From Blasia pusilla (Eukaryota): a stretch of 64,000 nt of DNA. The notes beneath the pieces were generated by a model that saw nothing but the letters and a program-made list of their open reading frames with translations, was not told the origin of the DNA and searched no databases. Both the position numbers and the translations under genes were made by a program. Location: positions 12,214,001 through 12,278,000 of the forward strand of contig CM114271.1 in NCBI GenBank assembly GCA_050084515.1. The letters are read 5' to 3'. This document shows positions 1-64,000 of the stretch, piece after piece; positions within the stretch are counted from its first letter, which is position 1, and each line of letters begins with the position of its first letter.

Positions 1-935
1 CCAAGTTTCTTTTCTCTATTCTCTCTAGTAGAGTTGAAATCACGCTCAGGTAGATCTTCACTCAACATCGAAGAACCTCACAGAGATCTCAATAAGAAGT
101 TGGCTTCTCCTACTTTCGGAACTCAATCCGTCTAGGCAGGCTACTCTCTGTTGAATAGATTTCTTTCAACTCCGTGTTGATTATTTTATTGATGAAAAGG
201 TTCTCCTGATTCACTCTTCACTCTCCAAACCCAATGAGAATACTTAGACATATGCATCGCACATCAGAATGAAGAAATGAGTGCTTTACTACTCCATCAA
301 GAATGAGAAATCTTCAAAAGTGTGTACAAACTCGAGAGGGTACTACTCTCTTGCTCAAACCATTCCTACAGCATAAGGACTTTGTGAGAGAATGATGATG
401 ATAGCTACTTTCATGCTTCTTAAATATTCTCCGAAGTAGGAGTGGTTCTAAGGATTTGAAGCGGTCTTGAGGAATCTGGTGTCTCTTCATCAATTGTAAC
501 TACCTAGATCTATGGTGCTCTATTCTTTTCCTATGATCCCTGTGAATCCGCTGAGCATAACTCTATTAACTTCCTATCTGATACCAAAAGTTATGCCTTT
601 TCCTAGTCTAACTGCTGTATCAGAATGCCGCTTGAAATCACTTCGAGTCTTAGCTTCGCTTCGCTGCAAAGTCTGGACCTCTTTTGCTTCACTTGAGGAC
701 AAAGCTCTTTCTCCTAATCTGAAGACAAAGCACTTCATGCTTTGTTCAAGAGCGAAGCACTTCATGAACAAGTTTTGAATAGGGCTTCGTTGATTTTTCC
801 AAGCTTCACTCTGAGTCTTTAGACTTCGTTGCTGCATTTCTCTCTCCTCTAAGGCAAATCCTTGATCTTCCACCTCTTTGCCTTGTCCTAGGAGCTTTGT
901 GATCCATTTCAATATTACTCATTCTTCTACTACAC
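1..935 (-). mobile_element. LTR-like fragment, distantly related to the solo LTR at 46136-61243
   Basis: Segment ~259-311 (cacatcagaatgaagaaatgagtgctttactactccatcaagaatgagaaa) resembles the reverse complement of ~47040-47095. Overall layout is similar. Boundaries approximate. Confidence 0.35.
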
Positions 936-1035
936 AACCATAATATCCAAAATCATTATGTATACACAAGTTTTCTTCGAATAAAAAGCTCTAAATCTTC
1001 AAAAGTACAAAATTGCGGGTATCACAAGCCTATTT

Positions 1036-2600
1036 TTGGTTATCGTCGTAGACACTTTCCCAATGATCATGTGTGGAGAGGACAAGCCTATGGTTCCCAC
1101 TTCAATGGAAGGGGTGCGTCTAGGGATGCACCTCCAAGGATTAGAGCAGACGAGATTCTTAGATGGGCATAGGAAAAAAGAATATATGATGAGGATGGAG
1201 GTCAAGAGGATGGTCCAAGTGATCCCTACAAAAGGACTGGGGTGAAGAGAAGGTCTCTATTGTAGGATTTGCCATATTTGAGAGTATCCGCACCAATGTG
1301 ATTTTATTTTACTCATGCTTGTGATATCTTTTGCATCAAGTATTTTATTTATTTATGATGAACATAGATTTCCTTGACTTGATGGTAGCATCTTTTGATA
1401 CGACATACCCTAGATTTTATGCATGTGGAGAAAAATATTGTAGAGAATCTGGTCAAGACCTTTATAGGGATGAAGGATACTGTGAAGGTTAGAAGAGATA
1501 TGGAAGCTCGTGGAATAAGACCTCACTTGTGGTTACAACCCCATCCAAGTAGACCTCAAGGCCTAGTGAAACCTCAATGTGATTATGTTTTATCACCTTA
1601 AGAGTTGGCCATGTTCTTATTTAGGATTCAGTCCTTGAAAGTGCCCACAAGATATAGTGGTGAGCTAAGAAAGCATGTGGTTAAAAAGAATCTAGGTAAC
1701 ATGAAGTCACATGATTATCATGTGCTAATTCACCAAACCCTTCCTTTTGCCCTTCGTGGCCTAATGAAAGCTCGTGTTTGTTCAACCATTATGCGCTTGA
1801 GTAAAATTTTCAGGTTACTATGTTGTAAAGTGTATGATGCTACATATTCCAAACAACTACACAAGGAAATAGCGATAACCTTATGTCTCTTGGAGATGCA
1901 TTTCCCACCTTCCTTTTTTTATGTGATGACAAATATTTTGATCCATGTGATTGAAGAATTGGACATATGTGGGCCTTTAGCTTGTCGATGGATGTATCCC
2001 ATGGAGAGATATATGGGTGTTTTGAAGAAATATGTGAGATCAAAAGCTCGGCCCAAGGGTTGCATGGCTGAGGGGTATATTAAAGACGAGGCTTTGGGAT
2101 TTGTGACTGAGTATATGAGGAGATTCAAGGGCGTGAGGACCCGACTTTGGGATGAGGGTGAAGAAGAAGGAGTGGCGGGCAAGGAGCTGGAAGGTGCAGG
2201 AGTGCAAGTACGACTTTCAAGAGATCTGATGATCTTGGAACACCATTATGTTTTACACAATACCGAGTCTATGGTTACATAGCACAGGTATTATTTAATT
2301 ACCTATGTTCTCAATTTGTAGAGTGGGTTTCTAGCATCACTAAATCTTGTCTATTTCAGAAAAGCTAACAGATCACCTCGTCCACTAGCCCCATAATGTT
2401 CTTTCTGCTAAGAAATATGATCTGAGAGGGCATCAATTCCTTTCAAAGAGTAGATCCAACCAGCTATCCTCCAAGATGCTAGGGAAAATAATGGGAAGGT
2501 GGATGAAGAGGTATTAGCCTTATCAATTCCTCCTAAATCAAAAGTACTCTCTTACAAGTCTAAGAAGGCTTATGGCAACCACTTTAGGATAGAGGGAGAA
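1036..2600 (+). pseudogene. CACTA/En-Spm transposase (Tnp2/TnpD-like), C-terminal part, degenerate
   Basis: ORFs 1395-1601 and 1605-2282 contain HTLDFMHVEKNI, MKSHDYHVL, FPPSFF, HVIEELDICGP, RWMYPMERYM and EGYIKDEAL. YKSKKAYGNHFRIE follows near 2553-2595. Stops interrupt the frame. Confidence 0.9.
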
Positions 2601-2759
2601 TTTGGGAGAACTAAATTGAGTATTAAATTCTAGTGGTTTTAGATTGAAATCCTTCTAGTGTGTTAACATTCCTATGATAGTGAAAAGTGATGAATTACAT
2701 CTGAATACAGAGTCTAAAGAGTACAAAAAAAATCAGAAAGCACTAAAAGTGAGTCCTTA

Positions 2760-4121
2760 TTGCTTGGAGATCATAGTACTAGCTTGAGTGTCTATAAAAA
2801 TAGAGTAGAAAACCTTCGACTATTGAGTACATCCATGGAGAGAGCAAATCTCAGCGATTATGTTGTGGCTTATGATTTGAGTACAGAGGGGCAAGCAAGA
2901 TCTAGGGGTATTCAAAAAGAGGCAACCTATATGTCTCCACAAAGACAGCCATCACCTCCATGCATAGCGAGGGAGGCTGAAAATGACAGTAATGACCACT
3001 TTAGTGATAAAAAACATTCCACCAGCGACGATGAGTTTGAGTACACTCCATCTTCTGCTGGAGTTGAGAGCCTTGTCCTTGTGGATAAGGACCTTGATGC
3101 TGATTTCCCACTTGACCAGGAATGTGCGAGGAAGATAAGGGAAAACAAAAAAAGGCAAACATTCTTACTTAGTGATATTCTTGCAGAGTAAGGAGTTCTC
3201 CCATTTGCATAATGTACATTCTCTTAATTGAATTTCTTTCACAATGTTTTTTCTTCCGTGTACTTCACGTGTATATAAAAAATAGAAAAAAGATTTAATT
3301 ACTTGTAGATGGTTAATGGTGAAATCCTTGTAAGGAAAGGTAGGCTCAAACCGGCAAAGCAACTATGAAAGCCTTCCCTTCTAGAGTAGTAGTGGCAGAG
3401 GGTGTTGAAGTGTGACGAAGTTCAAGGTTGAGATCAAAGGAGAGCTTACCTAATATGATTGAAAGCACAAAGGATAATATTGTGAGAGATCCTGATTATA
3501 TCCCACTTGAACATATGGATTTCCAATCTGATGATGATGAGGGCACGCCATATCGTTCTATTGAGAACCAAGACTTTGGACCGACAACCCATCCCGAATA
3601 GGTTGAGAGGGTAACTACTTTAAATCTGCCACTTCCTTTTTCATGATTGAATATAGGATTCCTCTAATCATGGTGATGAATAGAATGTCCATGAGTCGTA
3701 CAAAGAACTGGCACTTATTGCGTTTGGACATGCTTCAGGTTCTGGAGGACGAGAATCCTTCGATTCTCAAGAAAATTCTAAACCCCTAGAGCCCTGTTCA
3801 CATGTGAGGCTGCAAATGGGTTGGCAGTATCCTATATGTCCTAATCCCACATGGTCAGAAAATGGGAGTCGTTGGAATAGCTAGATGGGAGTGGGGTGGT
3901 ATCCGTATGATTATCATCCATCAATGATGAATCTTTTACAAGCTGGATCTTATAGTATGCCACAACCCCCTTCCTCAGCCCCACCTCCACCACCATGGGG
4001 TCAACAAACTCCTCCAACAAGATTGACTATTCAACAACAACGGGTCGGTGGCATAAATTGGTCACAACCCCCAATGGGAGAACACCAATGGGCTCCTACT
4101 TTACAAAAATGGATTCTTTGA
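2760..4121 (+). pseudogene. Degenerate acidic and Pro/Gln-rich ORF fragments, possibly the second gene of the CACTA remnant
   Basis: Directly downstream of Tnp2 on the same strand, with low-complexity composition like the 35054-35813 region of the second CACTA. No diagnostic motif. Confidence 0.3.
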
Positions 4122-4442
4122 AAATGACATTCGTAAAATAGTCTTTGGAAAAGAAGTTTTGCTACGACTATCTACTAGTATGTTTCGCTTAAGTCACAAA
4201 TTACTCTTCTAGTCTAGGTCGAAGGTTGGGTCCGGTGGATTAAAACGTTGGTGGTAATTTGGCTCAAGAGTTCAAAGTCGAGTGGATCGGCGATGATTTC
4301 CTACAAAAATTATTTCATCATCGGAGGAGATATGTGAACTATCCATGCCATGATTGATGGGTTGAGAGTTTGGAACAATAGGTATGAGAACATCATTATC
4401 ATTAGGCTCATCAATTACGTCCACTCTTTGAGCGTTCAAAGA

Positions 4443-6952
4443 TTATGGAGGAGAATCTTGCATAGGTTCACAAGACTCGGTGGAATAATTTTGAATTCCT
4501 ACTTGTGCGATAATTTGAGGGTCGTAGGTTGTGTTAGCTGAAGTGTTGGGTAAATTCACTTCTCTTGAAGTCTTCCGTTGTTGCTCTTTGGCATGCTCTC
4601 GAATCCAATGTTCCATTATATCATCATCTTCGTCTCTTCGAGGCACCTCGGAGTCAACATTGAGTGTTGCCAATATGACTATCTTGACTTCCTTTGATGC
4701 CAACTGTCCTATAATTTCCAGATAGCACATCCACATCCTCTAGGTCCTCATCTTGCAAGTCGAGGTTATCTTCATGATTACCATCATGGTTTTGTGCATG
4801 TAAGGTAGACTCACTACCATCTTGTACAACCCTTCTAGCTTATTTTTGTCCATTCCTTTCAAAAAAGTATTGCTCCTACATGAGTCCTTATCTTGATTTT
4901 TGAGAAACACCCTTGTCTCCAAACCTTGAGTTTGTGTAGATATACACCAAATCCTTGGCACGCTCATTGGTCCATTTTTTCCTATGCTTGTTGTGGATAA
5001 AACCGTAACTACTCCAATTTCTCTATGCTGAAGAGGAAGAAACCACTTGTGCTAATACAGACTTAGCCCCATAGCGCAATGTTGGTGTATCTTGATCGTG
5101 CATGCTCTACCATTCAGAGGGACTTAGTGAATCTACGACTTCCTTACTAAACTCATCCACAAATACTTCCTGATGGTTCACAATGTTTCCCAGCTCTTGC
5201 AAACAAGTACTTATAAAATAAATTACCTCCGTGACGTTAAGGCCATACATCCCCTTTGCATTGAGTTTTAGATATTGTTTGCAATCTCTCATGCACTCAA
5301 CATTTGAAGTGATGTCTTGCACACTATCAAGAAGATTGTAAGGGCGAGAATGTGCCCTATTGCATGTAACTTGTTGTGGATAAGTGCCCATCGCCTAGAA
5401 ATAACATTAACCATTTCCGTAGCTCTGGATATTGTCACAAAAAAACCGTGATGCCTTCCACCCGCGCCTGGCCATGGGGTTATTGGAAAAGAACGGGTCT
5501 CCTCCATTATCTCAAATATACGACGATAAATATGCCCCTTCATTGCTTTATGACAATCACACTCTCTCACAAGAATAATAGTTGACAAAGCCGCATCAAA
5601 AAATTCCTCACCTTGTATCCAAAAATCATGATTGGCCATAATAGTCTCAATTTCTCGTGCCTTCTCCCTTTGCCTTGCATCCCTCCCTTTGAAATACTCC
5701 CTAAAAGTATTTGTGGCAACGATGGCATGGAACGCCTCCCTCGATTCTAAGACACGTCCCAACAAGATAAAGTTTGTAGTAAAGTGTGTGTTTGTAGGAA
5801 GCAACAATCGTCTCTTCACTGGATGGTTTCCATGAATTTGGCCATTACCCAAGTTCTAGTCTTCACAAAGACTACCATCTCATGAGCTTGTGCAAAAATC
5901 CTGTCCATCCAAGGCCATTTTCCCCATTCTTCGCATACTAGATCAAGAGAATGTGATACGCATCCACCCCAAAGAATATGAGGAAACTTTGCTTCATTTT
6001 TTTTCCGTGTTGCTCGCTCATTGCTAGCATTGTCCTTCACAAGCTGCAACACATTATTTGGATTGATGCGGATGATAGTCCTCTCTATGTGACCTGCCAA
6101 CCATTTTGCCGTCTGGAATTCCCCCTTGGTGTCTACCAACTCAATCATGACCTCACCTTGTGGACACGAGACCATGATGTTCACTAAAGACTCACTCCTT
6201 ATATTGGTCCAAGAATCTGTGATGATCATGGCCCCAAACGCAAGTTATCCAATATGATATCCACCTTTTCCTTCACCTTCCCCATATGTTTCTCAAGTAG
6301 GATAGTGCGCAACGAATGTAACTAGGACCTGAGTAATCCTTCACCTTTGATGTTGCCAAAATTTCTTCTTTGAAGCATCTTGCCATACTACATTGAAAGG
6401 TATTCTACATTTGTAGAAACACTTTGCCCACATGTCATTTGCAACTTCTATTCCTTGCATGTTGAAAGAATCCCTCACATCGGCTTGCTTCTTCCTAGAA
6501 ATACTACTTCCTCCCATCGGCCCAACAACTCCTCTAGTTGCATTCCTTGAGAGTGTCACATGGTGGCATGTCCGTGACCCCATCAACACTTGACACAATA
6601 TGAACACTATTTCTGTGTGTTGAGAACTTATTTGTAATGGCGTCATCTTCTCATCTTCACACGAGGGTCTCGCTTTCCTCCTTTGTCCATTTCCCATCAG
6701 TACCCTGTTTCGGAGATCGTGTTGCACACTAGGAGGGACCTTCACACATGATTTGGCATGATGGGTATCATGATTCCCATCCTTTTTCTTTTGTCTCTCT
6801 TGTGTAAAATGCTCCACCATCCGAGTGCTATGATAGGTTTTCACAGAATAGGAACAATACGTACACTGCCATCGGCTTGATGTTCCACCTTCACGATCTC
6901 TTGGAGCTCTTTGGCTTTGGTCATGACTACTGACACAGGCAGACACTAACAC
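4443..6952 (-). pseudogene. hAT-superfamily transposase (BED zinc finger, DUF659-like core, dimerization region), degenerate
   Basis: WQCTYC...MVEHF...SC (BED finger, 6341-6952). IITDSWTNIRSESLVNIMV, DNASN, CVSHSLDL (5816-6229). THFTTNF and HAIGHIL (5289-5852). SSS.*RNWS-like dimerization motif near 5010-5040. Confidence 0.85.
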
Positions 6953-7439
6953 CCACCCAAAAATATTTGGATAATTTGCAACAATGTTACAATGTCAATA
7001 ATAATAAATATATCAACCGGTAAACTGTTTGCAGATTCACCAAATATGTTCGTGAATGCTCCAATGACAACTTGGAACACTCACTATGAGTAATACAAAT
7101 CAATATGCTAACCAAGATAACCGAGATATCTTCAATTATCATGGTCATCCACTGGCGAAACATATTCTCACTTATCAAGTTCAACTATCTATGGAGAAAA
7201 AAACTTCCACAAAAGAGAGTCACACACGAAGGGAGGAATGAGATTGTGAGGGTATAGAAGAAATGAGCAAGTTTATATAGGGAAGATGAAAGGAAGGAAA
7301 TGAACCCTTCAAACTCCCCATATCATCTACCCCCACTTAAAATTTATTACTAAGCCATCTCCATTAATCACCATTTAGAGCCGTCAAACATCTCCCCCCT
7401 ACACAAATTGCATTTAACACCCATTTGAACCGCGCCATT

Positions 7440-7940
7440 CATCCTTTCAAACCGCCAATAGCCTACCTTTTCCGCCCCTTGCGCGACTAGCCGGCGCAGA
7501 GCCCACCTGGCCCGCCCTTAGCCCGGGCCCAGCCTGCCTGACCTTGCATAGCCCGCGTGTGGCCTGTCCCTCCCTGCCTGGCTCGCGCTGAGCTCGCCCC
7601 TTGTCCGTCCGTGCTTGGCCCAGCCCGTGCTCGGCCCTTGCCCAGCCCGCCTCCTGCTCGCTTGGCGTCCCTCCTACGCGCCTGGCCCACACCAAGCCCA
7701 CAAGCATGCCTTTAGCCAGCCCCCTAGCCCGCAAGCATGCCTTTAGCCATCCCCCTTAGCCCGTTGTGAGCCCACGCCCATGCCCGCGCCCCCTAGTCTG
7801 CCTTTGGCCCTTAGCCCACTGTGAGTCCGCGCCCTTAGCCCTTAGTCCTTAGCCCGCGCAGGTGCCCACTTGCAGCTTGCTTGTAGCCCGCTTGCAGCCT
7901 ACATGCAACCTGCAAGCCTGCCCTCAGCGTGCGCAATAGC
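7440..7940. repeat. GC-rich low-complexity tract with recurring cttagccc / gcccg motifs
   Basis: Several cttagccc copies and a duplicated caagcatgcctttagcca at ~7700-7860. Lies upstream of the hAT ORF. Confidence 0.5.
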
Positions 7941-9228
7941 CCGCACCTGTTCTTGTGGGTGGAGCCCGCACGATCGACCCGGGTGCCAAAAAAATCCAGG
8001 CTTGCGACCGGTTTGCATGTCTATGGTCATGTCTGGACATGTCCGTTTCCGTGCAACCTTGAGGGTGGGTATCGTGAGCCGATGAGCCAATGGTCTGTAT
8101 TGACCTATGTTTCCCAACAGGGACCATGGTTGGCTTGTTGGACATGTGGTGGGTCACATAGGGAGAGGGATTTCCCACAACAAGGGAGAGGGCCAAGGGC
8201 GCCTTCGATTGCTCAAGAGCCACAGTGGATGGCCCCACCACAATTGTAGTGTGATCATTGTCATCGATATGGTCACACTAGGGACACGTGTTATGATCTA
8301 TTCCGGGAGGTGCGCCACAGGTAGGTAGAGGACTTGGGGGTGAGAGAGTTGGTAGAGATCAAGAAGTGGATGATCGTGGTGGTAGAGTGCCATGACCAAT
8401 CACACGAGATGGAGCACGAGCACCTTATGGAGCGCTCCTTACAAGCATCGATCAATTGGAGCAGAGGATTGTTGCCATGACAATGATGGAGCCAGTGATA
8501 GGCATAGAGCCGAGAGTAGCTAGTGTGGCTCCAACCTCTATTTTGTATCAGGATACGGGGGAGGACAACACCGGGTTGAGATTTTTGTGTAGTGCGGCTC
8601 AAGTTGAGGCTGCTGCAGTGCTGACTCGGGGTGGTGCGAGAGTAACCAAGCCATTGAGAGGTGGGGTTGAGATTGATCCACATGAGGGGACTGATGGGCG
8701 ATAGGCAAGGGTTCCCAATCATTCATGTTGTCACAAGAACTTCATACACCGTCGATGGTGCCTTGACAACGGGTAGTACCCACGGGTGAGGCAGGTGCAT
8801 CAACGTTACGAGGAGTTGGAAAGACGACTCTTGTGCCGGCTTGGGAGGAGCTAATTTTGACCATGTTGTTGGAGGTGGCCACTAGGATGAGCGAGGCTCC
8901 AATTAAAAAACCCCAAAAATGAAATTTTTTCCTTAACCATAAAAAAAACCAAAAAAAGTTGCAACCCGTCGGATTTCTGACTGGTTGAAAACGTTAAAAA
9001 AATTCTCAATTTTGTTTTTCACCACCGAATTTTTTTGGAAAAAATTTGCCTGTTCAACTTGTCAAAACTTTCCTCTCTGCGACCCGTCTGAAACTCTCTT
9101 CAACCTGTCAGAAACTCTCTTCAAACCAAAAGAGCCCTAGGGGTTGCCAATATCTTTCTCTCTCCTCTCTCCTCTCTCCTCTCTTCCTCTCTTCCTCTCC
9201 TCTTACTGCTCCTCAAAGTTGTGCCTAT

Positions 9229-10175
9229 GTTTGCAGCAGGGTACAAGAGTGTTAGATCTCTTCGGAGGGATCAACACCCTGCGAGTTGCTGCAATGTGGC
9301 AGTATTGCGGGGATGACGACACCGATGGTCCTAGATGTGTATAGGATAGTATATCTTGTTGCGTACATATGTGTGTGCTATCTGGAGCTGGGGGGACCCA
9401 ATTGCTAGCCGGTGGGGCAGTTGTGGGATCCTAGTGTATATGCGTGAGTATGTTTCATTTATATGTGGATCTACCCGTGTGTTGGGGAAGATCGGTATTG
9501 TGTGGTATGTAGATGTGAGCAGCGATGTGGGTTGTGTAGCGATGTGTATGCGCACGAAAACTATCACATGCATCTTACTTCGATGTAGGTAGAGTTCTAT
9601 CACGTTGACGGCATAGAGAGTCAACGGGCTGTTTGGGTGTAACTTCGTCCCGAAATGTCGGATGAGGTTGGCAAGAGGTCTGTTGTGTCAAGAACGTCCT
9701 TTATGGCAATTTCTCTAGTATGGTTTTAGTCCATCAGATGACTCATTGAACGAGTCAATGATTACTCGATAATCTGTGCACGCAGGTTATCGTTGGTAGG
9801 GCTATTTTTGGCTCTTTCCAAGGGTATAAGAGTGAGGAAGATGGCTTTCCCAAGCCATCTTTCTCATGTTGAGCCTTGGGAGCGCTTCTCTTGCATAGAC
9901 GTGTGTGGGTATGTAGGAGTTAGGATGCCTGTCCAGATTCCCTCATAGTAGAGGGTGGATGTGGTTTGATATGCCGATGTAGATTCATGAGTGGAGTTTT
10001 AGGCGGGCTTAGCCATTTTATCTACTCTTGATTTTGTTGTGGGATCCGAGTGTATGTGCATGACTATGTTTCATTTATGTGTGGATCTACCTCTATGTTG
10101 GGAAAGATCGGTGTTGTGTGGTATGTAGATGTGACCAGTGATGTGGGTTGTGTAGCGATGTGTATGCGCACGACA
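9229..10175 (+). mobile_element. Heavily deleted derivative of a sister DNMT/PHD Ty3-like family, retaining the B1-A2-B2 3' terminus
   Basis: QQGTRVLDLFGGINT (MTase motif I) is fused to PHD remnants (LQCGSIAGMTT..PRCV*). 140-bp direct repeats follow at 9420-9559 and 10036-10175, flanking a 474-bp A-like block. Ends in gatgtgtatgcgcacgaCA, as copy 1 does. Confidence 0.8.
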
Positions 10176-10199
10176 TCAAAGATCCAAACGTTAGAGAGC

Positions 10200-12983
10200 A
10201 AGAAGATTGAAAAATGGAAACATCCTCATAATGAGTGCATATAATTAATGCATTTTAGTGAATGTAGTCTATTGCCTCGTTCTCAATAATGAAACAAGAA
10301 GATGACCATCATGCATATTCTCATTTACTAGGTTGAATACACCAAATGCTCATGAGGAATCGATGGTGATTAGGGTTACTCTAGTGATGAATATGTGTTA
10401 CTAATTCATAAGAACAAGCATATTCTAGAAAACACGATGAACTTGTATGAGATCCATGGCAATAGGTTGAAGATTTATGGTTGCATATAGGTGGAAGTTG
10501 GCAAATGTCATATGCCTACTACTCTTGAACTTTAATCTCAGATGTTGCGGAAGCGTACGTTGTGTTGGTCACACTCACTCTGCTAATTTGCACTCCAACA
10601 CACTTTCATTAGTCTTCATTTGAGCCAACCATCCTTTGACTTCCGGAGTTCTCAACTTGGGCCATGCATCAAGCCCAATAGGTCCTAACTCCTCACTTCC
10701 AAACATGGGCAAGTCTTCCTAAACTTGGGACAGACTTTCTAGATAATGGAGACACCCAAAATGACGCTTGCACGCTTGGCATTCCCAACTGTCCAATGAA
10801 CCTTGCATGAGTCCCTAACCAAGACCGAAGAATTGAGTCACGGATTGGAATCCAAGGATGACCTCCGAAATTCACTCCCTTAGACTAGGCTTGGTATTTA
10901 CATCCTAATGCCGACCTCCCAATCTATTTCATGCCCTTGGCCCTTAATTAAAATTTGATCCATGAAGGTTTCCTCCCGATTTATGGACATTAACACATGA
11001 AACGCTGAACCTTGCTCACATATCACATGTCTTGTCTCCTTCAAGAGACTTCTCTGATGTGTATCCATCTTAATGTGAGCCTAATCGAGAGCCTACTAGA
11101 GTCTTGAGGTTTTGCATTTGGGCACATTTGGTTATGAGGGTTGCAACAATAGAAGTACCCAACAAGCATGACTAGCTTCCCATTAAATATGTTTCCGATA
11201 TTTAAAGGAGAAACCTTATTGATTCTCATTTGCTATAACTTGCAACAACTAAGTTCTTAGCATTGAGCATTCATCAATTACAATGACCTCGCAGACCTTA
11301 AGTTTAACATAAGAATTGGAAGTGGCATGTAGAGATGGTATATCAATGCAAATTAGTATTTCAAATGCTGAATGGACCAAAAAATTTCCTCAAGATGCAA
11401 GCAAATGGCTGCAATCCCATTTATGGCAATTAGCATGGGGTCCATCTTGTTAACCTTCCAAAAGTTATACATGAAGGATGCAAAGAAAGAATTATTGCAT
11501 CTAAGTGCCCTTTTGAGGATAAGTAGATATGTCTTTAAGTCTTTAAATTCCATGAATAACCCTAGCTACTATGAATTGAGCATATTGAAATCAAGGTAAG
11601 AGACTACATTGTCTTGAGGCTGGTCACGTGAAGTTTGAGATGGAAATGGTTCATAAATAAGCGCACTTCTATCCAAATCTAATTCAAGTTGTAGTATAGC
11701 AGTAGTTATGGCTATGATCTCAGCTTCGTGGACTTGGATCCAAAAATTTCTTCGGGCATGAGACATAAGTAAGGCAGGAATATCGTGCATATTGTGTACA
11801 ATCTCTTGCTAAATAGATTCTTTAACTACATCCAACAAGGGGATAGAGATGACACAATAGCTTCTTCTAAGAAAAACGCAATGTGGCTAAGCATCACTAA
11901 ATAGAAAAATCCATTGGTGCAAGGGATGGAATTAAAAAAATCTAACAAGAAGATCTATTTAGATGTAAGATTCCCTAAGTTGTCTAAACCTACAACCTTC
12001 AAGTTCAACTTTCATGGATGAGATTTAAGTAACTTATACTCTAACCAATATTGTGTGAATTTCAAGTCCCCTAATATAGAAGGTCTATTTAGATTGAGTG
12101 TAGTGGCCCAGTGGGGTGAATGTAAGGTAAGGAAGCATTGTTGTAGAGGCAAGTTCTTCTTTTTGGGAGGATTGCAATCCACATAGTGGATTGCTTGGGA
12201 TCTACATATTATAGGAATCTATAATGAGGTCAAAGAATCCTCTATTGAGCATAAAAATCTATTCAAAACAACAATGATATTAGCCTAAGCTTAATATCAT
12301 CTAATCCCCCCAAGCTATGGTACTTTGTTGACTGTATATCAATGTTTAATGACCTAGTTGGTTCATACTTCAAAGAATACTTCAGTAAATAGAAAGACCA
12401 ATCCATATTTGTTGCTGTTTGGATATTCATATGTGCACCCTATAGAAGTTTCACAAGAGGATGGTAAGGATTACAATGCGGTGCTCTATAGCAGACTTGT
12501 AGTGATTCCACTTGATTGTGCAAGGATCTATGAATGGCTGAGTTTCAAGGTTTATGGTAGCAGGAGACCCAAGGTGGCAATAAGGCTTTTTGTAGCCTTT
12601 CCTAATTATGCAAATACCTTCCTTGCACCTATAATATGTTTGTACAAGATTAAATATAGAAGGGTTTGGGACGGGTTTAATGTAGCGTTGGAAGAAGTCA
12701 TAGTTGATCCTTGGCTTGTACTTAATGGAATATAGTGCAAATTTCAGATGTAATACCTTCAACATCAACATCATGTCTGCAGAATATGATATGGGAGTGC
12801 AAGCTACCTCTGCCTTGCAACTTATATCAAACTAAATAATCTTTTCCTTCACCAAGTATGCAACGGCGTGAGAAAATAAAGAATGTAAGATGTGACAAAA
12901 GGGAATAGGAATGGAAATGAGATTGTTTCAATAGCTAAGTGTAGATCAACTGAGGTTCTTGATATGTCTACCAATAAGCTTTC
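10200..12983 (-). pseudogene. Highly decayed Pif1-family helicase / Helitron-like remnant; may continue at ~22676-23400 beyond the retroelement insertion
   Basis: Minus-strand translations give LIAINGIAA (motif Ia-like), EVIVIDECSML (Walker B, ~11258-11290) and FNGKLVMLVGYF (motif III-like) in the correct order. ETISFPFLFPF near 12900 resembles a Helitron Rep-region motif. Many stops; boundaries uncertain. Confidence 0.55.
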
Positions 12984-13512
12984 TTTCACGTCTTTTAGGA
13001 TAGATCGATGAGATCTAGTAGAACGCCTTCGTGAGTAGTAGAGGACATGCTCAATAGGTCGAGGATGACCTACTAAGGCCCCAGGAACCCAAGGGGAAAC
13101 CTGAGAGAGCAGGTTTTCCCTTGGTTTCGGCTCATTTGGAGCCATATTGAGAAATTTACTATTTTAGGTAAGTACCATTTTCAGTATATGATTAAATTTA
13201 TATTTTTGGTAAATGGCCCTTGACCTCCTACATCAGGTCAAGAGCCAAGGAGGTGACTTGGGAGGATAGGTTACCATGGAGGGAGCTTGGGAGAGGGGAG
13301 GGGTATACCTCAAGGAGAGAGAGCTTGAGAGCTCATTCTCTCTTTGTTGAACCTCTTGGCATGAGGCCGTGGAGGTATGGTCTTGCTTGCCTTGTGTGTG
13401 TAACCCAAGCCTCTCATTAGCAGAGTGGGTTTGGTTTGACATTGAGAGAGATATGTGAGAGTGCACACATGTGAGAACTATGGTGTTGTGAGAGAGATTG
13501 GATCTTATTTTA
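12984..13512 (+). repeat. Terminal repeat A1 of copy 1
   Basis: Homologous to 60608-61120 and 47550-48062 (reverse complement). Contains a TATA-like gggtatacc at ~13301. Confidence 0.88.
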
Positions 13513-13527
13513 CAAAGAGAGAATGAG
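13512..13527 (+). promoter_or_regulatory. Putative self-priming primer-binding site
   Basis: acaaagagagaatgag, directly after A1, is the exact reverse complement of 13332-13347 (ctcattctctctttgt), ~28 nt downstream of the TATA-like box. No TGG-type tRNA PBS is present. Confidence 0.65.
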
Positions 13528-15090
13528 TGAGTGAGAGAGCTTCATGGGAGAGCTCGCTGGTTGCTTGATGTTTGGTGCAGGTTGGGGGTCCATGTTCCCC
13601 GCTTCATGGCTCATGGGCGTGCTCACCGGAGCAAGAGCCATGCAAGTTTGCTGTTTTGCTTTGCTGATTTTTTGTACGGAAGAGTGGCACGCGGAAGCGC
13701 TGCCCAATTTTTGATAGGAATTGAGTATGGGGGCGGATTGCTCCATGCCAGTGCTCTCTAGACCACCATGTAGCTTGTTGATTTGTGTTCTCATAGGTTT
13801 TATATTTTCGTTGGGAGAAATTAGCGCCGAAGTGCTGCCAAATTTTGTGTAGGAGAAAGAGACATTGGGCTTTACGACAATCTCGGTCTATTTTTACTGG
13901 AATGTCCGATTCAAAATATTTTTTAACGTAGTTGTAGATCGTCAAGTTGTGCACGTTGTACAATAAAAAGTGCGCAATTTGGAGTTGCGAGCAAAATATT
14001 ACAGTCAATCTTGCAAAACTGCCATTGCTAGGCAATTTTTAGGGTTAAATTGTTCAAACCCTAAAGTAGCCGCCGAGCCGGCGGCGGCCGTCGCCGTCAT
14101 AGTCATCATCAACGGTCCGTCGTCACCATCAATGGTCCACCATCCACTGTCCATTGTCGGCCGCCGCCGCCGCCTAGCATTGCTCAGAGCCGCGTTCGGT
14201 TGTTGTCCACCCTTTGGTTGCCATTGCCGCCATAACGGAGTGAAGGGTCTTCCACGACCACCGTTGATTCTCTAACTTGTGCCGCCACCACGTACTTTGG
14301 TTTGGCCACCACCATCATCGCATCTTTGTCATCAACAAGTGATGGCAGGTAACCTCGGGTTATGGCGTTTGAGTTTTCATTTCATGTTGCTATGTTGTGA
14401 TTGGTAGCGGCTCCACGACGATCAAGTACTATGCCGTGCCGCCCATAGCCACAACGTGCCGTCGATTGCCGCGCCGTGTCGCTCATGGCCGCACCACACA
14501 CTCTTGATCGCGGAGCCACTCCTTCACTAAGGAGCAGAGCATGTCAATTTCTGATTGAGGAGGGTATGCCGCCCAATGCCATATCCCATTCCCGAGTGCC
14601 GTGCCGTTTGTAGCCGTTTCGTGCCGCCAGTGCCGCATTAGACCGCTGGACCTCCACTGCACATCGAGGAGGTTTGAGCAGCATCAATACAAGAGGAGTA
14701 CGACTTGTTGATTGGAGGAGTTGGCTCCACGACCAAGTTGGGGTTGAGATTTGCAGTTGCCGAGGAGCGACATCAACATTATTGTCAGGTTACCCATTTT
14801 GGTCTCTTACTCTGCACGTGTGAGGGATTTTCGGGTATTGAGAAGTTATTTGGGATATTGGGTTTCATGTTGATGCTAGGAGCATCAATGATGTATGGGT
14901 TTAGGGGACATAGATCTATATGGGATGTCCAGAGTTGAGGATGGTTTGTCGATGAGATGATAGAACAGTTGATTTGCCGCACCACGCTACTTGTTGCCGA
15001 ACATGACACATCTCGGTGAGAGAGTGTAGATTGAGTGCTGCATGTTTAGTTCGAGTGATTGAGGGATTACTTGCAAGATTGAGAGTGATC

Positions 15091-16400
15091 ATGTGAGAGG
15101 GGCACGAGGCCATCACGACGTCCTTTCAGGATTTTGAGAGGCGAGCTAGTGGACCTGAGAGTAGCCCTGGAAGGTTTACCCGGGGTGGTGCGAGGTTTTG
15201 AGGGTCTCCACATGAGAGACCACCTCGATCTCCTTCAATATCATCTTCAGACGAGGGGGAGCATGTAGAGGAGTGTGTTAGTGATCCACCGTACACATTG
15301 AGTAGTCCTACCAGTTGGGCATACGAGATGGACGACCGGGGTAGCGGACCGCGTAGGTTTTCGAGTTCATAGGCACTATAGAGCTACATGACTTCATTTT
15401 AGAGTTTGAGAGTTGGTGTGACTCACAATGGGCTAGGAACTCTAGAGAGTTCAACCCGTTTACAACATGGAACAATGTGTTCTAGTATTTAGAGGGGGCG
15501 CCCATGGACGAATACCGTGAGTTCTCCCACAGATATGCCTAGGAGATTGAGGCATGGCGACTCTACTATGACCCACACTATGTGTCATGGAAGGAGCCGT
15601 TCCCAAATGAGGAGGAGGAGTCAAGAGAGGCTACTTCCTCTTCCACTAGTGATGTTTTAGGAGGGTTCACTCGCACTGGAGCTATTGCACCGTCTAGTCG
15701 GGTTTGTTCCAGGTTCAACCTCGTGGTTGAGTTCTTTGCTGAGTTGAGGGCGAGCTACCAGAGGGTACGGACGGAGAAGTTACAAAGCATCCATGACTTC
15801 TAGAGGCGCCCGGGTAAGAGTTTGCATGAGGCTTACACTCGCTTGCGCCGGTTGATCAACGTCACTCGAGGGGCGATAGAGGCTCAGGCTATCCAATCAA
15901 GGTACGCGATGTTCGACCGGATCCTACGGATACGGGTGCGGGAGGGGATGCTTCTTATGAACACCTCCCCTACGTTGAGAGATTGTTTTAGGACCGCCAA
16001 GAATATTGAGCGCAACATGGCGGAGGAGAGCGTAGCCACCATGGGTTCTAGGCGAGAGCAGTCACGATTGTCTGCACCACCTATACAACAACGTGGACTC
16101 CTAGATAGGTCCACTATGGCAGCACGAGCTCAGGGAGGATATCAAGAGGCCGTGCCACACAGACCTGCGCCTTCATATGCAGCTTGGCAGCAACCCCCTA
16201 CGATTACTTGTTGGCTAAGTGGTGGAGCCCATCATCAACGTGATTGGACTCGTTAGGGTCATAGATGTCTGCCTCAGCATGGCGGAGGAAATGATGTTGC
16301 AAAAGGAGGTTATTAGTGTGACTATTGTCAGAGATATGGTCACACACGCGCCAGGTGTTTCAGTTTACACCATGAGTTACGTCCAGATCGAGGGCCCGAG
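15091..16400 (+). pseudogene. gag region with two CCHC zinc knuckles, copy 1
   Basis: Capsid-like GxSLHEAYTRLRRLI, then CWLSGGAHHQRDW (copy 2 ends ...HQRDC) and CDYCQRYGHTRARC. Start approximate; stops and frameshifts present. Confidence 0.75.
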
Positions 16401-17289
16401 AGGGCACGACAGCGAGTAGCCGGTCCGGATGGGCCTAGAGATAGTGCACCTGATGGTCCTGTTGGGGGACGAGGAGCTGGAGTTGCCCAACAGGGTGGTG
16501 GAGCTACCCATGGAGGAGGTGGAGTCCCACCACCTAGACGCGTCGAGGGAGATGCCAGGCATGAGGCTGGGATGGCTGCTCAGATACAATAGCTACAAGA
16601 GCAGATTGCTGCTATGGCATTGAGATTACTCGATGCCGGATCCGTGGTATCGACATCATATGGAGCAGCCAGAAATATGGAGGATCCTGGTTGGATGTGT
16701 GCGATCACCCAAATGGAGGCCGCCATAGTTGTGATGGATGGAGCAGCCTTGGATCCACAGCGAGGGGAAGCGAGAAAACAGACCAGGCTTCCTAAGTCTT
16801 TCACGTTGTCCGAGGCAATGAGGACCCCATCGATGGGTCCTGATCAGAGTTCCTGGAGAGTTGGTGATGTTGTTGGTGTGTAGGCACGGAGGGCGATGGG
16901 AGAAGCAAGTGCGACAACTCCTATTGCTGATGCTCAAGCATGTGTCGAGCACGTTGTTGGGGGCGGCCACTGTTCTGTACCGCGCCCCTTTATTTTCTGC
17001 TTCCGATGTTATGACGTTGGGAGGTACGCCCGCCGAGGTTTTTTGGCTGGCCGCTATGCTATGTGAGCATGGAGTTGGAGTTCCTGTATCACAATTAGAA
17101 GTGATTGCAGAGGCGGTGATGGACCTGCCCTATGAACGGACACTCGGGCCGTCCACGTCAAATTCATGGCAGGCTGCGGCTGCTAGGATGGCTGAGATGC
17201 CCGCTAGACCGGCGACAGAGCATGCCATGGATTCTCCAAGTGTTGTATTGCTGGATAACTGGGGAGAGGTCTTCTAGTTGGTGAGTCCC

Positions 17290-17660
17290 GGAGGTAGAGC
17301 TTTTAGTCCGCAACGCGTCTTGTTGGATTCAAGAGCGCTACCCCTGATGTTCGGAAAGCATCAGTGAAAGGATTGGGCTTGACAAGAGCCGATGTGGAGC
17401 ATTTTCCATTCCGGATACATACATCCTTGGGTGGAGCGAGTACCACATAGTATATCACCCGACAAGAGGTGGTGGTGAGGATTCGCTCGGAACATCCTAC
17501 AGATGAGTCCGTGGTGCGAGCCAAGGCGATAGTGATTGATGCAGAGTCCTACGACGTCTTGGTTAGTGGAGAAGTGTTATACCTGATGGGGTTTTCCTTG
17601 GATTGCTGGGAGGAGTCAGCATCCTACAGACCAAGATGGTAGTCAGGTGATGGGCGCCTT
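17290..17660 (+). pseudogene. Retropepsin aspartic protease, copy 1
   Basis: RVLLDSRA at ~17314-17337 (copy 2 keeps RVLLDSGAQPLMLG), with downstream YDVLVSG (DxLLG-like motif). Confidence 0.8.
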
Positions 17661-18029
17661 AGCTCATTACCCGTTTGATTCACAGGTGTAGTGATCGAGC
17701 GACGGCGAGGAGAGATGGCGACCTTAGCAACATTTAGCAGTGCGATGACTTGGCCTAGTGATTTGATTAAGGGACATGTCCATGCAGAGGATACTCCCAT
17801 TCCTGAAATTTCTATGGGGAGGAGTGTCATGGTAGCTGCATCAATGTGTGGAGGAGAGGTGCCACTTTGAGGCTTGATTGAGGAGCTTCAACGCTTAGCC
17901 ACTCAGTATCTGCAGACCGCGTGTAGCGAGACGTTTGCACCAGAGTGTGACGGGTGAGAGGAACCTTAGGTAGGCAGGAGTGCTACTTTGACCCTTTTGA
18001 ACACCACCTCAATTGTATGGTGCATCCCA

Positions 18030-19000
18030 GAGGAGGGTATTTGGATGTTGGATCTCTTTGGAGGGATCGGCAATGGGTTAGTTGCTATTTTGCACGCTGG
18101 AGTGCGCGTGCAGGAGAACGTGTATGTGGAGATTGATGATGTTGCAAGGCGCGCTTCACTTCACCATGTGGCGCTGTTATGCCTCCGTTTTCCCGACTTG
18201 TTGTCTGCGTGCGCCATTCAGGGTTACCAGAGTTCCCTACCGAGGGACATTTCATTGTTGGGGGGCCAAGACTTGGAGCGGGTAGGGACCATAGACTTGG
18301 TCATTGCTCGTTGGCTGTGTCCAGGCCAATCAAGAGCTGGACGAGGTAGCGGGTTAGCTGACACTTGGTCCAAGTTATTTTGGGAGATGATGCGGATCTT
18401 GCAACATTTATAGAAGCATCAGCCTCGTTCTCCAGCATACATTTTGGAGAATGTGTCGATTTTGGGCGATTCGAGGTCGTGCGTGGTGACGAGTGCACAT
18501 CAGGTGCGCACATGGATCGGCTCGACAGTGTTGTTAGATGCGGTGAGTTTAGGTTCTACAACACACCGCCCGCGTCTTTGGTGGACCAATTTGGTACCAC
18601 ACGAAGTGTTGCGGAGGGCTTATGCGAGAGTGGAGCGTCCCTCCTATTTGTTGGTGGATTCTATATTGGATCCATGCCATCGATCACAAGCGGTGAGGCA
18701 CGATGATCGACCGCCGTTGACTATAGTCAATAGGATTGGCATGCCACGAGCAACCTTTCCCACATTGGTGAGGTTTCCCGCTTCTTATGCATTCAAGGAG
18801 GCCCGACCTGCCTTGGTTTGGGATGACCAGGTACAGAGGTTGGTGGAACCCAACGCCGATGAGCAAGAGCGAGCAATGGGATTCCCCACAAGAGTGACGG
18901 CAGTACTGTCACTATCGGAGGCATCAAAACGTCAACTCTTGGGTCACGCGATGGACTTGAACTGCTTAACATGGATTTTCAGCTTTGGAGTAGCTAAGCA
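18030..19000 (+). pseudogene. C5-cytosine DNA methyltransferase domain, DNMT3-like, within pol, copy 1
   Basis: Motifs in canonical order: I LDLFGGIG, II YVEID, III RDI, IV VIARWLCPGQSRAG (copy 2 ISGWPC*), VI YILENV, VIII HRPRLWWTN, IX-X ERAMGFP...RQLLGHAMD. One reading frame 17988-19022 broken by a single TAG at 18411. Confidence 0.92.
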
Positions 19001-19295
19001 ACGTCGTTTGAGGATGCGATAGTTCACAAAAATTTTGTTGGTGGGCCCCATGCCTACCAAGACGGTCAAGGCAGTGGCTGGGGGCGAGACCTAAAGACAT
19101 CGACATACCAGGGATGATCGAAAGAGACACCCTTGGACTTCTTGGGATGTTTTGCAGGTACACCAAGAGATGATAGCCATAGCATCGAGCGTGGTTCCGG
19201 GTACTACATGTGGAGATGAGAGTTCTATTGTCCGAGACGGGGTTGCACCATAGCAACCACCAAAATCCGCGCCGGAGAGTCCTAGTATAGTCACG

Positions 19296-20260
19296 ATGGA
19301 GACTTGGGAGCCACATATGGGCCCTAAGTTGACAGGAGGAGAGCGGCGTCAGATACACCATTTCCTTAGGAGTTATAGGAGATGTTTTGCTTTTAGTATG
19401 CATGATTTGGGTATGCTGAAGGGTCTAGGGATCCGAATTGAGTTGTCGAGTGACACGCCGATCTTCCCACGACCCTATAGGTACAGTGACATGGAGAGGG
19501 GTCTAATTCAAAGAAGGAGCCAAGACTTGGTTGGAGCAGGACTAGTGGAGATTTGCATGGAGAGTATGCATCTGCCCCTATCATGCCCGCCAAGAAGGAT
19601 GTGCATGGCAATTAGACGGATAGGCGGATGTGTGGAGATTACCGCCCTATCAATCGACATACAAAGTTTGATAGGTATACCATGCCCACCCCTGAGGAGA
19701 TCTTTGATATGATTGGGCATGCAAAGATCTTCAGTTCATTGGATTTGCGAGCCGGATACCATCAACTGCCTATAAGATTGGAGGACATACCAAAGACGGC
19801 ATTTTGGGGCATCAATCCTCACGGGAAGGATTGTTTGTACCGGTGGAGGTTCCTACCATTCAAGTTAAATAATGCTCCAGATGAGTGACAAAGGATCATG
19901 GATAGGATCTTGGCAAGTGTGGATTTTTCTAGGTGTTATATTGATAACATCGTAGTCTTTAGCACCACGGTTGAGGAGCATGAGCGACATCTAGAGGAGG
20001 TGTTTCGACGATTGCAGTTATATGGGCTGAAGCTATATCTAGGCAAGTGCAAGTTCTTCTACGGGTAGATTGAGTACTTGGGTCATACGATATACCTAGG
20101 GGGCCTTGGTGAGCAATAGACAAAGGTAGAGGCTATTTCATGTATTCCACGTGCTACAGATATGAGTCGAGTTCGTGCATTCATGGGATTGGCAAACTTC
20201 TATCAACGGTATGTGAAGGGTTTCAGTTCAATTGCGAAGCCGCTAACCTTGATAACCAAG
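19296..20260 (+). pseudogene. Ty3/gypsy reverse transcriptase, copy 1
   Basis: RMCGDYRPIN, IFSSLDLRAGYHQL, KTAF, PFKLNNAP, YIDNI (19937; YIDD variant), KCKF, YLGH, FMGLANFY. Confidence 0.95.
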
Positions 20261-20329
20261 ATGGATCAGGAGTGGCACTAGGGGGATGAGCAAGAGAGAA
20301 AATTTCAGATGCTCAAGGATAGATTGACG

Positions 20330-20740
20330 TCCGCGCCCATATTGAGGAGACCGATCAAGGGGCGTCTTTTCCGGTTGTATACCGATTGGAGCATGTTGGG
20401 GCTTGGAGTCGTGCTCAGCGAGCATGACGATGATGAGAATTTGTGGTGGCTTACGCTAGTCGCTTGAACAACGCTGCATAGGCAAAGTATAGCTTGTATG
20501 AGGGTGAGTGCTTGGCTGCAATGTGGGTTGTCGCACATTTTAGATGTTCTCTATTTGGAAATCCCTTTACCATCATTACTGATCATCAGCCACTAAAGTG
20601 GTTGATGGAGTCCGACAAGCTTACAAGGAAGCTTGCAAGGTGGGCTCTTTTGTTGCAGGATTATGACTTCCAGGTGGTGCTGCATAGACCTGGGACACTC
20701 AACCAAGATGCAGATGGTTTGAGCCGTAATCGATACCCGA
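20330..20740 (+). pseudogene. Ty3/gypsy RNase H, copy 1
   Basis: LYTDWSMLGLG, VVAYASR, YEGECLA, IITDHQPLKWL, LARWALLLQDYDF, NQDADGLSR. Confidence 0.93.
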
Positions 20741-21099
20741 GTCAGCAAGATGCGACTAGAGCTCGTTGGCATGGTGAGAGTGATGAGGAGTTGGTGCTAG
20801 GATGGCATGCGTCAGCCTATTTGGGCTTGTTGGCCATGGAGAGCCAGATTGCTGAGACTTTGATGGCGAGGTCTAATGGAGAGTCCGTAGATCCAAAGGC
20901 CCATGAGAAGATGACAGGTGGCCGAGACATTCACGACGATGGAGTGGTCTTGGAGTACTTGCGTACTGGCAGCGTCGCGAGCACAATGGGTGCTAGAGAG
21001 CGGGATCGGATCCTACAGCAAGCCAGACGGTTTTGGTGGGAGGGCACACATGTGTTGCGAGTGTGGGAGGATGGTAGAGTGCGTGTAGTGCCTCATCTT

Positions 21100-22160
21100 T
21101 TGTAGAGAGCATGTTTGGTGCATCATGCCTACGAGGAGTTGGGTCATTTTGGAGTGAAGGGGACGTACAACTTGCGCCAGATTCAGTATTGGTGGCGAGG
21201 CATGCAGACTGACGTTCAACAGTTTGTTTCCAGATGCATGGTGTGTGATCAAGTGTGAGCATCGTTCAATGCTCCCACTCCATAGTTGCATCCACTTCCG
21301 TTCATGGGCTTAGGTTATAGATGGAGTTTAGATTTTGCAGCACCTTTACCTTTGACGAGGCGCCATAGTCATTATGTGTTGGTGATGGTCGAGCACTTCT
21401 CGAAATGGATAGAGTTGGTTGCATTGTCTGACAAAGCGAGTGAGAGAGTAGCATATGCCTCCTAAGATCGAGTGTTGAGACATTACGGCGCACCAACTAA
21501 GGTGTTGACAGACCAGGGTATAGAGTTTTGTTGGGAGTTTCAGGCCTTGTGTGATCAGACACTGATTGACCACCACACTACTTCGCGAGATCATCCTGAG
21601 GCGGATGGACTAGCAGAGCGGGTTGTGTAGACGGTGAAGAGAGGACTACGCAAGTATGACTTTCAGAGAGTTCACCTAGGAGATTGGGACCTTTAGTTGC
21701 CGTGGTTGGCGATGGGATACACATTCAGCAGGCAGGCATCCTTAACGTCTTTCTCACCGTACTTGTTGCTTTATGGCTGAGAGCCAAATTTACGTGCGGC
21801 CATTCCTCGAGATGTTGATGAGGTTTTGAACCTTGATGACCCAGATGTTTGGATGCGAGCATGTTCTCAGAGGGCTGAGCTATTTTGGAGAGTGATGCCC
21901 ATGGCGTTTAAGAACTTGGCGATTGCGCAATATCGGGATACGTTGAGGTATGTGACTATTTGGGGAGGTGGTTATCGACCTCCTATCCCAAGGTTTCATC
22001 AGGGAGATTATGTCTACTTGCAGCAGAAGGCGCTCACAACATTGGATGTGACTACAGGCCGTACCATCTTGAGAGTGTGTGAGGTTTTGCCATCCACTGT
22101 TCTCTTATTGGAGGGACGCGATGGTATGGTTTGGAAGGACCATGTGCCTAACTGTACGTC
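21100..22160 (+). pseudogene. DDE integrase (HHCC zinc-binding region plus rve core), copy 1
   Basis: LGHFG...WWRGM...CMVC, WSLDF, VLTDQGIEF, HPEADGLAERVV*TVK, FSPYLLLYG. Confidence 0.92.
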
Positions 22161-22227
22161 ATGTCATCTTCCGAACATTGATGGTACATTTGATCCAAGC
22201 TTAGCAATAGTTCTTTTAGGCTTGCGG

Positions 22228-22368
22228 TGTATGTTGTGTGGTTTCGTCCGTGGCGCAGCCACTATGCTAGTCTGTGATGGGTGTTCGAGAGGATGGCATA
22301 TGGCATGTTTGACGCCACCTCTCACTAGGGTTCCTCAGGGACGATGGATGTGTCCCAAATGTACATAG
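22228..22368 (+). pseudogene. C-terminal PHD finger (C4HC3) of the polyprotein, copy 1
   Basis: CMLCGFVRGAATMLVCDGCSRGWHMACLTPPLTRVPQGRWMCPKCT* has all eight zinc ligands and the conserved W. Confidence 0.92.
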
Positions 22369-22547
22369 AGTAGGTAGTTCTACATTCCGACTTGTGTCTG
22401 TGATATGGATGACAAGAAGGCGACTAACGACGGGACCACATGAGCACCTGACCTGCTTGCTCTTAGCGTCCGAGAGATGTATGTCATAGTAGGTAGGGAT
22501 AGATGGCTATTTGGAGTTAGAGGGACCTAATCACCAACTAGGGGTCA

Positions 22548-22675
22548 ATTGGAGATATTTTGGTACTTCTTGTCTCATTGTTTGGATGCCATGAGTTAGC
22601 ATGGGATCGTGCGTGTTTGTGTTTGTGTTCGGTGACAACGATGTATGTTGTGTAACGATGTGTATGCGCACGACA
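22548..22675 (+). repeat. Terminal repeat B of copy 1 (128 bp)
   Basis: Matches the reverse complements of 47422-47549 and 48065-48192. Preceded by actagggg; ends in CA. Confidence 0.9.
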
Positions 22676-24250
22676 TTTTGTTAAAAGAGGAATTTGTAGT
22701 TAAATATAATTTTTAGTTCCACTATCAAATATATCACGAGATGATCTCCTTTGTATTAGAAAACAATATGCAATATCTTGCATAATGTTGAGATTGGGAT
22801 GATAAAAATCGTGACTTATATTATGATTCACTTTTCTTTTCTCCTAGGATGAATTAATTATCCTTTGGACTGATGACGCAGGTAAGACTACTGGTCCGGA
22901 AGAAGGATTTGGCAACTTGAGAAGGGTCTTATAATATCTATCAAATGGGTTAATCTGGAGATTTACATGAAGCAGGTGTTATAATAGGTGGTATAGAATA
23001 CTTGACGTAAGGCACTTTGCTGCTAAGGTTGAAAGTAATACAAGGAGAGTCTAAAATAGAGGTGGCTGAGAAAAATCCTTTATGGAAACCATTGGAAAAT
23101 TTCTCCACTCATATTAAGGAATTTGTTACGGAAAAAAGTTGGAAGTGGAAAGGATTCACATGATCTAGTATAGCTCTAATGTAGGATGGAGTCATATATA
23201 CAATGCGGCTCATTATCAATGCAAAAATCACAAACATGGAATCTTCCTAGTTCGGGTACCATAAAATCTCTTAGGAATCCATTGCACAAGGCATAAAGTT
23301 GGTTGGATATAGATTCAAATACACACATTCGTGAAAGTTGATTCCAATACATGACATAGCCATAGTAAACGAAACATTGCATATTCTTTATTATATTATA
23401 GTAGAATCCTTGCTATCTTCTCATAAATGAAATTGATGTTGACCAATTTGAACATTGCGGCCTACAACCTACCTTCCTAGAGAGGGCAAATCTAGTTTGC
23501 ATCTTGAGTTGGAAATACTTCAACCTAGATTTGGTGAAGAGAAGCGTTATTCTCTAATGTCGCTTATTTGATTTTGTTTCTAAGGTTAAGCGAAGGGGAT
23601 GCCCTATGAGTCATGCAAGAGAGCAATACTCACTAGGATACTATATGGAAAGTATATATATGATTACCTATATTACGCAATTGACCAAATTTTTCATGTA
23701 TAAAGCAAACTACATAACTTTTCTTCACTTACTGTACTTTCCTACAGTCGATTGTAATTTCAAGAGCTCAAAGTGTCATAATATCATGATTTTAGATTAT
23801 TTGGGAAGATATGGATGAGGTCGAAAAAAAATTCTAAAATATCATTTAGGATTTTTCTAATCCTTAGTCACCAAAATTATTGATCGCCTCCAAAGTCTTT
23901 TCAACTTTAAGACTTAACATGAATCTTCCACCTTCTAAACTAATTCTCCATCTTAAATCTCTGTTCCCAAAACTAAATTTGGATGCACTCTTTCCTCATT
24001 TCTCTCCTTGTATATCAAGGATTTTAATAAAATGTCTCATATTATTCTAATATCATGTAGAAAAATTCCTAAATTAACAAGCGTAGCTCATGTCATATGA
24101 ATCTCACATATACACACCAACATAGAGAATTAAATTCTACAATGAGAGAATGATTGAGGATTAGTCCCTTCTAAATATTATTACAAGAAAATTAAACCCT
24201 AACCATAATCTTTAATTATACTAAATATCGTTAAATTATCCTTATTAAAG

Positions 24251-24720
24251 TGTCACATCTTAGTTAGTCAACAAAAAAGTTATATTTTGTTGACAACATA
24301 AAGAGGATCAATGGGCTTGTTAGGCTTTACTTCATCACAAGGTGTTGGATGAGGTTGGAGTTAGCTCCATTGCATTAAGATTTTCGTTTAGGAAAATCCC
24401 TTTTTCGCTATTTTAGGCTAAATTATCTATTGATCAAGTCAACAATCACATGGTGACTTGTGTGTGCACATTACTGATTTTGGGCTATTTTTGGCTTTTG
24501 AATCTAGGGGTATATACGATGGGAGAGATGGCTTTCATAAGCCATCTAAGGTTTTTCATATAAAGTCTTTGGAGGATTTCAAGATTTAGGTTTGCAAGGG
24601 CTTGCGTCCGGATTCCCTCATGGCAAAGGATGGATGTGGCTTGATATGTCAATGTATATTCATGAGCAGATTTGGCTGGGAATTAGTACTTATCAGCAAC
24701 AGTTGGTTAACCTTTAATTG
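24251..24720 (+). mobile_element. 5'-terminal A repeat of a third related subfamily (truncated)
   Basis: Begins TGtcacatc. Shares ggatgaggttgg, gggctatttttggct, gggtata, agatggcttt...aagccatct and gattccctcat...ggatgtgg.ttgatatg blocks with 9562-10035. Confidence 0.7.
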
Positions 24721-24728
24721 TTATACCT

Positions 24729-26045
24729 TGTGGCATCAACACGAAGACCCTACGTTGCAAGATGTGGATTTTGCGGAGCTACTTTACAATCACGTGGCGG
24801 AGATTATGGATACAATACAACCAGGAGTCAAATCCTATTTAGCACCATTTCTTACTTCACTCATTTATGCATAATGGTGAGTTGAGTTTCGATGAATTCA
24901 ATCAATGGATAAAGATGACCCAAATACGACTTCCAAGAATGAGCAAAGCATCGGGGTTGGGTACAAAGGATGTTAGTAGTACTCCTCATAGTGAGAAAGC
25001 TAGGAAGCCGCAAGAGAAAGGATCTTCATCCGCATTTGTTGTAGGAAAAGAAAAAATTAGGAAAAGACCAACTAGGAGAGCGCACTACATTATAACTTTA
25101 AATGCACACACATCTACTAAACACACATACAATGTTTGCTTCATATCCATGAAGAAGCTACAACGAGACTTTATTAGATTGAGTGTGAACTTAGTAAAGT
25201 CCAGAAGCAGCTCGGATTGCAAGAGGACCTTGCCTCATCTCTATACGACAAGGTTGATGATAAAAAAGAGAGAATTCAATATCTCTCTAAGAAACTCAAA
25301 GATGCACGAAAATATTTTAAGGACTTCATCAATCACATTTAACCAAAGATTTTCGGCGATCCTAAACTACAATTACACTCCAGCATCATTGGATCTCTCC
25401 TCCATCCTTGAGATATTTACCATACCCGCTACTAGTACTCCACTATATTTTTGTGTTGCATGAACTTTATATCAGACCAACCCATGGCTTGATTGTAGCT
25501 TTATCTATCTTTCAAGCTATATTTATATTCTTTTCTTCATGACTTCAATCGGATTTTGAAACACTCCAATCACTTTTCAATCTGATCATAGTCTCTATCT
25601 TGTTTCTTATTGTATTTTTGGACCTTGTATACCTGAAATTGGCATATAATACACTCTCCTGTTTACACTTCATCTTCACTCTTATGATCTATAACTTTTC
25701 TTTGCTTGCAGATTCTTTTTTATATCTTCATGAGTAGAACTCCATGTATTTCTCCGCATTCATATAACTTCATTCTCAACATTCTTGATGCAATTTACCT
25801 TCTTTTCTCATGCAACTTCACTTCATTGCTATTTCCATATTTTTCTTGCTAGTACTTCTATTGCTCTCATCCAAAACAACCATTCCATTCAAGACGACAT
25901 CCATTGCCTCAACTTATGTACACCATATCTTCTCACTGCTCTTTCATCTTCTTGTTGTATTGTCTCTCTCCACTTACACTATTTTCCACAGTATTCACTA
26001 TCAGTACTTCTTCTTTATGTGTTATGTCACCTTTGGTATCAAAAC
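24729..26045 (+). mobile_element. Probable LTR (~1.3 kb) followed by a degenerate tRNA-Met PBS
   Basis: Imperfect inverted ends tgtggcat...atgtcacc (26031), then tt and tggtatcaaaac, resembling the plant PBS tggtatcagagc. Confidence 0.5.
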
Positions 26046-26231
26046 TGGTCTAGGCTCATTGAATTGAGGCAGCTAATAAATCTAAGTGGTGCAAACGACA
26101 ACCTAACACTTAAGCCAAAAGAGGAATTTCGGGTTAGCTACTAGAACGCGATTCAGTGTTAAGGGGCCAGCTTCCCTTAACTTAAACTTAACATTTAAAA
26201 AGGTTTATGTTGATGAGGACATCAACCTTCT

Positions 26232-27000
26232 AAGGAGGGGTGAGTGTCGCAACCCTCATAACCAAACAAACACCAAATAGGTGCCAAGTGAAACATCAGA
26301 ACTCTAGTGGACTCCCGCTACGATGATCGCACTTGGAGAGGCTTTTGGAAAGGTCTCTTGGAAAAGTCCAAGAGAAACGTGGAACAGAGTTGTGCGTTTC
26401 ATGGGTTATTGTTTGCAACCAGAAAACCTAGACCAAACGCAAACCAAGACTTGAGATGTGTTGAGTCTTGGAAGGTTGGTTGCTAAAGAGGTGAGAATCA
26501 GTTTTGGAACACGACTAGCGTTTGGGGAATTCTACTGTGTTTCAGACCATAGAATTTAGCCCCAAGATGATTTTGGGACAAGTAAGAATGCGTTGGAAAG
26601 CTTATCTTGAGATGCTTCTAATGCAACAATGATCTTAGAAAATGCATAAGTACGTACAAGCTGAGATATTGGCAAAAAATAACTATGAGAGAAATCGGAT
26701 TTAGGGCCAATCTGAGGGGCCCGACTGTCTTTCCCTAAAGTAAGGGGGAGGGCGGGGATCCCCAGAAGTACTAGTAAGGGGGAGTCTCTCCAAGGAGTCT
26801 TGGGACACAAACCCCAAGTTAAGCACCAAACAGTATCTCAAGGGCACGGGATGGAACGAGAGTTTGGCGTTGGAATTCGAAACCCAATCTTGATCCAAGG
26901 GAGTGGACTTTGTAAGCCACACTTGGATTCCAACCTGCATTTCATTTTTTGTGAGTCGCAGTCAAGGACTCATTGAATTTTCATTGGACAGCTATAATTT
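26232..27000 (+). mobile_element. Polypurine tract and start of another LTR (right end not defined)
   Basis: aaggaggggtgag immediately followed by TGtcgcaaccc at 26245. Not recognisably similar to the LTR at 24729. Confidence 0.45.
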
Positions 27001-27499
27001 CCAGACAATAAATGCCATTTCACGTTCTTGAACTGACCAAAAACTGTGTCCCAAGTCTTTCAAGACTTGCCTGTGTTGTAAACCACGAAACTAGGAAGGT
27101 TGAGCTTGATGAGAGGCTGAGTCGAGAACTCGGCAAGTTAGAACTGCTAATTGATCCATACCCGACTTATGTGAGTGCATGTTTGGATGCAGATCAGCGT
27201 TGAGAGCGTGTCCTACTGAACGCACGCTTCAGCAACAATAAAGACTAACGTTCAAGGAGAGTAGGCGTACGACAAGTGGAGGCTGGGAAACTGAAATCGG
27301 AATATGAATGATTAATTGGATTGCTCACATGAGTAGGAGATTTTGATGATGTTGGAGTATGCTCTTGTATCCTAAGCAGTTCCTCGCTCTCCTTTTCTCC
27401 CTCTATAGTGGCAAAATGCTCGACATAATGAGAACTTAAGTTCTACATCACTGCAAGAGAGAGGCTGGGAAACTAAAACCAAAAGAGGAAACTCAACAT

Positions 27500-30400
27500 A
27501 ATGAGAACAAAATATTAATTTGAAACTAATACATGGAAGGATTTAATTGCATTAGGAGGATCATGTAAATTTCTCACCCCAGTTGGTGATTTCGACGATG
27601 GCGTCTGCTTGGATTTGCTCTCCTGCACTTCATCCTCCTTCTCTCTCTTAGGAGTGAACGCGAATAATCCAAGTGATTTTCCACCAATCGATGATGACTT
27701 CTTTGTAAACACATACTTAGATTAGAATTCCATATGTAATAGTCATCGTCCCACCCAAAAGCATAAAGTTTTTTCATAGCGAGCTTCTTAAATTGAACTT
27801 ATGATATTTTCTCCCAACGGTGTGGGGATAGTTCTGTCAAAATATCTTGCCAAACGAGGAGTAGCTGGAGCACTAGTCTCCCCTGTCAAAATTTGAGGGT
27901 TCAACACATTAGGTGATGTCACCCTTTCAAAAGTGGGGGGAGCCGATCCCTCGCACTCATCCCTCTCCACAACTCCATCGTCCTGAGCCATAAACCAACC
28001 AAAATCAATAATGGGCTTGCTTGAACCAAATGGAAATGCGAAAAGAAACAAACTTCTAGCATGATTACAAGCACAAAATCCTGGAGGTTACTTCTGATTT
28101 GTCATCATCTGACTCCTCTTCCATGTCCGGGTCCTTTGCTCCTTTGCGATTCCGGACATCCGCCTATTTTTTGCCTTTGGAAGGTGCCACCTTTGGTTTT
28201 GGTTCGGACTTCCCTATAGGGTAGTCCTGAGAAGACTACGGCTTGAATTGATCTTGAAGAATTGATCGGATTCATGCAGAAGTTTGACAATATTGCCTCA
28301 TACACTCAAGGACAGAATGCTTGGAAATGCATGCCAGAAACCTATGAAGGCCAGAGCTCCGGGAGTTGGTATATATCTTTGAATAAGAAGTAGAATGCAT
28401 GTAATCATGATCAGAACTAAGGTTTCGAATGAGAAACTCACCACTAGAGCCACCAATGTGCGGCAACCTGATTTACCACAATGACATTCTTCCGCGCTCC
28501 AACCTTTGACAAGCAGGAGAAAATCTCCATGAGATCTCCCATTCAAAACTTGTTCTCTCCGAGGGTTAGGAGGAAACTATACTCCTCGTTGATCATATAT
28601 CTTGTATCGTCGAGGGATGCGGGAAGAACTTTTCCACCAAGTACTCTATTTACAATAGCAAGTTGTTCGTCCAGAGTGGACTCATTAAAACCATTGACAA
28701 ATATCGCTATAACAACCATGAGAAATCCTCCACTCCGAATCTTTTGTCTCTTTGGATCAGTCATTGGAAATCTCACTCTAAAAGGAATTACTCTAAACTA
28801 GAGATTGGAGGCTCTTTGGCAAGCAACTTTAAGATTCCCGAGTATTTCGATCTTAGCGAACAACACCAGTAATCTTTTGCTTGCATTGAGAGGAGATCCT
28901 TCGGCAAAAAATTCTCCAAATTCTTCTACACTGAGCCGCTCATAATCATTTGATGCGCTAACCATATTTACAAATACCATGTCAAAAACTACACCCCACT
29001 CATCATCTTCCATCCCCAATTTACAACAATCCGGAAAAATTTGGATGAGGTTGGATAAAAAATACCAATGATCTCCTTGTGGGTAGATACAAGAAATTCA
29101 GTTGTTGGCCGTTTGGCCCTCCGCAATCGAATTAAATCTTGCAATGTTCTACAAAATTCATCACGAGGAATACCGAATTTGGCTTGCGTGCCAAAAGAGA
29201 GATGCTTCTTCACATACATCTTCTCCTCGAGCAGAATATCAAGGAGAATCTGGGCATCATTGACGTAAAATTCTTTATCCAAAATGAGCTTCTCATAGCA
29301 ATCTCATCAACTTCTCCCAACGTAAATCTCAATCTCTAGGAAAAAAACTTACAGATGGCGCCTACATTCACTTGTTCACGTTTCAACAAGTGAATGTAGT
29401 AGGATCGTAGTAGGATTTCAGGTCCATCAAGTCTACATTCCATATTTTTCTAGTAGATGTTGGCCGTATTTGCACCCTCAATTTCAAGATTTCTTCTGCG
29501 ACTTGCATCACATTCTCCTTGTCAAGCCCCTGGAGCGGTCTCAAGTTGGTCTTCTTGAGCCTCCTCTTCTCAACGCTCGTTTAATGTCTTAGCCAATTCT
29601 CGAAGTACGCAAGACCATTTCGTACCATGAGTTTACCTTCCTCGTAGGCAACCATGACAGCATGCCACATATTCCATGTGGTGGGAGAGCAATTGTAGAC
29701 AAAGGTGTTTTTCTCCTTGTGGCTGGAACCAAAATGGGCGTTCAGCCTCTTTGTCATGGTCTGCTAAAAATATGGAACTTAAGTTTGATTAGAATACCAA
29801 TGATAACAACTGGGACTGATTAAAGATAGAGATGGCATGTGTATTATCTATTCTATCTGAATTCAAGTTCTAATACGAAATTCAAATTTTAATTTGAATG
29901 GTACTGCATTAGCGATCCTCAATGCAAGAAAACCCACCAATTCTCCAATCTTCCTCTTCCCGGTCTTCTTGATCGTTTCCAACTTGATATTCCTCATGTG
30001 GGCCCAAAAAGTGGCAATATGCATTCTTATCGCCGTCTCCACTTTCTTGGCATATGCGTCCACTTGATTGTGAAGTGAGTAGAGGTTGCAATACCAAAGA
30101 CAGTTTTCAGGACAACCTTCTCCCCAAACTACTATACACGCGAGACTTTGGAAAAAATCATCCCTGATCGCCTCATGAATTTTAGAGAAGGAAACTGTTG
30201 TATGTTGACAAACAGTTGCCCACTAGTAGATTTTTGTACCATCACGTACGTACCCATCGACTTTCTCTTCTTCTAAGGGAGCAGCTAGTAAATGGTCACC
30301 AAGTATTCATTAGATACTCTTGCAATATTGTATGTACAAGTAACAAAAATAGATGTGTTTACATTTTTTGCTATGACATTTCTAGTCCCCGAGAGACTGT

Positions 30401-31430
30401 GCATTAGGGCATTCATTCGCTCTTGATAAAACTCCCTCACTTTGATGTCAAGCGGGGCAAGTTTGAAATCATTGACATCTAATCGAAAGATTCTCATAGT
30501 AGAGTTCAGAATATAAAGATCCTTGAACTACTCCCATAATCTCTCTTGTGTCGGCTTTGCATACTCAATAAGTTCCTATGTCGCCCTTGCATTAAGCTCA
30601 GCAACTTCATTTTCCTAGATAATGACAATAGACCCAATCTCTAACGCAGACTCTACAACCTTTGCCAAACGAGCACTTATCATCTCTTTCCCCAGCCCAA
30701 TGCGCGCTACCTTTTTTTCTTCTTGTAGCATCAATGGTAACGCAAACTTGGAGGTAGGAACCGCGATAGCTACCCGAATCACCTCTCTAAAAAATGTACA
30801 AACGTTTTGAATGTCGGATGAAACAAGACCTCTCATCACTAGCTCTTGGACGTCAAAGGGAAGAGTTTGAACTCTCAAATTGAGTTCGGCTTGGTAAACG
30901 ACGGATTGAGTAACATCCACATGAGAGTTTTCTTCATTTTCCAGGTCTAAAAGGTGCAATACCAAGAATGTGTCACTAGCAACAATACTAAACCCAATCA
31001 AGCGCATTCCATCCAAAATTGGGCTCTTCTTAGCTGCAAGTTTGACATTCAGTCTTATTTCAGACACCCCTTACGAGGCCGATATTCTAAATTTCATCCC
31101 ACAAACCCAACAAATCGGCTTTACGGAGTTCAAATTGAAAGGCACTCTTCGGTTGCGGATCAAAGCGCGTAGAATCTTTGTCCGGGTAAGAATCTACTTC
31201 TTAACCATGATTGTAGATTGAAAAACTTTTGGCAGTTGTTGCTCTGGTCTACGGTGGAATTTAATGAGCTAAAGATTTTGACACCGGGGGTCCATTGACA
31301 CCACCAGATTCAATCCAAACTCCTGATTTAGAATCATATCACTCAATGCCCTTATGTTTCTCTCATGAATCTAGGAATTGATACTGAAACTTACAATGAT
31401 GATATCCCAACACCCGACTGAACCCAACAA
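27500..31430 (-). pseudogene. Unidentified decayed, probably multi-exon protein-coding sequence
   Basis: Run of same-strand protein-like ORF pieces (30615-31067, 30285-30497, 29863-30063, 28989-29282, 28543-28776, 27788-28051) with GT/AG-like boundaries. No family recognised. Confidence 0.45.
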
Positions 31431-31904
31431 CACTAGAAGGAAACACCCTTCTTAGCCACTAGATTATACTACTATAGTTAGTTGAAAAAATATTTAGCCG
31501 CTGGTGACTAGCATTTACAACTACAAAAATCTAGTATCAAAGGGCTCGTTATTTAGGATTTCTAGTTATAAAGTGACAAGTTAGCAACATGATAGTCATC
31601 AAGATGATCGGTATGACATGGAAACTATATTATGCTGACAATGAATTAATTTTGATGTGCCACGTTGCTCTGCCTAGTTATTATTGAGACTATTTCTAGT
31701 CATAATTTAGTTGTTTGAGATCGAAAATCGCTATCACAAAAGAAATTGGTTACACTTGTAATGGTTTGATATGTCCATATGGTGGATTTTTCATGATGTG
31801 AGACTAATATTAGTTTTATATTATGTAGTATTTATTGATTACATTCATGTGTTGACACATGTCAAAATCATGATCAAACATGTGTATCTTTTATACTATG
31901 GTGA

Positions 31905-32132
31905 ACACTAGTGATAAGGAGTGTTATCACTACATGTAGTTATATCAAGAACGCATAGTTATTATTATGACTGGTCGAAGTACTAATGATAGTGTGTGTT
32001 ATCACTACATGTAGTTGTATCAAGAACGCATACTTATTTTCATGGCCGGTTGAAGTACTAGTCATAATGTGTGTTATCACTACATGTAGTTGTATCAAGA
32101 ACACATAGTTATTTTTATGACTGGTTGAAGTT
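31905..32132. repeat. ~75-bp subterminal tandem repeat, 3 copies
   Basis: gtgttatcactacatgtagtt(a/g)tatcaagaac recurs at ~31921, ~31996 and ~32071. Confidence 0.85.
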
Positions 32133-32839
32133 GTATAATAAGTCTTCTGACTAGTGATAGTGGTAGTATTTCTGTGATTTCAGTTGTACAATAGTTAACA
32201 AATGAAGAATAACATAAATTGTGGGAACCTTTCTTCTTGTAAGAGAATCCATAGAATAAGAAATTGTATGGTGAGATCATAAAAAACTTCCCCTCATAAC
32301 CTGAAAATTTCTATTATCATTTTAGAAACCAAATTGATGGGATAAGTATCGGTCAGAAAATTTCATGCATCAATGAAGGCACACTAGGGACTCTTTTTTG
32401 CCTTCACTCTGATGGTTAACAACCTGTAAAAAATAGGTAAATCAAGGCAAGAAGTTAAATCATTCATGAAGGACTCATTGCAAATCGTAAGATCCAATAA
32501 ACAGAAACTTAAAGAACCAACTAATTAGTTGATCTCACATGCATCTTTAAAAAATTTCAGAATGGTAGTTGAGAGCCGAAATGTAGGAAATTGAGAAAGA
32601 AGATACAATACAAAGTCCATTGCATTTACTTACAAAGTTCATGAGAACTTGAGTAAAAAACCAAGTTGATAGTGTAATTCTTGGACAACTTTGTCCAACA
32701 AAATTCATTTAAATAGAAAAAAGTAAGAGTTCTACTAAAGACAAGTATAAGATATTCGGCGTAATGTCAAAAAAAATTGAAGCTAAATGAAACTAACTTT
32801 CACCCCATAAACTAATGCAGGCCTACAATCTTTTTCACT

Positions 32840-35813
32840 GATCTCTTGGGCCACAAAACGGAAGAAACTGCTACATCCTTGAGAAGTATTTGTGGAGGAT
32901 CATCGTTGTGGTTGGGAAATGGTAGTTCAGCTTTTGGCTCTTGTACACTAATCAGACCCACCTTGATGCACCCTAGGGGAATCAATCTACTATGAAACTG
33001 ATCTCTTCATGCAATGCCAGATATTTGCCCTACTCCCACATGTTGCCATCCTTTGCAATTCTTTGAAAGAAAGATATGATCCCCTCCTGTCAACTGCATG
33101 TACAATCACATTAAAAGAAATCAGAATTCAGATATGAACTTATAAATTCTACCAATACACACAAGCACATGTTCCAATCTTAGTTACCTTCTTAACGCTC
33201 CAACTATTTCGAGGAATATTGCAAGAGTATCTGGGAATCGTAAAATCACCTTCCAAGAATTTCTACAAATCCGATCTGCTTTAAATCAATATACATGAAG
33301 AACTCTTCTCATACTATAAAAGCACAAAAGGAAACAAAACATCATCAATTACTTACAATGTTCTTCTCTTTCCTCTCGTTTAGTGAAGGATGCTTCTTTT
33401 TTATCTTTATCTTGGAAGAAGCTCCCTTTCCCAACATATCTTCGCTCTTCTTGATACCCTTGCCAATAGGTTCCACTCGAACTCCAAAAGATAAGCCCTG
33501 AGATTCTTTAGGCTTCTTGCTCTCTAAGATTTCTTCTTCCATGTTCTCAATCACTCCCATACCATAATTAGTTTCTGAATTATGAGAATGTTGTACATCT
33601 AACATAGAATTTCCATCTTCATCCACGGTTAAATATAATACTGGATTATCTTTAAGTTCTGATATCATGGGTGAACTCTGATCCTTAAGAACAGATGGCA
33701 GAGAAGGTGTTGGAGTAGGAACTACCACACTTGGATCAAAATTTATGGTTTCTTGAGGTACCACTTGAGTCATCTTGGATAACATAGCCATGATTTGGCC
33801 TATGTTTTTCTTGATATCAACAATGTCTGACTTTTTGTATGCACTATCTTTCTCCATATTATCTATTATGTGGGTTAAGGATGTTGTTGCACTCTATATC
33901 AAAGGGCATGTTCATCAACAAAAACAAGTTAGCTATTTGCAATAGCCTAGAACCAAGATACAATGATGAAAATATCATATTAGTGCAACTATAAGGAGAG
34001 TAGGACTACTATAGTTTCCAGCCAAAAAAAAATCAGATTGGTGCAACTGAAAGATACAAGATCAAGCCACACAACAAAGATCCAAGGACAAGAAGAGAAA
34101 TCACATGCGATGAAAGATATCATGGATTTGCAATCTATTGTAGAGGGCTACTCTTATTAAGAAGGATATCAATAATACCTTATTGTTGATACTTTGTTGG
34201 CTTGGATCCACTTTAGGAGTGTTGAGGGACTCTTGTATCTCTTGTATTGTAGGAGAAGCTCCTTGCTCCTTCTTCTACTTGACAATATCCAAAATTGAAA
34301 AACCAAAATCAAGATTTAGTCATATTCCAAGATGTAAGAACTCCCTATAAAACCTAAATTCTACCAACAAAGAAATCAAGAAGACTCAATGGATAATATA
34401 CTTACAAACATATTCTTTTGGCTTGAATATCCTCGTCTCCCATTAGGGTTGGGGTTTTCCACCTTAGATCTATTGGCCTTCATTCGTTCAGATTTCTGTA
34501 GTCCCGCGGGTGACACCCAATACGACTTCAATGACTACCATGTTTTTGGATTGACATCTGGAGAATAAGCGCATTCTTCAGATGCCCCTTTTTCTCTCCA
34601 ATACTTTTTCAAGCGAGCCCGCTCTTGTTTCATCAGATCTTGGAGAGAAGTACGCCAAAACCTGTCACTCAACTCACCACCCACATACTCGTAACGATTG
34701 TCAATCTCTCTATAGATGGTTCTCAAGTCTTGCTCAACTTTTTTACTTACATAAACTATACTAAGGTCCAAGTAGCAATGTACAATCGCCTTGACATCAT
34801 CGTGCCATTGGCTCTTTTCTTCACAACCATAAACAATCTCACCATTTTCTGTCACCTCTAATGTAGGTTTTAGCCCTGCACGTTCATGAATCGAGTTGGT
34901 TGCTTTCCACTTCTCATAAACTTCTTTGCGGCGCATACGCTTAAGAGATGAATCTATCTAAAAATATGTAGTCAAAGTAAGAAAACAAACCAAGTTTCAC
35001 CATGGAAAAAAACCATAATTGATAAAACCTGAATGTAATGTCATTTTGTTTAATTACCCTACATAGAATTTTAACTTACCAAGTGGATTTTTCTGGCCTC
35101 TCCACTCATACAAAACTTCTGCTGGAGTTGTTGATGGTGGTACATAAAAACCTTGTGTAGGATGGGGTGGATAAAAGGTCCCAGGTGGGACCCAACTTGG
35201 AGGCATTGAACATGCAAAAAAACAAGAGAGCTTATTGCTAAAGAACATATAGCAATGAACTACCATTACAATGAAAAAAGAGGAAAAAATCCTTTGTGAA
35301 TTAGTATAAGAACTTAGACCCAAGGATTGAACTTGAAAAGCTTAACTCCAACCAGGTAATGAAGATGGCAATTGGGATGGCATTTGAAATCCTTGATGAT
35401 AGCCATGCATTGGCCAAGGGTATGCAACATTAGAGCAGGATCCTTGGTTGTCCTTTGACTTCTTTGCTGGATTCTTGCCCTACATGAGATACATATTCAA
35501 CATATGTACATACCCAATCAATTTATCAACAAAACCTGATAGGATTATTCCACTCACTATTTTTTTTGGCAAGCTTATCAACTTAGTATTAGACAATGCA
35601 TAATAATCTAGATACTCATGAAATGAAAAAGGTAAGGATCAAGACAAAATCTAACACTTTGTTCTCCATGTTTAGGACGCTTGTTGATCTTGAATTGAGA
35701 CTTCGAGGTGCTTTCTCTAAGAAATTCTGAAGGCTTAGGACTTGATTGCTCCAGATTAACATCAAATTCGGGATTTGACTCCGAAGCATCACTATTGAAT
35801 TTTTCCTCGTCAT
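32840..35813 (-). pseudogene. CACTA second gene (TnpA / Ptta-En-Spm-like), multi-exon, degenerate
   Basis: 34535-34936 continues as TW*SLKSYWVSPAGLQKSERMKANRSKV...GRRGY (Ptta/En/Spm-like). C-terminal FHSRLIPLGCIKVGL...LPFPNHNDDPPQILLKD...SVLWP lies at ~32850-33010. Confidence 0.7.
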
Positions 35814-36609
35814 GTGAAGACCCTTGGTGGTCCATCTTCAATTTATAGCACCATTGACAAGTAAGATGTACTTTGGGCATGGATGGTTGTTGTGTCTTTC
35901 TAGTATGTTCTCTCGGTACCTTAGCTATACGTGATTCCTCTGGAAAAATTGACCTACAAACCAACATGTAACATAATAATATGTAAGTTGCATACAAATT
36001 ACGGAATATGACCTTGAAGTACACCTCTGTATAATATCTTCCAGATCCCTTCAAAGCAAGGAAATTGATCTTTGAGAGCCTTAATTGGAAATTGGAAAAT
36101 ATGAGGAAGAGCAAAGATGGTCTAAGGCTTACTGCCACTGAGAAGCAAGGAGATGTGTTGTTGGCCTCACTCTTGCATAATGCTCCTCTCATAATCTGAA
36201 ATACTTTGCGTTCGCCTCCTCCGTGGATAGTTTTGTTCCTACATCAACAAGCGGAACTCCATTTCCCAGAGTCATTAGGGTAACTCCACTATTTGACTCA
36301 AAATGGTTTTTGGACTCTTGAATCTGCATCCTGAAATCAAACACACATTGCAAAACCAAGGAAGGTATTTAGCCAAAAATATTTGGCACAATCAAGGATG
36401 TGCCAATGTCTTGAGTTTAACATTTTACAAGTCCATCACTCTCTGATTGGCATAATCAGACCTTGCACCAGATCTGGAACTTTCATAAAAAAAAAATTGT
36501 GACAAAAAGTGTCCAAATAGGAATCAACACACTATTACAATACCTAGATATAGCATTAAAGTCCATTACAATAGCTTTTTATTACTCCTCTATTACAAAG
36601 TAGTACACC

Positions 36610-39536
36610 TTACTCACTATCAGAACTAGTCCTCATTTCACGACTATCTTTGGAACTTTCACCATGTTCTTCATCGGGTACAAACTCTATCGATGCTAAA
36701 GAAAATTCTGCATCGAATAGGCGTATGGCACCAAGCAATGAGATGTATTGCACTTCATTGTCCAAGTGTGATTGTGCCCTCAAGTCTCCCAAGTCGATAT
36801 GATCATTACGACAAATGTCTCGTCTACCCCCTATAACTCTTCTAGAACGGGTCGCTTTTTGCATAACTACCTTCCAACCTATACGTTCCTCAACCGGAGC
36901 ATAGAATACCTATTCAACTTGGCTAGGAAAAATGAAGGGATCTGAATGAAGTGGTAGTAGTTTTCTGAAATCTACTAGGAGAAACCCAGTTTCATCATGC
37001 ATCATTGTAGCATCGATCCTATTCCATGAGGATTTTACCCACTTGCCTCTCATAAGAACTATATGCTCATCCAATGTGCCATAATCTAATTGCAAAATAT
37101 CTACTAGAATTCCAACATAAGGGATTGGGCTAAGATGATTCACTTGGTTAGCTATTTGTGAAAGAAACATACTTGCTATACCTAGGTCGTACGTAGAGAA
37201 TGAACTACCTTCATCCACCCTAAAGTGATTTCCATATGCTTTCATTTTCTTAAAAGAGAGGTATGAAAGTGATAGAGGCATTGACAACTTCAAGACTAAT
37301 TCATCTACCTAGTTTCCTTTAGCATTTTCTTCTCTGATTTTGAGACGTATCCACTCAGCAAATGTGTATTCACACTGGCCAGAAAGTCTATAAATTCTGC
37401 ACAACAAAAGTACATTAGAATCTGATATTTGTGAAACCAATGATACAATAGTAGCAATGGCAAAGGTAAGACCTAAAATCAAGGTTGCACCAATGGCTTA
37501 CTTACTTGATCCAGCTAGTGAAACACTTACTATTTTCCAATACATATTGGTGGGCCACAGTTGCCAGTTCAGTTGTTAACTGGCGCTTAGTGCTTTTCTC
37601 CTTCCAAAACCTCACCGACAACACGTTCCTCCTTAGAAGCATCCCAAATCCTAGTTTGCACCATTGTGTAATCTTGCATGTACTCTGTGGTGAATCCTAG
37701 GGCTTCATCAAGGATATACCCTTCACCATACATCCCTCAGGTTGAGCTCAAGATTGCACATAACCTTTTAGAACTCCCAAGTATCATTCTATCGGATACA
37801 TCAATCGACAACCAACTGGACCACATATGTCAATCTCTTCCACCAATAGCACCATAAGTTGAGTCATGATATCAAAGAAAGATGGGAGGACATGTACTTC
37901 CATGAGGCATAAGGTAGTTGCCACATCCTCTTTCAATGAAGCAAAATGGGCAGGATTCCAAGTTTTCATACAAAGCTTCCGAAATACTCGTGATATGCGC
38001 ATTACTGCCATTCTCACAGGACCCTTCAAGCGACCTTGTAAGAAATAAGACATCAACAGTTGCATGAATACATGCAGGTCATGAGACTTCAAGCTAACTA
38101 ATTTCTTGCGTAAGAGGTGCTTCTGTAATGCACCTGCATACCCACTCGGAACCTTAAGTGAGACTCCATTCTGCTTGTAGGGATCAATACGCATCGGTAC
38201 ACCTCTCCTTGGCCGTGCCTTGGGTTCACTATCATAAACTCTTTTCAATTCAGCCCACTCAAGTATCTCATCACTTGATACCCCCTTTGGTATTTCTCGG
38301 GTCCCCACTTTACAATCAAAATGATGGGCCACTTGGAACATCCTATATGGGTGATTTCTCTCCTTGTAACGTCGATGGCCTTGAAATGTAGGTTTGTGCA
38401 ATGGTTTGGAATAGTGTGAATCCACATTAGGTCCACACACTACACACCCCAACTTGCCTTTTGTGGCTTGGCTAAAGACAATACCCAAACCTGGATAGTC
38501 AGTTATGGTCCATATGACCATTGCTCGAAGCTAGAACTTAGCAACGCCTTCTACACTACTACTATCAAAAGTTGTGACCCCTTTCCAAAGTATTTGCAAC
38601 TCAACAAGTGGAGCTAAGTATATATCTAGATTTTCATAAGTCACTGATTCCTTCCCCGGAATTATAAGAGCCAATTGGAGAAAGAACTTTTTAGTACATA
38701 ACCAAGGGGGTAAGTTGTAATTAACCAAAAGCCGTGGCCAAGTAGACCACACACCATTTTTTTCACTAAATAGATTGACCCCATCTAATGCCAAACCAAG
38801 CCTACAATTTTTGGGCTCATTCATGAACTCTGGCCATTGAAGATCAATTTCTCTCCATTGCTTAGAATCCCCACTATGCCTCACCAATCCATCTGTACTC
38901 TTGTTCTTGGATTTCCATGTCATAAGTTCAGCAATGGATCTACATCTATACATACGCTTCAACCTTGGAATAATAGGGAAGTGTCATAACACCTTCATAA
39001 GCACTTTACCCTTCCCCATTTTCTTATACCTTTGTGACATGCACTTGGAACATGTGTCCAAATCCTTGTGAACACCTCGAAACAACATACAACCATTTGG
39101 ACACGCGTGAATCCCTTGGACTGATCATTCTATGAACGTTTATATCTTCATCAATTTTTGTTGCACCTAACATAGGATTGCTTATATTACATTCAATCCC
39201 TATGGTAGGACTATCCACATGCACAATTCTATTTTCAGATCTTGACCTCCACTCATCATCTAATGAATCATACTCATCAGTACTTCTCCAAATTCTTTTT
39301 GGAGGAAACCTATTATACATGATGAGATGTTTCTCTATGACATGCAAAACCCTTAATTTCATCCCTTTGCATTCATTACATGGACATCTAAGCTTCTTCA
39401 ACCCTAAGTTCCTTGTTGTCTCTTTTTCTCTTTGCCACAACTTTTCATCATGTGATGCAATTCGTTGTGGGTGATCAAGATTCAACTTTGGGTTGGTCTC
39501 ATGATGATGATCACAAATTCTTCCTGCAGCTTGCAT
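36610..39536 (-). pseudogene. CACTA transposase (Tnp2/TnpD-like), degenerate
   Basis: RCPCNEC, LGLALDGVN, STWP, YNLPPWLC, LIIPG, DIYLAPLV, WTITDYPG, LKSHDLH, PSFFDIM, LMYPIE, KAYGNHFRV. Internal deletion and stops. Confidence 0.93.
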
Positions 39537-40217
39537 TTTCTTTCGTGTGAGGTATCCTTAACCAGAAAAATTAATGTACCTGCTTGTGATGATTACCAGA
39601 TTATGATAATACTGTTTGAAGCAACTTCTCACGTTAACTGTCCCTTTCTTGAAGTCCACTACTTGAACCTGTTCTACCCATAATCAGCCCCAAGGAAACT
39701 TTCCAACAACACCCAACATAAAAACACATTAAATGAGATAATAAGATAAAACAAAATGCTATGATCACTCCGTATGTCAACCAAAATATGGAAGGGATCA
39801 ATGAGTGAAATCTTAGGAGGCACAAGTGGAAAGAGAAGAGAACTTACGAGTCCATCAATTTGAACAACAAGATAGAAGGAGTGATACGGAAGGATAGAAG
39901 GAATGATACGGTCAAAAAATGGTTTCCTTCTACTACATATGGGCAGATTATGCGCGAGCGAGAGAGAGAAACACAATAGGTTGGAATTACGCTAACAACT
40001 AAGCAATAGAGACGAATTCTAAGGAATTGAGGAGAGAGGCACATTTGCAAATTTTCAACAAGAGGAAAGTGCAGGTCAAAGGAGACAAAAATAGTGCCCG
40101 AAGTATTTTACGAGTTCTACTTGTGAGAAATCCACTACTAGTCTTCACCTTACATAAAAATACATGGAATCACCAAAGTACCAAGTGAGACAAATTTGAA
40201 AGCCAAAAATTCTCTCT

Positions 40218-40403
<186 letters not shown>

Positions 40404-40481
40404 AGGAGGACGTCCTCATAGGGCGCCAGTGCAAGCTATGTAGGTTGAGCATGGAGTGTGGGCAAGCAGAAGGGGGAAGCA

Positions 40482-40637
40482 ATGCTGCTGGTGCGCTATG
40501 AGATCCGAAATGAGAAAATCATTGCAAATCCACTGTTGTACCGTACTGCATCCAATGAGGATCGTGAAGGACTTTTGGAGGGAGTGGCGATGGACGCATT
40601 AGTCGGAATTATGAGACAACTAGGTTATCTAGCTGAG
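40482..40637 (+). pseudogene. SCAR: Captured fragment (N-terminal coding exon) of a plant SCAR/WAVE gene
   Basis: [52 protein letters not shown] matches the plant SCAR N-terminus pattern MPLxRY.xRNE...LLEGVAMAGLVGxLRQLGDLAE. Similarity stops at a splice-donor-like ga|gtatgt. Confidence 0.85.
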
Positions 40638-41223
40638 TATGTAATGATTGTGTGTTCTTCACCCTTCAGGTTCAGTTGTGATCATCCCTTCCTCCCTTCC
40701 TTGGAATGATGGAGATCTCTTAAGCTTGGACTGCCCAACACTTCTTCATCCATACAAAGCACTGCCCAAGCTTTCAAACTAGAGCCCAAAATCCCTAAAT
40801 GTGGATCTCCAAAGGGGATTCATACGTATACTTTGTAGCAAAAGTTATGGGTGCAGAGATTGTTCGCAGATTACTTTTGTGGAGGTTGTGCTCATGGCTG
40901 GTTGGAATCATGAATCAATCCACCCCGATTTCCAACTTGGGATTTCCATCGTAAGCAAATTATGCCAGCAAGCTACCTAGCTATATTCTACAGAGGCGCG
41001 AATCCTTCACAATAATGTTCACACACTCCATCCGGGGCCTTGTGCCCATCGCTCGGGCTGGAGTGGAAACGAACGGAGCATCAGTTGCTCCAAGTGGTAA
41101 GCATTTGCATCCCGCTGCCTTCCTTTTGCGTTTCTGAGTTTCAGATCCACTTGAAGAAAATCTACTTGTGGATGATTGAGTGATTTAAGGACAAGATCAC
41201 AACAATAAAACCTCCTTGCGTGA

Positions 41224-41338
<115 letters not shown>

Positions 41339-42529
41339 GAGAGGCCAGAAATGCAATGAATTCTGATGATCGGGAGACGAAAAGTTTATGGACTTGAGAG
41401 GGTGTATGAAGGAGACTCACATTAGATGCTAGAGCTTGCTCGCACATGTATCGTTTTTAAACTTCATTGATCACATCCACCCTCCTTAATACAAATAAAC
41501 ACCTCACTTCTAAAAAATGAATTAGGGTAGCAGAATTGTTTAAGTAGCATGAGAGTAGACAAGCGAGAGTACATGAGAGTAGGCAAGGAGAGGGAACCTA
41601 TGCACCCTGGAGATGTTCCTATGGACACGCGGGGTTTTGTTCGGGCGGTCACGATAAGCGTCTTCTTTGAAACTTGTATATTTGCACATATTTGGCTCCC
41701 ACGTATTTTTACAAGGCATCAGCCATTTGGATCTTCTCTTCTTTGTAGTTAAATTTTTTTTTGAGTTTCATATTGGGACTATGACTACAACTAGTAATTT
41801 TATTTCCACCTAATTTATATACTTATTAATCAAAGATTAACCTATTTATCATTATTCTTAGTTTTAACACGTCATATACTTAGTTAGTCTATTAGTTATT
41901 AAAAATTAACTACATTTAGTTAAGAGGACTAGATCTAGTTAACTTCATTTCCACGTAATATAAAATAATGGAAATTTTAATATTTTTATTCCTAATTAAA
42001 AATTTTAAATTACATGTCATACTTAGTGACTATGTTTAGTGACATACTATGACTAGATGATTACATGTTAGTAATCCTATGATTTCTAGTTGTAAAACTA
42101 GTGCCATAGGACCTAGTTGTAAATACTTTAGTTCTAAAATCACCTATTTCCTTCTAGTGTGCAAGGATGACGTCCATCTTGGTCAGAAACTCAATGTCCG
42201 AAAGAGGAGGAATTTGAGAGAAGCGTGATTGTGTTACAAGATTCCTTACCCTAGCACACGTTCCAATATACCTATGTGGTTCAAACTTCCATATTTGGTA
42301 TAGTTCTGGCGTACATTCGCCCGCCAAAACTATGTAGGCTCACTTGGCTACAATAGATAACATTTGTAGGGCAGTTGCACGATGACTCCCTCCAAACCTC
42401 TACCAATTGAAACACGAAGTTATGAATGGTAGCAAGTCTTCATGATTGGTTCTTTGTCTGCAGTACAAACAACTTACCACAAGGCCGAAGGGGTATTAGA
42501 TCTGAATTGCCACGACGTCAGAAGCGGTG

Positions 42530-42760
42530 ATACCTTCTGAAGGGGTACTAAGTCTAAAGGGTTTCCAAGTCTGAAGGGCTACTACGTATGAAGCGTTTGC
42601 AAGTCAAAAGGGCTGCAAGGATGGAGCATTACCACGTCTGAGAGGATACTACGTCTGGATCCTTACCACGTCAGAAATGCTACTACATAAAAAATACTAC
42701 CACGTCTGGACGGCTCGTTCCTGCATTTGAAGGGTTACTATGGTTGAACCATTACCTTCT
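42530..42760. repeat. Degenerate ~17-bp tandem repeat (aagggntactacgtctg)
   Basis: aaggggtactaagtcta, aagggtttccaagtctg, aagggctactacgtatg and further decayed units. Confidence 0.65.
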
Positions 42761-43687
42761 GACAACATGCAATAGGATCTCAAGTCCATACTTGAATGAA
42801 CATGGCAGGTCATAATCTGTGTGGTTCCCTGGGTGTAGATCTAAACATACTAACCGTAACGTCCAATATCCAAATGGAACAAGCCAATCCCTTTTATGAA
42901 GTTAAATACACTATTAGGAAGAAACCCAAGCGTCAGAGGCCAAGTATTACGGCCTTTGACGTTCTTCCTTCTCCTTGTCCCTCCACCATTTATCTACTTT
43001 TGTAAGATGGGACTAAAGGAGAGAAGTTTACAATACGCACAAAGTAGATAAGTAGACTAGTGACCTAAGTCCTCGAAAACCACGGCTAGCCAGCTGCAAA
43101 ACGCATTCGGAACTAAAACTTATTAAGGCGGTTGCACGCCTCAGCATTGTAATTGTAGTGTGATAACCTCACTCGAATCAGCCGAATGCTCTATAGTTCC
43201 CAATAACATTGCTCGCCTCTACGGGGACTACTTAAGAATGAGTACTTTAGATCCAGTTCCAAAAATGCAAACTAATTGAACTAGAGTTCCAATTAGCAAT
43301 TAGAACTCTAGTTCCAAAAGAACAAGTTGGCCTTGGTCGGTCGCGAGTACCTAAGAATCGGAACTATAGATCTAGTTAAAAAAATGATAACTGAATCCAA
43401 TTCCCTAAACCATTTTCGAAACTCTACATCTAGTTCAAGAAATGAGAATCAGTGTCAATCGGAAGTCTAGTTGCAAACCCTAAACCCTAAACACTGACAT
43501 GCAAAGCAGTTCTGGAAATGATAGAACAACCAAAATACCTTCACGAAGGACACTCAAGAATCAAGCTCGGGATGACATCTCCCACCTTGCAATAAAAGAT
43601 ATACATCCAATTGCATCTGAATTATGGATCTAGGTTTAGTTTGATAGCTCTAAATCCAAAAATGAACGGATACCTAAACCAAGGCTT

Positions 43688-46135
43688 TCAGAACTCGAGT
43701 TCCCAAATCAAATCGCTGGCCTCTTTGCGTGCTACTTCATAATGGGAACTATAGATCCAATTCTCAAAATGACAAGGAAGATCAATGGGAACTCAAGTTC
43801 CAATTCTTGACACAAAAATTGAGCCCGAACAAGGGCGTTCGGAGCTGTAGTTCCCAAAATTATCGTGCGCCTCCTTCTCGGCTTCCTCATCATCGAAATT
43901 ATAGATCTAGTTCTTGAAATGAGAAGGAGGATCAATCACAACTCAGGTTCCGGTTCCAAAGACGAGAAGTGAATCCAAACGGGGCATTTGGAAGTGTAGT
44001 TCCCAAAAATGATCGCCGGCCTCCATCTCGGTTTCCTCACCATCAAAACTCTGGATCCAATTCTCAAAATGAGGAGGAGGATCAATCAGAACTCATGTTC
44101 CAGTTCCACACACGAGAGTCCCTACCTAAACAAGGGCTTTTGGAACTAGAGTTCCCAAATCATATTGCGGACCTCCTTCCCCTTTAGATCACGATTGGAA
44201 CTCTAGACCCACTTCTCGAAATGAGAAGGAAGATCAATCGACACTCAAGTTCCCGTTCTAGAGATGAGAGTTGAGCCCAAATAGGAGCATTTGAAGCTAT
44301 GGCTCCCAAATGGGATCGTGGGCCTCTTTCCTGACTTCCTCACCATCTGAACTATAGATCCAATTCTTGAAAGAGAAGGAGGATGAATCCAAACTCAAGT
44401 TCCAATTCCAAAGATGACAACAGAGTCCAAATGGGAGCTTTCGGAATTTTAGTTCCTAAATGAGATTATGGGCCTCCTTCCTGGCTTCCTCACCATTGGA
44501 ACTATAGATCCAGTTCTTGAAATGAGAAGGAGGATCAATCAAAACATAGGTTCCAGTTCTAGAGACGAGAATCCCCCCCTAAACAAGGCCTTTTGGTACT
44601 ATAGTTCCTAAATCAAACCGCCGGCCTTTTTCTTTGCTACCTCACCATCAGAACTCTAGATCTAATTCTCGAAAGAAGAAAGAGGATCAAAAAGAACTCA
44701 AGGTCCGGTTCCAGAGATGAGAACTGAGTCTGAACGGGGGACATTTGCAACTATAACTCGTGGGCCTCCTTCCCAGCTTCCTCACCATCAAAACTCTAGA
44801 TCTAGTTCTTGAAATGAGAACAAGGATCAACGGGAACTCAGATTCCAGTTCCAGAGTTGACAACTGAGTTTGAACCGGAGCTTTCGGAACTGTAGTTCCC
44901 AAATGAGATCACGGGTCACCTTCCCGGCTTCCTCACCATCGGAACTCTAGATCCAATTCTAGAAATGATTAGGAGGATCAATCAGAACTCATGTTCTGGT
45001 TCCAAAGATGAGAGTCCTCCCCTAAACAAGGGCTTTTGGAACTGTAGTTCCCAAATTGGATCGTCGGCCTCTTTCCTTGCTACCTCACCATCAAAACTCT
45101 AGATCTAGTTCTCAAAATGAGAAGGGGGATCAAACAAAACTCAAGTTCAGGCTCCAGAGATGAGAACTAAGCTCAAACGAGAGCGTTCAAAGTTGTAGTT
45201 CTCGAATGGGATTGCGGGCCTCTTTAATTTCTCGGCTTCCTCACCATCCAAACAAGAGATTCAATTCTTGAAATAAGAAGGAGGATCAATCTGAACTCAG
45301 ATTCCGGTTCTAGAGAAAAGAGTCCCTCCCTAAAGTAGGGCTTTTGGAACTGTAGTTCCCCAAATCAAATCGACAGCCAGTTTCCTTGCCACCTCACCAT
45401 CGGAACTCTAGATCCAATTCTTGAAATGAGAAGGAGGAAAAATCGGAATTCAAGTTCCGATTCCGGAGACAAGCGTCCCCCCCTAAACGAGGGATTTCAA
45501 AATTGTAGTTCCCAAATCAAATCTCCGGCCTCTTTCCTTGCTATCTCACCATCAGAACTCTAGATCCAATTCTCAAGCTGAAAAGGAGGATCAAACGGAA
45601 TAGAGGTTGCAGTTCCAGAGATGAGAACTGAGCCCAAACGGGAGTGTTCAAAGCTATAGTTCTCAAATGGGATAGTGGGCCTCTTTCCCGGCTTCCTCAC
45701 CATTGGAACAAGAGATTCAATTCTTGAAATGAGAAGGAGGATCAATCTAAACTCAGGTTCTGTTTTTTGATAGAAGAACTGAGTGCGAATAGGAGCGTTC
45801 AAAGCCGTAGTCCCCGAATGGGATCGCGGGCTTCTTTCCCGGCTTTCTTACTATCGGAACAAGAGATTCAATTCTCAAAATGAGAAGGAGGATCAATCTG
45901 AACTCAAGTTCTTGTTCTAGAGATGAGAGTCCATCCCAAAACGAGGGCCTTTGGAATTGTAGTTCCCAAATAAGAAGGTGGGCCTCCTTCTTGGCATCCT
46001 CACCATCAGAAATCTAGATCGTGTTCTTGAAATGAGAAGGAGGATCAATCGAAACTCAGGTTCCAATTCCAAAGACGAGAACTGAGCCCGAACGGGGACA
46101 TTCGGAATTGTAGTTCCTAAGTGAGATCAAGGGCC
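43688..46135. repeat. ~151-bp tandem array, left part (~16 units)
   Basis: Anchor cctcaccatc recurs at 44780, 44931, 45083 and 45239. The core gaaatgagaaggaggatcaatc is conserved. Confidence 0.93.
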
Positions 46136-47421
46136 TATGGTACCCACATTTTTGAATTTTTGATAGGTAGACCAATTTTGTAGAGAATTGTAGAGAAGTC
46201 TTCACGAATTGAAGAGTGAAGGCTTAAGACTCAAAGTAAAGAAGAATGCTTTTCAAAAATTGTGTTGAAGCACATTGAGTCATGAAAGTGTGGAATGGGG
46301 TGAACTCTGCTGAAGGGTCAAGAAAGAAGTAAGAGTACGAGGCGCAGATGCTGCGTAGCGAAGACTGCACTATAGGAAGATGGTTAAGACTATTAAATGA
46401 AGACCTTTTAAGGACTTCTTCTTTGCAACATAAGTTCAAAGAGAGTCTTCGTGCAAAGATTGTGAACAAAGAACAAAGACCAAAGAGTAAAGACTAAGAA
46501 AGCAAAGAAGCGGAAGAAAGAAGAAGAAGGAATCAGCGAGAGACATCACAAAGTGATAATAGGTATGAAGACTAGGAAGAGGAAGAGGAATGATGTTTTT
46601 GAAGAAAAGGGATGAAAGGAAGGTCGCAAGGAGAACTTCTTTTCGGTGGCCGCAACAGTAGTATAGTCTGTCGAAGATAGGATAGGAGTGCTTTGCACCA
46701 AGCGAAGACTATAGATAGTGGACCATCGCAGCAATTTCGGAAGTTAGAAATGGAAGGGCGCCACGGATTCAGATGGAAGTAGAAGAGACCTCAACCGACT
46801 TAAGGGAAATGAAGGGTTGGAAGATCTGAACCGTTAGATTGTAAATTAGAAATCTAGAAGAAAGTAGAAAGATCAACCACGAATTGTAAAGAAGACTATT
46901 TAAAGAGTAAAGCAGAAGAGCGAGGGATCATTCCCTTGTGTCTTGAGTTTCAAGCACTCTTGTTGATCATGTGAGTAGTTTCTTTAGGGATGGTCCGAGT
47001 CAAAGAGTCTTGTACACTCTGAAGCTTGTAATACTTTCTAGTTTCCTCCACTCTTTGATGTAGTAGAAGTATCTTCGCTCATTCTTTCTGATGTGTTGAG
47101 TTGAGAGTCGATCTTATTGGGCTGCAGTAGGGATGAGAGTTGAGTCTATGATTTCAGATGTCTAGAGGATAGTCAAGAAAGGTGTATGAAATTTGTTAGA
47201 CATTGAGTAACGTGCCGTGACAGATTCAATTCTTAAAGTAGTATGAGCGGTAGTCTTCTTCATCTCTCTTCGAGGTCCTTGTTTGAACTTTGGTATCCAA
47301 GATTCGCATGACTCTTTCGCTGTACTTGAGAAGAGTTTTTTTTTTAGGGAAGAAACCCATTTTAATCTTTTGTACTATTGAAGACTTAGTTGTTGAAGCT
47401 CTTGGCTTACTTAGTGAAGAA

Positions 47422-47549
47422 TGTCGTACGCATACACATCGCTACACAACATACATCGCTATCATCGAACACACACACAAACACGCACGATCCCATGCTA
47501 ACTCATGGCATCCAAACAACGAGACAAGAAGTACTTAAATATCTCCAAT
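47422..47549 (-). repeat. Repeat B2 (128 bp), element 3' terminus
   Basis: Direct repeat of 48065-48192. Confidence 0.92.
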
Positions 47550-48062
47550 AAAGTAAGATCCAATCTCTCTCTACACCATCTCACACCCTAGCTCTCAAAG
47601 GTGTGCACTCTCTCTCATGTCAAACCAAACCCATTGTCCTAATGAGAGGCTTTGGTTATACTCACAAGGCAAGGGACCACAACTCCACTGCCTCATGCCA
47701 AGAGGTTCAACAAAGACAGAATGAGCTCTAAAGCGCTCTCTCCTTAAGGTATATCCCTCCCCTCTTCCAAGCTCTCTCCATGGTAACCTATTCTCCCAAG
47801 TCACCTCCTTGGCTCTTGACCTGATGTAGGAGGTCAAGGGCCACTTACTAAAAATTTAAAGTCGATCATATACTCAAAATGGTACTTATCTAAAATAGTA
47901 AGTTCCTCAATATGGCTCCAAATGAGCCGAAACGAAGGGGAAACCTGCTCCATCAGGTTTCCCGAGGCCTCAACAGATCATCCTCAACCTACTAAGCTTG
48001 TCCTCCACTACTCACAAAGGCACTCTACTAGATCTCACAGATCTATCCTAAAAGACGTGATA
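47550..48062 (-). repeat. Repeat A2 (~513 bp)
   Basis: Direct repeat of 60608-61120, from aaagtaagatccaatctctctc to ctatcctaaaagacgtga. Confidence 0.92.
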
Positions 48063-48064
48063 TT

Positions 48065-48192
48065 TTTTGTGCGCATACACATCGCTACACAACATATATC
48101 GCTATTACCGAACACACACACAAACACGCACGATCTGATGCTAACTCATGGCATCCAAACAACGAGACAAGAAGTACTAAAATATCTCCAAT
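48065..48192 (-). repeat. Repeat B1 (128 bp)
   Basis: Direct repeat of 47422-47549. Preceded in element orientation by a G-run (ctaggggggtg). Confidence 0.92.
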
Positions 48193-48378
48193 CACCCCCC
48201 TAGCTCGTGGTTAGGTCCCTCTAACTCCATATAGCCCTCTATCCCTACCTACCACGACATACATCTCTAGGACCCTAAGAGCAGAAAGGCCGGGTGCTCA
48301 TGTGCCCCCATCGTTAGTCGCCTTCCTCTCATCCATGTCATAGAAAAAGTCGGAATCGAAAACTACCTAGAATCTCTT

Positions 48379-51300
48379 CTATGTACATCTGGGACACATC
48401 CATTGTCCTCGAGGAACCCAAGTGAGAGGTGGCGTTAGACATGCCATATGCCAATCTCTCGAAAATCCATCACATACTAGCATCGTGGCCGTACCACGAG
48501 CAACGCCACACAACATACAACACAAGCCTGCAAAAACTATTGGTTAGCTCGAATCAACTGTACCATCAATGTTGGGAAGCTGACATGGCGCACAATTATG
48601 CACATGGTCCTTCCATACCATACCATCGCGTCCCTCCATCAAGAGAACACCGGATGGCAAAACGTCACGCACTCTCAAGATAGTGCGCCCTGCAGTCACA
48701 TCCAACGTCGTCGGTGCCGTCTGCCGCAAGTAGACATAATCTTCTTGATGAAACCTCCGGATAGTTGGTCGATAACCACCACCCCGAATAGTCGCATACC
48801 TCAACGTATCCCGATGCTACCCAATCGCCAAGTTCTCGAACGCCATGGGCATCACTCTCCAAAACAACTCAGCCCTCTAAGAACATACTCGCATCCATAT
48901 ATCTAGGTCATCAAGGTCCAACACTTCACCAGCATCTCGACGAATGGCCGCAGGTAAATCTAGCTCTCAACCATAAAGTAGCAAGTATGGTGAAAAAGAC
49001 GTTAAGGATGCTTGCTTGTTGAATCTGTATCCCATTACCAACCACGGCAATTGCAGGTCCCAATCTCCTAGGTGACCTCTTTGCAAGCCATACTTGTGTA
49101 AACCCCTCTTCACCGTCTGCACAACTCTCTCCGCTTATCCATCTACCTCGGGATGATCTCGCAAAGTCGTGCGGTGGTCGATCAACGCCTGATCACACAA
49201 GGCCTTGAACTCACCGTGAAACTCGGTACCCTGGTCTGTTAACACCTCAGTTGGTGCACCATATTGACTCAACACTCTGTCAAGGAAGGTATAAGCTACT
49301 CCCTCACTTGCTTTGTCAAGCAATGCAACCAACTCGATCCACTTTGAGAAGTGCTTGACCATCACCAACACATAACGACTATGACGCTCCGTCAAAGGCA
49401 AAGGTCTTGCAAAATCCAAACTCCATCTATATCCTAAGCCCATGATCGGTAATGGATGCAAGTATGGAGTCAGAGCATTGAATGATGCTCAAACCCAATC
49501 ACACACCATGCACCTGGCAACAAACTGCGGAACGTCAGTCTGCATGCCTCACCACCAATACTGAATCAGGAGCAAGCTATACGTCCGCTTCACCCCAAAG
49601 TGACCCAACTCCTTGTGGGCATGTTGTACTCGTCATGCTCTTTGCAAAGGATGCGGCAGTACGCGTACTCTACCATCCTCCCAAACCCTCAAAACATATG
49701 TCCCCTCCCAACGGAACCGTATGGCCCGTTGTAGGATCCGATCCTGCTCTCTAGCACCCACGATGCTCGCAACGCTGCTAGTACGAAGGAACTCCAAGAC
49801 TTCTCCATCATCATGAATATCTCGGCCACATGTCGTCTCCTCAATGGCCTTGGGATCCAAGGACTCTCCACTAGACCTTGCCATCAAATTCTCCACACTC
49901 TGGCTCTCCATAGCCAACATGCCTAAATAGGCTAACGCGTGCCATCCAGGCACTAACTCCTCATCACTCTCTCCATGCCATTGAGCTCCAATCGCATCTC
50001 GTTGACTCGAGCATGGGTTATGACTCAACCCATCTGCATCCTGGTTGAGCATCCTAGGTCTATGTACCACTTGCAAATCATACTCTTCCAACAACAGAGC
50101 CCATCTCGCAAGCTTCCCTGTAAGCTTCTCGGACTCCATTAACCACTTCAGTGGTTGATGATTAGTGATGATGGTAAAGGGGTTGCCGAATATGTAACAC
50201 CTGAAATGCATGACAGCCAACATTGCAGCCAAGCACTCACCCTCATACGAGCTATACTTCGCCTCTACAGCGTTGTTTAAGCGGCTAGCATAAGCCACCA
50301 CAAACTCTCTACCCTCATCATCATGCTCGATGAGCAGCGCTCCAAGCCCCAACATGCTCCAATCTGTGTGCAACTGCAAAGGATGCCCCTGATCAGTCTC
50401 CTCAAGATGGGCGCGGATGTCAACTTGTCCTTGAGCAACTGAAATGCTCGCTCTTGCTCATCCCCTGAGTGCCACTCATGATCCACCTTGGTCAACAAGA
50501 TTAACGGCTTCGCAATGGAACTGAATCCCTTGACGTACCGCCGATAGAAGTTTTCCAATCCCATGAATGCACAAACACGGCTCATATCTGTAGGGTGTGG
50601 AATGCGTGAGATAGCCTCTATCTTTGTCAGCTAAACACCAAGGCCCCGTGGGTATATTGTATGACCCAAGTACTCAATCTAGTCATAGAAGAACTTGCAC
50701 TTGCCTGGATGTAGCTTCAGCCCATGTAATTGCAATAGTCGAAACACCTCCTCAAGATGTCGCTCATGCTCCTCAACCGACAGCCCATGTAATTGCAATC
50801 GTCGAAACACCTCCTCTAGATGTCGCTCATGCTCCTCATCCGTGGCGCTAAAGACTATGATGTCATAAATATAATACCTAGCAAAATCCAGACCAGCCAA
50901 GATCCTATCCATGATCTTCCGAAACTCAGCGGGGGCGTTCTTTAACCCAAATAGTAAGAACCGCCACTGGTACAAACAACCTTCCCGTGAGGATCGATGC
51001 CCCAAAATGTCGTCTTCTGTCTGTCCTCCAATCTGATAGGCAACTGATGGTATTTGGCTCGCAAATCCAATGAACTGAAGACCTTTACGTGATAAATCGC
51101 ATCAAAGATCTCCTCAGGGGTGGGCATGGCATACCTATCGGACTTAGTCTACCAATTGATAGGTCGGTAATCCCCACACATCCGCCTATCCGTCCAGTTG
51201 CCATGCTCATCCTTCTTGGTGGGCATGATAGTGGCAGATGCATACTCCCCATGCGACATCTCCATTAGTCCTCCTCCGACCAAGTCCTGGCTCCTACTCT

Positions 51301-52117
51301 GAATCAGAGCCCTTTCCATATCACTATACGTGTAGAATCATCGGAAGATCGGCGTATCACTCGACAACTCAATGTGGATCCCCGATCCCTTTAGCGTACT
51401 CAGATCCTCTATGCTAAAAGAAAAGCAGCTCCTATAACTCTTGAGGAACTGATGTTTAGGCGCCGGCGTTTCCGGCGCCGCTCTCTTCCTGTCAAATTAG
51501 GGCCCATATCTGGCTCCCAAGTCTCCATCGTGACTACAGTAGGACTCTCCAGCGCAGGTATCGGTGGTTGCTATGGTGCAACCCCGTCTCAAACAACAAC
51601 ACTCGGCCGCTCTCCTACAGCCAACTGCAAACTCTGATCTCCTCCACATGCAGTGCTCGGAACCACGCTCGATACTGTGGCTATTATCTCTTGGCGTACC
51701 TGCAAAACATCCCAAGAAGTCCAAAGATGTCTCTCCCGATCTCCCCAGGTGTGTAGATCTCCTCGGGTCTCGCCCCCACCCACCGCCTCCATTGTCTTGG
51801 TAGGCATGGGGCTCACCAACGCAACCGCTATGATCTCTCGCGATCTCATACGACGCTGCTCAGCCACTCCCAAGCTAAGGATGCATGTCAAGCAGTTCAA
51901 GTCCATCGCTTGATCCAAGACACGGCGTCATGATGCCTCTGACATTGACGGTACTACCGTCAATCTTGTGGGAAATCCCATCACTCGCTCTCTCTCGTCG
52001 GTGTTGGGCTCCACCAACCGCTGAAACTGGTCATCCCAAACGAAGCTAGGACTGGCCTCTTTGTATGCATAGGAAGTGGGAAAACTCACAAACGTGGGCA
52101 AGGCTGCCCGCGGCTTG
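48379..52117 (-). pseudogene. Copy 2 pol, 3' part: DNMT C-terminus, RT, RNase H, integrase, PHD finger
   Basis: ERERVMGFP and DQAMDLN; VFSSLDLRAKYHQL, FGLKNAP, YIYDI; LHTDWS, NQDADGLS; WSLDF, LTDQGTEF; WMCPRCT* ending at 48379. Confidence 0.93.
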
Positions 52118-52122
52118 CCTAC

Positions 52123-55100
52123 TATTGAAGATTGAGTTATAGTCAAGCTCATGAGACATCTGAACTGCTACATTTGGCACTCACAAGAAGTAGGGAAGCT
52201 TAATCTTGGTTAGTCGATAACCACGATTATCTTGACTAGGATTTGTTAATCACACTTAGGCTAACTCGAGACTAGGGTTAAGGATAGGGTTAGGATTGCT
52301 TGTATATATCCTATATAATTGAGAAGAGGACCAGCCTCCACTCATTCTCTCATTGCAAATTTTGTTCTCCATGGTGGTGTGTGTGTGTGATATGAGAACA
52401 GGAGCCTCAGTAGAAGAGGGTTATCAAGTGAAGTTTAACGTAAATAGTTGTTTCATTGAAACAATGGATAACCACACTACGATAGCAAAAGGAACTAGAT
52501 CTGGCAGAATGTTCAAATTAGATGTTTCTATGCCAAAAATTCAAACAACAATGTATGGTCAAACCGGCCAACAAGTCACAGATCTAAATGTGTGGCATAA
52601 AAGAATTGGACATATGAATCTTCAAAAATTACAGAGGCTTTCATCATCTAATATAGTAATAAGACTCCCTAAATTAGTGAGTCTTGCTATGTTAGAGGTA
52701 TGTCCTGCTTGCCAATTTGGAAAACAAGCTAGATTTCCTTTTCCAAAGCGAGATAGAAGAGCATCCAAGATATTGGAGTTGATCCACAATGATGTGTGGA
52801 CAACATCACAACAGAGCCTTAGTGGTTGCCAATACTTTGTTTCATTTATTGATGACTTCTCTAGGTATATATATAGGTATACTTTTTGAAAGCCAAGTCA
52901 GGAAATTCTCAGTGTTCCTCGAAGTCTTCACATGAAGTAAACCTGATTTTTCCTTCTTGAAAGTATTTGGCTGTATCTGTTATGCTCATGTTCCTTCTGA
53001 GAGACGACAAAAATTAGACCCCAAGTCTCAAAGATGTATCTTCATTGGCTATGCTGATGAAACTAAGGGGTATAAGTGCTACATTCCATCCTCTAGGCAG
53101 CTTATTATTAGTCGCGATGTTGTCTTTGATGAGCTAAAGTCATGGTATGCTCCATCTGAGCCTATTCCACCTCTAAACTTGTCTGTTGAGGAGGAGAATA
53201 TGACTCGAAACCAACAGACATTGTCTTCAACTTCCCCAAGTACTAGTGTAGGATTAGGAGAGGTCCTAGATTCATCGGTTCAATCTGTGAGTCCATGGAT
53301 GGGAAGAGTACATATTCAGTCTATTGACACTAGTTGGAGCTTCAGTCAAGTGTCAAACGCATCTATCTCTGAACAACAACTTTGTAGATCAAGTAGAGTT
53401 ATACATCCAGTTCATAGATTCATAAATTAAGGTTTCCTTGCGACATATTATGCATATATGATGACTACCCTTCAACAGCAAGAGCCGAGTTGTTTTGAAG
53501 AAGCTATGAGTAAATTCGAATGGATTGAAGCTATGGAGGAAGAGCTTGCTGCATTAAGACATCAACAAACATGGGAGCTGGTTGATATACCTTCCGGTAA
53601 GAAAGCTATTGGTTGCAAATGAGTTTACAAAATCAAGTGCAATCAAGATGGTACAATTAATAGATACAAAGCGAGATTGGTTGCTAAGGGCTATGCACAA
53701 CAATACGGTATCGATTATGAGGAAACATTTAGCCATGTTGCAAAGATGGTGACTACAAGAACATTGGTTGCAATTATAGTAAATAAGAAGTGGAGATTAC
53801 ATCACATGGACGTCAAGAATGCCTTCTTGAATGGAGATCTATGTGAGGAGATATTTATGACTCAACCACTTGGATACGAGCATCCCAAGTTTTCATTTCG
53901 CGTATGCAGGTTGAAGAAAGCTCTATACAGGCTCAAACAAGCTCCAAGAGCTTCGTATGGCAAGATTACATACGTCCTACAAGAGTTAGGTTTTAGGGTC
54001 TGTGATTCTGACTCCTTGTTATATGTCTTGAGAGGACAAGATCATACAGTTCTCATTGTGTTGTATGTTGATGATCTCTTGATTAGTGGGAGTATTGAAG
54101 AAATGGTACAACAAGTCAAGCTTAAGTTACAAGCAAAATTTGATATGAAGGACTTGAGAGAACTCAAGTACTTCCTTGGTATTGAGTTTATCAAGGTTGG
54201 AGAGAGCATGTGGTTACTACAACAACAATATGCTCTTCATATGCTTTCAAAATATGGTATGACGGCTTGTAAGCCAATCTCTATTCCGTTGGACTAGAGC
54301 GTGAAGCTAAGAGTGGATGAAGGAGAGCTGCTTGCAGATTCTGATATGTACAGACGCATGGTTGGAAGTTTGATCTATCTAACTATAACTAGACCAGATT
54401 TGAGCTATGTTGTTGGCCTAGTGAGCCAGTTTATGCAAGCACCTCGAAAACCTCACCTTGATGCTGTGAGGAGGATTATGTGGTATGTGAAATTCTCTAT
54501 TCAATTCGGGCCTCAATTTGAACCTTCTCCGAGTTTTCAATTACAGGGATTCACAAATGCTGATTGGGCAGTAAGAGTGTCTGATCGACACTCCACATTT
54601 GGTTATTCATTTACTTTGGGAAGCGCAGCTATAAGTTGGGCTTCACAGAAGCAACCTACAGTTGCTTTATCTTCAACAGAGGTTGAGTACAGAAGAGTAA
54701 CCAATGCAACATGTGAGGCGGTGTGGCTTCATTGATTACTTGATGAGATTGGTGTTAGTATCTTAGAACATAGTGTAATATATGCAGACAATATTAGTAG
54801 CATCAAGCTAATATTGCTAATAACCCTGTGTTTCATGCTCGTACAAAGCATGTTGAGATGCACTATCATTTTATTATAGAGAAAGTGCTTGTAGGAGAAA
54901 TTGATCTTGTGTATATAGGTACAGATCAAAAAATTGCTGACATCTTTACAAAGGCATTGTCTAGAGATAAGTTTGAGATGTTTAGAAAGGATTTAGGCGT
55001 TAGAGATATCGATATGAGCTTGAGAGGGAGTATTAAAGATCGAGTTACAGTTAAGCTCATGAGACACCTGAACTGCTACATTTGGCACTCACACAAAGTA

Positions 55101-55342
55101 GGGAAGCTTAATCTTGGTTAGTCAGTTAAGCATGATTATCTTAACTAGGGTTAGTTAATCACAGTTAGGCTAACTTGAGACTATGGTTAAGGATAGGGTT
55201 AGGGTTGCTTGTACATACCCTATATAATTGAGAAGAGGACCAGCCTCCACTCATTCTCTTATTGCAAATTTCTTTCTCCATGGTGGTGTGTGTGTGTGAG
55301 AGCCGTTTTCCACCAATTATGCTTGTTTAGCAGTTTTCCACA
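52123..55342 (+). mobile_element. Ty1/copia LTR retrotransposon, internally deleted, inserted in the DNMT domain of copy 2
   Basis: Exact 5-bp TSD cctac (52118-52122, 55343-55347). 5' LTR 52123-~52390 (truncated) and 3' LTR 55031-55342 ending CA. PPT tgagagggag at 55021-55030. Confidence 0.96.
52400..55020 (+). pseudogene. Copia pol remnant (GAG-pre-integrase, partial integrase, RT, RNase H)
   Basis: WHKRIGH, CPACQFGKQ, FIDDFSR, KLDPKS..CIFIGY, KARLVAKG, MDVKNAFLNG, LYVDDL, TRPDL, VALSSTEVEY, HARTKHVE, ADIFTKAL. gag, protease and the integrase core are deleted. Confidence 0.95.
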
Positions 55343-55347
55343 CCTAC

Positions 55348-58300
55348 CCTGTTGACCACAGTCAATGATGGTCGATCATTGTGCCTCACTGCCTGTGATC
55401 GACGACGTGGATCCAGTATGGAATCCACTAACAAATGGGAGGGGCGCTCCACTCTCGCATACGCCCTCTATAACACCGCATGGGGCACCAAGTTGGTCCA
55501 CCATAGATGCGGGCGATGGGCTCTAGAACCTACACTCGCCGCATCCAAGAACACTGTTGGTCCGATCCACGCACGCACTTGATGAGTACTCGTCATCATC
55601 CGTGACCTGGAGTCTCCTAAGATCGGTATATTCTCCAAAATGTAGGCTGGAGAACGAGACTGGTGCTCCTACAACTGCCGTAAGACCCTCAACATCTCCC
55701 AAAAAAACCTAGACCGAGTGTCAGCCAACCCGCTGCCTCGTCCAACACTCGATTGGCTCTAACATGGCCAACCGGAAATGACCAAATAAATGGTCCCTAC
55801 CCGCTCTAAGTTCTGCGCCCCCAACAACAAAATATCCCTCGATAGGGAACTCTAGTATCCATATACCGCGGACGTAGATAATAAGTCGAGAAAACATAGG
55901 CATAACTACGCCACATGTTGTAGTGAGACGCGCCTCGGAACATCATCACTCTCCACATACAAGTGCTGCTGCACTCGCACTCCTTCTTGCAAAACAACAG
56001 CTAACCCGGTGCTAATCCCTCCAAAGAGATCTAACACTCGAATACCCTCCTCCGAGATACACCACAAAATGGGTGTGATATCCAAGGGTGTCATCATTGC
56101 ACTCCCTGCTACCTCGGGTTCCTCAGACTCGTCACGCTCCGGTGCAGACGCCTTGCTCCACGCGGTCTGCACCTACTCATCTGCCAATCGTCGAAGCTCC
56201 TCACTCGAGCCCCACAGCGGCACCTCTCCTCCACGGAATGATGCGGCTACCATAACACTCCTCTCCATAGAAATTTCAAGAACGGGAGTATCCTATGCAT
56301 GGACATGTCTCTCAATCAAATCACTAGGCCAAGTGATTGCTAAATGCTGCTAAGGTTGCCATCTCTCCTCGTCGTTGCTCGATCACTACACTTGTAAATC
56401 AAACATGTAATGAGCTAAGGCGCCCATCACCTGACTGCTATCCTAGTCTATAGGATGCGGACTCCTCCCAATAATCTAGGGCAAACCCCATCGGGTATAA
56501 CAGTGCTCCACCAACCAAGACGTTGTAGGACTCTGCATCAGTCACTATCGCCTTGGCTCACACCACGGACTCATCTGTAGGATGTCCCAGACAAATCCTC
56601 ACTACGACCTCCTGTCAGGTGATATAATGTGTAGTACTCACTCCACCCAAGGATATCGTGAATGGACAATGCTCCACATCGGCTCTTGTCAAGCCCAATC
56701 CTCTGAATGACGCTTTTCCCAACATCAAGGGTTGCGCTCCTGAATCCAACAAGACGCGTTGCGGACTAAAAGCTCTACCTCCGGGACTCACCAACTAGAA
56801 GATTTCTCCTTGGTTATCTAGCAACACAACACCAGGAGAAGCCATGGCACGCTCTATCGCAGGTCTAGCGGGCATCTCCGCCATCCTAGCAGCCGCAGCC
56901 TGCCAAGAATCTGACGTGGACGGCCCAAGCATCCGCTCCAAGGGCAGGTCCATCACCTCCTCTGCAATCATCTCTGAACGTGATGCAAGAACTCCAACTC
57001 CACGCTCACATAGCGTAGCGGCGAGCAAAAAAGCCTCGGCGGGCGTACCTCCCAACGTCATAACATCGGAAGCAAAAAATTAAGCAGCGTGGTACACAAC
57101 GGTGGCCGCCCCCAAGAACGTCCTCAACACATGCCCGTGCAGAGCATCAGCAACATGAGTCGTCGCACTCGCTTCTCCCATCGTCCTCCGTGCCTGCACA
57201 CCAACAACATCACCAACTCTCCAAGAACTCTGATCAAGACCCATCAATGGGGTCCTCATCGCCTCGGATAGCATGAAAGACTGAGGAAGCCTATTCTGTT
57301 TCCTCGCTTCCCCTCGCTATGGATCCAACTGTGCGGCTGTTCCATGCGTCACAACTCTGGCTGCCTCCATCTGGGCAAGCCCGCACATCCAACTAGGATC
57401 CTCCATATCTCTGGCTGCTCCATATGATGTCGATGCCACGGATCCGGAATCGGGTAATCTCAATGCCATAGCGACAATCTACTCCTGTAGCTTATGTATT
57501 TGAGCATCCATCTCAGCCTCACGTCCAGCGTCTCCCTCGGTGCGTCTAGATGGTAGGACTCTACCTCCTCCATGGGCAGCTCCACCATTATGTCGGGCAA
57601 CTCCAGCTCCTCATCCCCCAATGGGACCACTTGGTGCACGATCTCTAGGTCCACCTGGACCGGCTACTCGCTTTGGTGCCCTCTCTGGCCCTTAGTCCAG
57701 AGGTAACTCAGGATATAAATTGAAACACCTGGCGCGTGTATGACCATACCTCTAACAATAGTCACACTGATAACCTCCGGGTGCATCACCATCTCCTCCT
57801 CGATGCTGAGGCACATATCCATGACCCTGACGAGTGCAATCGCGTTGATGATTGGTTCCACCACATGACCAACAAGTAATTGTAGGGGGTTCTTTCCTGA
57901 GCCGCATATGAAGGCGCGGGTCTCTGTGGCACGGCCTCTAGGTATCCTCCCTGAGCTCGTGGTGCCACGGTTGACCTATCACGGAGTCCACGTTGCTGCA
58001 CAAGTTGTGCAAACAATCGCAACTGCTCTCGTCCAGAACCCATGGTGACCTACGCTCTCCTCCGCCATGTTGCACTCAATATTCTTGGCGGTCCTAAAAA
58101 CATCTCTTAACGTAGGGGAGGTGTCCATAAGAAGCACCCCCTCCCCCACCCGTGTCCACAGGGTCCGATCCAGCATCGCGTACCATGACTGGATAGCCTG
58201 AGCCTCTGTCACCCCTTGAGTGATGTTGATCAACCAACACAAGCGAGTGTAAGCCTCAAGCAAACTCTCACCTGGGCGCCTCTAGAAGTCTTGGATGCTT

Positions 58301-58997
58301 TGCAACTTCTCCGTCCGTACCCTCTAGTAGCTCGCCCTCAACTCAGCAAAGAACTCAACCATGGGGTTGAACCTGGGACGAACCCGACTAGACGGTGCAA
58401 CTACTCCAATACGAGTGACCCCTCCTAAAACATCACTAGTGGAAGAGGAAGTAGCCTCTTCTAACTCCTCCTACTCATCTGGAAACGGCTCCGTCCATGA
58501 CACATAGTGTAAGTCATAGTAGAGTCCCTATGCCTCAATCTCTTGGGCATATCTGTGGGAGAACTCATGGTAATCGTCCATGGATGCCCCCTCTAAATGC
58601 TAGAACATACCGTTCCATGCTGTAAACGGGTTGAACTCTCTAGAGTTCCTAGCCCGCTATGAGTCACACCAATTTCTAAACTCCGCAATGAAGTCGTGTA
58701 GCTCTATGGTGCCTACAACACCCGAAAACCTACGCGGTCCTCTACTTCGGTCATCCATCTCGTACGCCCAACTGGTAGGACCACTCAATGCGTACAGTGG
58801 ATCACTAACACACTCCTCTACACGCTCCTCCTTGTCTGAAGACGACACAAAAGGAGATCAAGATGGTCTCTCACGTGGAGACCCTCGAAACCTCGCACCA
58901 CTCCGGGTAAACCCTCCAGCGCTACTCTCAAGTCCACTACCTCGCCTCTCAAAATCCTGAAAGGACGCCGTGATGGCCCTCGTGCCCCTCTCACATG
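55348..58997 (-). pseudogene. Copy 2 polyprotein, 5' part: gag, zinc knuckles, protease, DNMT motifs I-VIII
   Basis: GTIELHDFIAEFRNWCDS; RVLLDSGAQP (~56730-56760); RVLDLFGGISTG, YVESD, ISGWPC* (GWPC* at 55759-55773), YILENI, HRPHLWWTN. Confidence 0.9.
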
Positions 58998-60607
58998 ATC
59001 ACTCTCAACCTCGCGACTAATCCCTCAATCACTCATCCCAAACATGCAGCACTCGATCTACACTCTCCCTCCTCGAGAAGTGTAACGTGCGGCAACAAGC
59101 GGCATGGTGCGGCAAATCGACCATGCTATCATCTCATCGACAACCTACCCTCAACTCCGGAAATCCCACACAGGTCTATGTCCCCTAAACCACATACATA
59201 AATGATGCTCTCAGCATCCACACAACCCAATATCTCCAAATAAACTACCCAAATCCCATAATTCCTCACGCGTGGAGGGTAAAGGACCAAAATGGGTAAC
59301 CTGAACACATGTCAATGTCGCTCCTCAGCATCAGCAAATCTCAACCCCAACTCGGTCATGGAGACAACTCCTCCAATGAGCAAGTCATACTCCTTCCATT
59401 CTGATGCTACTCAAAACTCCTCGATGGACAATGCGGTCCCAATGGAACGGTGCGGCGTTGCAGGCGGTATAGAACGGCTACAAACGGCACGGCCCTCGAT
59501 GGTGGGATGCGGCACTCGGTGGCATACCCTCCTCAATCAACAATAAACCCACACTCTGCTCCACAATGACGATGCGGCTCCGCGATCGAGATGGTGAGGT
59601 GCGGCCACGATTGGCACGGCGCGGAAATCGGCGGCGCATTGCGGCTACAGGCTTCACGACACGGTACTAGATCGTCGTCGAGCGGCTACCAATCACAACA
59701 TAGTAGCATGAAATCAAAACTCAAACACCATAACCAGAGGTCATCTACCATCACTAGTTGATGGCAAAACTTCAATGACGGTGGCGGCCAAACCAAAGTA
59801 CGTGGTGGCGGCGCAAGTCAGAGAATCAACGGTGGTCGTGGATGACCCTCCACTTTGTAATGGCGGCAATGGCAACCAAAGGGTGGACAACGGCCGAATG
59901 CGGCTCTGGGCAAGATTGGGCAACGGCAACGGCCGACAATGGACAATGGACGGTGGCCGGTGGACGGTGAACCATTGATGGTGGCGATGGACCATTGACG
60001 GTGACAGTTGACTGTTGACAATGATGGTGACTATGACGGCGATAGCCTCCGCCGGCATGGCGGCTGGTTTAGGGTTTGAACAATTTAACCCTAAAAATTG
60101 CCTAGCAATGGAAGTTTTGCAAGATTGACCATAACTTTTTACTCGCAACTCCAAATGCACATTGTTTGTTGTACAATGTGCACAACTTTACGATCTATGA
60201 CCGTATCAAAAAATATTTGGAATTGAACATTCCAGTAAAAATTGACAGGGATTGTTGTAAAGCCCAATGTCTCTTTCTCCTACACAAAATTTGGCAGCGC
60301 GGTTCTCCCAACAAAATTGTAAAACCTATAAAAATACATATCAGCAAGCTACATGGTGCTCCTGAGGGCACCAGAATGGGGCAACCCGCCCCCATAATCA
60401 ATCCCTATCAAAAATTGGGCAGCGCTTCCGCGCGCCACTCTTCCACACGAAAAATCACCAAATGCAAAGAACAATCAAAGTAGCCCTTGCTCTGGTGAGC
60501 ACTCCCATGAGCCACTAAATGGGGAACATATTCCCCAACCTGCAAAAATAGTGAGTGACTAGCGAGCTCCCCCATGAAGCTCTCTCACTCTATCATTCTC
60601 TCTTTGT

Positions 60608-61120
60608 AAAGTAAGATCCAATCTCTCTCTATACCATCTCACACCATAGCTCTCAAAGGTGTGCACTCTCTCTCATGTCAAACCAAACCCACTCTCCTAA
60701 TGAGAGGCCTGGGTTACACTTACAAGGCAAGGGACCATAGCTTCGCCGCCTCATGCCAAGAGGTTCAACAAAGAGAGACTGAGCTCTCAAACTCTCTCTC
60801 CTTGAGGTATACCCTTCCCTTCTCCCAAGCTCTCTCCATGGTAACCTATTCTCCCAAGTCACCTCCTTGGCTCTTGACCTGATGTAGGAGGTCAAGGGCC
60901 ACTTTCTAAAAATATAAAGTCGATCATATACTTAAAACGGTACTTACCTAAAATAATAAATTCCTCAATATGGCTCCAAATGAGCCGAAACAAAGGGAAA
61001 ACTTGCTCTCTCACGTTTCCTGGAGCCTCAGCACGTCATCCTTGACCTATTGATCATGTCCTCCACTACTCACAAAGGCGCTCTACTAGATCTCACCGAT
61101 CTATCCTAAAAGACGTGACA
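60608..61120 (-). repeat. Repeat A1 of copy 2, element 5' terminus
   Basis: Direct repeat of 47550-48062; homologous to 12984-13512. Confidence 0.92.
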
Positions 61121-61243
61121 AGAAGGAGTTATTCTTTGTATTTCTTATAAAACCTCTCTTTTCTCAGGAAATATTGTTCTCTTGCGAACAAACTTAATAT
61201 TTTGCGATTAAGAGAGTACCTTTTCCTTGATTTGTACATTCCA

Positions 61244-62790
61244 AGGCCTCTTTTCCGGCTTCCCCACCATCGGAACTAAAGATCCAGTTTAAGAAATGAG
61301 AAGGAGGATCAATCGCTACTCAAGTTCCAAACTGAGCCCGAACGAGAGCATTCATAGTTGTAGTTCCCAAATGGGATCGCGGTCCTCTTTCATGACTTCC
61401 TCACCATCAAAAATAAGGATCCATTTCTTGAAATGAGAAGGAGGATCAATCAGAACTCAGGTTCTTGCTCAAGACACAAGAGCCCTCCCTTAACGAGGGC
61501 TTTTGAAACTCTAGTTCCCAAATCAAATCGCTGGCCTCCTTGTCGGCTACCTCACCATCAAAAGTAATGATTCAATTCTTGAAATGAGAAGGAGGATCAA
61601 TAAGAACTCAGGTTCCTATTCTAGACATGAGAGTCCCTCCCAAAATGAGGGCTTTCTGAACTTGAGTTCCCAAATCTTATCGCTGACCTCTTTCCTTGCT
61701 ACCTCACCATCGGAAGTCTATATTCAGTTCTCAAAATGAGAAGGAGGATCAATCGGAACTCAGGTTCTAGTTCCTGACACAAAAACTAAGCTTGAACCCG
61801 GGCGCTCAAAGCTATAGTTATCAAATAAGATCGCAAACCTCCTTCTTGGCTTCCTCACCATCAAAACTAGAGATCCTGTTCTTGTAATGAAAAGGAGGAT
61901 CAATCAAAACTTATATTCCGTCCGAACAAGAGCTTTCAGAACTATAGTTCCAAAATGAGATCATGACCCTCATTCCCGACTTCCTCACCATCGGAACTAG
62001 AGATCCACTTCTCAAAATGAGAAGGAGGATCAATCAGAACTCAGGTTTCGGTTCTAGAGACGAGAATTGAGTCCGAACCGGGGCATTCGGAACTGTAGCT
62101 CCAAAATGAGATCAAGGGCCTCGTTCCCAGCTTCCTCACCATCGAAATTAGAGATCCAATTCTCAAAATGAGAAGGAGGATCAATCAGAACTTAGGTTCT
62201 GGTTCCAAATATGAGAACTGAGTCTGAACGGGGGGCATTCAAAACTATAGTTTCCAAATAAGATTGCGGGCCTCCTTTCCAACATCCTCACCATTAGAAC
62301 TCTGGATCCAGTTCTCCAAATGAGAAGGAGGATCAATCGGAACTCAAGTTTCTATTCCTAACATGATAACTGAGCCCGAACGGGTGCGTTTGGAGCTCTA
62401 GTTCCCAAATAAGATTGCGGGACTCCTTCTCGGCTTCCTCGCCGTCAGAACTAGAGATCCATTCTCAAAATTATAAAGAGGATCAATCGAAACTCACATT
62501 CCGGTTCCATATACAAGAACAAACTGTAGCTCCCAAAAATAATCGCGGGGCCTCTTTCCCAGCTTCCTCACCATCGGAACTATAGATCTAGTTCTCGAAA
62601 TGAGAAGGAGGATCAATCAAAACTCAGGTTTCAGTTCCTGACACGAAAACTAAACCTGAATGGAGGCATTGGGAGACCTCACCACCGGAACTAGAGACCC
62701 AACTCTTGAAATGAGAAGGAGGATCAACCGGAACTGAGGTTCTGGTCCCAAAAATGAGAACAAAGTTTCTAAATCAAATCGCTGGAACTG
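61244..62790. repeat. ~151-bp tandem array, right part (~10 units)
   Basis: Anchor cctcacca at 61983, 62134 and 62286. Same consensus and orientation as 43688-46135. Confidence 0.93.
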
Positions 62791-63519
62791 TTCCCTCTAG
62801 TGCTAGAAATGAGAACGAGAATCTACGGCTTACTACTCAGAAATGAAGTCTGACATGAACTGTGCGAGACCTCTAACAAGCTTGCTGGATGGGCATGATA
62901 CTAGTTGGATGTGCGCTTGATAGGCCAAGCACATTGGATTTTCAAATAAATTATATGACTTGAGCAATCGGAATGTTAGTACCATCTTGTATTCCTTTTA
63001 CAAATATAATGATACAATGCCAATGCATCAGACGCGTTTCGCGCCGAATACACATTGAAAAATATCTGGTGGAGACTATGTTCTCTTTAACCTTCACAAG
63101 AGATCTTCCTTTAGGGTCCGAAGTCATAGTATCTGAAACCCCTAGAAAGGCCTTTTCTATCCTGCCGCAATTGACATCAAAACAAAGTCCTATTAAACTC
63201 CACTCCTATTAAACTCCACCGTACCAGATCGAAAACAACACAATTGTTGTATTCGGAGGGAGAAGAAAAAAGAACCTCGCGATTGTATTTCCGCGTCGAC
63301 CTACAAAAGATCAACAACCGGGCGCACACATTCTTCCCTCACTTCTAGAGCAAGCGCTCTCCACCTCTAGTGTTGAGACTCCGATGTAGAGAGATTGCTA
63401 GCAAAAAAATGATCTGGGAAAACGTTGGTACTTATACTTGCCATTCCTGCCAAACTCGATGTTTGACTAGCGAATCAAATTAGATCGATGTCAGCACACC
63501 TACGTTACTTAACATAATT

Positions 63520-63710
63520 CTCACATCGATTTCAAATTCCAAATTTGGCCATCATAGATTGACGATTCGTGTTAGGAGTAAATATCGCTCATCGGATCAA
63601 AGTCTAGATTAATTAAGCTAGTACTCACATCAATTTCACAATTCAAATTTGGATGTTATAGATTAGTGATCGGTGTTAGGAGAAGACATCGCGCATTAGA
63701 TCAAAACTCC
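63520..63710. repeat. ~104-bp tandem duplication, 2 diverged copies
   Basis: tcacatc.atttca...aaatttgg...atagatt...gtgttaggag...atcgc.cat..gatcaaa occurs twice. Confidence 0.7.
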
Positions 63711-64000
63711 ATATGTCAAAATCATCCGAGCCACTCCTCAATCAGCTATGAAAACCAATGGCTTAGAATGATGAAAGGGCACGGATCGATCACCTCAAAC
63801 TGACTCCAATTGGAATCCTATACAATCCTTGCTCATTCCATTAGAATGGTTTTCTCCTTATTCCTCTATCAACCTAACCTTAGGAGCCCAGTATCCCAAC
63901 GTCCTCTGTCCCTCCCCGTCCGTTCTCTTCAATCCATAACGTTTCTTTACCACATTATCACAATTGTAACCATAGTCTAGAGACGTCAGGCCTCCGCTAT

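Follow-up and report, generated by a model that had tools for sequence, protein, structure and literature searches.

A candidate self-primed Ty3/gypsy-type retrotransposon with an unusual order of terminal repeats in Blasia pusilla

Self-priming, methylase-bearing and split-repeat elements compared with the window family

To our knowledge, self-priming of reverse transcription has been demonstrated only in fission-yeast elements and has elsewhere been predicted from sequence. The passages on priming in PMC4600332 treat it as established for Tf1 and proposed for Tj1, and the main text of PMC6317226 predicts it for 12% of the plant elements surveyed there, in the Tcn1 and TAR lineages. Within a 64-kb stretch of Blasia pusilla DNA (64,000 nucleotides, hereafter the window), we analyzed two copies of a Ty3/gypsy-type element for which a preliminary description had proposed the same mode of priming. 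As in Tf1, Tf2, Tj1 and the Tf1/sushi group, so far as the main texts of PMC4600332 and PMC6317226 describe them, the window family has no tRNA site and has a putative primer-binding site (PBS) after U5 that complements the start of the RNA, a start that is predicted in our case. The gene order of the Tf1/sushi group, reverse transcriptase (RT), RNase H and DDE integrase, is shared as well (same passages). Tf1/sushi elements carry a chromodomain; the window family has a PHD finger instead, and its pol includes a DNA-methylase-like domain, the comparison being one of features rather than of positions in a tree. Its integrated ends also appear not to be the ends of the repeat made by RT, and both cleavage and priming are predicted here. 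Its arms measure 15-17 nt, unlike the self-primer of Tf1, which is reportedly 11 nt long.

Among plant elements, Tcn1 (mosses and club-mosses) and TAR (Ty1/copia) resemble the window family in having no tRNA site and an LTR-derived complement after the 5' repeat, according to the sections of PMC6317226 (Neumann et al. 2019) that concern them. Self-priming of plant LTR elements is already predicted for these two, and the window lineage adds to them as a third plant lineage with predicted self-priming, one in which the arms covary. Such priming frees a retroelement from its dependence on host tRNA. The terms PHD finger and Marchantia both have 0 occurrences in the main text of PMC6317226, whose per-element tables are in the supplements, and overlap with the window lineage is possible.

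The methylase domain recalls KnitGypsy-Dnmt3 of Klebsormidium nitens, described in the relevant passages of PMC5890265 (de Mendoza et al. 2018) as a gypsy element whose pol includes a C5 DNA methyltransferase. A Klebsormidium homologue with PF00145, P0043, is 39% identical to the window pol. Unlike KnitGypsy-Dnmt3, the window family has its relatives mainly in liverworts (Calypogeia, Riccia and Marchantia), which extends the gypsy elements that carry a DNA methyltransferase from a charophyte alga to land plants. The passages of PMC5890265 on KnitGypsy-Dnmt3 contain nothing on priming or split repeats and 0 occurrences of PHD finger.

In the order of its repeats, A1-genes-B1-A2-B2, the window family is similar to the split-repeat elements DIRS, Ngaro, PAT and TOC1; SymbioDIRS is laid out as A-coding-B-A-B in the passage of PMC5890265 devoted to it, and the corresponding passage of PMC9940879 gives TOC1 as a non-autonomous DIRS element. 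Unlike these elements, which carry a tyrosine recombinase, the window family has a DDE integrase and 4-bp target duplications, and on these two grounds a DIRS-type element is ruled out. We know of no DIRS-type element that makes a target duplication. In the literature searched, which for PMC6317226 and PMC5890265 was the main text, we met no report of a DDE-integrase element that combines A1...B1-A2-B2 termini with target duplications. The combination of permuted termini with self-priming would be new on this evidence; the priming mode alone is already known.

Two decayed copies and their complementary arms

Self-comparison of the window yielded two copies of the element that are ~84% alike, copy 1 on the plus strand (12984-22675) and copy 2 on the minus strand (61120-47422). 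Both are decayed, with broken reading frames and fragmented ORFs (Table 1). The pol order of RT, RNase H and DDE integrase is that of Ty3/gypsy (Metaviridae), and among solved structures a full-length homologue has its best relative in Ty3 Gag-Pol (7q5b, E 4e-97). The integrase is of the DDE type (rve plus Integrase_H2C2), and no Phage_integrase match was found in six ORFs of at least 150 aa from the related locus L018 or in three full pol proteins. The TG...CA ends (TGTCA...GACA) and the short target duplication also agree with Ty3/gypsy. Two identical LTRs ending at the integrated ends were not found, the copies reading A1-...-B1-NN-A2-B2 or A-...-B, and the element is not a plain LTR element. 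Copy 1 has the latter form, A-genes-B, with no A2 or B2 downstream of its B, and its A1 begins with TTTCACG where the family form is TGTCACG.

As in gypsy elements bearing a DNA methyltransferase, pol contains a C5 DNA methyltransferase domain. The PF00145 match of the window ORF 17970-18413, upstream of RT, is weak (E 1e-4, 22.3 bits against a cut-off of 22), and the same family is matched in relatives with E-values of 2e-9 (L018), 5e-8 (P0035) and 4e-8 (P0043). Pfam searches of P0011, P0035, P0043 and L018 found a PHD finger but no chromodomain. The unrelated insertion nested in the pol of copy 2 has direct repeats of its own of ~270 bp (52123-52390 and 55031-55299).

Table 1. Features of the two element copies, in positions of the window
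Feature	Position	Strand	Basis or remark
Copy 1 left target-site duplication, TTTC	12980-12983		3/4 against 22676-22679 (TTTT)
Copy 1 repeat A1 (U3 part, R, U5)	12984-13511	+	aligned with both A copies of copy 2
Copy 1 TATA-like box, TATACC	13304-13309	+	28 nt upstream of upstream arm
Copy 1 upstream arm	13332-13347	+	predicted first 16 nt of element RNA, proposed self-primer
Copy 1 downstream arm, putative PBS	13512-13527	+	directly after U5; 16/16 with 13332-13347
Copy 1 decayed internal region	13528-22539	+	Pfam scans
Copy 1 C5 DNA-methylase-like domain	18243-18407	+	Pfam, single ORFs
Copy 1 RT	19616-20065	+	Pfam, single ORFs
Copy 1 RNase H	20485-20664	+	Pfam, single ORFs
Copy 1 integrase zinc domain	21106-21255	+	Pfam, single ORFs
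Copy 1 integrase core (rve)	21286-21627	+	Pfam, single ORFs
Copy 1 PHD finger, end of pol	22228-22362	+	Pfam, single ORFs
Copy 1 decayed polypurine tract, AGGGGTCA	22540-22547	+	directly upstream of B
Copy 1 repeat B, end ...ACGACA	22548-22675	+	alignment
Copy 2 repeat A1	60608-61120	-	TATA 60813-60806
Copy 2 upstream arm, CTCAGTCTCTCTTTGT	60783-60768	-	one change
Copy 2 putative PBS, ACAAAGAGAGAATGAT	60592-60607	-	14/16 with own upstream arm
Unrelated ~3.2 kb insertion nested in copy 2 pol	52129-55347		alignment break, copy 1 against copy 2
Copy 2 polypurine tract, AGGGGGGTG	48193-48201	-	directly upstream of B1
Copy 2 repeat B1	48065-48192	-	then two spacer bases, 48064-48063
Copy 2 repeat A2	47550-48062	-	upstream-arm equivalent is CTCATTCTGTCTTTGT
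Copy 2 repeat B2, end ...ACGACA	47422-47549	-	joined directly to the end of A2
Copy 2 target duplication, TTCT	47421-47418		matches 61124-61121

The observations from which the preliminary description had started all held when the sequence was re-read. The 16 nt at 13512-13527 (acaaagagagaatgag) are the exact reverse complement of 13332-13347 (ctcattctctctttgt), and the TATA-like gggtatacc is found at 13301-13309, its TATA beginning at 13304, 28 nt before 13332. In copy 2, the pairing is 14/15 over the coordinates given there and 14/16 over the full arms (60783-60768 against 60607-60592, minus strand). The downstream arm had been placed right after A1, and it does follow directly on the U5 end of copy 1 (13511); comparison of the A copies of copy 2 likewise shows the repeat stopping immediately before the arm. 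No TGG-type site, as would match a tRNA 3' end, follows the repeat, in agreement with the reported absence of a tRNA-type PBS. The A1 and A2 of copy 2 each differ from the upstream arm of copy 1, and since they do so at different bases, copy 2 had the arm form of copy 1 at insertion on grounds of parsimony.

The 16-nt complement of copy 1 is beyond chance. Among 2000 dinucleotide-preserving shuffles, the longest complement was 11 nt and none (0/2000) reached 12, and random 30-nt windows taken outside both copies (n=1000) also gave a maximum of 11 nt. With windows of the same geometry, i.e., 30 nt against the preceding 515 nt (n=1025, outside both copies), the maximum was 13 nt. In another random draw, 2 of 300 windows reached 16; this draw included copy 2, whose inverted A copies match trivially. 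When the RNA of copy 1 from 13332 to 13545 was folded, the helix formed by the two arms closed both the minimum-energy and the centroid structure (z -3.5). In the minimum-energy fold of copy 2, the 5' arm pairs with another AGAGAG tract (z -1.9), and 8 of 200 shuffles fold as well. The end helix is also present in the folds of four related loci, L018 (z -5.4), L050 (z -4.0), L074 (z -2.4) and L046 (z -3.1).

Recurrence of the pairing and its explanation

Using a 274-aa ORF of copy 2 as the query, we retrieved the best homologues from the three liverwort genera named above and further ones from Klebsormidium and Tetraselmis; a PHD finger is present in many of these proteins and PF00145 in some. 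An alignment of 20 proteins then led to 403 stretches encoding relatives in metagenome contigs, and the best 80 of the 403 were kept. One of these loci, L018, is near-intact, with DNA-methylase-like, RT, RNase H, integrase (H2C2 and rve) and PHD domains. An A-like repeat lies on both sides of pol in 13 loci, and BLAST searches added more upstream A copies. The upstream A copies examined number 25, namely copy 1, copy 2 and 23 locus entries, with L024 and L025 representing one insertion.

In 14 of the 25, bases at the end of A and a site in mid-A are complementary over 10-17 nt, and the arms are of three sequence types. Type I, the type of the window, has the arm pair CTCATTCTCTCTTTGT / ACAAAGAGAGAATGAG, which is partly low-complexity (TC/GA), with complements of 16 nt in copy 1 and 11 nt in copy 2. 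The arms of type II (AACATAGTTCTTTGAGT / ACTCAAAGAACTATGTT; 17 nt in L046, 12 in L075 and 10 in L013) and type III (AGTTTTTCTAGAATT / AATTCTAGAAAAACT) are not GA-rich. Type III complements measure 15 nt in L018, L050 and L074, and are shorter in L014, L024, L025 and L077 (13 nt), L019 (11) and L020 (10). The 11 other upstream A copies, all of them old, have only 6-8 nt (L005, L007, L010, L032, L043, L047, L054, L058, L062, L065 and L069); for L062 and L069, the A end was set too far downstream in this count. Four other repeat pairs, from L013, L015, L022 and L080, were set aside as not being the A pair of this lineage, and they give only 6-9 nt.

Per-locus controls were run on 17 relatives, 11 of which have a complement of at least 10 nt, a length that no more than 1 of 300 random windows from their own locus attained. 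In each of the three types, a TATA box (TATAAAA, TATAAAT or TATGAAG in the relatives) begins 24-32 nt before the upstream arm, and the downstream arm begins with TGG in none of the three. Comparison across subfamilies had been put forward as a check on the pairing, and the outcome favours self-priming: the pairing recurs with different sequences in types II and III (arms of 17 nt and 15 nt). The complementarity is conserved while its sequence has changed, it keeps a fixed place in the element, and no tRNA-type site accompanies it. The claim of covariation is based on three arm pairs together with the per-locus nulls; when R-U5-PBS from 13 copies was aligned with MAFFT, the arms of the three types stayed out of register.

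The position of the downstream arm can be fixed independently of the pairing. Where a copy has B1-A2-B2, the last base of A2 corresponds to the one just before the downstream arm in A1, and B2 starts with the base that, at B1, comes right after the G-run polypurine tract. At the A2|B2 joint, the end of U5 is thus joined to the start of U3, and this identifies the downstream arm as the starting point of minus-strand DNA for any kind of primer. With the site in the position of a primer site and its complement anchored by a TATA box, self-priming is the best reading, and the 16-nt site after A is probably the primer-binding site of a self-priming Ty3/gypsy-type retrotransposon similar to Tf1. The comparative evidence, i.e., the three arm types, the TATA spacing and the U5 boundary, supports with good confidence what the preliminary description had proposed. 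As judged by the TATA box, transcription would start ~28 nt downstream of it, at or near 13332. The first ~16 nt of the RNA would then fold back over the ~180-nt R-U5 and pair with 13512-13527. A cut behind the paired 5' segment, which in Tf1 is made by RNase H, would leave a 3' OH, and extension of this end by reverse transcriptase would begin the minus-strand DNA with the last base of U5 (13511). Relatives occur in Marchantia, and experiments in this laboratory model could address the predicted start and primer.

The pairing could instead be a conserved structure of the RNA or cDNA that serves some different function, for instance in packaging, translation control, strand transfer or the joining of cDNA ends, with some other primer in use. 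Judged by its unusual termini, this lineage does not follow the textbook cycle, the RNA reads list no pile of starts at 13332, and no primer has been observed, all of which would suit such a role. Against it, the downstream arm coincides with the U5 boundary, as defined independently by the A2|B2 joint, the upstream arm of all three types is found at the start predicted from the TATA box, and the sequence after A shows no second candidate for a primer site; we consider this explanation improbable. Still less likely is that the repeat match is incidental and that a host tRNA, a tRNA half or another host RNA primes at 13512-13527. Half-tRNA priming does exist in plant copia lineages according to the main text of PMC6317226, and no tRNA gene was found within the 64-kb window. 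For the proposed comparison of the site with host tRNA 3' ends, the downstream arms were compared with one another and with the TGG of a tRNA-type site, and none starts with TGG. The site differs in the three subfamilies and in each follows that subfamily's own mid-A arm, a pattern not to be expected of a site that matches a host tRNA, host tRNAs being conserved.

A chance origin of the inverted repeat in GA/TC-rich sequence has the smallest probability of all, and it is already contradicted by the comparison of types. The arms of the window copies do contain TCTCTCT/AGAGAGA, and copy 2 is able to pair elsewhere, but 16 nt was matched neither by the shuffles nor by random or same-geometry windows outside both copies, and types II and III have unrelated arms that are not GA-rich at the same place. 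Self-priming remains our preferred account of the site.

Order of the terminal repeats, their joints and their transcripts

Full copies of the element read A1-PBS-genes-PPT-B1-NN-A2-B2, PPT being the polypurine tract. Two B copies of 112-200 nt flank A2 in copy 2 and in 11 of the 13 loci with both A copies, and a G-run polypurine tract stands directly before B1 in copy 1 (where it is decayed), copy 2 and 10 related loci. Every upstream A copy examined has unrelated flank before it, and every A copy downstream of pol has the end of a B. No B is hidden upstream of A1, as local alignments of B with the 160 nt before A1 were no better than those of shuffles. Integrated copies begin, in A, with TGTCA(T/C)G and finish, in B, with ...GACA, and the inner B1|A2 junction, ...GACA-NN-TGTC..., consists of two such ends abutted with a 2-nt spacer.

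Target duplications were read at both ends in 18 copies, 11 of the full form and 7 with a single B. The 4-bp duplication is perfect in 12 of the 18 (L005, L018, L020, L024, L032, L046, L058, L077, copy 2, L014, L075 and L013) and matches at three of four bases in L019, L069 and copy 1. There is no match in L062, the case of L007 is ambiguous, and L050 has no reading, its right coordinate being the B1|A2 junction. Across copies, the identity of A1 with A2 declines in step with that of B1 with B2, which fits pairs that were identical when the element inserted.

The A2|B2 junction varies precisely at the joint itself. Among 15 distinct type III insertions, counted after merging near-identical assemblies and one pair with a shared flank, 8 joints are blunt and 7 deviate; the deviations are losses of one or two bases (-1 or -2) with AT microhomology, found twice independently (L023 and L032), other small changes and, in L062, inclusion of the primer site and ~35 nt of leader. 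Type II joints show differences of a few bases or a 17-nt filler. This variation looks like end joining at each insertion. The A-genes-B form alone, that of copy 1, is seen in ~13 distinct insertions, and such copies could come from recombination between B1 and B2 or arise directly.

Defined by the polypurine tract on one side and the primer site on the other, B-NN-A would be the repeat made by reverse transcription. The ends that the integrase uses lie inside B-NN-A, so the RT-defined repeat would be circularly permuted relative to the integrated ends. We tentatively suggest, as a reading we hold with less than even confidence, that each full copy is a two-LTR cDNA that was joined and opened, which would be a route not known to be described for integrase-bearing retroelements, here coupled to self-priming. 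The two RT-made termini of the cDNA would be joined, producing the A2|B2 joint, and the molecule would be opened at ...GACA-NN-TGTC... inside the upstream LTR only. The same site in the downstream LTR would never be used; the upstream LTR may be double-stranded first, and the model itself gives no reason for the preference. Integrase cleavage of palindromic LTR-LTR junctions has reportedly been seen for foamy virus and HIV. If a two-LTR circle were opened at random, at one or the other of its internal sites, A-B-A-PBS-genes-B would also be produced. This product was never seen, all upstream A copies examined having unrelated flank before them, and random opening is therefore rejected.

Judging by the copies of the window family, the ends made by RT and the ends used by integrase may be uncoupled. 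If the tentative permuted-LTR reading is true, element detection would change, since LTR finders expect identical terminal repeats, as would the dating of such insertions, and the family would offer an example from nature of an integrase that works on abutted ends at an internal site.

To view transcripts of the repeat, reads and contigs of four runs, two of them stranded RNA, were mapped on 12786-14185. Repeat A is very abundant in the DNA run (69,821 contigs), where the summed depth in A is 10-100x that of the leader. The two stranded RNA runs cover A 150-350 fold in sense, with antisense 10-100x lower. Coverage of the leader is only 5-30 fold. Reads crossing the end of B into the start of A number 104 and 198 in the two RNA runs, from which it follows that transcripts contain B1-NN-A2, and they give the family junction as ...GACA-AT-TG|TCACG. 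Among piles of read starts listed at a threshold of 1/5 of local depth, the only one is at 14025 (7 molecules), with none at 13332, where reads from B1-A2 cover the same bases. Sense depth upstream of 13332 (154-359 over 13115-13302) is as high as downstream (143-286 over 13303-13443), as is expected if most reads derive from B1-A2 copies. Depth drops after ~13440, where two indels specific to copy 1 clip the reads, and for that reason we draw no polyadenylation site from the drop.

In the comparison of copy 1 with the reads and contigs of the four runs, neither arm contains a majority variant among the best-supported differences listed, 266 further differences being outside that list. Directly after the downstream arm, base 13528 is A rather than T in most reads.

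Termini of the integrated copies

Among the related loci from metagenome contigs (L-numbers; the best 80 of 403 stretches), the order of parts in integrated copies is A1-PBS-genes-PPT-B1-NN-A2-B2, where A and B are the element's two repeats, NN is a 2-nt spacer, and PBS and PPT are the primer site and polypurine tract (L005, L018, L019, L020, L024, L032, L046, L058, L062, L077 and others, with copy 1, 12984-22675, and copy 2, 61120-47422, of the window also listed). The ends of these copies read TGTCA...GACA and are accompanied by 4-bp target duplications. Polypurine tract and primer site together delimit a repeat, B-NN-A, that is circularly permuted with respect to the inserted ends.

Variation at the A2|B2 joint, listed for L018, L023, L032, L063, L015/L059, L021/L022, L058, L062, L005/L038, L029, L039, L046 and the window, takes the form of small deletions, 2-nt microhomology or filler, and is confined exactly to the joint. 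The blunt joint is departed from in 7 of the 15 distinct insertions of type III, one of the sequence types of the proposed self-priming arms. Judged from these sequences, the joint looks like a place where cDNA termini were end-joined.

A shorter form, A-genes-B, with one B and no A2, is represented by about 13 distinct insertions, 3 of them with perfect 4-bp duplications, and by copy 1. It could have arisen by recombination between B1 and B2, or it could be a direct but non-propagating product of integration.

In three more subfamilies (L001, L002, L006), pol is followed by a G-run, B and a ...CACGACA-NN-TGTCA(C/T)G junction, as in the family of the window element. These subfamilies are known from this downstream junction, the upstream A and primer site, and hence the arms, lying beyond the contig ends.

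Coordinates of domains, joints and repeats in the window copies and related loci
Feature	Location	Strand	Copy
C5 DNA-methyltransferase-like domain	17970-19022	+	copy 1
C5 DNA-methyltransferase-like domain	55471-56172	-	copy 2
C5 DNA-methyltransferase-like domain	L018 8732-11272		
PHD finger	22228-22362	+	copy 1
PHD finger	L018 11834-12988		
A2/B2 joint	window 47550/47549		copy 2
A2/B2 joint	L018 13509/13510		
Single-B copies	window 22548-22675 (B of copy 1); L007, L009, L011, L014, L017, L034, L035-L037, L049, L051, L067, L075, L013, L069, L061		
G-run/B/junction, further subfamily	L001 8545-8680		
G-run/B/junction, further subfamily	L002 8125-8250		
G-run/B/junction, further subfamily	L006 3619-3790		

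Additional pol domains and transcription

A C5 DNA-methyltransferase-like domain is placed in pol between the protease region and RT, its signal being clear in relatives and weak in the decayed window copies; homologues carrying PF00145 include Marchantia and Klebsormidium proteins. The integrase of the window element and of L018 ends C-terminally in a PHD finger, in the position that a chromodomain takes in chromoviruses.

In two stranded RNA runs with the same species label, sense coverage of repeat A (over 12986-13537) was 10-100 times the antisense coverage, and hundreds of reads crossed the B-to-A junction. The element family is therefore transcribed, though both window copies are decayed.

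Other repeats in the window

Tandem arrays with a unit of ~150 bp and identical orientation flank copy 2 on both sides (43671-46121 and 61262-62766); a single satellite array may have held, or bordered, the site at which copy 2 inserted. Nested within its pol is a ~3.2-kb insertion (52123-55347) with direct repeats of ~270 bp (52123-52390 and 55031-55299, 92% alike); this is a small LTR-flanked element without obvious pol, to which a fragment at 24104-24176 is related. A 75-bp unit is present in three tandem copies, 85-91% alike, at 31907-32131.

Follow-up and report, generated by a model that had tools for sequence, protein, structure and literature searches.

DNMT-carrying retrotransposons of the kind considered here are rare and have already been described, Gypsy-DNMT3 elements having been published by de Mendoza and colleagues in 2018 (PMC5890265), so that the idea itself, as the initial annotation of this locus acknowledged, is not new. 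According to the accessible text of that paper, the element of the charophyte alga Klebsormidium nitens, KnitGypsy-Dnmt3, combines the Gypsy domain set with repeats that are ‘the same as that of a DIRS retrotransposon’, its methyltransferase domain shows a Ka/Ks below 0.2, and K. nitens holds fewer copies than Symbiodinium (PMC5890265). The same text offers pre-methylation of the cDNA as a hypothesis and reports a yeast assay of the Klebsormidium enzyme, the sole published test of activity for a Gypsy-DNMT3 enzyme, in which methylation was not found, a result the authors call inconclusive (PMC5890265). Later citations, in the parts accessible to us, refer to ‘streptophytes (Gypsy-DNMT3)’ (bioRxiv 10.64898/2026.05.21.726589; PMC12344493), and the accessible parts of PMC11982613, PMC6453930 and bioRxiv 10.1101/2021.02.12.428880 contain nothing on bryophyte DNMT-carrying Gypsy elements. 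Our literature search found no such bryophyte elements beyond de Mendoza 2018 and its later citations, and nothing relevant on PHD fingers on the integrases of LTR elements. How a transposon benefits from carrying an enzyme of the class that hosts use for transposon silencing has been a standing question since 2018.

Here we analysed a 64,000-nucleotide stretch of Blasia pusilla DNA (henceforth the window, with positions counted from its first letter). We are confident, as regards identity, family membership and past selection, that an LTR-type retrotransposon of the Gypsy-DNMT3 kind is present in it three times, as two long-dead copies that inserted independently and as one fragment. Like KnitGypsy-Dnmt3, the element has a Gypsy-type pol whose ORF (a frame now broken by decay in the window) includes a Dnmt3-type domain that is unpermuted and free of introns, purifying selection on that domain (below 0.2 there, 0.25 here) and DIRS-like split repeats, a kinship drawn from architecture and the accessible published description rather than from alignment (PMC5890265). 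Unlike KnitGypsy-Dnmt3, its nearest named relatives are liverworts and Sphagnum and not a charophyte alga, and its family makes up ~1.5% of genomic reads whereas K. nitens is described, in the text accessible, as having few copies (PMC5890265). Copy 1 (12981-22677, + strand) and copy 2 (61124-47420, - strand) are 84.7% identical over 9634 aligned bases and have different flanks, and therefore represent independent insertions. Both have the Ty3/gypsy-type order gag(CCHC)-protease-DNMT-RT-RNaseH-DDE integrase-PHD finger, which bears out the claim of the initial annotation that a methyltransferase sits between protease and RT at the same position in two independent insertions. The parts of copy 1 are as follows:

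12981-13511, + strand: terminal repeat A1 at the element's 5' end; homology with copy 2 begins at 12981/61124, and the repeat matches both A1 and A2 of copy 2
15369-16841, + strand: gag region with six stops (tblastn to residues 18-490 of Marchantia P0064)
16945-17642, + strand: inferred protease region (tblastn to residues 514-648 of P0064)
17970-19022, + strand: DNMT3-like C5-cytosine methyltransferase domain, in one frame with one internal TAG
19613-20092, + strand: reverse transcriptase (RVT_1, 71.5 bits), in a frame other than that of the DNMT
20285-20664, + strand: RNase H (RT_RNaseH_2 / RT_RNaseH)
21118-21597, + strand: integrase (Integrase_H2C2 at 21118-21255, rve at 21316-21597)
22228-22362, + strand: C-terminal PHD finger (PF00628, E 9e-11)
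22548-22677, + strand: single terminal repeat B at the 3' end; copy 1 lacks A2 and any second B

The Ty3/gypsy assignment of pol, also made in the initial annotation, is upheld by Pfam, which matched, in order, RVT_1 (71.5 bits), RT_RNaseH (77.9), Integrase_H2C2 (43.6) and rve (48.7) in copy 1, and the gag region of this copy has a CCHC knuckle (CDYCQRYGHTRARC, from 16317). Pfam gave no protease match in the decayed copy 1; the homologue of its protease region in copy 2 (56872-56447) matches the segment of relative P0078 assigned to Asp_protease_2. In this relative and in P0081 the entire domain order lies within one ORF, zf-CCHC being matched by Pfam in both, and the layout of P0078 runs, in residues, CCHC 515, protease 787-878, DNMT 969-1266, RT 1415-1569 and RNase H 1632-1760; the methyltransferase is thus in frame with pol in relatives. 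The parts of copy 2 and of a third member are as follows:

60607-61124, - strand: copy 2 terminal repeat A1; identity to A2 is 90.2% across 512 nt (K2P 0.106)
55342-56100, - strand: copy 2 DNMT, N-terminal part with motifs I-VIII and five stops
52129-55347, + strand: Ty1/copia fragment (3.2 kb) nested in the copy 2 DNMT (gag_pre-integrs and RVT_2 matched)
51837-52128, - strand: copy 2 DNMT, C-terminal part with motifs IX-X and one stop
48385-51487, - strand: copy 2, region homologous to RT-RNaseH-integrase-PHD and containing stops and frameshifts (tblastn to P0077 and P0080)
47420-48192, - strand: copy 2 3' terminal structure, consisting of B1 (48192-48069), 8 nt, A2 (48060-47549) and B2 (47549-47420)
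8115-10173, + strand: third relative, more diverged and internally deleted

The nested copia fragment has LTRs at 52123-52390 and 55031-55299 (LTR K2P 0.092). All parts of the third relative lie on the + strand: gag homology at 8115-8904, motif I at 9249-9272, B1 at 9420-9557, A2 at 9558-10035 and B2 at 10036-10173. The survival of motif I near 9245, which had been noticed earlier, is real in that ‘VLDLFGGI’ was found at 9249-9272, downstream of the gag homology, where by our own arithmetic a given 8-mer is expected ~5e-6 times by chance in six frames of 64 kb. Transposon remnants fill the region around the DNMT domain.

The segments 17970-18413 and 18414-19022 of copy 1 form one reading frame interrupted by a single TAG at 18411-18413. 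The first matches PF00145 marginally (E 1e-4, 22.3 bits against a cut-off of 22) and the second, taken alone, gave no Pfam match at E<=0.01; read through as 351 residues with X at the stop, they align with DNMT3A catalytic domains in three collinear stretches (I-II, III-VIII and IX-X; best E 5.2e-7). The motifs, the numbering of which we take to follow the C5-MTase nomenclature, are located as follows:

18048-18077, + strand: motif I, LDLFGGIGNG
18306-18341, + strand: motif IV, ARWLCPGQSRAG, degenerate, with Pro-Cys-Gln lost; relatives have AGWPCQGH[ST]RAG
18438-18455, + strand: motif VI, YILENV
18552-18590, + strand: motif VIII, GSTTHRPRLWWTN
18867-18956, + strand: motifs IX-X, ERAMGFPTRVT..LLGHAMD

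At the catalytic loop, copy 1 has RWLCPG where the family has GWPCQG, and copy 2 has GWPC followed by a stop (motif IV, SGWPC*SQS). The loop previously reconstructed from the window copies, GWPCQGQSRAG plus ENV, proved close to that of intact relatives, which retain PC and ENV in the form GWPCQGH[ST]RAG plus ILENV.

What the element carries is a C5-MTase domain of the DNMT3 type, unpermuted and devoid of the reader domains that belong to DNMT3. Its motifs run from I to X, its sequence ranks DNMT3A above 3C/3B, DRM and M.HhaI in that order, and the fold of a modelled relative agrees, all in keeping with the earlier assignment to DNMT3 rather than DRM. Against the PDB, copy 1 matched DNMT3A at 5.2e-7 and DRM2 at 1.4e-3, and the family profile matched DNMT3A at 1.3e-18, 3C at 9.6e-15, 3B at 1.7e-14 and DRM at 3.1e-10 and 1.2e-7, with M.HhaI (3.5e-5) and DNMT2 (3e-4) ranking lower, ‘DNMT3-like’ being meant relative to the families represented in the PDB; no DNMT1-named chain was present among the 58 matches of the profile at E<=1e-3. 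The AF2 model was made of relative P0001, not of a window copy (pLDDT 87.1, pTM 0.87), and its predicted fold is closest to DNMT3A: every top Foldseek match listed was to DNMT3A, 3B or 3C (best E 2.4e-19, with target-normalised TM-scores of 0.82-0.85 over ~326 columns). The domain is therefore like the host DNMT3A/3B/3C catalytic domains in its best sequence match, in its unpermuted motifs I-X and, judged from P0001, in its predicted fold. Unlike them, it shares only ~20-23% identity, is embedded in pol instead of forming a multi-exon stand-alone gene, contains no introns and lacks PWWP or ADD, neither of which had a Pfam match in the element or its relatives; P0001 has 368 residues (the first 27 disordered) against ~285 in solved host catalytic domains. 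Plant DRM2 has a related catalytic core with which motifs I-IV align, but DRM is circularly permuted (VI-X before I-V), so that only the I-IV half is collinear, whereas the window domain runs from I to X.

To assess selection we compared copy 1 with copy 2. The DNMT domain gave a dN/dS of 0.254 (Nei-Gojobori, 340 codons, bootstrap 0.18-0.34, dS 0.60), against 0.80 and 1.94 in the shifted-frame controls, and 0.29 upstream and 0.23 downstream of the TAG that the copies share. The corresponding values were 0.20 for RNase H, 0.21 for integrase, 0.29 for the integrase C-terminus with the PHD finger, 0.46 for RT, 0.71 for gag and 0.67 for the protease-linker. While the two subfamilies diverged, purifying selection on the DNMT was thus as strong as on RNase H and integrase, and the domain has not evolved neutrally. 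Across the 18 sequences of one alignment (A1), neither the Cys of PC nor the Asn of ENV varies; in a second alignment of 15 sequences (A2), which are 33-45% identical to the first of them, the Cys, the Gln and the Glu of ENV are likewise invariant. As neither the catalytic Cys nor the Glu of ENV varies, selection seems to have been for catalysis rather than mere binding.

It is possible, as the published hypothesis has it, that the enzyme would be made within Gag-Pol and would methylate the element's own new cDNA before or at integration, an account we hold tentatively. Alternatively, and in our judgement unlikely, the enzyme is kept for something other than the cDNA, namely RNA methylation, damping of the element's own transposition, marking of insertion sites to the benefit of host and element, or service as a DNA-binding module fused to RT. 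In favour of this alternative, the domain lies directly upstream of RT, the selection seen on it speaks to its retention rather than to its substrate, and the Klebsormidium enzyme gave no DNA methylation in yeast, its authors listing such alternatives in the accessible text (PMC5890265); on the other side, the domain is by sequence and by modelled fold closest to the DNA enzymes DNMT3A/B/C (1.3e-18) and not to DNMT2 (3e-4), and its catalytic Cys and ENV Glu are invariant. The best solved relatives of the PHD finger are CHD4, PHF12, KDM5A PHD1, KAT6A and PHF21A; it resembles readers of the unmodified histone H3 tail, and might, though we consider this doubtful, steer integration or the enzyme to H3K4-unmethylated chromatin. 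Chromoviruses are Ty3/gypsy elements with a chromodomain at the integrase C-terminus. The window element is like them in having a chromatin-reader module fused to the integrase C-terminus, and unlike them in that the module is a PHD finger (PF00628) instead of a chromodomain.

Relatives with the same order were found in Marchantia and Calypogeia, with partial matches in Sphagnum, and close relatives are unremarked in the public annotations of all three. Intact-looking ORFs annotated ‘hypothetical protein’ occur in Marchantia polymorpha, a tractable model, and the question of what the enzyme does for the transposon is therefore testable in a genetic system. The search of a representative library with the family profile built on alignment A1 gave 637 clusters at E<=1e-30 and 12,477 matches at E<=1e-3, some of the latter possibly generic gag or protease because the profile retained gag and protease columns (1197 positions); weak HIV nucleocapsid matches of the profile are likewise due to its gag columns. 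The 150 best matches in that library all belong to the family (E<=2.8e-87). A green-algal sister clade has the order RT-RNaseH-DNMT-integrase-PHD: its elements (for example KAF8056149.1, ‘pol’ of Scenedesmus sp. PABB004, and proteins from Haematococcus and Cymbomonas) are like the window element in their homologous DNMT, which matches the family profile at E ~1e-120, in RT, RNase H and integrase of Gypsy type and in a C-terminal PHD finger, and unlike it in that the DNMT follows RNase H and precedes integrase, whereas in the window element it lies between protease and RT. In a FastTree phylogeny of 220 domains, one branch (support 98) separates 9/9 proteins with the DNMT before RT, together with both window copies, from 135/135 proteins of the other order, and a member from the streptophyte alga Mesostigma falls within the same DNMT clade as the bryophyte-type elements. 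A Symbiodinium protein matched the family weakly (E 2e-9), and no host DNMT3 was among the matches of the word-indexed searches.

We considered whether the bryophyte-type elements, with the order protease-DNMT-RT, gained or placed their DNMT independently of KnitGypsy-Dnmt3 as a parallel invention. The DNMT does occupy two different pol positions within the green lineage, and no Klebsormidium sequence was named among the 60, 20 and 88 matches listed or in ten cluster look-ups, which are weak evidence given the limits set by the length window and the word index of these searches. The Mesostigma member in the same DNMT clade, and the unusual way in which both, according to the accessible description (PMC5890265), join a DNMT3-type domain to a Gypsy-type pol and to split repeats of DIRS-like form, make parallel invention rather improbable.

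The ends of the element are split direct repeats in the arrangement A1-internal-B1-A2-B2, with TG...CA at the outer ends; A1...B1-A2-B2 is present in copy 2 and in the remnant. Genome-wide, the two joints were covered by 746 DNA reads from B end to A start and by 901 from A end to B start, and read joints from 13511 to 22548 set the A end of copy 1 at 13511. Reading A as a canonical LTR fits A1, A2 and an RNA running from B1 into A2, and was rejected as it leaves B2 unexplained; no tRNA-type primer site was seen after A1. Split direct repeats and a Dnmt3-type domain in pol are also features of SymbioDIRS-Dnmt3 and of the DIRS/PAT/Ngaro elements, as far as the accessible text describes them (PMC5890265). 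These elements have a tyrosine recombinase, which the split repeats would lead one to expect, whereas the element here has an H2C2 and rve DDE integrase; the Integrase_H2C2 and rve matches rule out a DIRS reading, and no tyrosine recombinase was matched by Pfam in the three sense-strand frames of copy 1. Copy 2 is flanked by TTCT on both sides and copy 1 by TTCT/TTTT, which are too short, and suspiciously alike in the two copies, to be called a target-site duplication. A G-run is conserved before B, a CA-NN-TG junction lies internally between B and A, and TG...CA occurs only at the outer ends, features that suggest integration from a form with an LTR-LTR-like junction.

A further reading, tentative as a joint proposal, is that of one old, green-lineage-wide Gypsy stock that would combine a DNMT3-type enzyme with a PHD finger of the type for the unmodified H3 tail and so mimic the reader-plus-writer design of host DNMT3. 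It would come in two pol layouts, protease-DNMT-RT in streptophytes including liverworts and RT-RNaseH-DNMT-integrase in chlorophytes, tracking the DNMT tree exactly, and in at least one land plant would have reached thousands of copies and still be transcribed; its permuted ends suggest that the LTR-LTR-like junction is cut by the DDE integrase during integration. Handles on the workings of such elements are offered by the unusual termini, by the PHD finger and by the exact agreement of the domain's pol position with the DNMT tree.

Neither window copy is able to encode an active enzyme; both are dead, and for the window itself they are ordinary dead repeats. Copy 1 contains ~29 stops and at least four frame changes, and copy 2 ~37 stops; the catalytic residues are not conserved in these dead members, the copy 1 domain having lost Pro-Cys and the copy 2 domain being split by the copia fragment. 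Among the sites at which copy 1 disagrees with half or more of the genomic reads, 288 carry A in place of G and 221 T in place of C, with 36 and 57 in the reverse direction, which shows that post-insertion decay consisted mainly of C>T/G>A changes. The in-frame TAG at 18411-18413 stands at a Gln of the relatives, and the homologous codon of copy 2 (55671-55669) is likewise TAG, in both cases before motif VI; in the copy 2 DNMT, 6/6 stops are at Gln or Arg positions of relatives. That the shared TAG is an ancestral defect or a site of programmed readthrough was ruled out, given the Gln in relatives and the dN/dS of 0.23 downstream against 0.29 upstream.

The broken domain in both window copies, the missing Pro-Cys of copy 1 and the TAG at the same codon in both are what would be expected if the methyltransferase were a neutrally drifting passenger, a host fragment captured in some copies only. 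We regard this as very improbable: the in-frame dN/dS of 0.25 contrasts with 0.80 and 1.94 and is equally low before and after the shared TAG, 4/15 Gln positions in copy 2 are occupied by stops so that the odds of a coincidence at this Gln are ~4 in 15, the catalytic residues are invariant in relatives, and the representative library holds 637 clusters at E<=1e-30. The methyltransferase is a standing part of the family's pol and not a one-copy accident, and same-species reads agree. Summed over both orientations, read depth was 1701-1911 in DNMT bins, 1220-2130 in gag and 2700-3600 in RT-integrase, against 0.26-1.48 in four quiet flank bins (the element being ~2000x its flanks), and the similarity of DNMT to gag depth excludes the one-off capture that the initial annotation had raised against itself. 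DNMT depth was 55-65% of RT-integrase depth, and some copies may be without the domain or its conservation may merely be lower at the 80% threshold. A host DNMT3 gene into which transposons have inserted, such as the remnants filling the region might evoke, can be dismissed almost outright given that two differently flanked copies keep the domain among identical neighbours in an identical order, and given the single ORF with pol in relatives, the depth ~2000x that of the flanks and the absence of PWWP/ADD and introns.

Of 12,434,590 DNA records from the same species, 190,639 (1.53%) matched the element stretch at >=80% likeness. The family is thus very large and, as a transposon family of this kind, is now placed in land-plant lineages, with very high copy number and transcription in the window's species, whereas the published case is, in the text accessible, a charophyte alga with few copies (PMC5890265). 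In three same-species RNA runs, 7189, 7684 and 7479 reads fell on the element and covered the whole of it, with a depth of 31-64 in the DNMT bins. A 10- to 50-fold bias toward first mates on the minus strand indicates that other family copies are probably transcribed in sense orientation, the sense being inferred as the kind of RNA library is unstated. Only 2-7 RNA reads were >=99% alike to the window copy and 5351-5647 were under 90%, and the transcripts therefore come from other copies.

The initial annotation had placed a methyltransferase of the element's own (DNMT) between protease and reverse transcriptase (RT) in a Ty3/gypsy family, and both the domain and its position were borne out. 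In copy 1, nucleotides 17970-19022 form a single reading frame interrupted once, by a TAG at 18411-18413, and a second copy of the domain lies on the minus strand. The Pfam C5 DNA methylase model recognised the first piece marginally (E 1e-4, 22.3 bits, cut-off 22), and the second piece, searched alone against Pfam, gave no match. When the 351-residue copy 1 domain, with X in place of the stop, was used as a query, solved DNMT3A catalytic domains were matched in three collinear stretches (motifs I-II, III-VIII and IX-X; best E 5.2e-7), and DRM2 was matched at E 1.4e-3 in an alignment limited to the first half. Motif IV reads ARWLCPGQSRAG in copy 1 and SGWPC*SQS in copy 2, where the relatives have AGWPCQGH[ST]RAG. 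The diverged remnant also keeps motif I as proposed (VLDLFGGI, 9249-9272), and gag homology lies 5' of it, at 8115-8904 of that strand. All three frames of copy 1, read through the stops, were compared with Pfam to obtain the domain order.

Domains of copy 1 in order
start 16317, plus strand, CCHC knuckle
5' of RVT_1, plus strand, DNA_methylase, first of the Pfam matches
19613-20092, plus strand, RVT_1 (Pfam)
20285-20664, plus strand, RNase H (Pfam)
21118-21255, plus strand, Integrase_H2C2 (Pfam)
21316-21597, plus strand, rve (Pfam)
22228-22362, plus strand, PHD (Pfam)

The protease region was recognised by homology, since copy 2 at 56872-56447 matches the Asp_protease_2 part of the related protein P0078. 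From the read-through, the CCHC knuckle and this homology, the order of the element is gag-protease-DNMT-RT-RNaseH-integrase-PHD. The integrase is of the DDE type; a tyrosine recombinase is not what the element has. The two copies align in three blocks (12981-18734 with 61124-55348, 18727-20029 with 52128-50781 and 19968-22671 with 50779-48069); across 9634 aligned bases they are 84.7% identical, and the transition/transversion ratio is 2.1. Compared by tblastn with intact relatives, copy 1 contains at least 4 frame changes and ~29 stops and copy 2 ~37 stops; both copies are dead, and the window's own copies are inert. A 63-bp tandem duplication (50718-50842; 2 copies, 95% alike) lies within copy 2, around the RT region.

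The kind of methylase was assessed by ranking a family profile against solved structures in the PDB. Among 58 matches at E≤1e-3, DNMT3A came first (1.3e-18), followed by DNMT3C (9.6e-15), DNMT3B (1.7e-14), tobacco and Arabidopsis DRM (3.1e-10 and 1.2e-7, first half only), M.HhaI (3.5e-5) and DNMT2 (3e-4); no chain named DNMT1 was among them. An AlphaFold2 model of P0001, a related protein 61% identical to copy 1, had a pLDDT of 87.1, and its best Foldseek matches were all DNMT3A/3B/3C catalytic domains over the whole length (E down to 2.4e-19, target-normalised TM-score 0.82-0.85). On the strength of this ranking and this model, the domain is assigned as DNMT3-like and unpermuted, in agreement with the initial annotation, although the PDB holds no DNMT4-type enzymes and the ranking therefore does not discriminate against those. 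PWWP and ADD domains are absent from the element's methyltransferase.

Selection on the domain was estimated by the Nei-Gojobori method, with the codons of copy 1 and copy 2 mapped to residues of intact relatives. For the DNMT, dN/dS was 0.254 (340 codons, bootstrap 0.18-0.34, dS 0.60), beside 0.20 for RNase H, 0.21 for integrase, 0.29 for the integrase C-terminus with PHD, 0.46 for RT, 0.67 for the protease-linker and 0.71 for gag. The DNMT signal is real, because the same codon strings read out of frame gave 0.80 (+1 base) and 1.94 (+2 bases). At one codon, Gln in the relatives, both copies carry TAG, and dN/dS was 0.29 for the part before this codon and 0.23 for the part after it. Of the 15 Gln positions in the DNMT, copy 2 has lost 4 to stops, which makes a parallel C>T hit at the shared codon unremarkable (odds of ~4 in 15). 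Relatives have Gln or Arg at every one of the six stops in the copy 2 domain. Among 18 sequences neither the Cys of PC nor the Asn of ENV varies, and a set of 15 representatives (33-45% identity to the first) is likewise uniform at the Cys, the Gln and the Glu of ENV.

The PHD finger of copy 1 (22228-22362, plus strand) is open and scores well despite the copy being dead. It is closest to the fingers of CHD4 (PHD2), PHF12, KDM5A (PHD1), KAT6A/DPF, PHF21A, AIRE and UHRF1, which are mostly readers of the unmodified H3 tail, the mark that host DNMT3 reads through its ADD domain. The finger might direct integration, or methylation, towards chromatin unmethylated at H3K4.

Among the matches listed for the degraded domain of copy 1 were 60 proteins of similar size (best E 3e-132, ~60% identity) and a further 20 of greater length; the named sources are Marchantia polymorpha (e.g. 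Mp_4g09160, Mp_8g17980), M. paleacea, Calypogeia fissa and Sphagnum species. When 1.84 billion cluster representatives were searched with a profile, 637 clusters scored E≤1e-30, and the top 150 all lay at E≤2.8e-87; the profile included gag and protease columns, so that looser counts are inflated. Further named members were Scenedesmus, Cymbomonas, Haematococcus and Mesostigma, with weak matches in Tetraselmis and Symbiodinium; among the named matches no Klebsormidium protein appeared. By Pfam, related proteins P0078, P0081 and P0077 are laid out as CCHC-protease-DNMT-RT-RNaseH(-integrase), and P0080, P0084 and a Scenedesmus pol as RT-RNaseH-DNMT-integrase-PHD, a layout with which P0127 was also grouped. 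Home-made HMMs for DNMT, RT and integrase (INT) located a DNMT in 305 of 308 fetched proteins.

Layouts among the surveyed proteins
RT-DNMT-INT, 86 proteins
DNMT-INT, 40 proteins
RT-DNMT, 18 proteins
DNMT-RT, 7 proteins
DNMT-RT-INT, 7 proteins
DNMT alone, 147 proteins

An unrooted FastTree phylogeny, built without host DNMT3, combined the two window copies with all 218 domains covered to 85% or more. One branch (SH-like support 98) had on one side both window copies, 9/9 DNMT-before-RT proteins and 44 with the DNMT only, and on the other 135/135 proteins of the other layout and 30 with the DNMT only. The two pol layouts thus split the tree perfectly (144/144 informative rows): green algae have RT-RNaseH-DNMT-integrase-PHD, and the window copies share protease-DNMT-RT with liverworts and Mesostigma. 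In a labelled subsample of 102 rows (named and DNMT-before-RT rows, 45 random informative and 30 random DNMT-only, the rest of the 218 being left out), likewise FastTree only, unrooted and without host DNMT3, the window copies are sisters (99) inside a clade of 12 rows (99) that also holds Calypogeia, Marchantia and the related protein P0061; Mesostigma falls on their side, and Scenedesmus, Haematococcus and Cymbomonas opposite.

One genomic and three RNA runs of raw reads under the same species label were mapped to 11000-24700 at ≥80% likeness. Of 12,434,590 genomic records, 190,639 (1.53%) mapped. With both orientations summed, depth was 2550-2860 in A1, the terminal repeat at the 5' end, 1220-2130 in gag, 1701-1911 in the DNMT and 2700-3600 in RT-integrase. 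Four quiet flank bins had depths of 0.26-1.48; relative to this baseline, which comprises about ten reads, copy equivalents of the family number in the thousands, as an order of magnitude. Since DNMT depth matches that of gag, the DNMT is a standing part of the family. Only 135 genomic reads were at least 99% alike to copy 1 and 144,292 were less than 90% alike; this is an old and diverse family. At sites where copy 1 disagrees with half or more of the reads, it has A for G 288 times and T for C 221 times (the reverse, 36 and 57), an excess that is the mark of C>T decay. The RNA runs gave 7189, 7684 and 7479 reads (~0.07% of records), covering the entire element and none of the flanks. The first mate lay on the minus strand with a 10- to 50-fold bias, which argues against DNA carry-over and indicates sense RNA if the libraries are of the usual stranded kind. 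Nearly all RNA reads were <95% alike to copy 1, so the expressed copies are others.

The terminal direct repeats are split into A and B parts.

Terminal repeats of the two copies and the remnant
61124-60607, minus strand, copy 2 A1, the 5' end, followed by the internal part
48192-48069, minus strand, copy 2 B1, followed by 8 nt
48060-47549, minus strand, copy 2 A2
47549-47420, minus strand, copy 2 B2
9420-10173, plus strand, remnant B1-A2-B2
12981-13511 and 22548-22677, plus strand, copy 1 A1 and single B (form A...B only)

Genomic reads spanned both the joint from B end to A start (22675/22673 to 12986; 746 reads, NNTG in between) and that from A end to B start (13511 to 22547/8; 901 reads), and this abundance makes the split-repeat form the family norm. 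Most transcripts seem to end in A2, because B-to-A joints (49-70 RNA reads per run, or 65-117 with a second variant) outnumber A-to-B joints (8-15). The outer ends are TG...CA, the internal B/A junction is CA-NN-TG, and a G-run lies 5' of B in all three subfamilies; speculatively, split ends could arise if the DDE integrase cut an LTR-LTR-like junction. A stretch at 24278-24666, 65% identical to A2 of the remnant (9593-9991), may be a solo A from yet another subfamily.

The finding of the initial annotation is correct, and the element belongs to the already known Gypsy-DNMT3 kind. In its passages on KnitGypsy-Dnmt3 of Klebsormidium, the 2018 paper (de Mendoza et al. 2018, PMC5890265) describes intronless Dnmt3-type domains in pol of an LTR Gypsy element, with Ka/Ks < 0.2, DIRS-like repeats, an inconclusive yeast activity assay and the hypothesis of self-methylation of cDNA; its Fig. 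4c legend combines DIRS-type repeats with Gypsy domains, as in the Blasia element. Later papers use, in the parts concerned, the wording 'streptophytes (Gypsy-DNMT3)' (bioRxiv 10.64898/2026.05.21.726589, PMC12344493). In the openly accessible literature searched we found no description of bryophyte elements of this kind, of the two pol layouts or of the PHD finger. The domain order may already appear in Supplementary Figs 13-14 of de Mendoza et al. 2018.

Copy 2 repeats diverge (K2P) by 0.106 between A1 and A2 and 0.059 between B1 and B2; if a rate of ~1e-8 per site per year is assumed for Blasia pusilla, the A1/A2 value would place the insertion at a few million years. The copy 2 DNMT is split by a nested Ty1/copia element (52129-55347, plus strand; 269-bp LTRs, gag_pre-integrs and RVT_2), internally deleted, with an LTR K2P of 0.092 and thus almost the same age as its host copy at 0.106. 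Arrays of a 151-152-bp satellite (monomers ~70-80% alike) flank copy 2 at 43673-46136 and 61245-62768. The 5' end of copy 2 (61124) is separated by 120 bp from one of them, and ~1.3 kb lie between its 3' end (47420) and the second; insertion may have been into or next to a satellite block. Elsewhere in the window lie gene remnants of a CACTA/En-Spm-type DNA transposon (1602-2282, plus strand, and 37784-39557, minus strand; DUF4218, Transposase_21 (tnp2) and Transpos_assoc) and two perfect microsatellites in opposite orientation, (AG)90 at 40221-40401 and (CT)55 at 41228-41337, with 0.8 kb between them.

Follow-up and report, generated by a model that had tools for sequence, protein, structure and literature searches.

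Split terminal repeats in an integrase-bearing Ty3/gypsy lineage: a decayed copy from Blasia pusilla and a proposed integration route through sites inside the LTR

How an element with a DDE integrase and a target-site duplication comes to carry split repeats, the usual hallmark of recombinase retroelements, is the question raised by a copy, here called E1, on the minus strand at 61120-47422 of the window, the stretch of 64,000 nucleotides of Blasia pusilla DNA that was analysed. On balance, and with real reservations, we take E1 to be an old and dead copy of a streptophyte Ty3/gypsy lineage that uses ordinary LTR reverse transcription and integrates through sites inside the LTR.

Layout and integrated ends

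In the sense direction E1 runs A1 (513 nt), body, B1 (128 nt), two nucleotides, A2 and B2.

60608-61120, minus strand: A1, the 5' terminal repeat, starting TGTCACG and carrying the promoter and the predicted RNA start
48065-48192, minus strand: B1, internal copy of the 3' terminal repeat
48063-48064, minus strand: 2-nt spacer from the end of B1 to the start of A2, AA in E1 and AC, AT, GC or GT in relatives
47550-48062, minus strand: A2, internal copy of A, starting TATCACG
47422-47549, minus strand: B2, the 3' terminal repeat, ending ACGACA and fused directly to the end of A2
61121-61124, minus strand: target-site duplication, 5' side, TTCT in sense (agaa on the plus strand)
47418-47421, minus strand: target-site duplication, 3' side, TTCT in sense (agaa on the plus strand)

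Repeat alignment places the four blocks at exactly the coordinates given by an earlier sequence-only reading, with A1 and A2 90.2% alike over 511 nt and B1 and B2 94.4% alike over 124 nt. That reading had also claimed TG..CA ends with a 4-bp duplication, and the sense strand does begin TGTCACG and finish ACGACA between TTCT flanks; the duplication adjoins B2 and not A2, the contrary outcome, named beforehand as refuting, having failed to occur. Such ends with a 4-bp duplication are the mark left by a DDE integrase that works on CA-3' ends.

Further copies lie elsewhere in the window.

12984-22675, plus strand: E2, a nearly full-length sister copy, A-body-B only, about 84% like E1
12984 to about 13511, plus strand: A of E2
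22548-22675, plus strand: the single B of E2
9420-10175, plus strand: remnant of a second, diverged family, with B1 9420-9559, spacer AC, A2 9562-10035 and B2 10036-10175

The body of E2 reads DNMT-RT-RH-INT-PHD and its flanks, TTTC and TTTT, form a near-duplication. The remnant, as had been proposed, shares the end of E1 in the order B1, two nucleotides, A2, B2; its B1 and B2 are 91% alike over 138 nt and its terminal ...GCGCACGACA matches the end of E1. Neither an A1 nor pol homology was detected upstream of it, apart from faint tblastx traces at 8115-8315 and 9212-9289. CACTA and hAT fragments fill that upstream region.

The census of copies was drawn from metagenome relatives, among which pol-B-A-B is found in 18 clusters, a single B in 18 elements and a conventional LTR pair in none. 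Two full equal LTRs are missing from E1, E2 and all 36 relatives, which have A alone on the 5' side and B-A-B or B on the 3' side; conventional pairs in most copies would have refuted the layout, and no copy has one. That the layout recurs in the window's second family and across 18 independent clusters from metagenomes upholds the view that it is inherited and not a local rearrangement.

Where both ends are available (17 elements) the 4-bp duplication is exact in nine, holds at 3 of 4 bases in six and fails in two (L047 and L017), so that it brackets the start of A and the final B end in 15 elements, and an exact 5-bp match is seen in none. Nine of the 17 elements have an exact 4-mer, whereas 340 shifted-offset control comparisons yielded two, which excludes a chance origin of the duplication. 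L016 and L017 have four extra bases between the CA and the duplicated 4-mer. B ends were checked against their sequence context, an internal near-repeat in B misleading automatic end rules (L005 was scored separately). A duplication of 4 or 5 bp is usual in plant lineages, according to the part of the survey available (PMC6317226).

The B-A junction is a near palindrome, ...CACGACA-NN-TGTCATG..., that is ...CA-NN-TG..., and the pattern ...[CT][AG][CT]NACA, two nucleotides, TNTCA[CT]G is met in 16 of the 18 B-A-B clusters, the other two being recognised by eye. The A2|B2 joint is less uniform: in family M1 seven joints are precise, three lack 2 nt, one lacks 8-9 nt and one is unclear, and in family M2 four are precise and one has 17 extra nt. 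These variants are dispersed over the family tree, as expected if the joint forms anew at each insertion.

Coding body, lineage and known relatives

57106-55339, minus strand: N-terminal part of pol, with the protease region and the DNMT3-like methylase, degenerate and collinear with residues 35-615 of Marchantia P0013
52128-48382, minus strand: remaining DNMT, then RT, RNase H, integrase and PHD finger region, with several stops and frameshifts
51101-50679, minus strand: RT
50457-49633, minus strand: RNase H
49488-49135, minus strand: rve integrase
52118-55342 (ends approximate), plus strand: nested Ty1/copia fragment, internally deleted, with gag_pre-integrs, SH3_retrovirus and RVT_2

Pfam scans were done ORF by ORF, since stop codons interrupt whole frames, and in E1 and E2 they match RVT_1, RT_RNaseH, rve, PHD and DNA_methylase, the last weakly in E2 (E 1e-4) and better in the relatives L002 (E 1.8e-13) and L020 (E 2e-9). 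Polyproteins of liverworts and Klebsormidium align collinearly with both copies, as does the DNMT-bearing Marchantia P0013. The Ty1/copia fragment splits the DNMT region of E1 and is foreign to it, empty-site joints being seen. The region as a whole is crowded with dead transposons and satellite and includes nested insertions. E2 with its near-duplication TTTC/TTTT, the DNMT and PHD domains and the nested fragment were all absent from the first reading.

The rve integrase that had been reported within the split-repeat element is confirmed by the match in E1 and, with Integrase_H2C2, indicates a DDE integrase with an H2C2 zinc domain. No Pfam scan matched Phage_integrase, in keeping with the earlier failure to see a tyrosine recombinase, the window scan being limited to larger ORFs. 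The intact relative L002 encodes protease and DNMT in ORF1 and RT, RH, H2C2, rve and PHD in ORF2, and Pfam finds no recombinase among all 15 of its ORFs of at least 90 aa. Its lineage has pol in the order protease, RT, RNase H, integrase with a Ty3-type RT, meeting the gypsy criterion (without an RT tree against reference clades), and the best solved match is Ty3 Gag-Pol 7q5b (E 4e-98). The catalytic residues D684, D744 and E779, with D,D35E spacing, are unchanged in 17 aligned relatives; the window copies are degenerate and too decayed to demonstrate function themselves.

The best protein matches of the window element are from Calypogeia, Riccia and Marchantia, and Klebsormidium KFL_009030040 (P0043) matches E1 and E2 over residues 41-1567, with 39% identity over the RNase H ORF and 30-46% along pol. 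Judged by sequence homology and without a tree including published copies, the lineage is that of the Gypsy-DNMT3 group, a name taken from bioRxiv 10.64898/2026.05.21.726589. A Klebsormidium member, KnitGypsy-Dnmt3, was described as having a DIRS-like repeat arrangement with Gypsy domains (de Mendoza et al. 2018, PMC5890265, Fig. 4c legend), so the caution of the sequence-only reading over novelty was justified. The two share a DNMT3-like methylase inside gypsy pol, A-coding-B-A-B repeats and sequence homology, but KnitGypsy-Dnmt3 belongs to an alga and E1 to a liverwort-like land plant. In its main text PMC5890265 reports neither a duplication nor end sequences, and neither priming sites nor a mechanism; its supplements may hold more. 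Split repeats in an integrase-bearing gypsy element are then already known, and it is the mechanism proposed here that is new. No other account of an integrase-bearing element with split repeats was found, subscription journals, Repbase and Dfam lying outside the search, and the literature on split direct repeats with integrase, as far as titles tell, concerns recombinase elements only.

Predicted priming sites and transcription

60807-60811, minus strand: TATA-like box inside GGTATACC, some 30 nt ahead of the predicted RNA start, function inferred
60768-60778, minus strand: self-primer word TCTCTCTTTGT (A position 343-353), complementing the primer-binding site and forming the predicted first RNA bases
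60598-60608, minus strand: primer-binding site ACAAAGAGAGA, abutting the A1 end, with 16 nt complementary in E2, function inferred
48195-48201, minus strand: polypurine tract AGGGGGG, lying 2-3 nt before B1, function inferred

The predicted first 11-16 bases of the RNA would pair with the stretch adjoining the A1 end. In 12 of 21 elements an exact complement of at least 10 nt links this region to a constant position within A, the words forming three different pairs in three families with a compensatory change in L072, and all six elements inspected carry a TATA box some 30 nt upstream. A G-run of at least four within 15 nt of the B1 start occurs in 35 of 36 relatives as well as in E1. Energies of the whole duplex give weak z-scores (-5.8 to +1.0) because A is long, and the exact-word test is the informative one. 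No complement between the post-A1 region and B was seen in eight loci. The primer-binding site thus identified is a putative self-primed one of the Tf1 type, its function being inferred and the RNA 5' end predicted.

Tf1/sushi elements likewise have a primer-binding site by U5 that complements their own 5' region and not a tRNA, and self-priming is described for Tf1/Sushi and predicted for Tcn1 in the accessible part of Neumann et al. 2019 (PMC6317226). Tf1/sushi and Tcn1 have two complete LTRs and a chromodomain, in contrast to the split repeats and PHD finger here, and that large plant survey does not list the lineage, with 'methyltransferase' and 'PHD' each at 0 occurrences in its text.

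RNA-seq under the same organism label indicates that the family is transcribed (no RNA record was listed for this very copy), mostly in the sense of the element, assuming a library of the common stranded type, with reads across the B-end/A-start junction (7+19 and 8+31). In the final bin (A2 end and B2) depth is 20-33, down from 115-210. Two observations sit less well with the predicted start: depth upstream of it in A1 is 35-63 and not zero, although molecules with the 3' A copy would map there too, and a small cluster of fragment ends at 47738 (7 molecules) lies 18 nt before the predicted R.

Possible routes to the split layout

Under the favoured reading RNA would start inside A, about 30 nt past the TATA box, and from the self-primer site and polypurine tract the standard strand-transfer scheme would therefore yield an ordinary LTR of B-NN-A and a cDNA of [B-NN-A]-body-[B-NN-A]. 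Integrated copies terminate at the B/A near-palindrome and not at the tips set by the priming sites, and we infer that the integrase cuts the internal CA-NN-TG site. For A-body-B-NN-A|B the inferred substrate would link two LTRs, the U5 end of the first meeting the U3 start of the second, as in a 2-LTR circle or an equivalent RT-made head-to-tail junction, no extrachromosomal DNA having been seen. Only A-body-B-A-B would retain a 3' copy of R and so be replication-competent, single-B copies (E2 and half of the relatives) presumably being dead by-products of a linear or 1-LTR form or of later B1 x B2 deletion. Integrases of foamy virus (PMC1180852) and HIV-1 (PMC1905944) are described, in the parts of those papers available, as cutting an internal ...CA..TG... 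palindrome in circular viral DNA, as proposed here. In retroviruses, however, that palindrome is the joined LTR tips and a side path, whereas here it lies inside each LTR with a 2-nt spacer and would serve the productive route.

Random choice between the two equivalent sites of a 2-LTR circle predicts that A-B-A-body-B should be as frequent as A-body-B-A-B. It is found in 0 of the 21 elements with an upstream A, B before A1 being likewise 0/21, and this asymmetry counts against the circle model and is not explained by it. It is accounted for if RT itself makes a linear A-body-B-A-B cDNA by unusual priming or template switches, the integrase using true ends without need of a circle. The 2-nt-overlap A2|B2 joints (L030, L051 and L077) would suit microhomology template switching as well as end joining, and the 2-nt spacer equals the number of extra bases that retroviral integrases trim. 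We nonetheless hold such a linear product unlikely: no polypurine tract precedes the A start, where the bases read ...CACGACA-AC, a primer-binding complement after B is absent in eight loci, the two remaining boundaries are where the conserved G-run and self-primer site lie, and no strand-transfer path to A-body-B-A-B could be derived.

Much less support remains for replication in the manner of DIRS, PAT or Ngaro, with B1-A2 as bridge or template and either a recombinase acting in trans or the integrase acting on a DIRS-type circle, which we regard as very improbable. DIRS-order elements of the PAT/Ngaro type are not known to create a target duplication on integration. The defining PAT and Ngaro layout is A1-body-B1-A2-B2, and PAT, TOC, Kangaroo, Ngaro and VIPER all share these split direct repeats with E1, going by the portion of PMC4157794 available, and de Mendoza et al. 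liken the repeats of the Klebsormidium relative to a DIRS element (PMC5890265). Those five encode a tyrosine recombinase and no DDE integrase, the opposite of the E1 lineage, in which Phage_integrase is unmatched in every Pfam scan (larger ORFs only within the window), the 4-bp duplication and TG..CA ends are found in 15/17 elements and the D,D35E residues are invariant; a polypurine tract at the B start and a primer-binding site at the A end would also be superfluous to a bridge. Finally, that E1 is an ordinary LTR element (LTR = B-A), truncated, rearranged or mis-assembled, with meaningless split repeats, retains almost no credit beyond a region full of transposons, satellite and nested insertions, and is refuted by identical boundaries in three window elements and 36 metagenome elements from many assemblies, by a duplication flanking the A start and last B end, by the lack of B before A1 in all 21 elements and by both junction types in DNA contigs of two other runs, which also disposes of the assembly artefact at B1-A2-B2 named in advance as refuting.

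A wider generalisation from the favoured reading, that a gypsy lineage from charophyte algae to liverworts and mosses has its integrase attachment site inside the LTR with a head-to-tail LTR intermediate as an obligatory step, is tentative and may well prove wrong. If true, every replication-competent provirus would be a circular permutation, A-body-B-A-B, arising only from head-to-tail LTRs; what in retroviruses is a dead end, the 2-LTR circle or an equivalent form, would become an obligatory productive intermediate; and an integrase-based path would have converged on the split repeats of tyrosine-recombinase retroelements. Annotation tools that expect two equal LTRs will miss or mis-bound a lineage common in bryophytes. 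Priming sites and integrated ends disagree on the limits of the LTR, and the lineage is therefore a natural test of whether circular or head-to-tail LTR DNA can be a productive integration substrate, a test made feasible by transcription of the family in the source organism. The DNA methyltransferase and PHD finger carried by the same elements bear on the interplay between transposons and host chromatin.

Split repeats in the window and their recurrence in metagenomes

E1, a decayed gypsy-type element with its sense strand on the minus strand (61120-47422), carries split direct repeats in the order A1-body-B1-A2-B2, and a repeat scan of the window together with self-BLAST places all four blocks where the sequence-only reading had drawn them; the observation is real and the overall interpretation of that reading holds. 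Along the sense strand TTCT is followed immediately by the TGTCACG start, and the ...ACGACA end immediately by TTCT again. The order B1, A2, B2 is repeated in a remnant of a second, diverged family, the final bases of which, GCGCACGACA, are identical to those of E1. Missing from the list made at that reading is a sister copy, E2, which is about 84% identical to E1 across the whole body and consists of A, the body and one B without A2-B2, flanked by TTTC and TTTT.

Features of the window (coordinates, strand, description)
60608-61120 (-): A1 of E1, 90.2% alike to A2 over 511 nt (repeat scan, self-BLAST)
48065-48192 (-): B1 of E1, 94.4% alike to B2 over 124 nt; 2 bases lie between B1 and A2
47550-48062 (-): A2 of E1, 90.2% alike to A1 over 511 nt; joins B2 without a gap
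47422-47549 (-): B2 of E1, 94.4% alike to B1 over 124 nt
12984-22675 (+): sister copy E2
9420-10175: remnant of the diverged family; B1, spacer AC, A2, B2, as in E1
about 52118-55342 (+): nested, internally deleted Ty1/copia fragment, opposite strand to E1; gag_pre-integrs, SH3_retrovirus, RVT_2
43680-46136 and 61245-62660: 151-bp satellite arrays on both sides of E1, units about 72-77% alike
1602-2282 (+), 37784-38530 (-), 5816-6244 (-): fragments of CACTA-type (Transposase_21, DUF4218) and hAT-type (DUF659) DNA transposons

The copia fragment accounts for an extra 3.2 kb or so in E1 relative to E2 and lies inside the methylase (DNMT) region. Its own direct repeats, each about 270 bp long, lie at 52123-52390 and 55031-55299; CCTAC forms an apparent 5-bp duplication, and its empty site is seen in reads and contigs of other copies (joints 52114/52117 to 55343). 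With satellite on both its flanks, E1 seems to lie in pericentromeric or other heterochromatin. A stretch 1.6 kb past the end of E2 (24278-24673, plus strand) resembles the remnant's own A block (9593-9998) at 65% and may be the 5' end of another decayed element of the remnant's family.

Metagenome contigs were scanned with an alignment of 17 relatives, whereby 289 stretches were confirmed and 80 loci kept (L-numbers below); 60 of these extend to the pol C-terminus, making 47 clusters at 97% identity. A-like and B-like pieces were mapped on all 80 loci and the layout was read from the map. Pol is followed by B-A-B in 18 clusters, the last B being doubtful in one (L039), and by a single B and then unrelated sequence in 18 elements (17 clusters and L006). 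Twelve clusters give no information on layout: in six the downstream sequence is too short, L002 stops inside A2, L038 and L080 are deleted forms, and L003, L012 and L031 have no detectable A or B in common with the references used. A conventional equal LTR pair occurs in none of the 80 loci and a B ahead of the upstream A in none of 21 elements (19 from metagenomes, E1 and E2), which excludes the first of the outcomes that were to have refuted the reading, namely conventional pairs in most copies. Nor is the B1-A2-B2 block an assembly artefact, as it stands in independent assemblies and both junction types are present in DNA contigs of two further runs.

Coding capacity

The ORFs of E1 and E2 match the Pfam families RVT_1, RT_RNaseH, rve and PHD, with a weak match to DNA_methylase, and no recombinase appears in any Pfam scan, in keeping with the earlier claim of an rve integrase without a tyrosine recombinase. 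Their closest proteins in a large protein collection are from the liverworts Calypogeia, Riccia and Marchantia (55-63% identity), remoter ones from Klebsormidium nitens and a green alga, and many of these relatives combine PF00145 (DNA_methylase) with RT, RNase H, rve and PHD. By tblastn both elements are collinear with the relatives' polyproteins through protease region, DNMT, RT, RNase H, integrase and PHD, and homology to polyproteins of this Gypsy-DNMT3 type was found nowhere else in the window. In L002, an intact relative from the metagenomes, one in-frame stop divides two ORFs, a gag-protease-DNMT ORF of 1369 aa (aspartyl protease, under the Pfam cut-off, and DNMT) and one of 1047 aa with RT, RNase H, H2C2, rve and PHD; its remaining 13 ORFs of at least 90 aa gave no family match in the Pfam scan. 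The domain order is the same in the moss-type relative L020. The stop, at 5083-5085 in L002 and likewise at 4661-4663 in L001, could be a programmed read-through or a lone mutation. Among relatives of solved structure the best are Ty3 Gag-Pol, Ty3 RT and, over the integrase segment, foamy-virus integrase. D684, D744 and E779 are invariant in 17 aligned relatives with the D,D35E spacing. The RT region of E1 contains a 63-bp tandem duplication (50718-50842, minus strand, 95% alike), at which RNA reads of related copies omit 84 bases (joint 50755 to 50840).

Element ends and predicted priming signals

Both ends are available for 17 elements (15 loci, E1 and E2), in which the four bases before T-N-TCA[CT] were compared with the four after the final ...ACA. 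These are identical in nine (L005, L020, L030, L052, L006, L010, L013, L072 and E1), match at three of four positions in six (L024, L049, L068, L058, L079 and E2) and differ in L047 and L017; shifted offsets gave 2 exact 4-mer matches in 340 comparisons, and an exact 5-bp match is found in none of the 17. The flanks bear out a 4-bp duplication adjoining the last B and not A2, and it is found in single-B and B-A-B copies alike. At the right end of L016 and L017 four extra bases, ACTC, stand between the terminal ...CACGACA and TAGC, which equals the 5' flank, as though cutting or repair had been displaced. At position 2 of the element (T-N-TCA) G predominates, with A in the A1 of L005 and many internal A2 blocks, C in L006 and T in E2. 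A CHG-methylated cytosine deaminated on the opposite strand would be consistent with the G-to-A changes at CTG.

Where B meets A within the B-A-B block, ...CACGACA, two bases and T[GA]TCATG follow one another in 16 of 18 clusters by pattern search (spacer AC in 8, AT in 4, GC in 4), and the same site is recognised by eye in the other two; the spacer is GT in L002, AC in the remnant and AA in E1. The two arms of this B-NN-A site are imperfect inverted repeats ending in CA and TG, and integrated copies start and stop exactly at them, and so the site resembles a retroviral LTR-LTR junction, with the difference that here it sits within each LTR.

B1 is directly preceded by a G-run in 35 of 36 relatives and also in E1 (AGGGGGG, 2-3 nt upstream), and apart from this the B sequences are dissimilar between families. 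A word at a constant position within A, where the RNA is predicted to start (about position 343 of A in the liverwort family and about 160 in the moss families), is complemented exactly by the 11-16 bases adjoining A1 at its end, and the exact complement reaches at least 10 nt in 12 of 21 elements, the chance estimate being about 0.005 per element.

Self-primer pairs (word inside A; complement at the A1 end)
Moss family M1: AGTTTTTCTAGAATT; AATTCTAGAAAAACT
L072, with a compensatory change: AGTTTTTTTAGAATT; AATTCTAAAAAAACT
Family M2: AGTTCTTTGAGT; ACTCAAAGAACT
E2: CTCATTCTCTCTTTGT; ACAAAGAGAGAATGAG
E1: 11 nt of the E2 pair

Such complementarity resembles that of the self-priming Tf1/sushi elements, self-priming being described for these and predicted for plant Tcn1 in PMC6317226. 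A TATA box (TATAAAAG or TATAAAG, in the window GGTATACC) lies about 30 nt upstream of the self-primer word in all six elements inspected. From the three signals together, none of which the sequence-only reading had listed, an RNA start inside A, a primer-binding site after A1 and a plus-strand start at B1 are inferred, and with textbook strand transfer these priming sites predict an LTR consisting of B-NN-A, and not of A or A-B.

The A2-B2 joint fuses A, at its U5 end, to the first base past the polypurine tract (the U3 start). In M1 seven joints are precise, three are two bases short at an AT overlap, one lacks 8-9 bases and one is unclear; in M2 four are precise apart from substitutions and one has 17 extra bases, precision in copies without A1 being judged by the family's usual A end. 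On the M1 tree, which is star-like and of low support, joint variants are scattered and single-B and B-A-B copies interspersed, and this is read as the joint forming afresh with every insertion and single-B copies deriving repeatedly from B-A-B masters.

Transcripts and a proposed mechanism

Two RNA-seq runs labelled with the organism of the best DNA-contig matches were aligned at 85% likeness or more, giving 6193 and 6555 reads. Nearly all are 85-95% alike and so stem from related copies and not from the dead E1. In the expressed copies of the source organism the B block begins CGAGTTGTGGTACAC..., as in metagenome family M2 but not in E1 (loose ends at 48195), from which the active family is taken to be a different, younger one. 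Depth is about zero across the copia fragment. First mates are some 10-100 times more frequent on the plus than on the minus strand, and the RNA is the minus (sense) strand of E1 if the libraries are of the usual stranded kind. Reads cross the junction of B end and A start (joints 61120 or 61121 to 47422, 7+19 and 8+31 reads), and among the joints listed that of A end and B start is represented by DNA contigs only. Depth drops from 115-210 to 20-33 in the bin holding the A2 end and B2. Taken together, these observations fit, without proving, an RNA running from A1 through B1 to A2 and ending before B2.

Judged by sequence, these elements unite gypsy-type coding and a conserved DDE triad with predicted priming signals at the B start and A end, and with integrated ends at an internal CA-NN-TG site marked by the 4-bp duplication. 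It is inferred that the integrase cuts this internal site. A replication-competent A-body-B-NN-A/B copy would then require two LTRs to be joined U5 end to U3 start, and the joined substrate may be a 2-LTR circle from end joining or a junction from RT template switching. The A-body-B form might come from a linear cDNA cut at both internal sites, from a cut 1-LTR circle or from later B1-B2 deletion, and without a 3' R should be dead. Integrase cleavage of palindromic LTR-LTR circle junctions has precedents in foamy virus and HIV-1 (PMC1180852 and PMC1905944). As a circle would hold two equal internal sites, A-B-A-body-B copies are expected, and none is present among 21 elements; this asymmetry is the main weakness of the proposal. 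A junction made by RT at the right end only would account for their absence, but priming signals for it were not found.

The split-repeat layout in an integrase-bearing gypsy element is already in print, since KnitGypsy-Dnmt3 of Klebsormidium was described by De Mendoza et al. 2018 (PMC5890265), whose legend to Fig. 4c likens its repeats to those of a DIRS element and assigns its domains to Gypsy, and the window element is a liverwort-type member of this published Gypsy-DNMT3 kind. The main-text section of PMC5890265 consulted does not mention duplications, end sequences, priming or mechanism, and the element's name was found in no second paper in the literature searched. Repeats are not discussed in a 2026 preprint (bioRxiv 10.64898/2026.05.21.726589) that names a streptophyte 'Gypsy-DNMT3', neither methyltransferase nor PHD is mentioned in the survey of plant LTR elements by Neumann et al. 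2019 (PMC6317226), and searches on split direct repeats with an integrase gave recombinase elements only. Within reach of that literature, the novelty lies in the lineage's spread among bryophytes, in the 4-bp duplication, in an internal near-palindrome spaced by 2 nt, in the predicted self-priming site and polypurine tract at the other two boundaries and, as a proposed mechanism, in the model of a permuted provirus.
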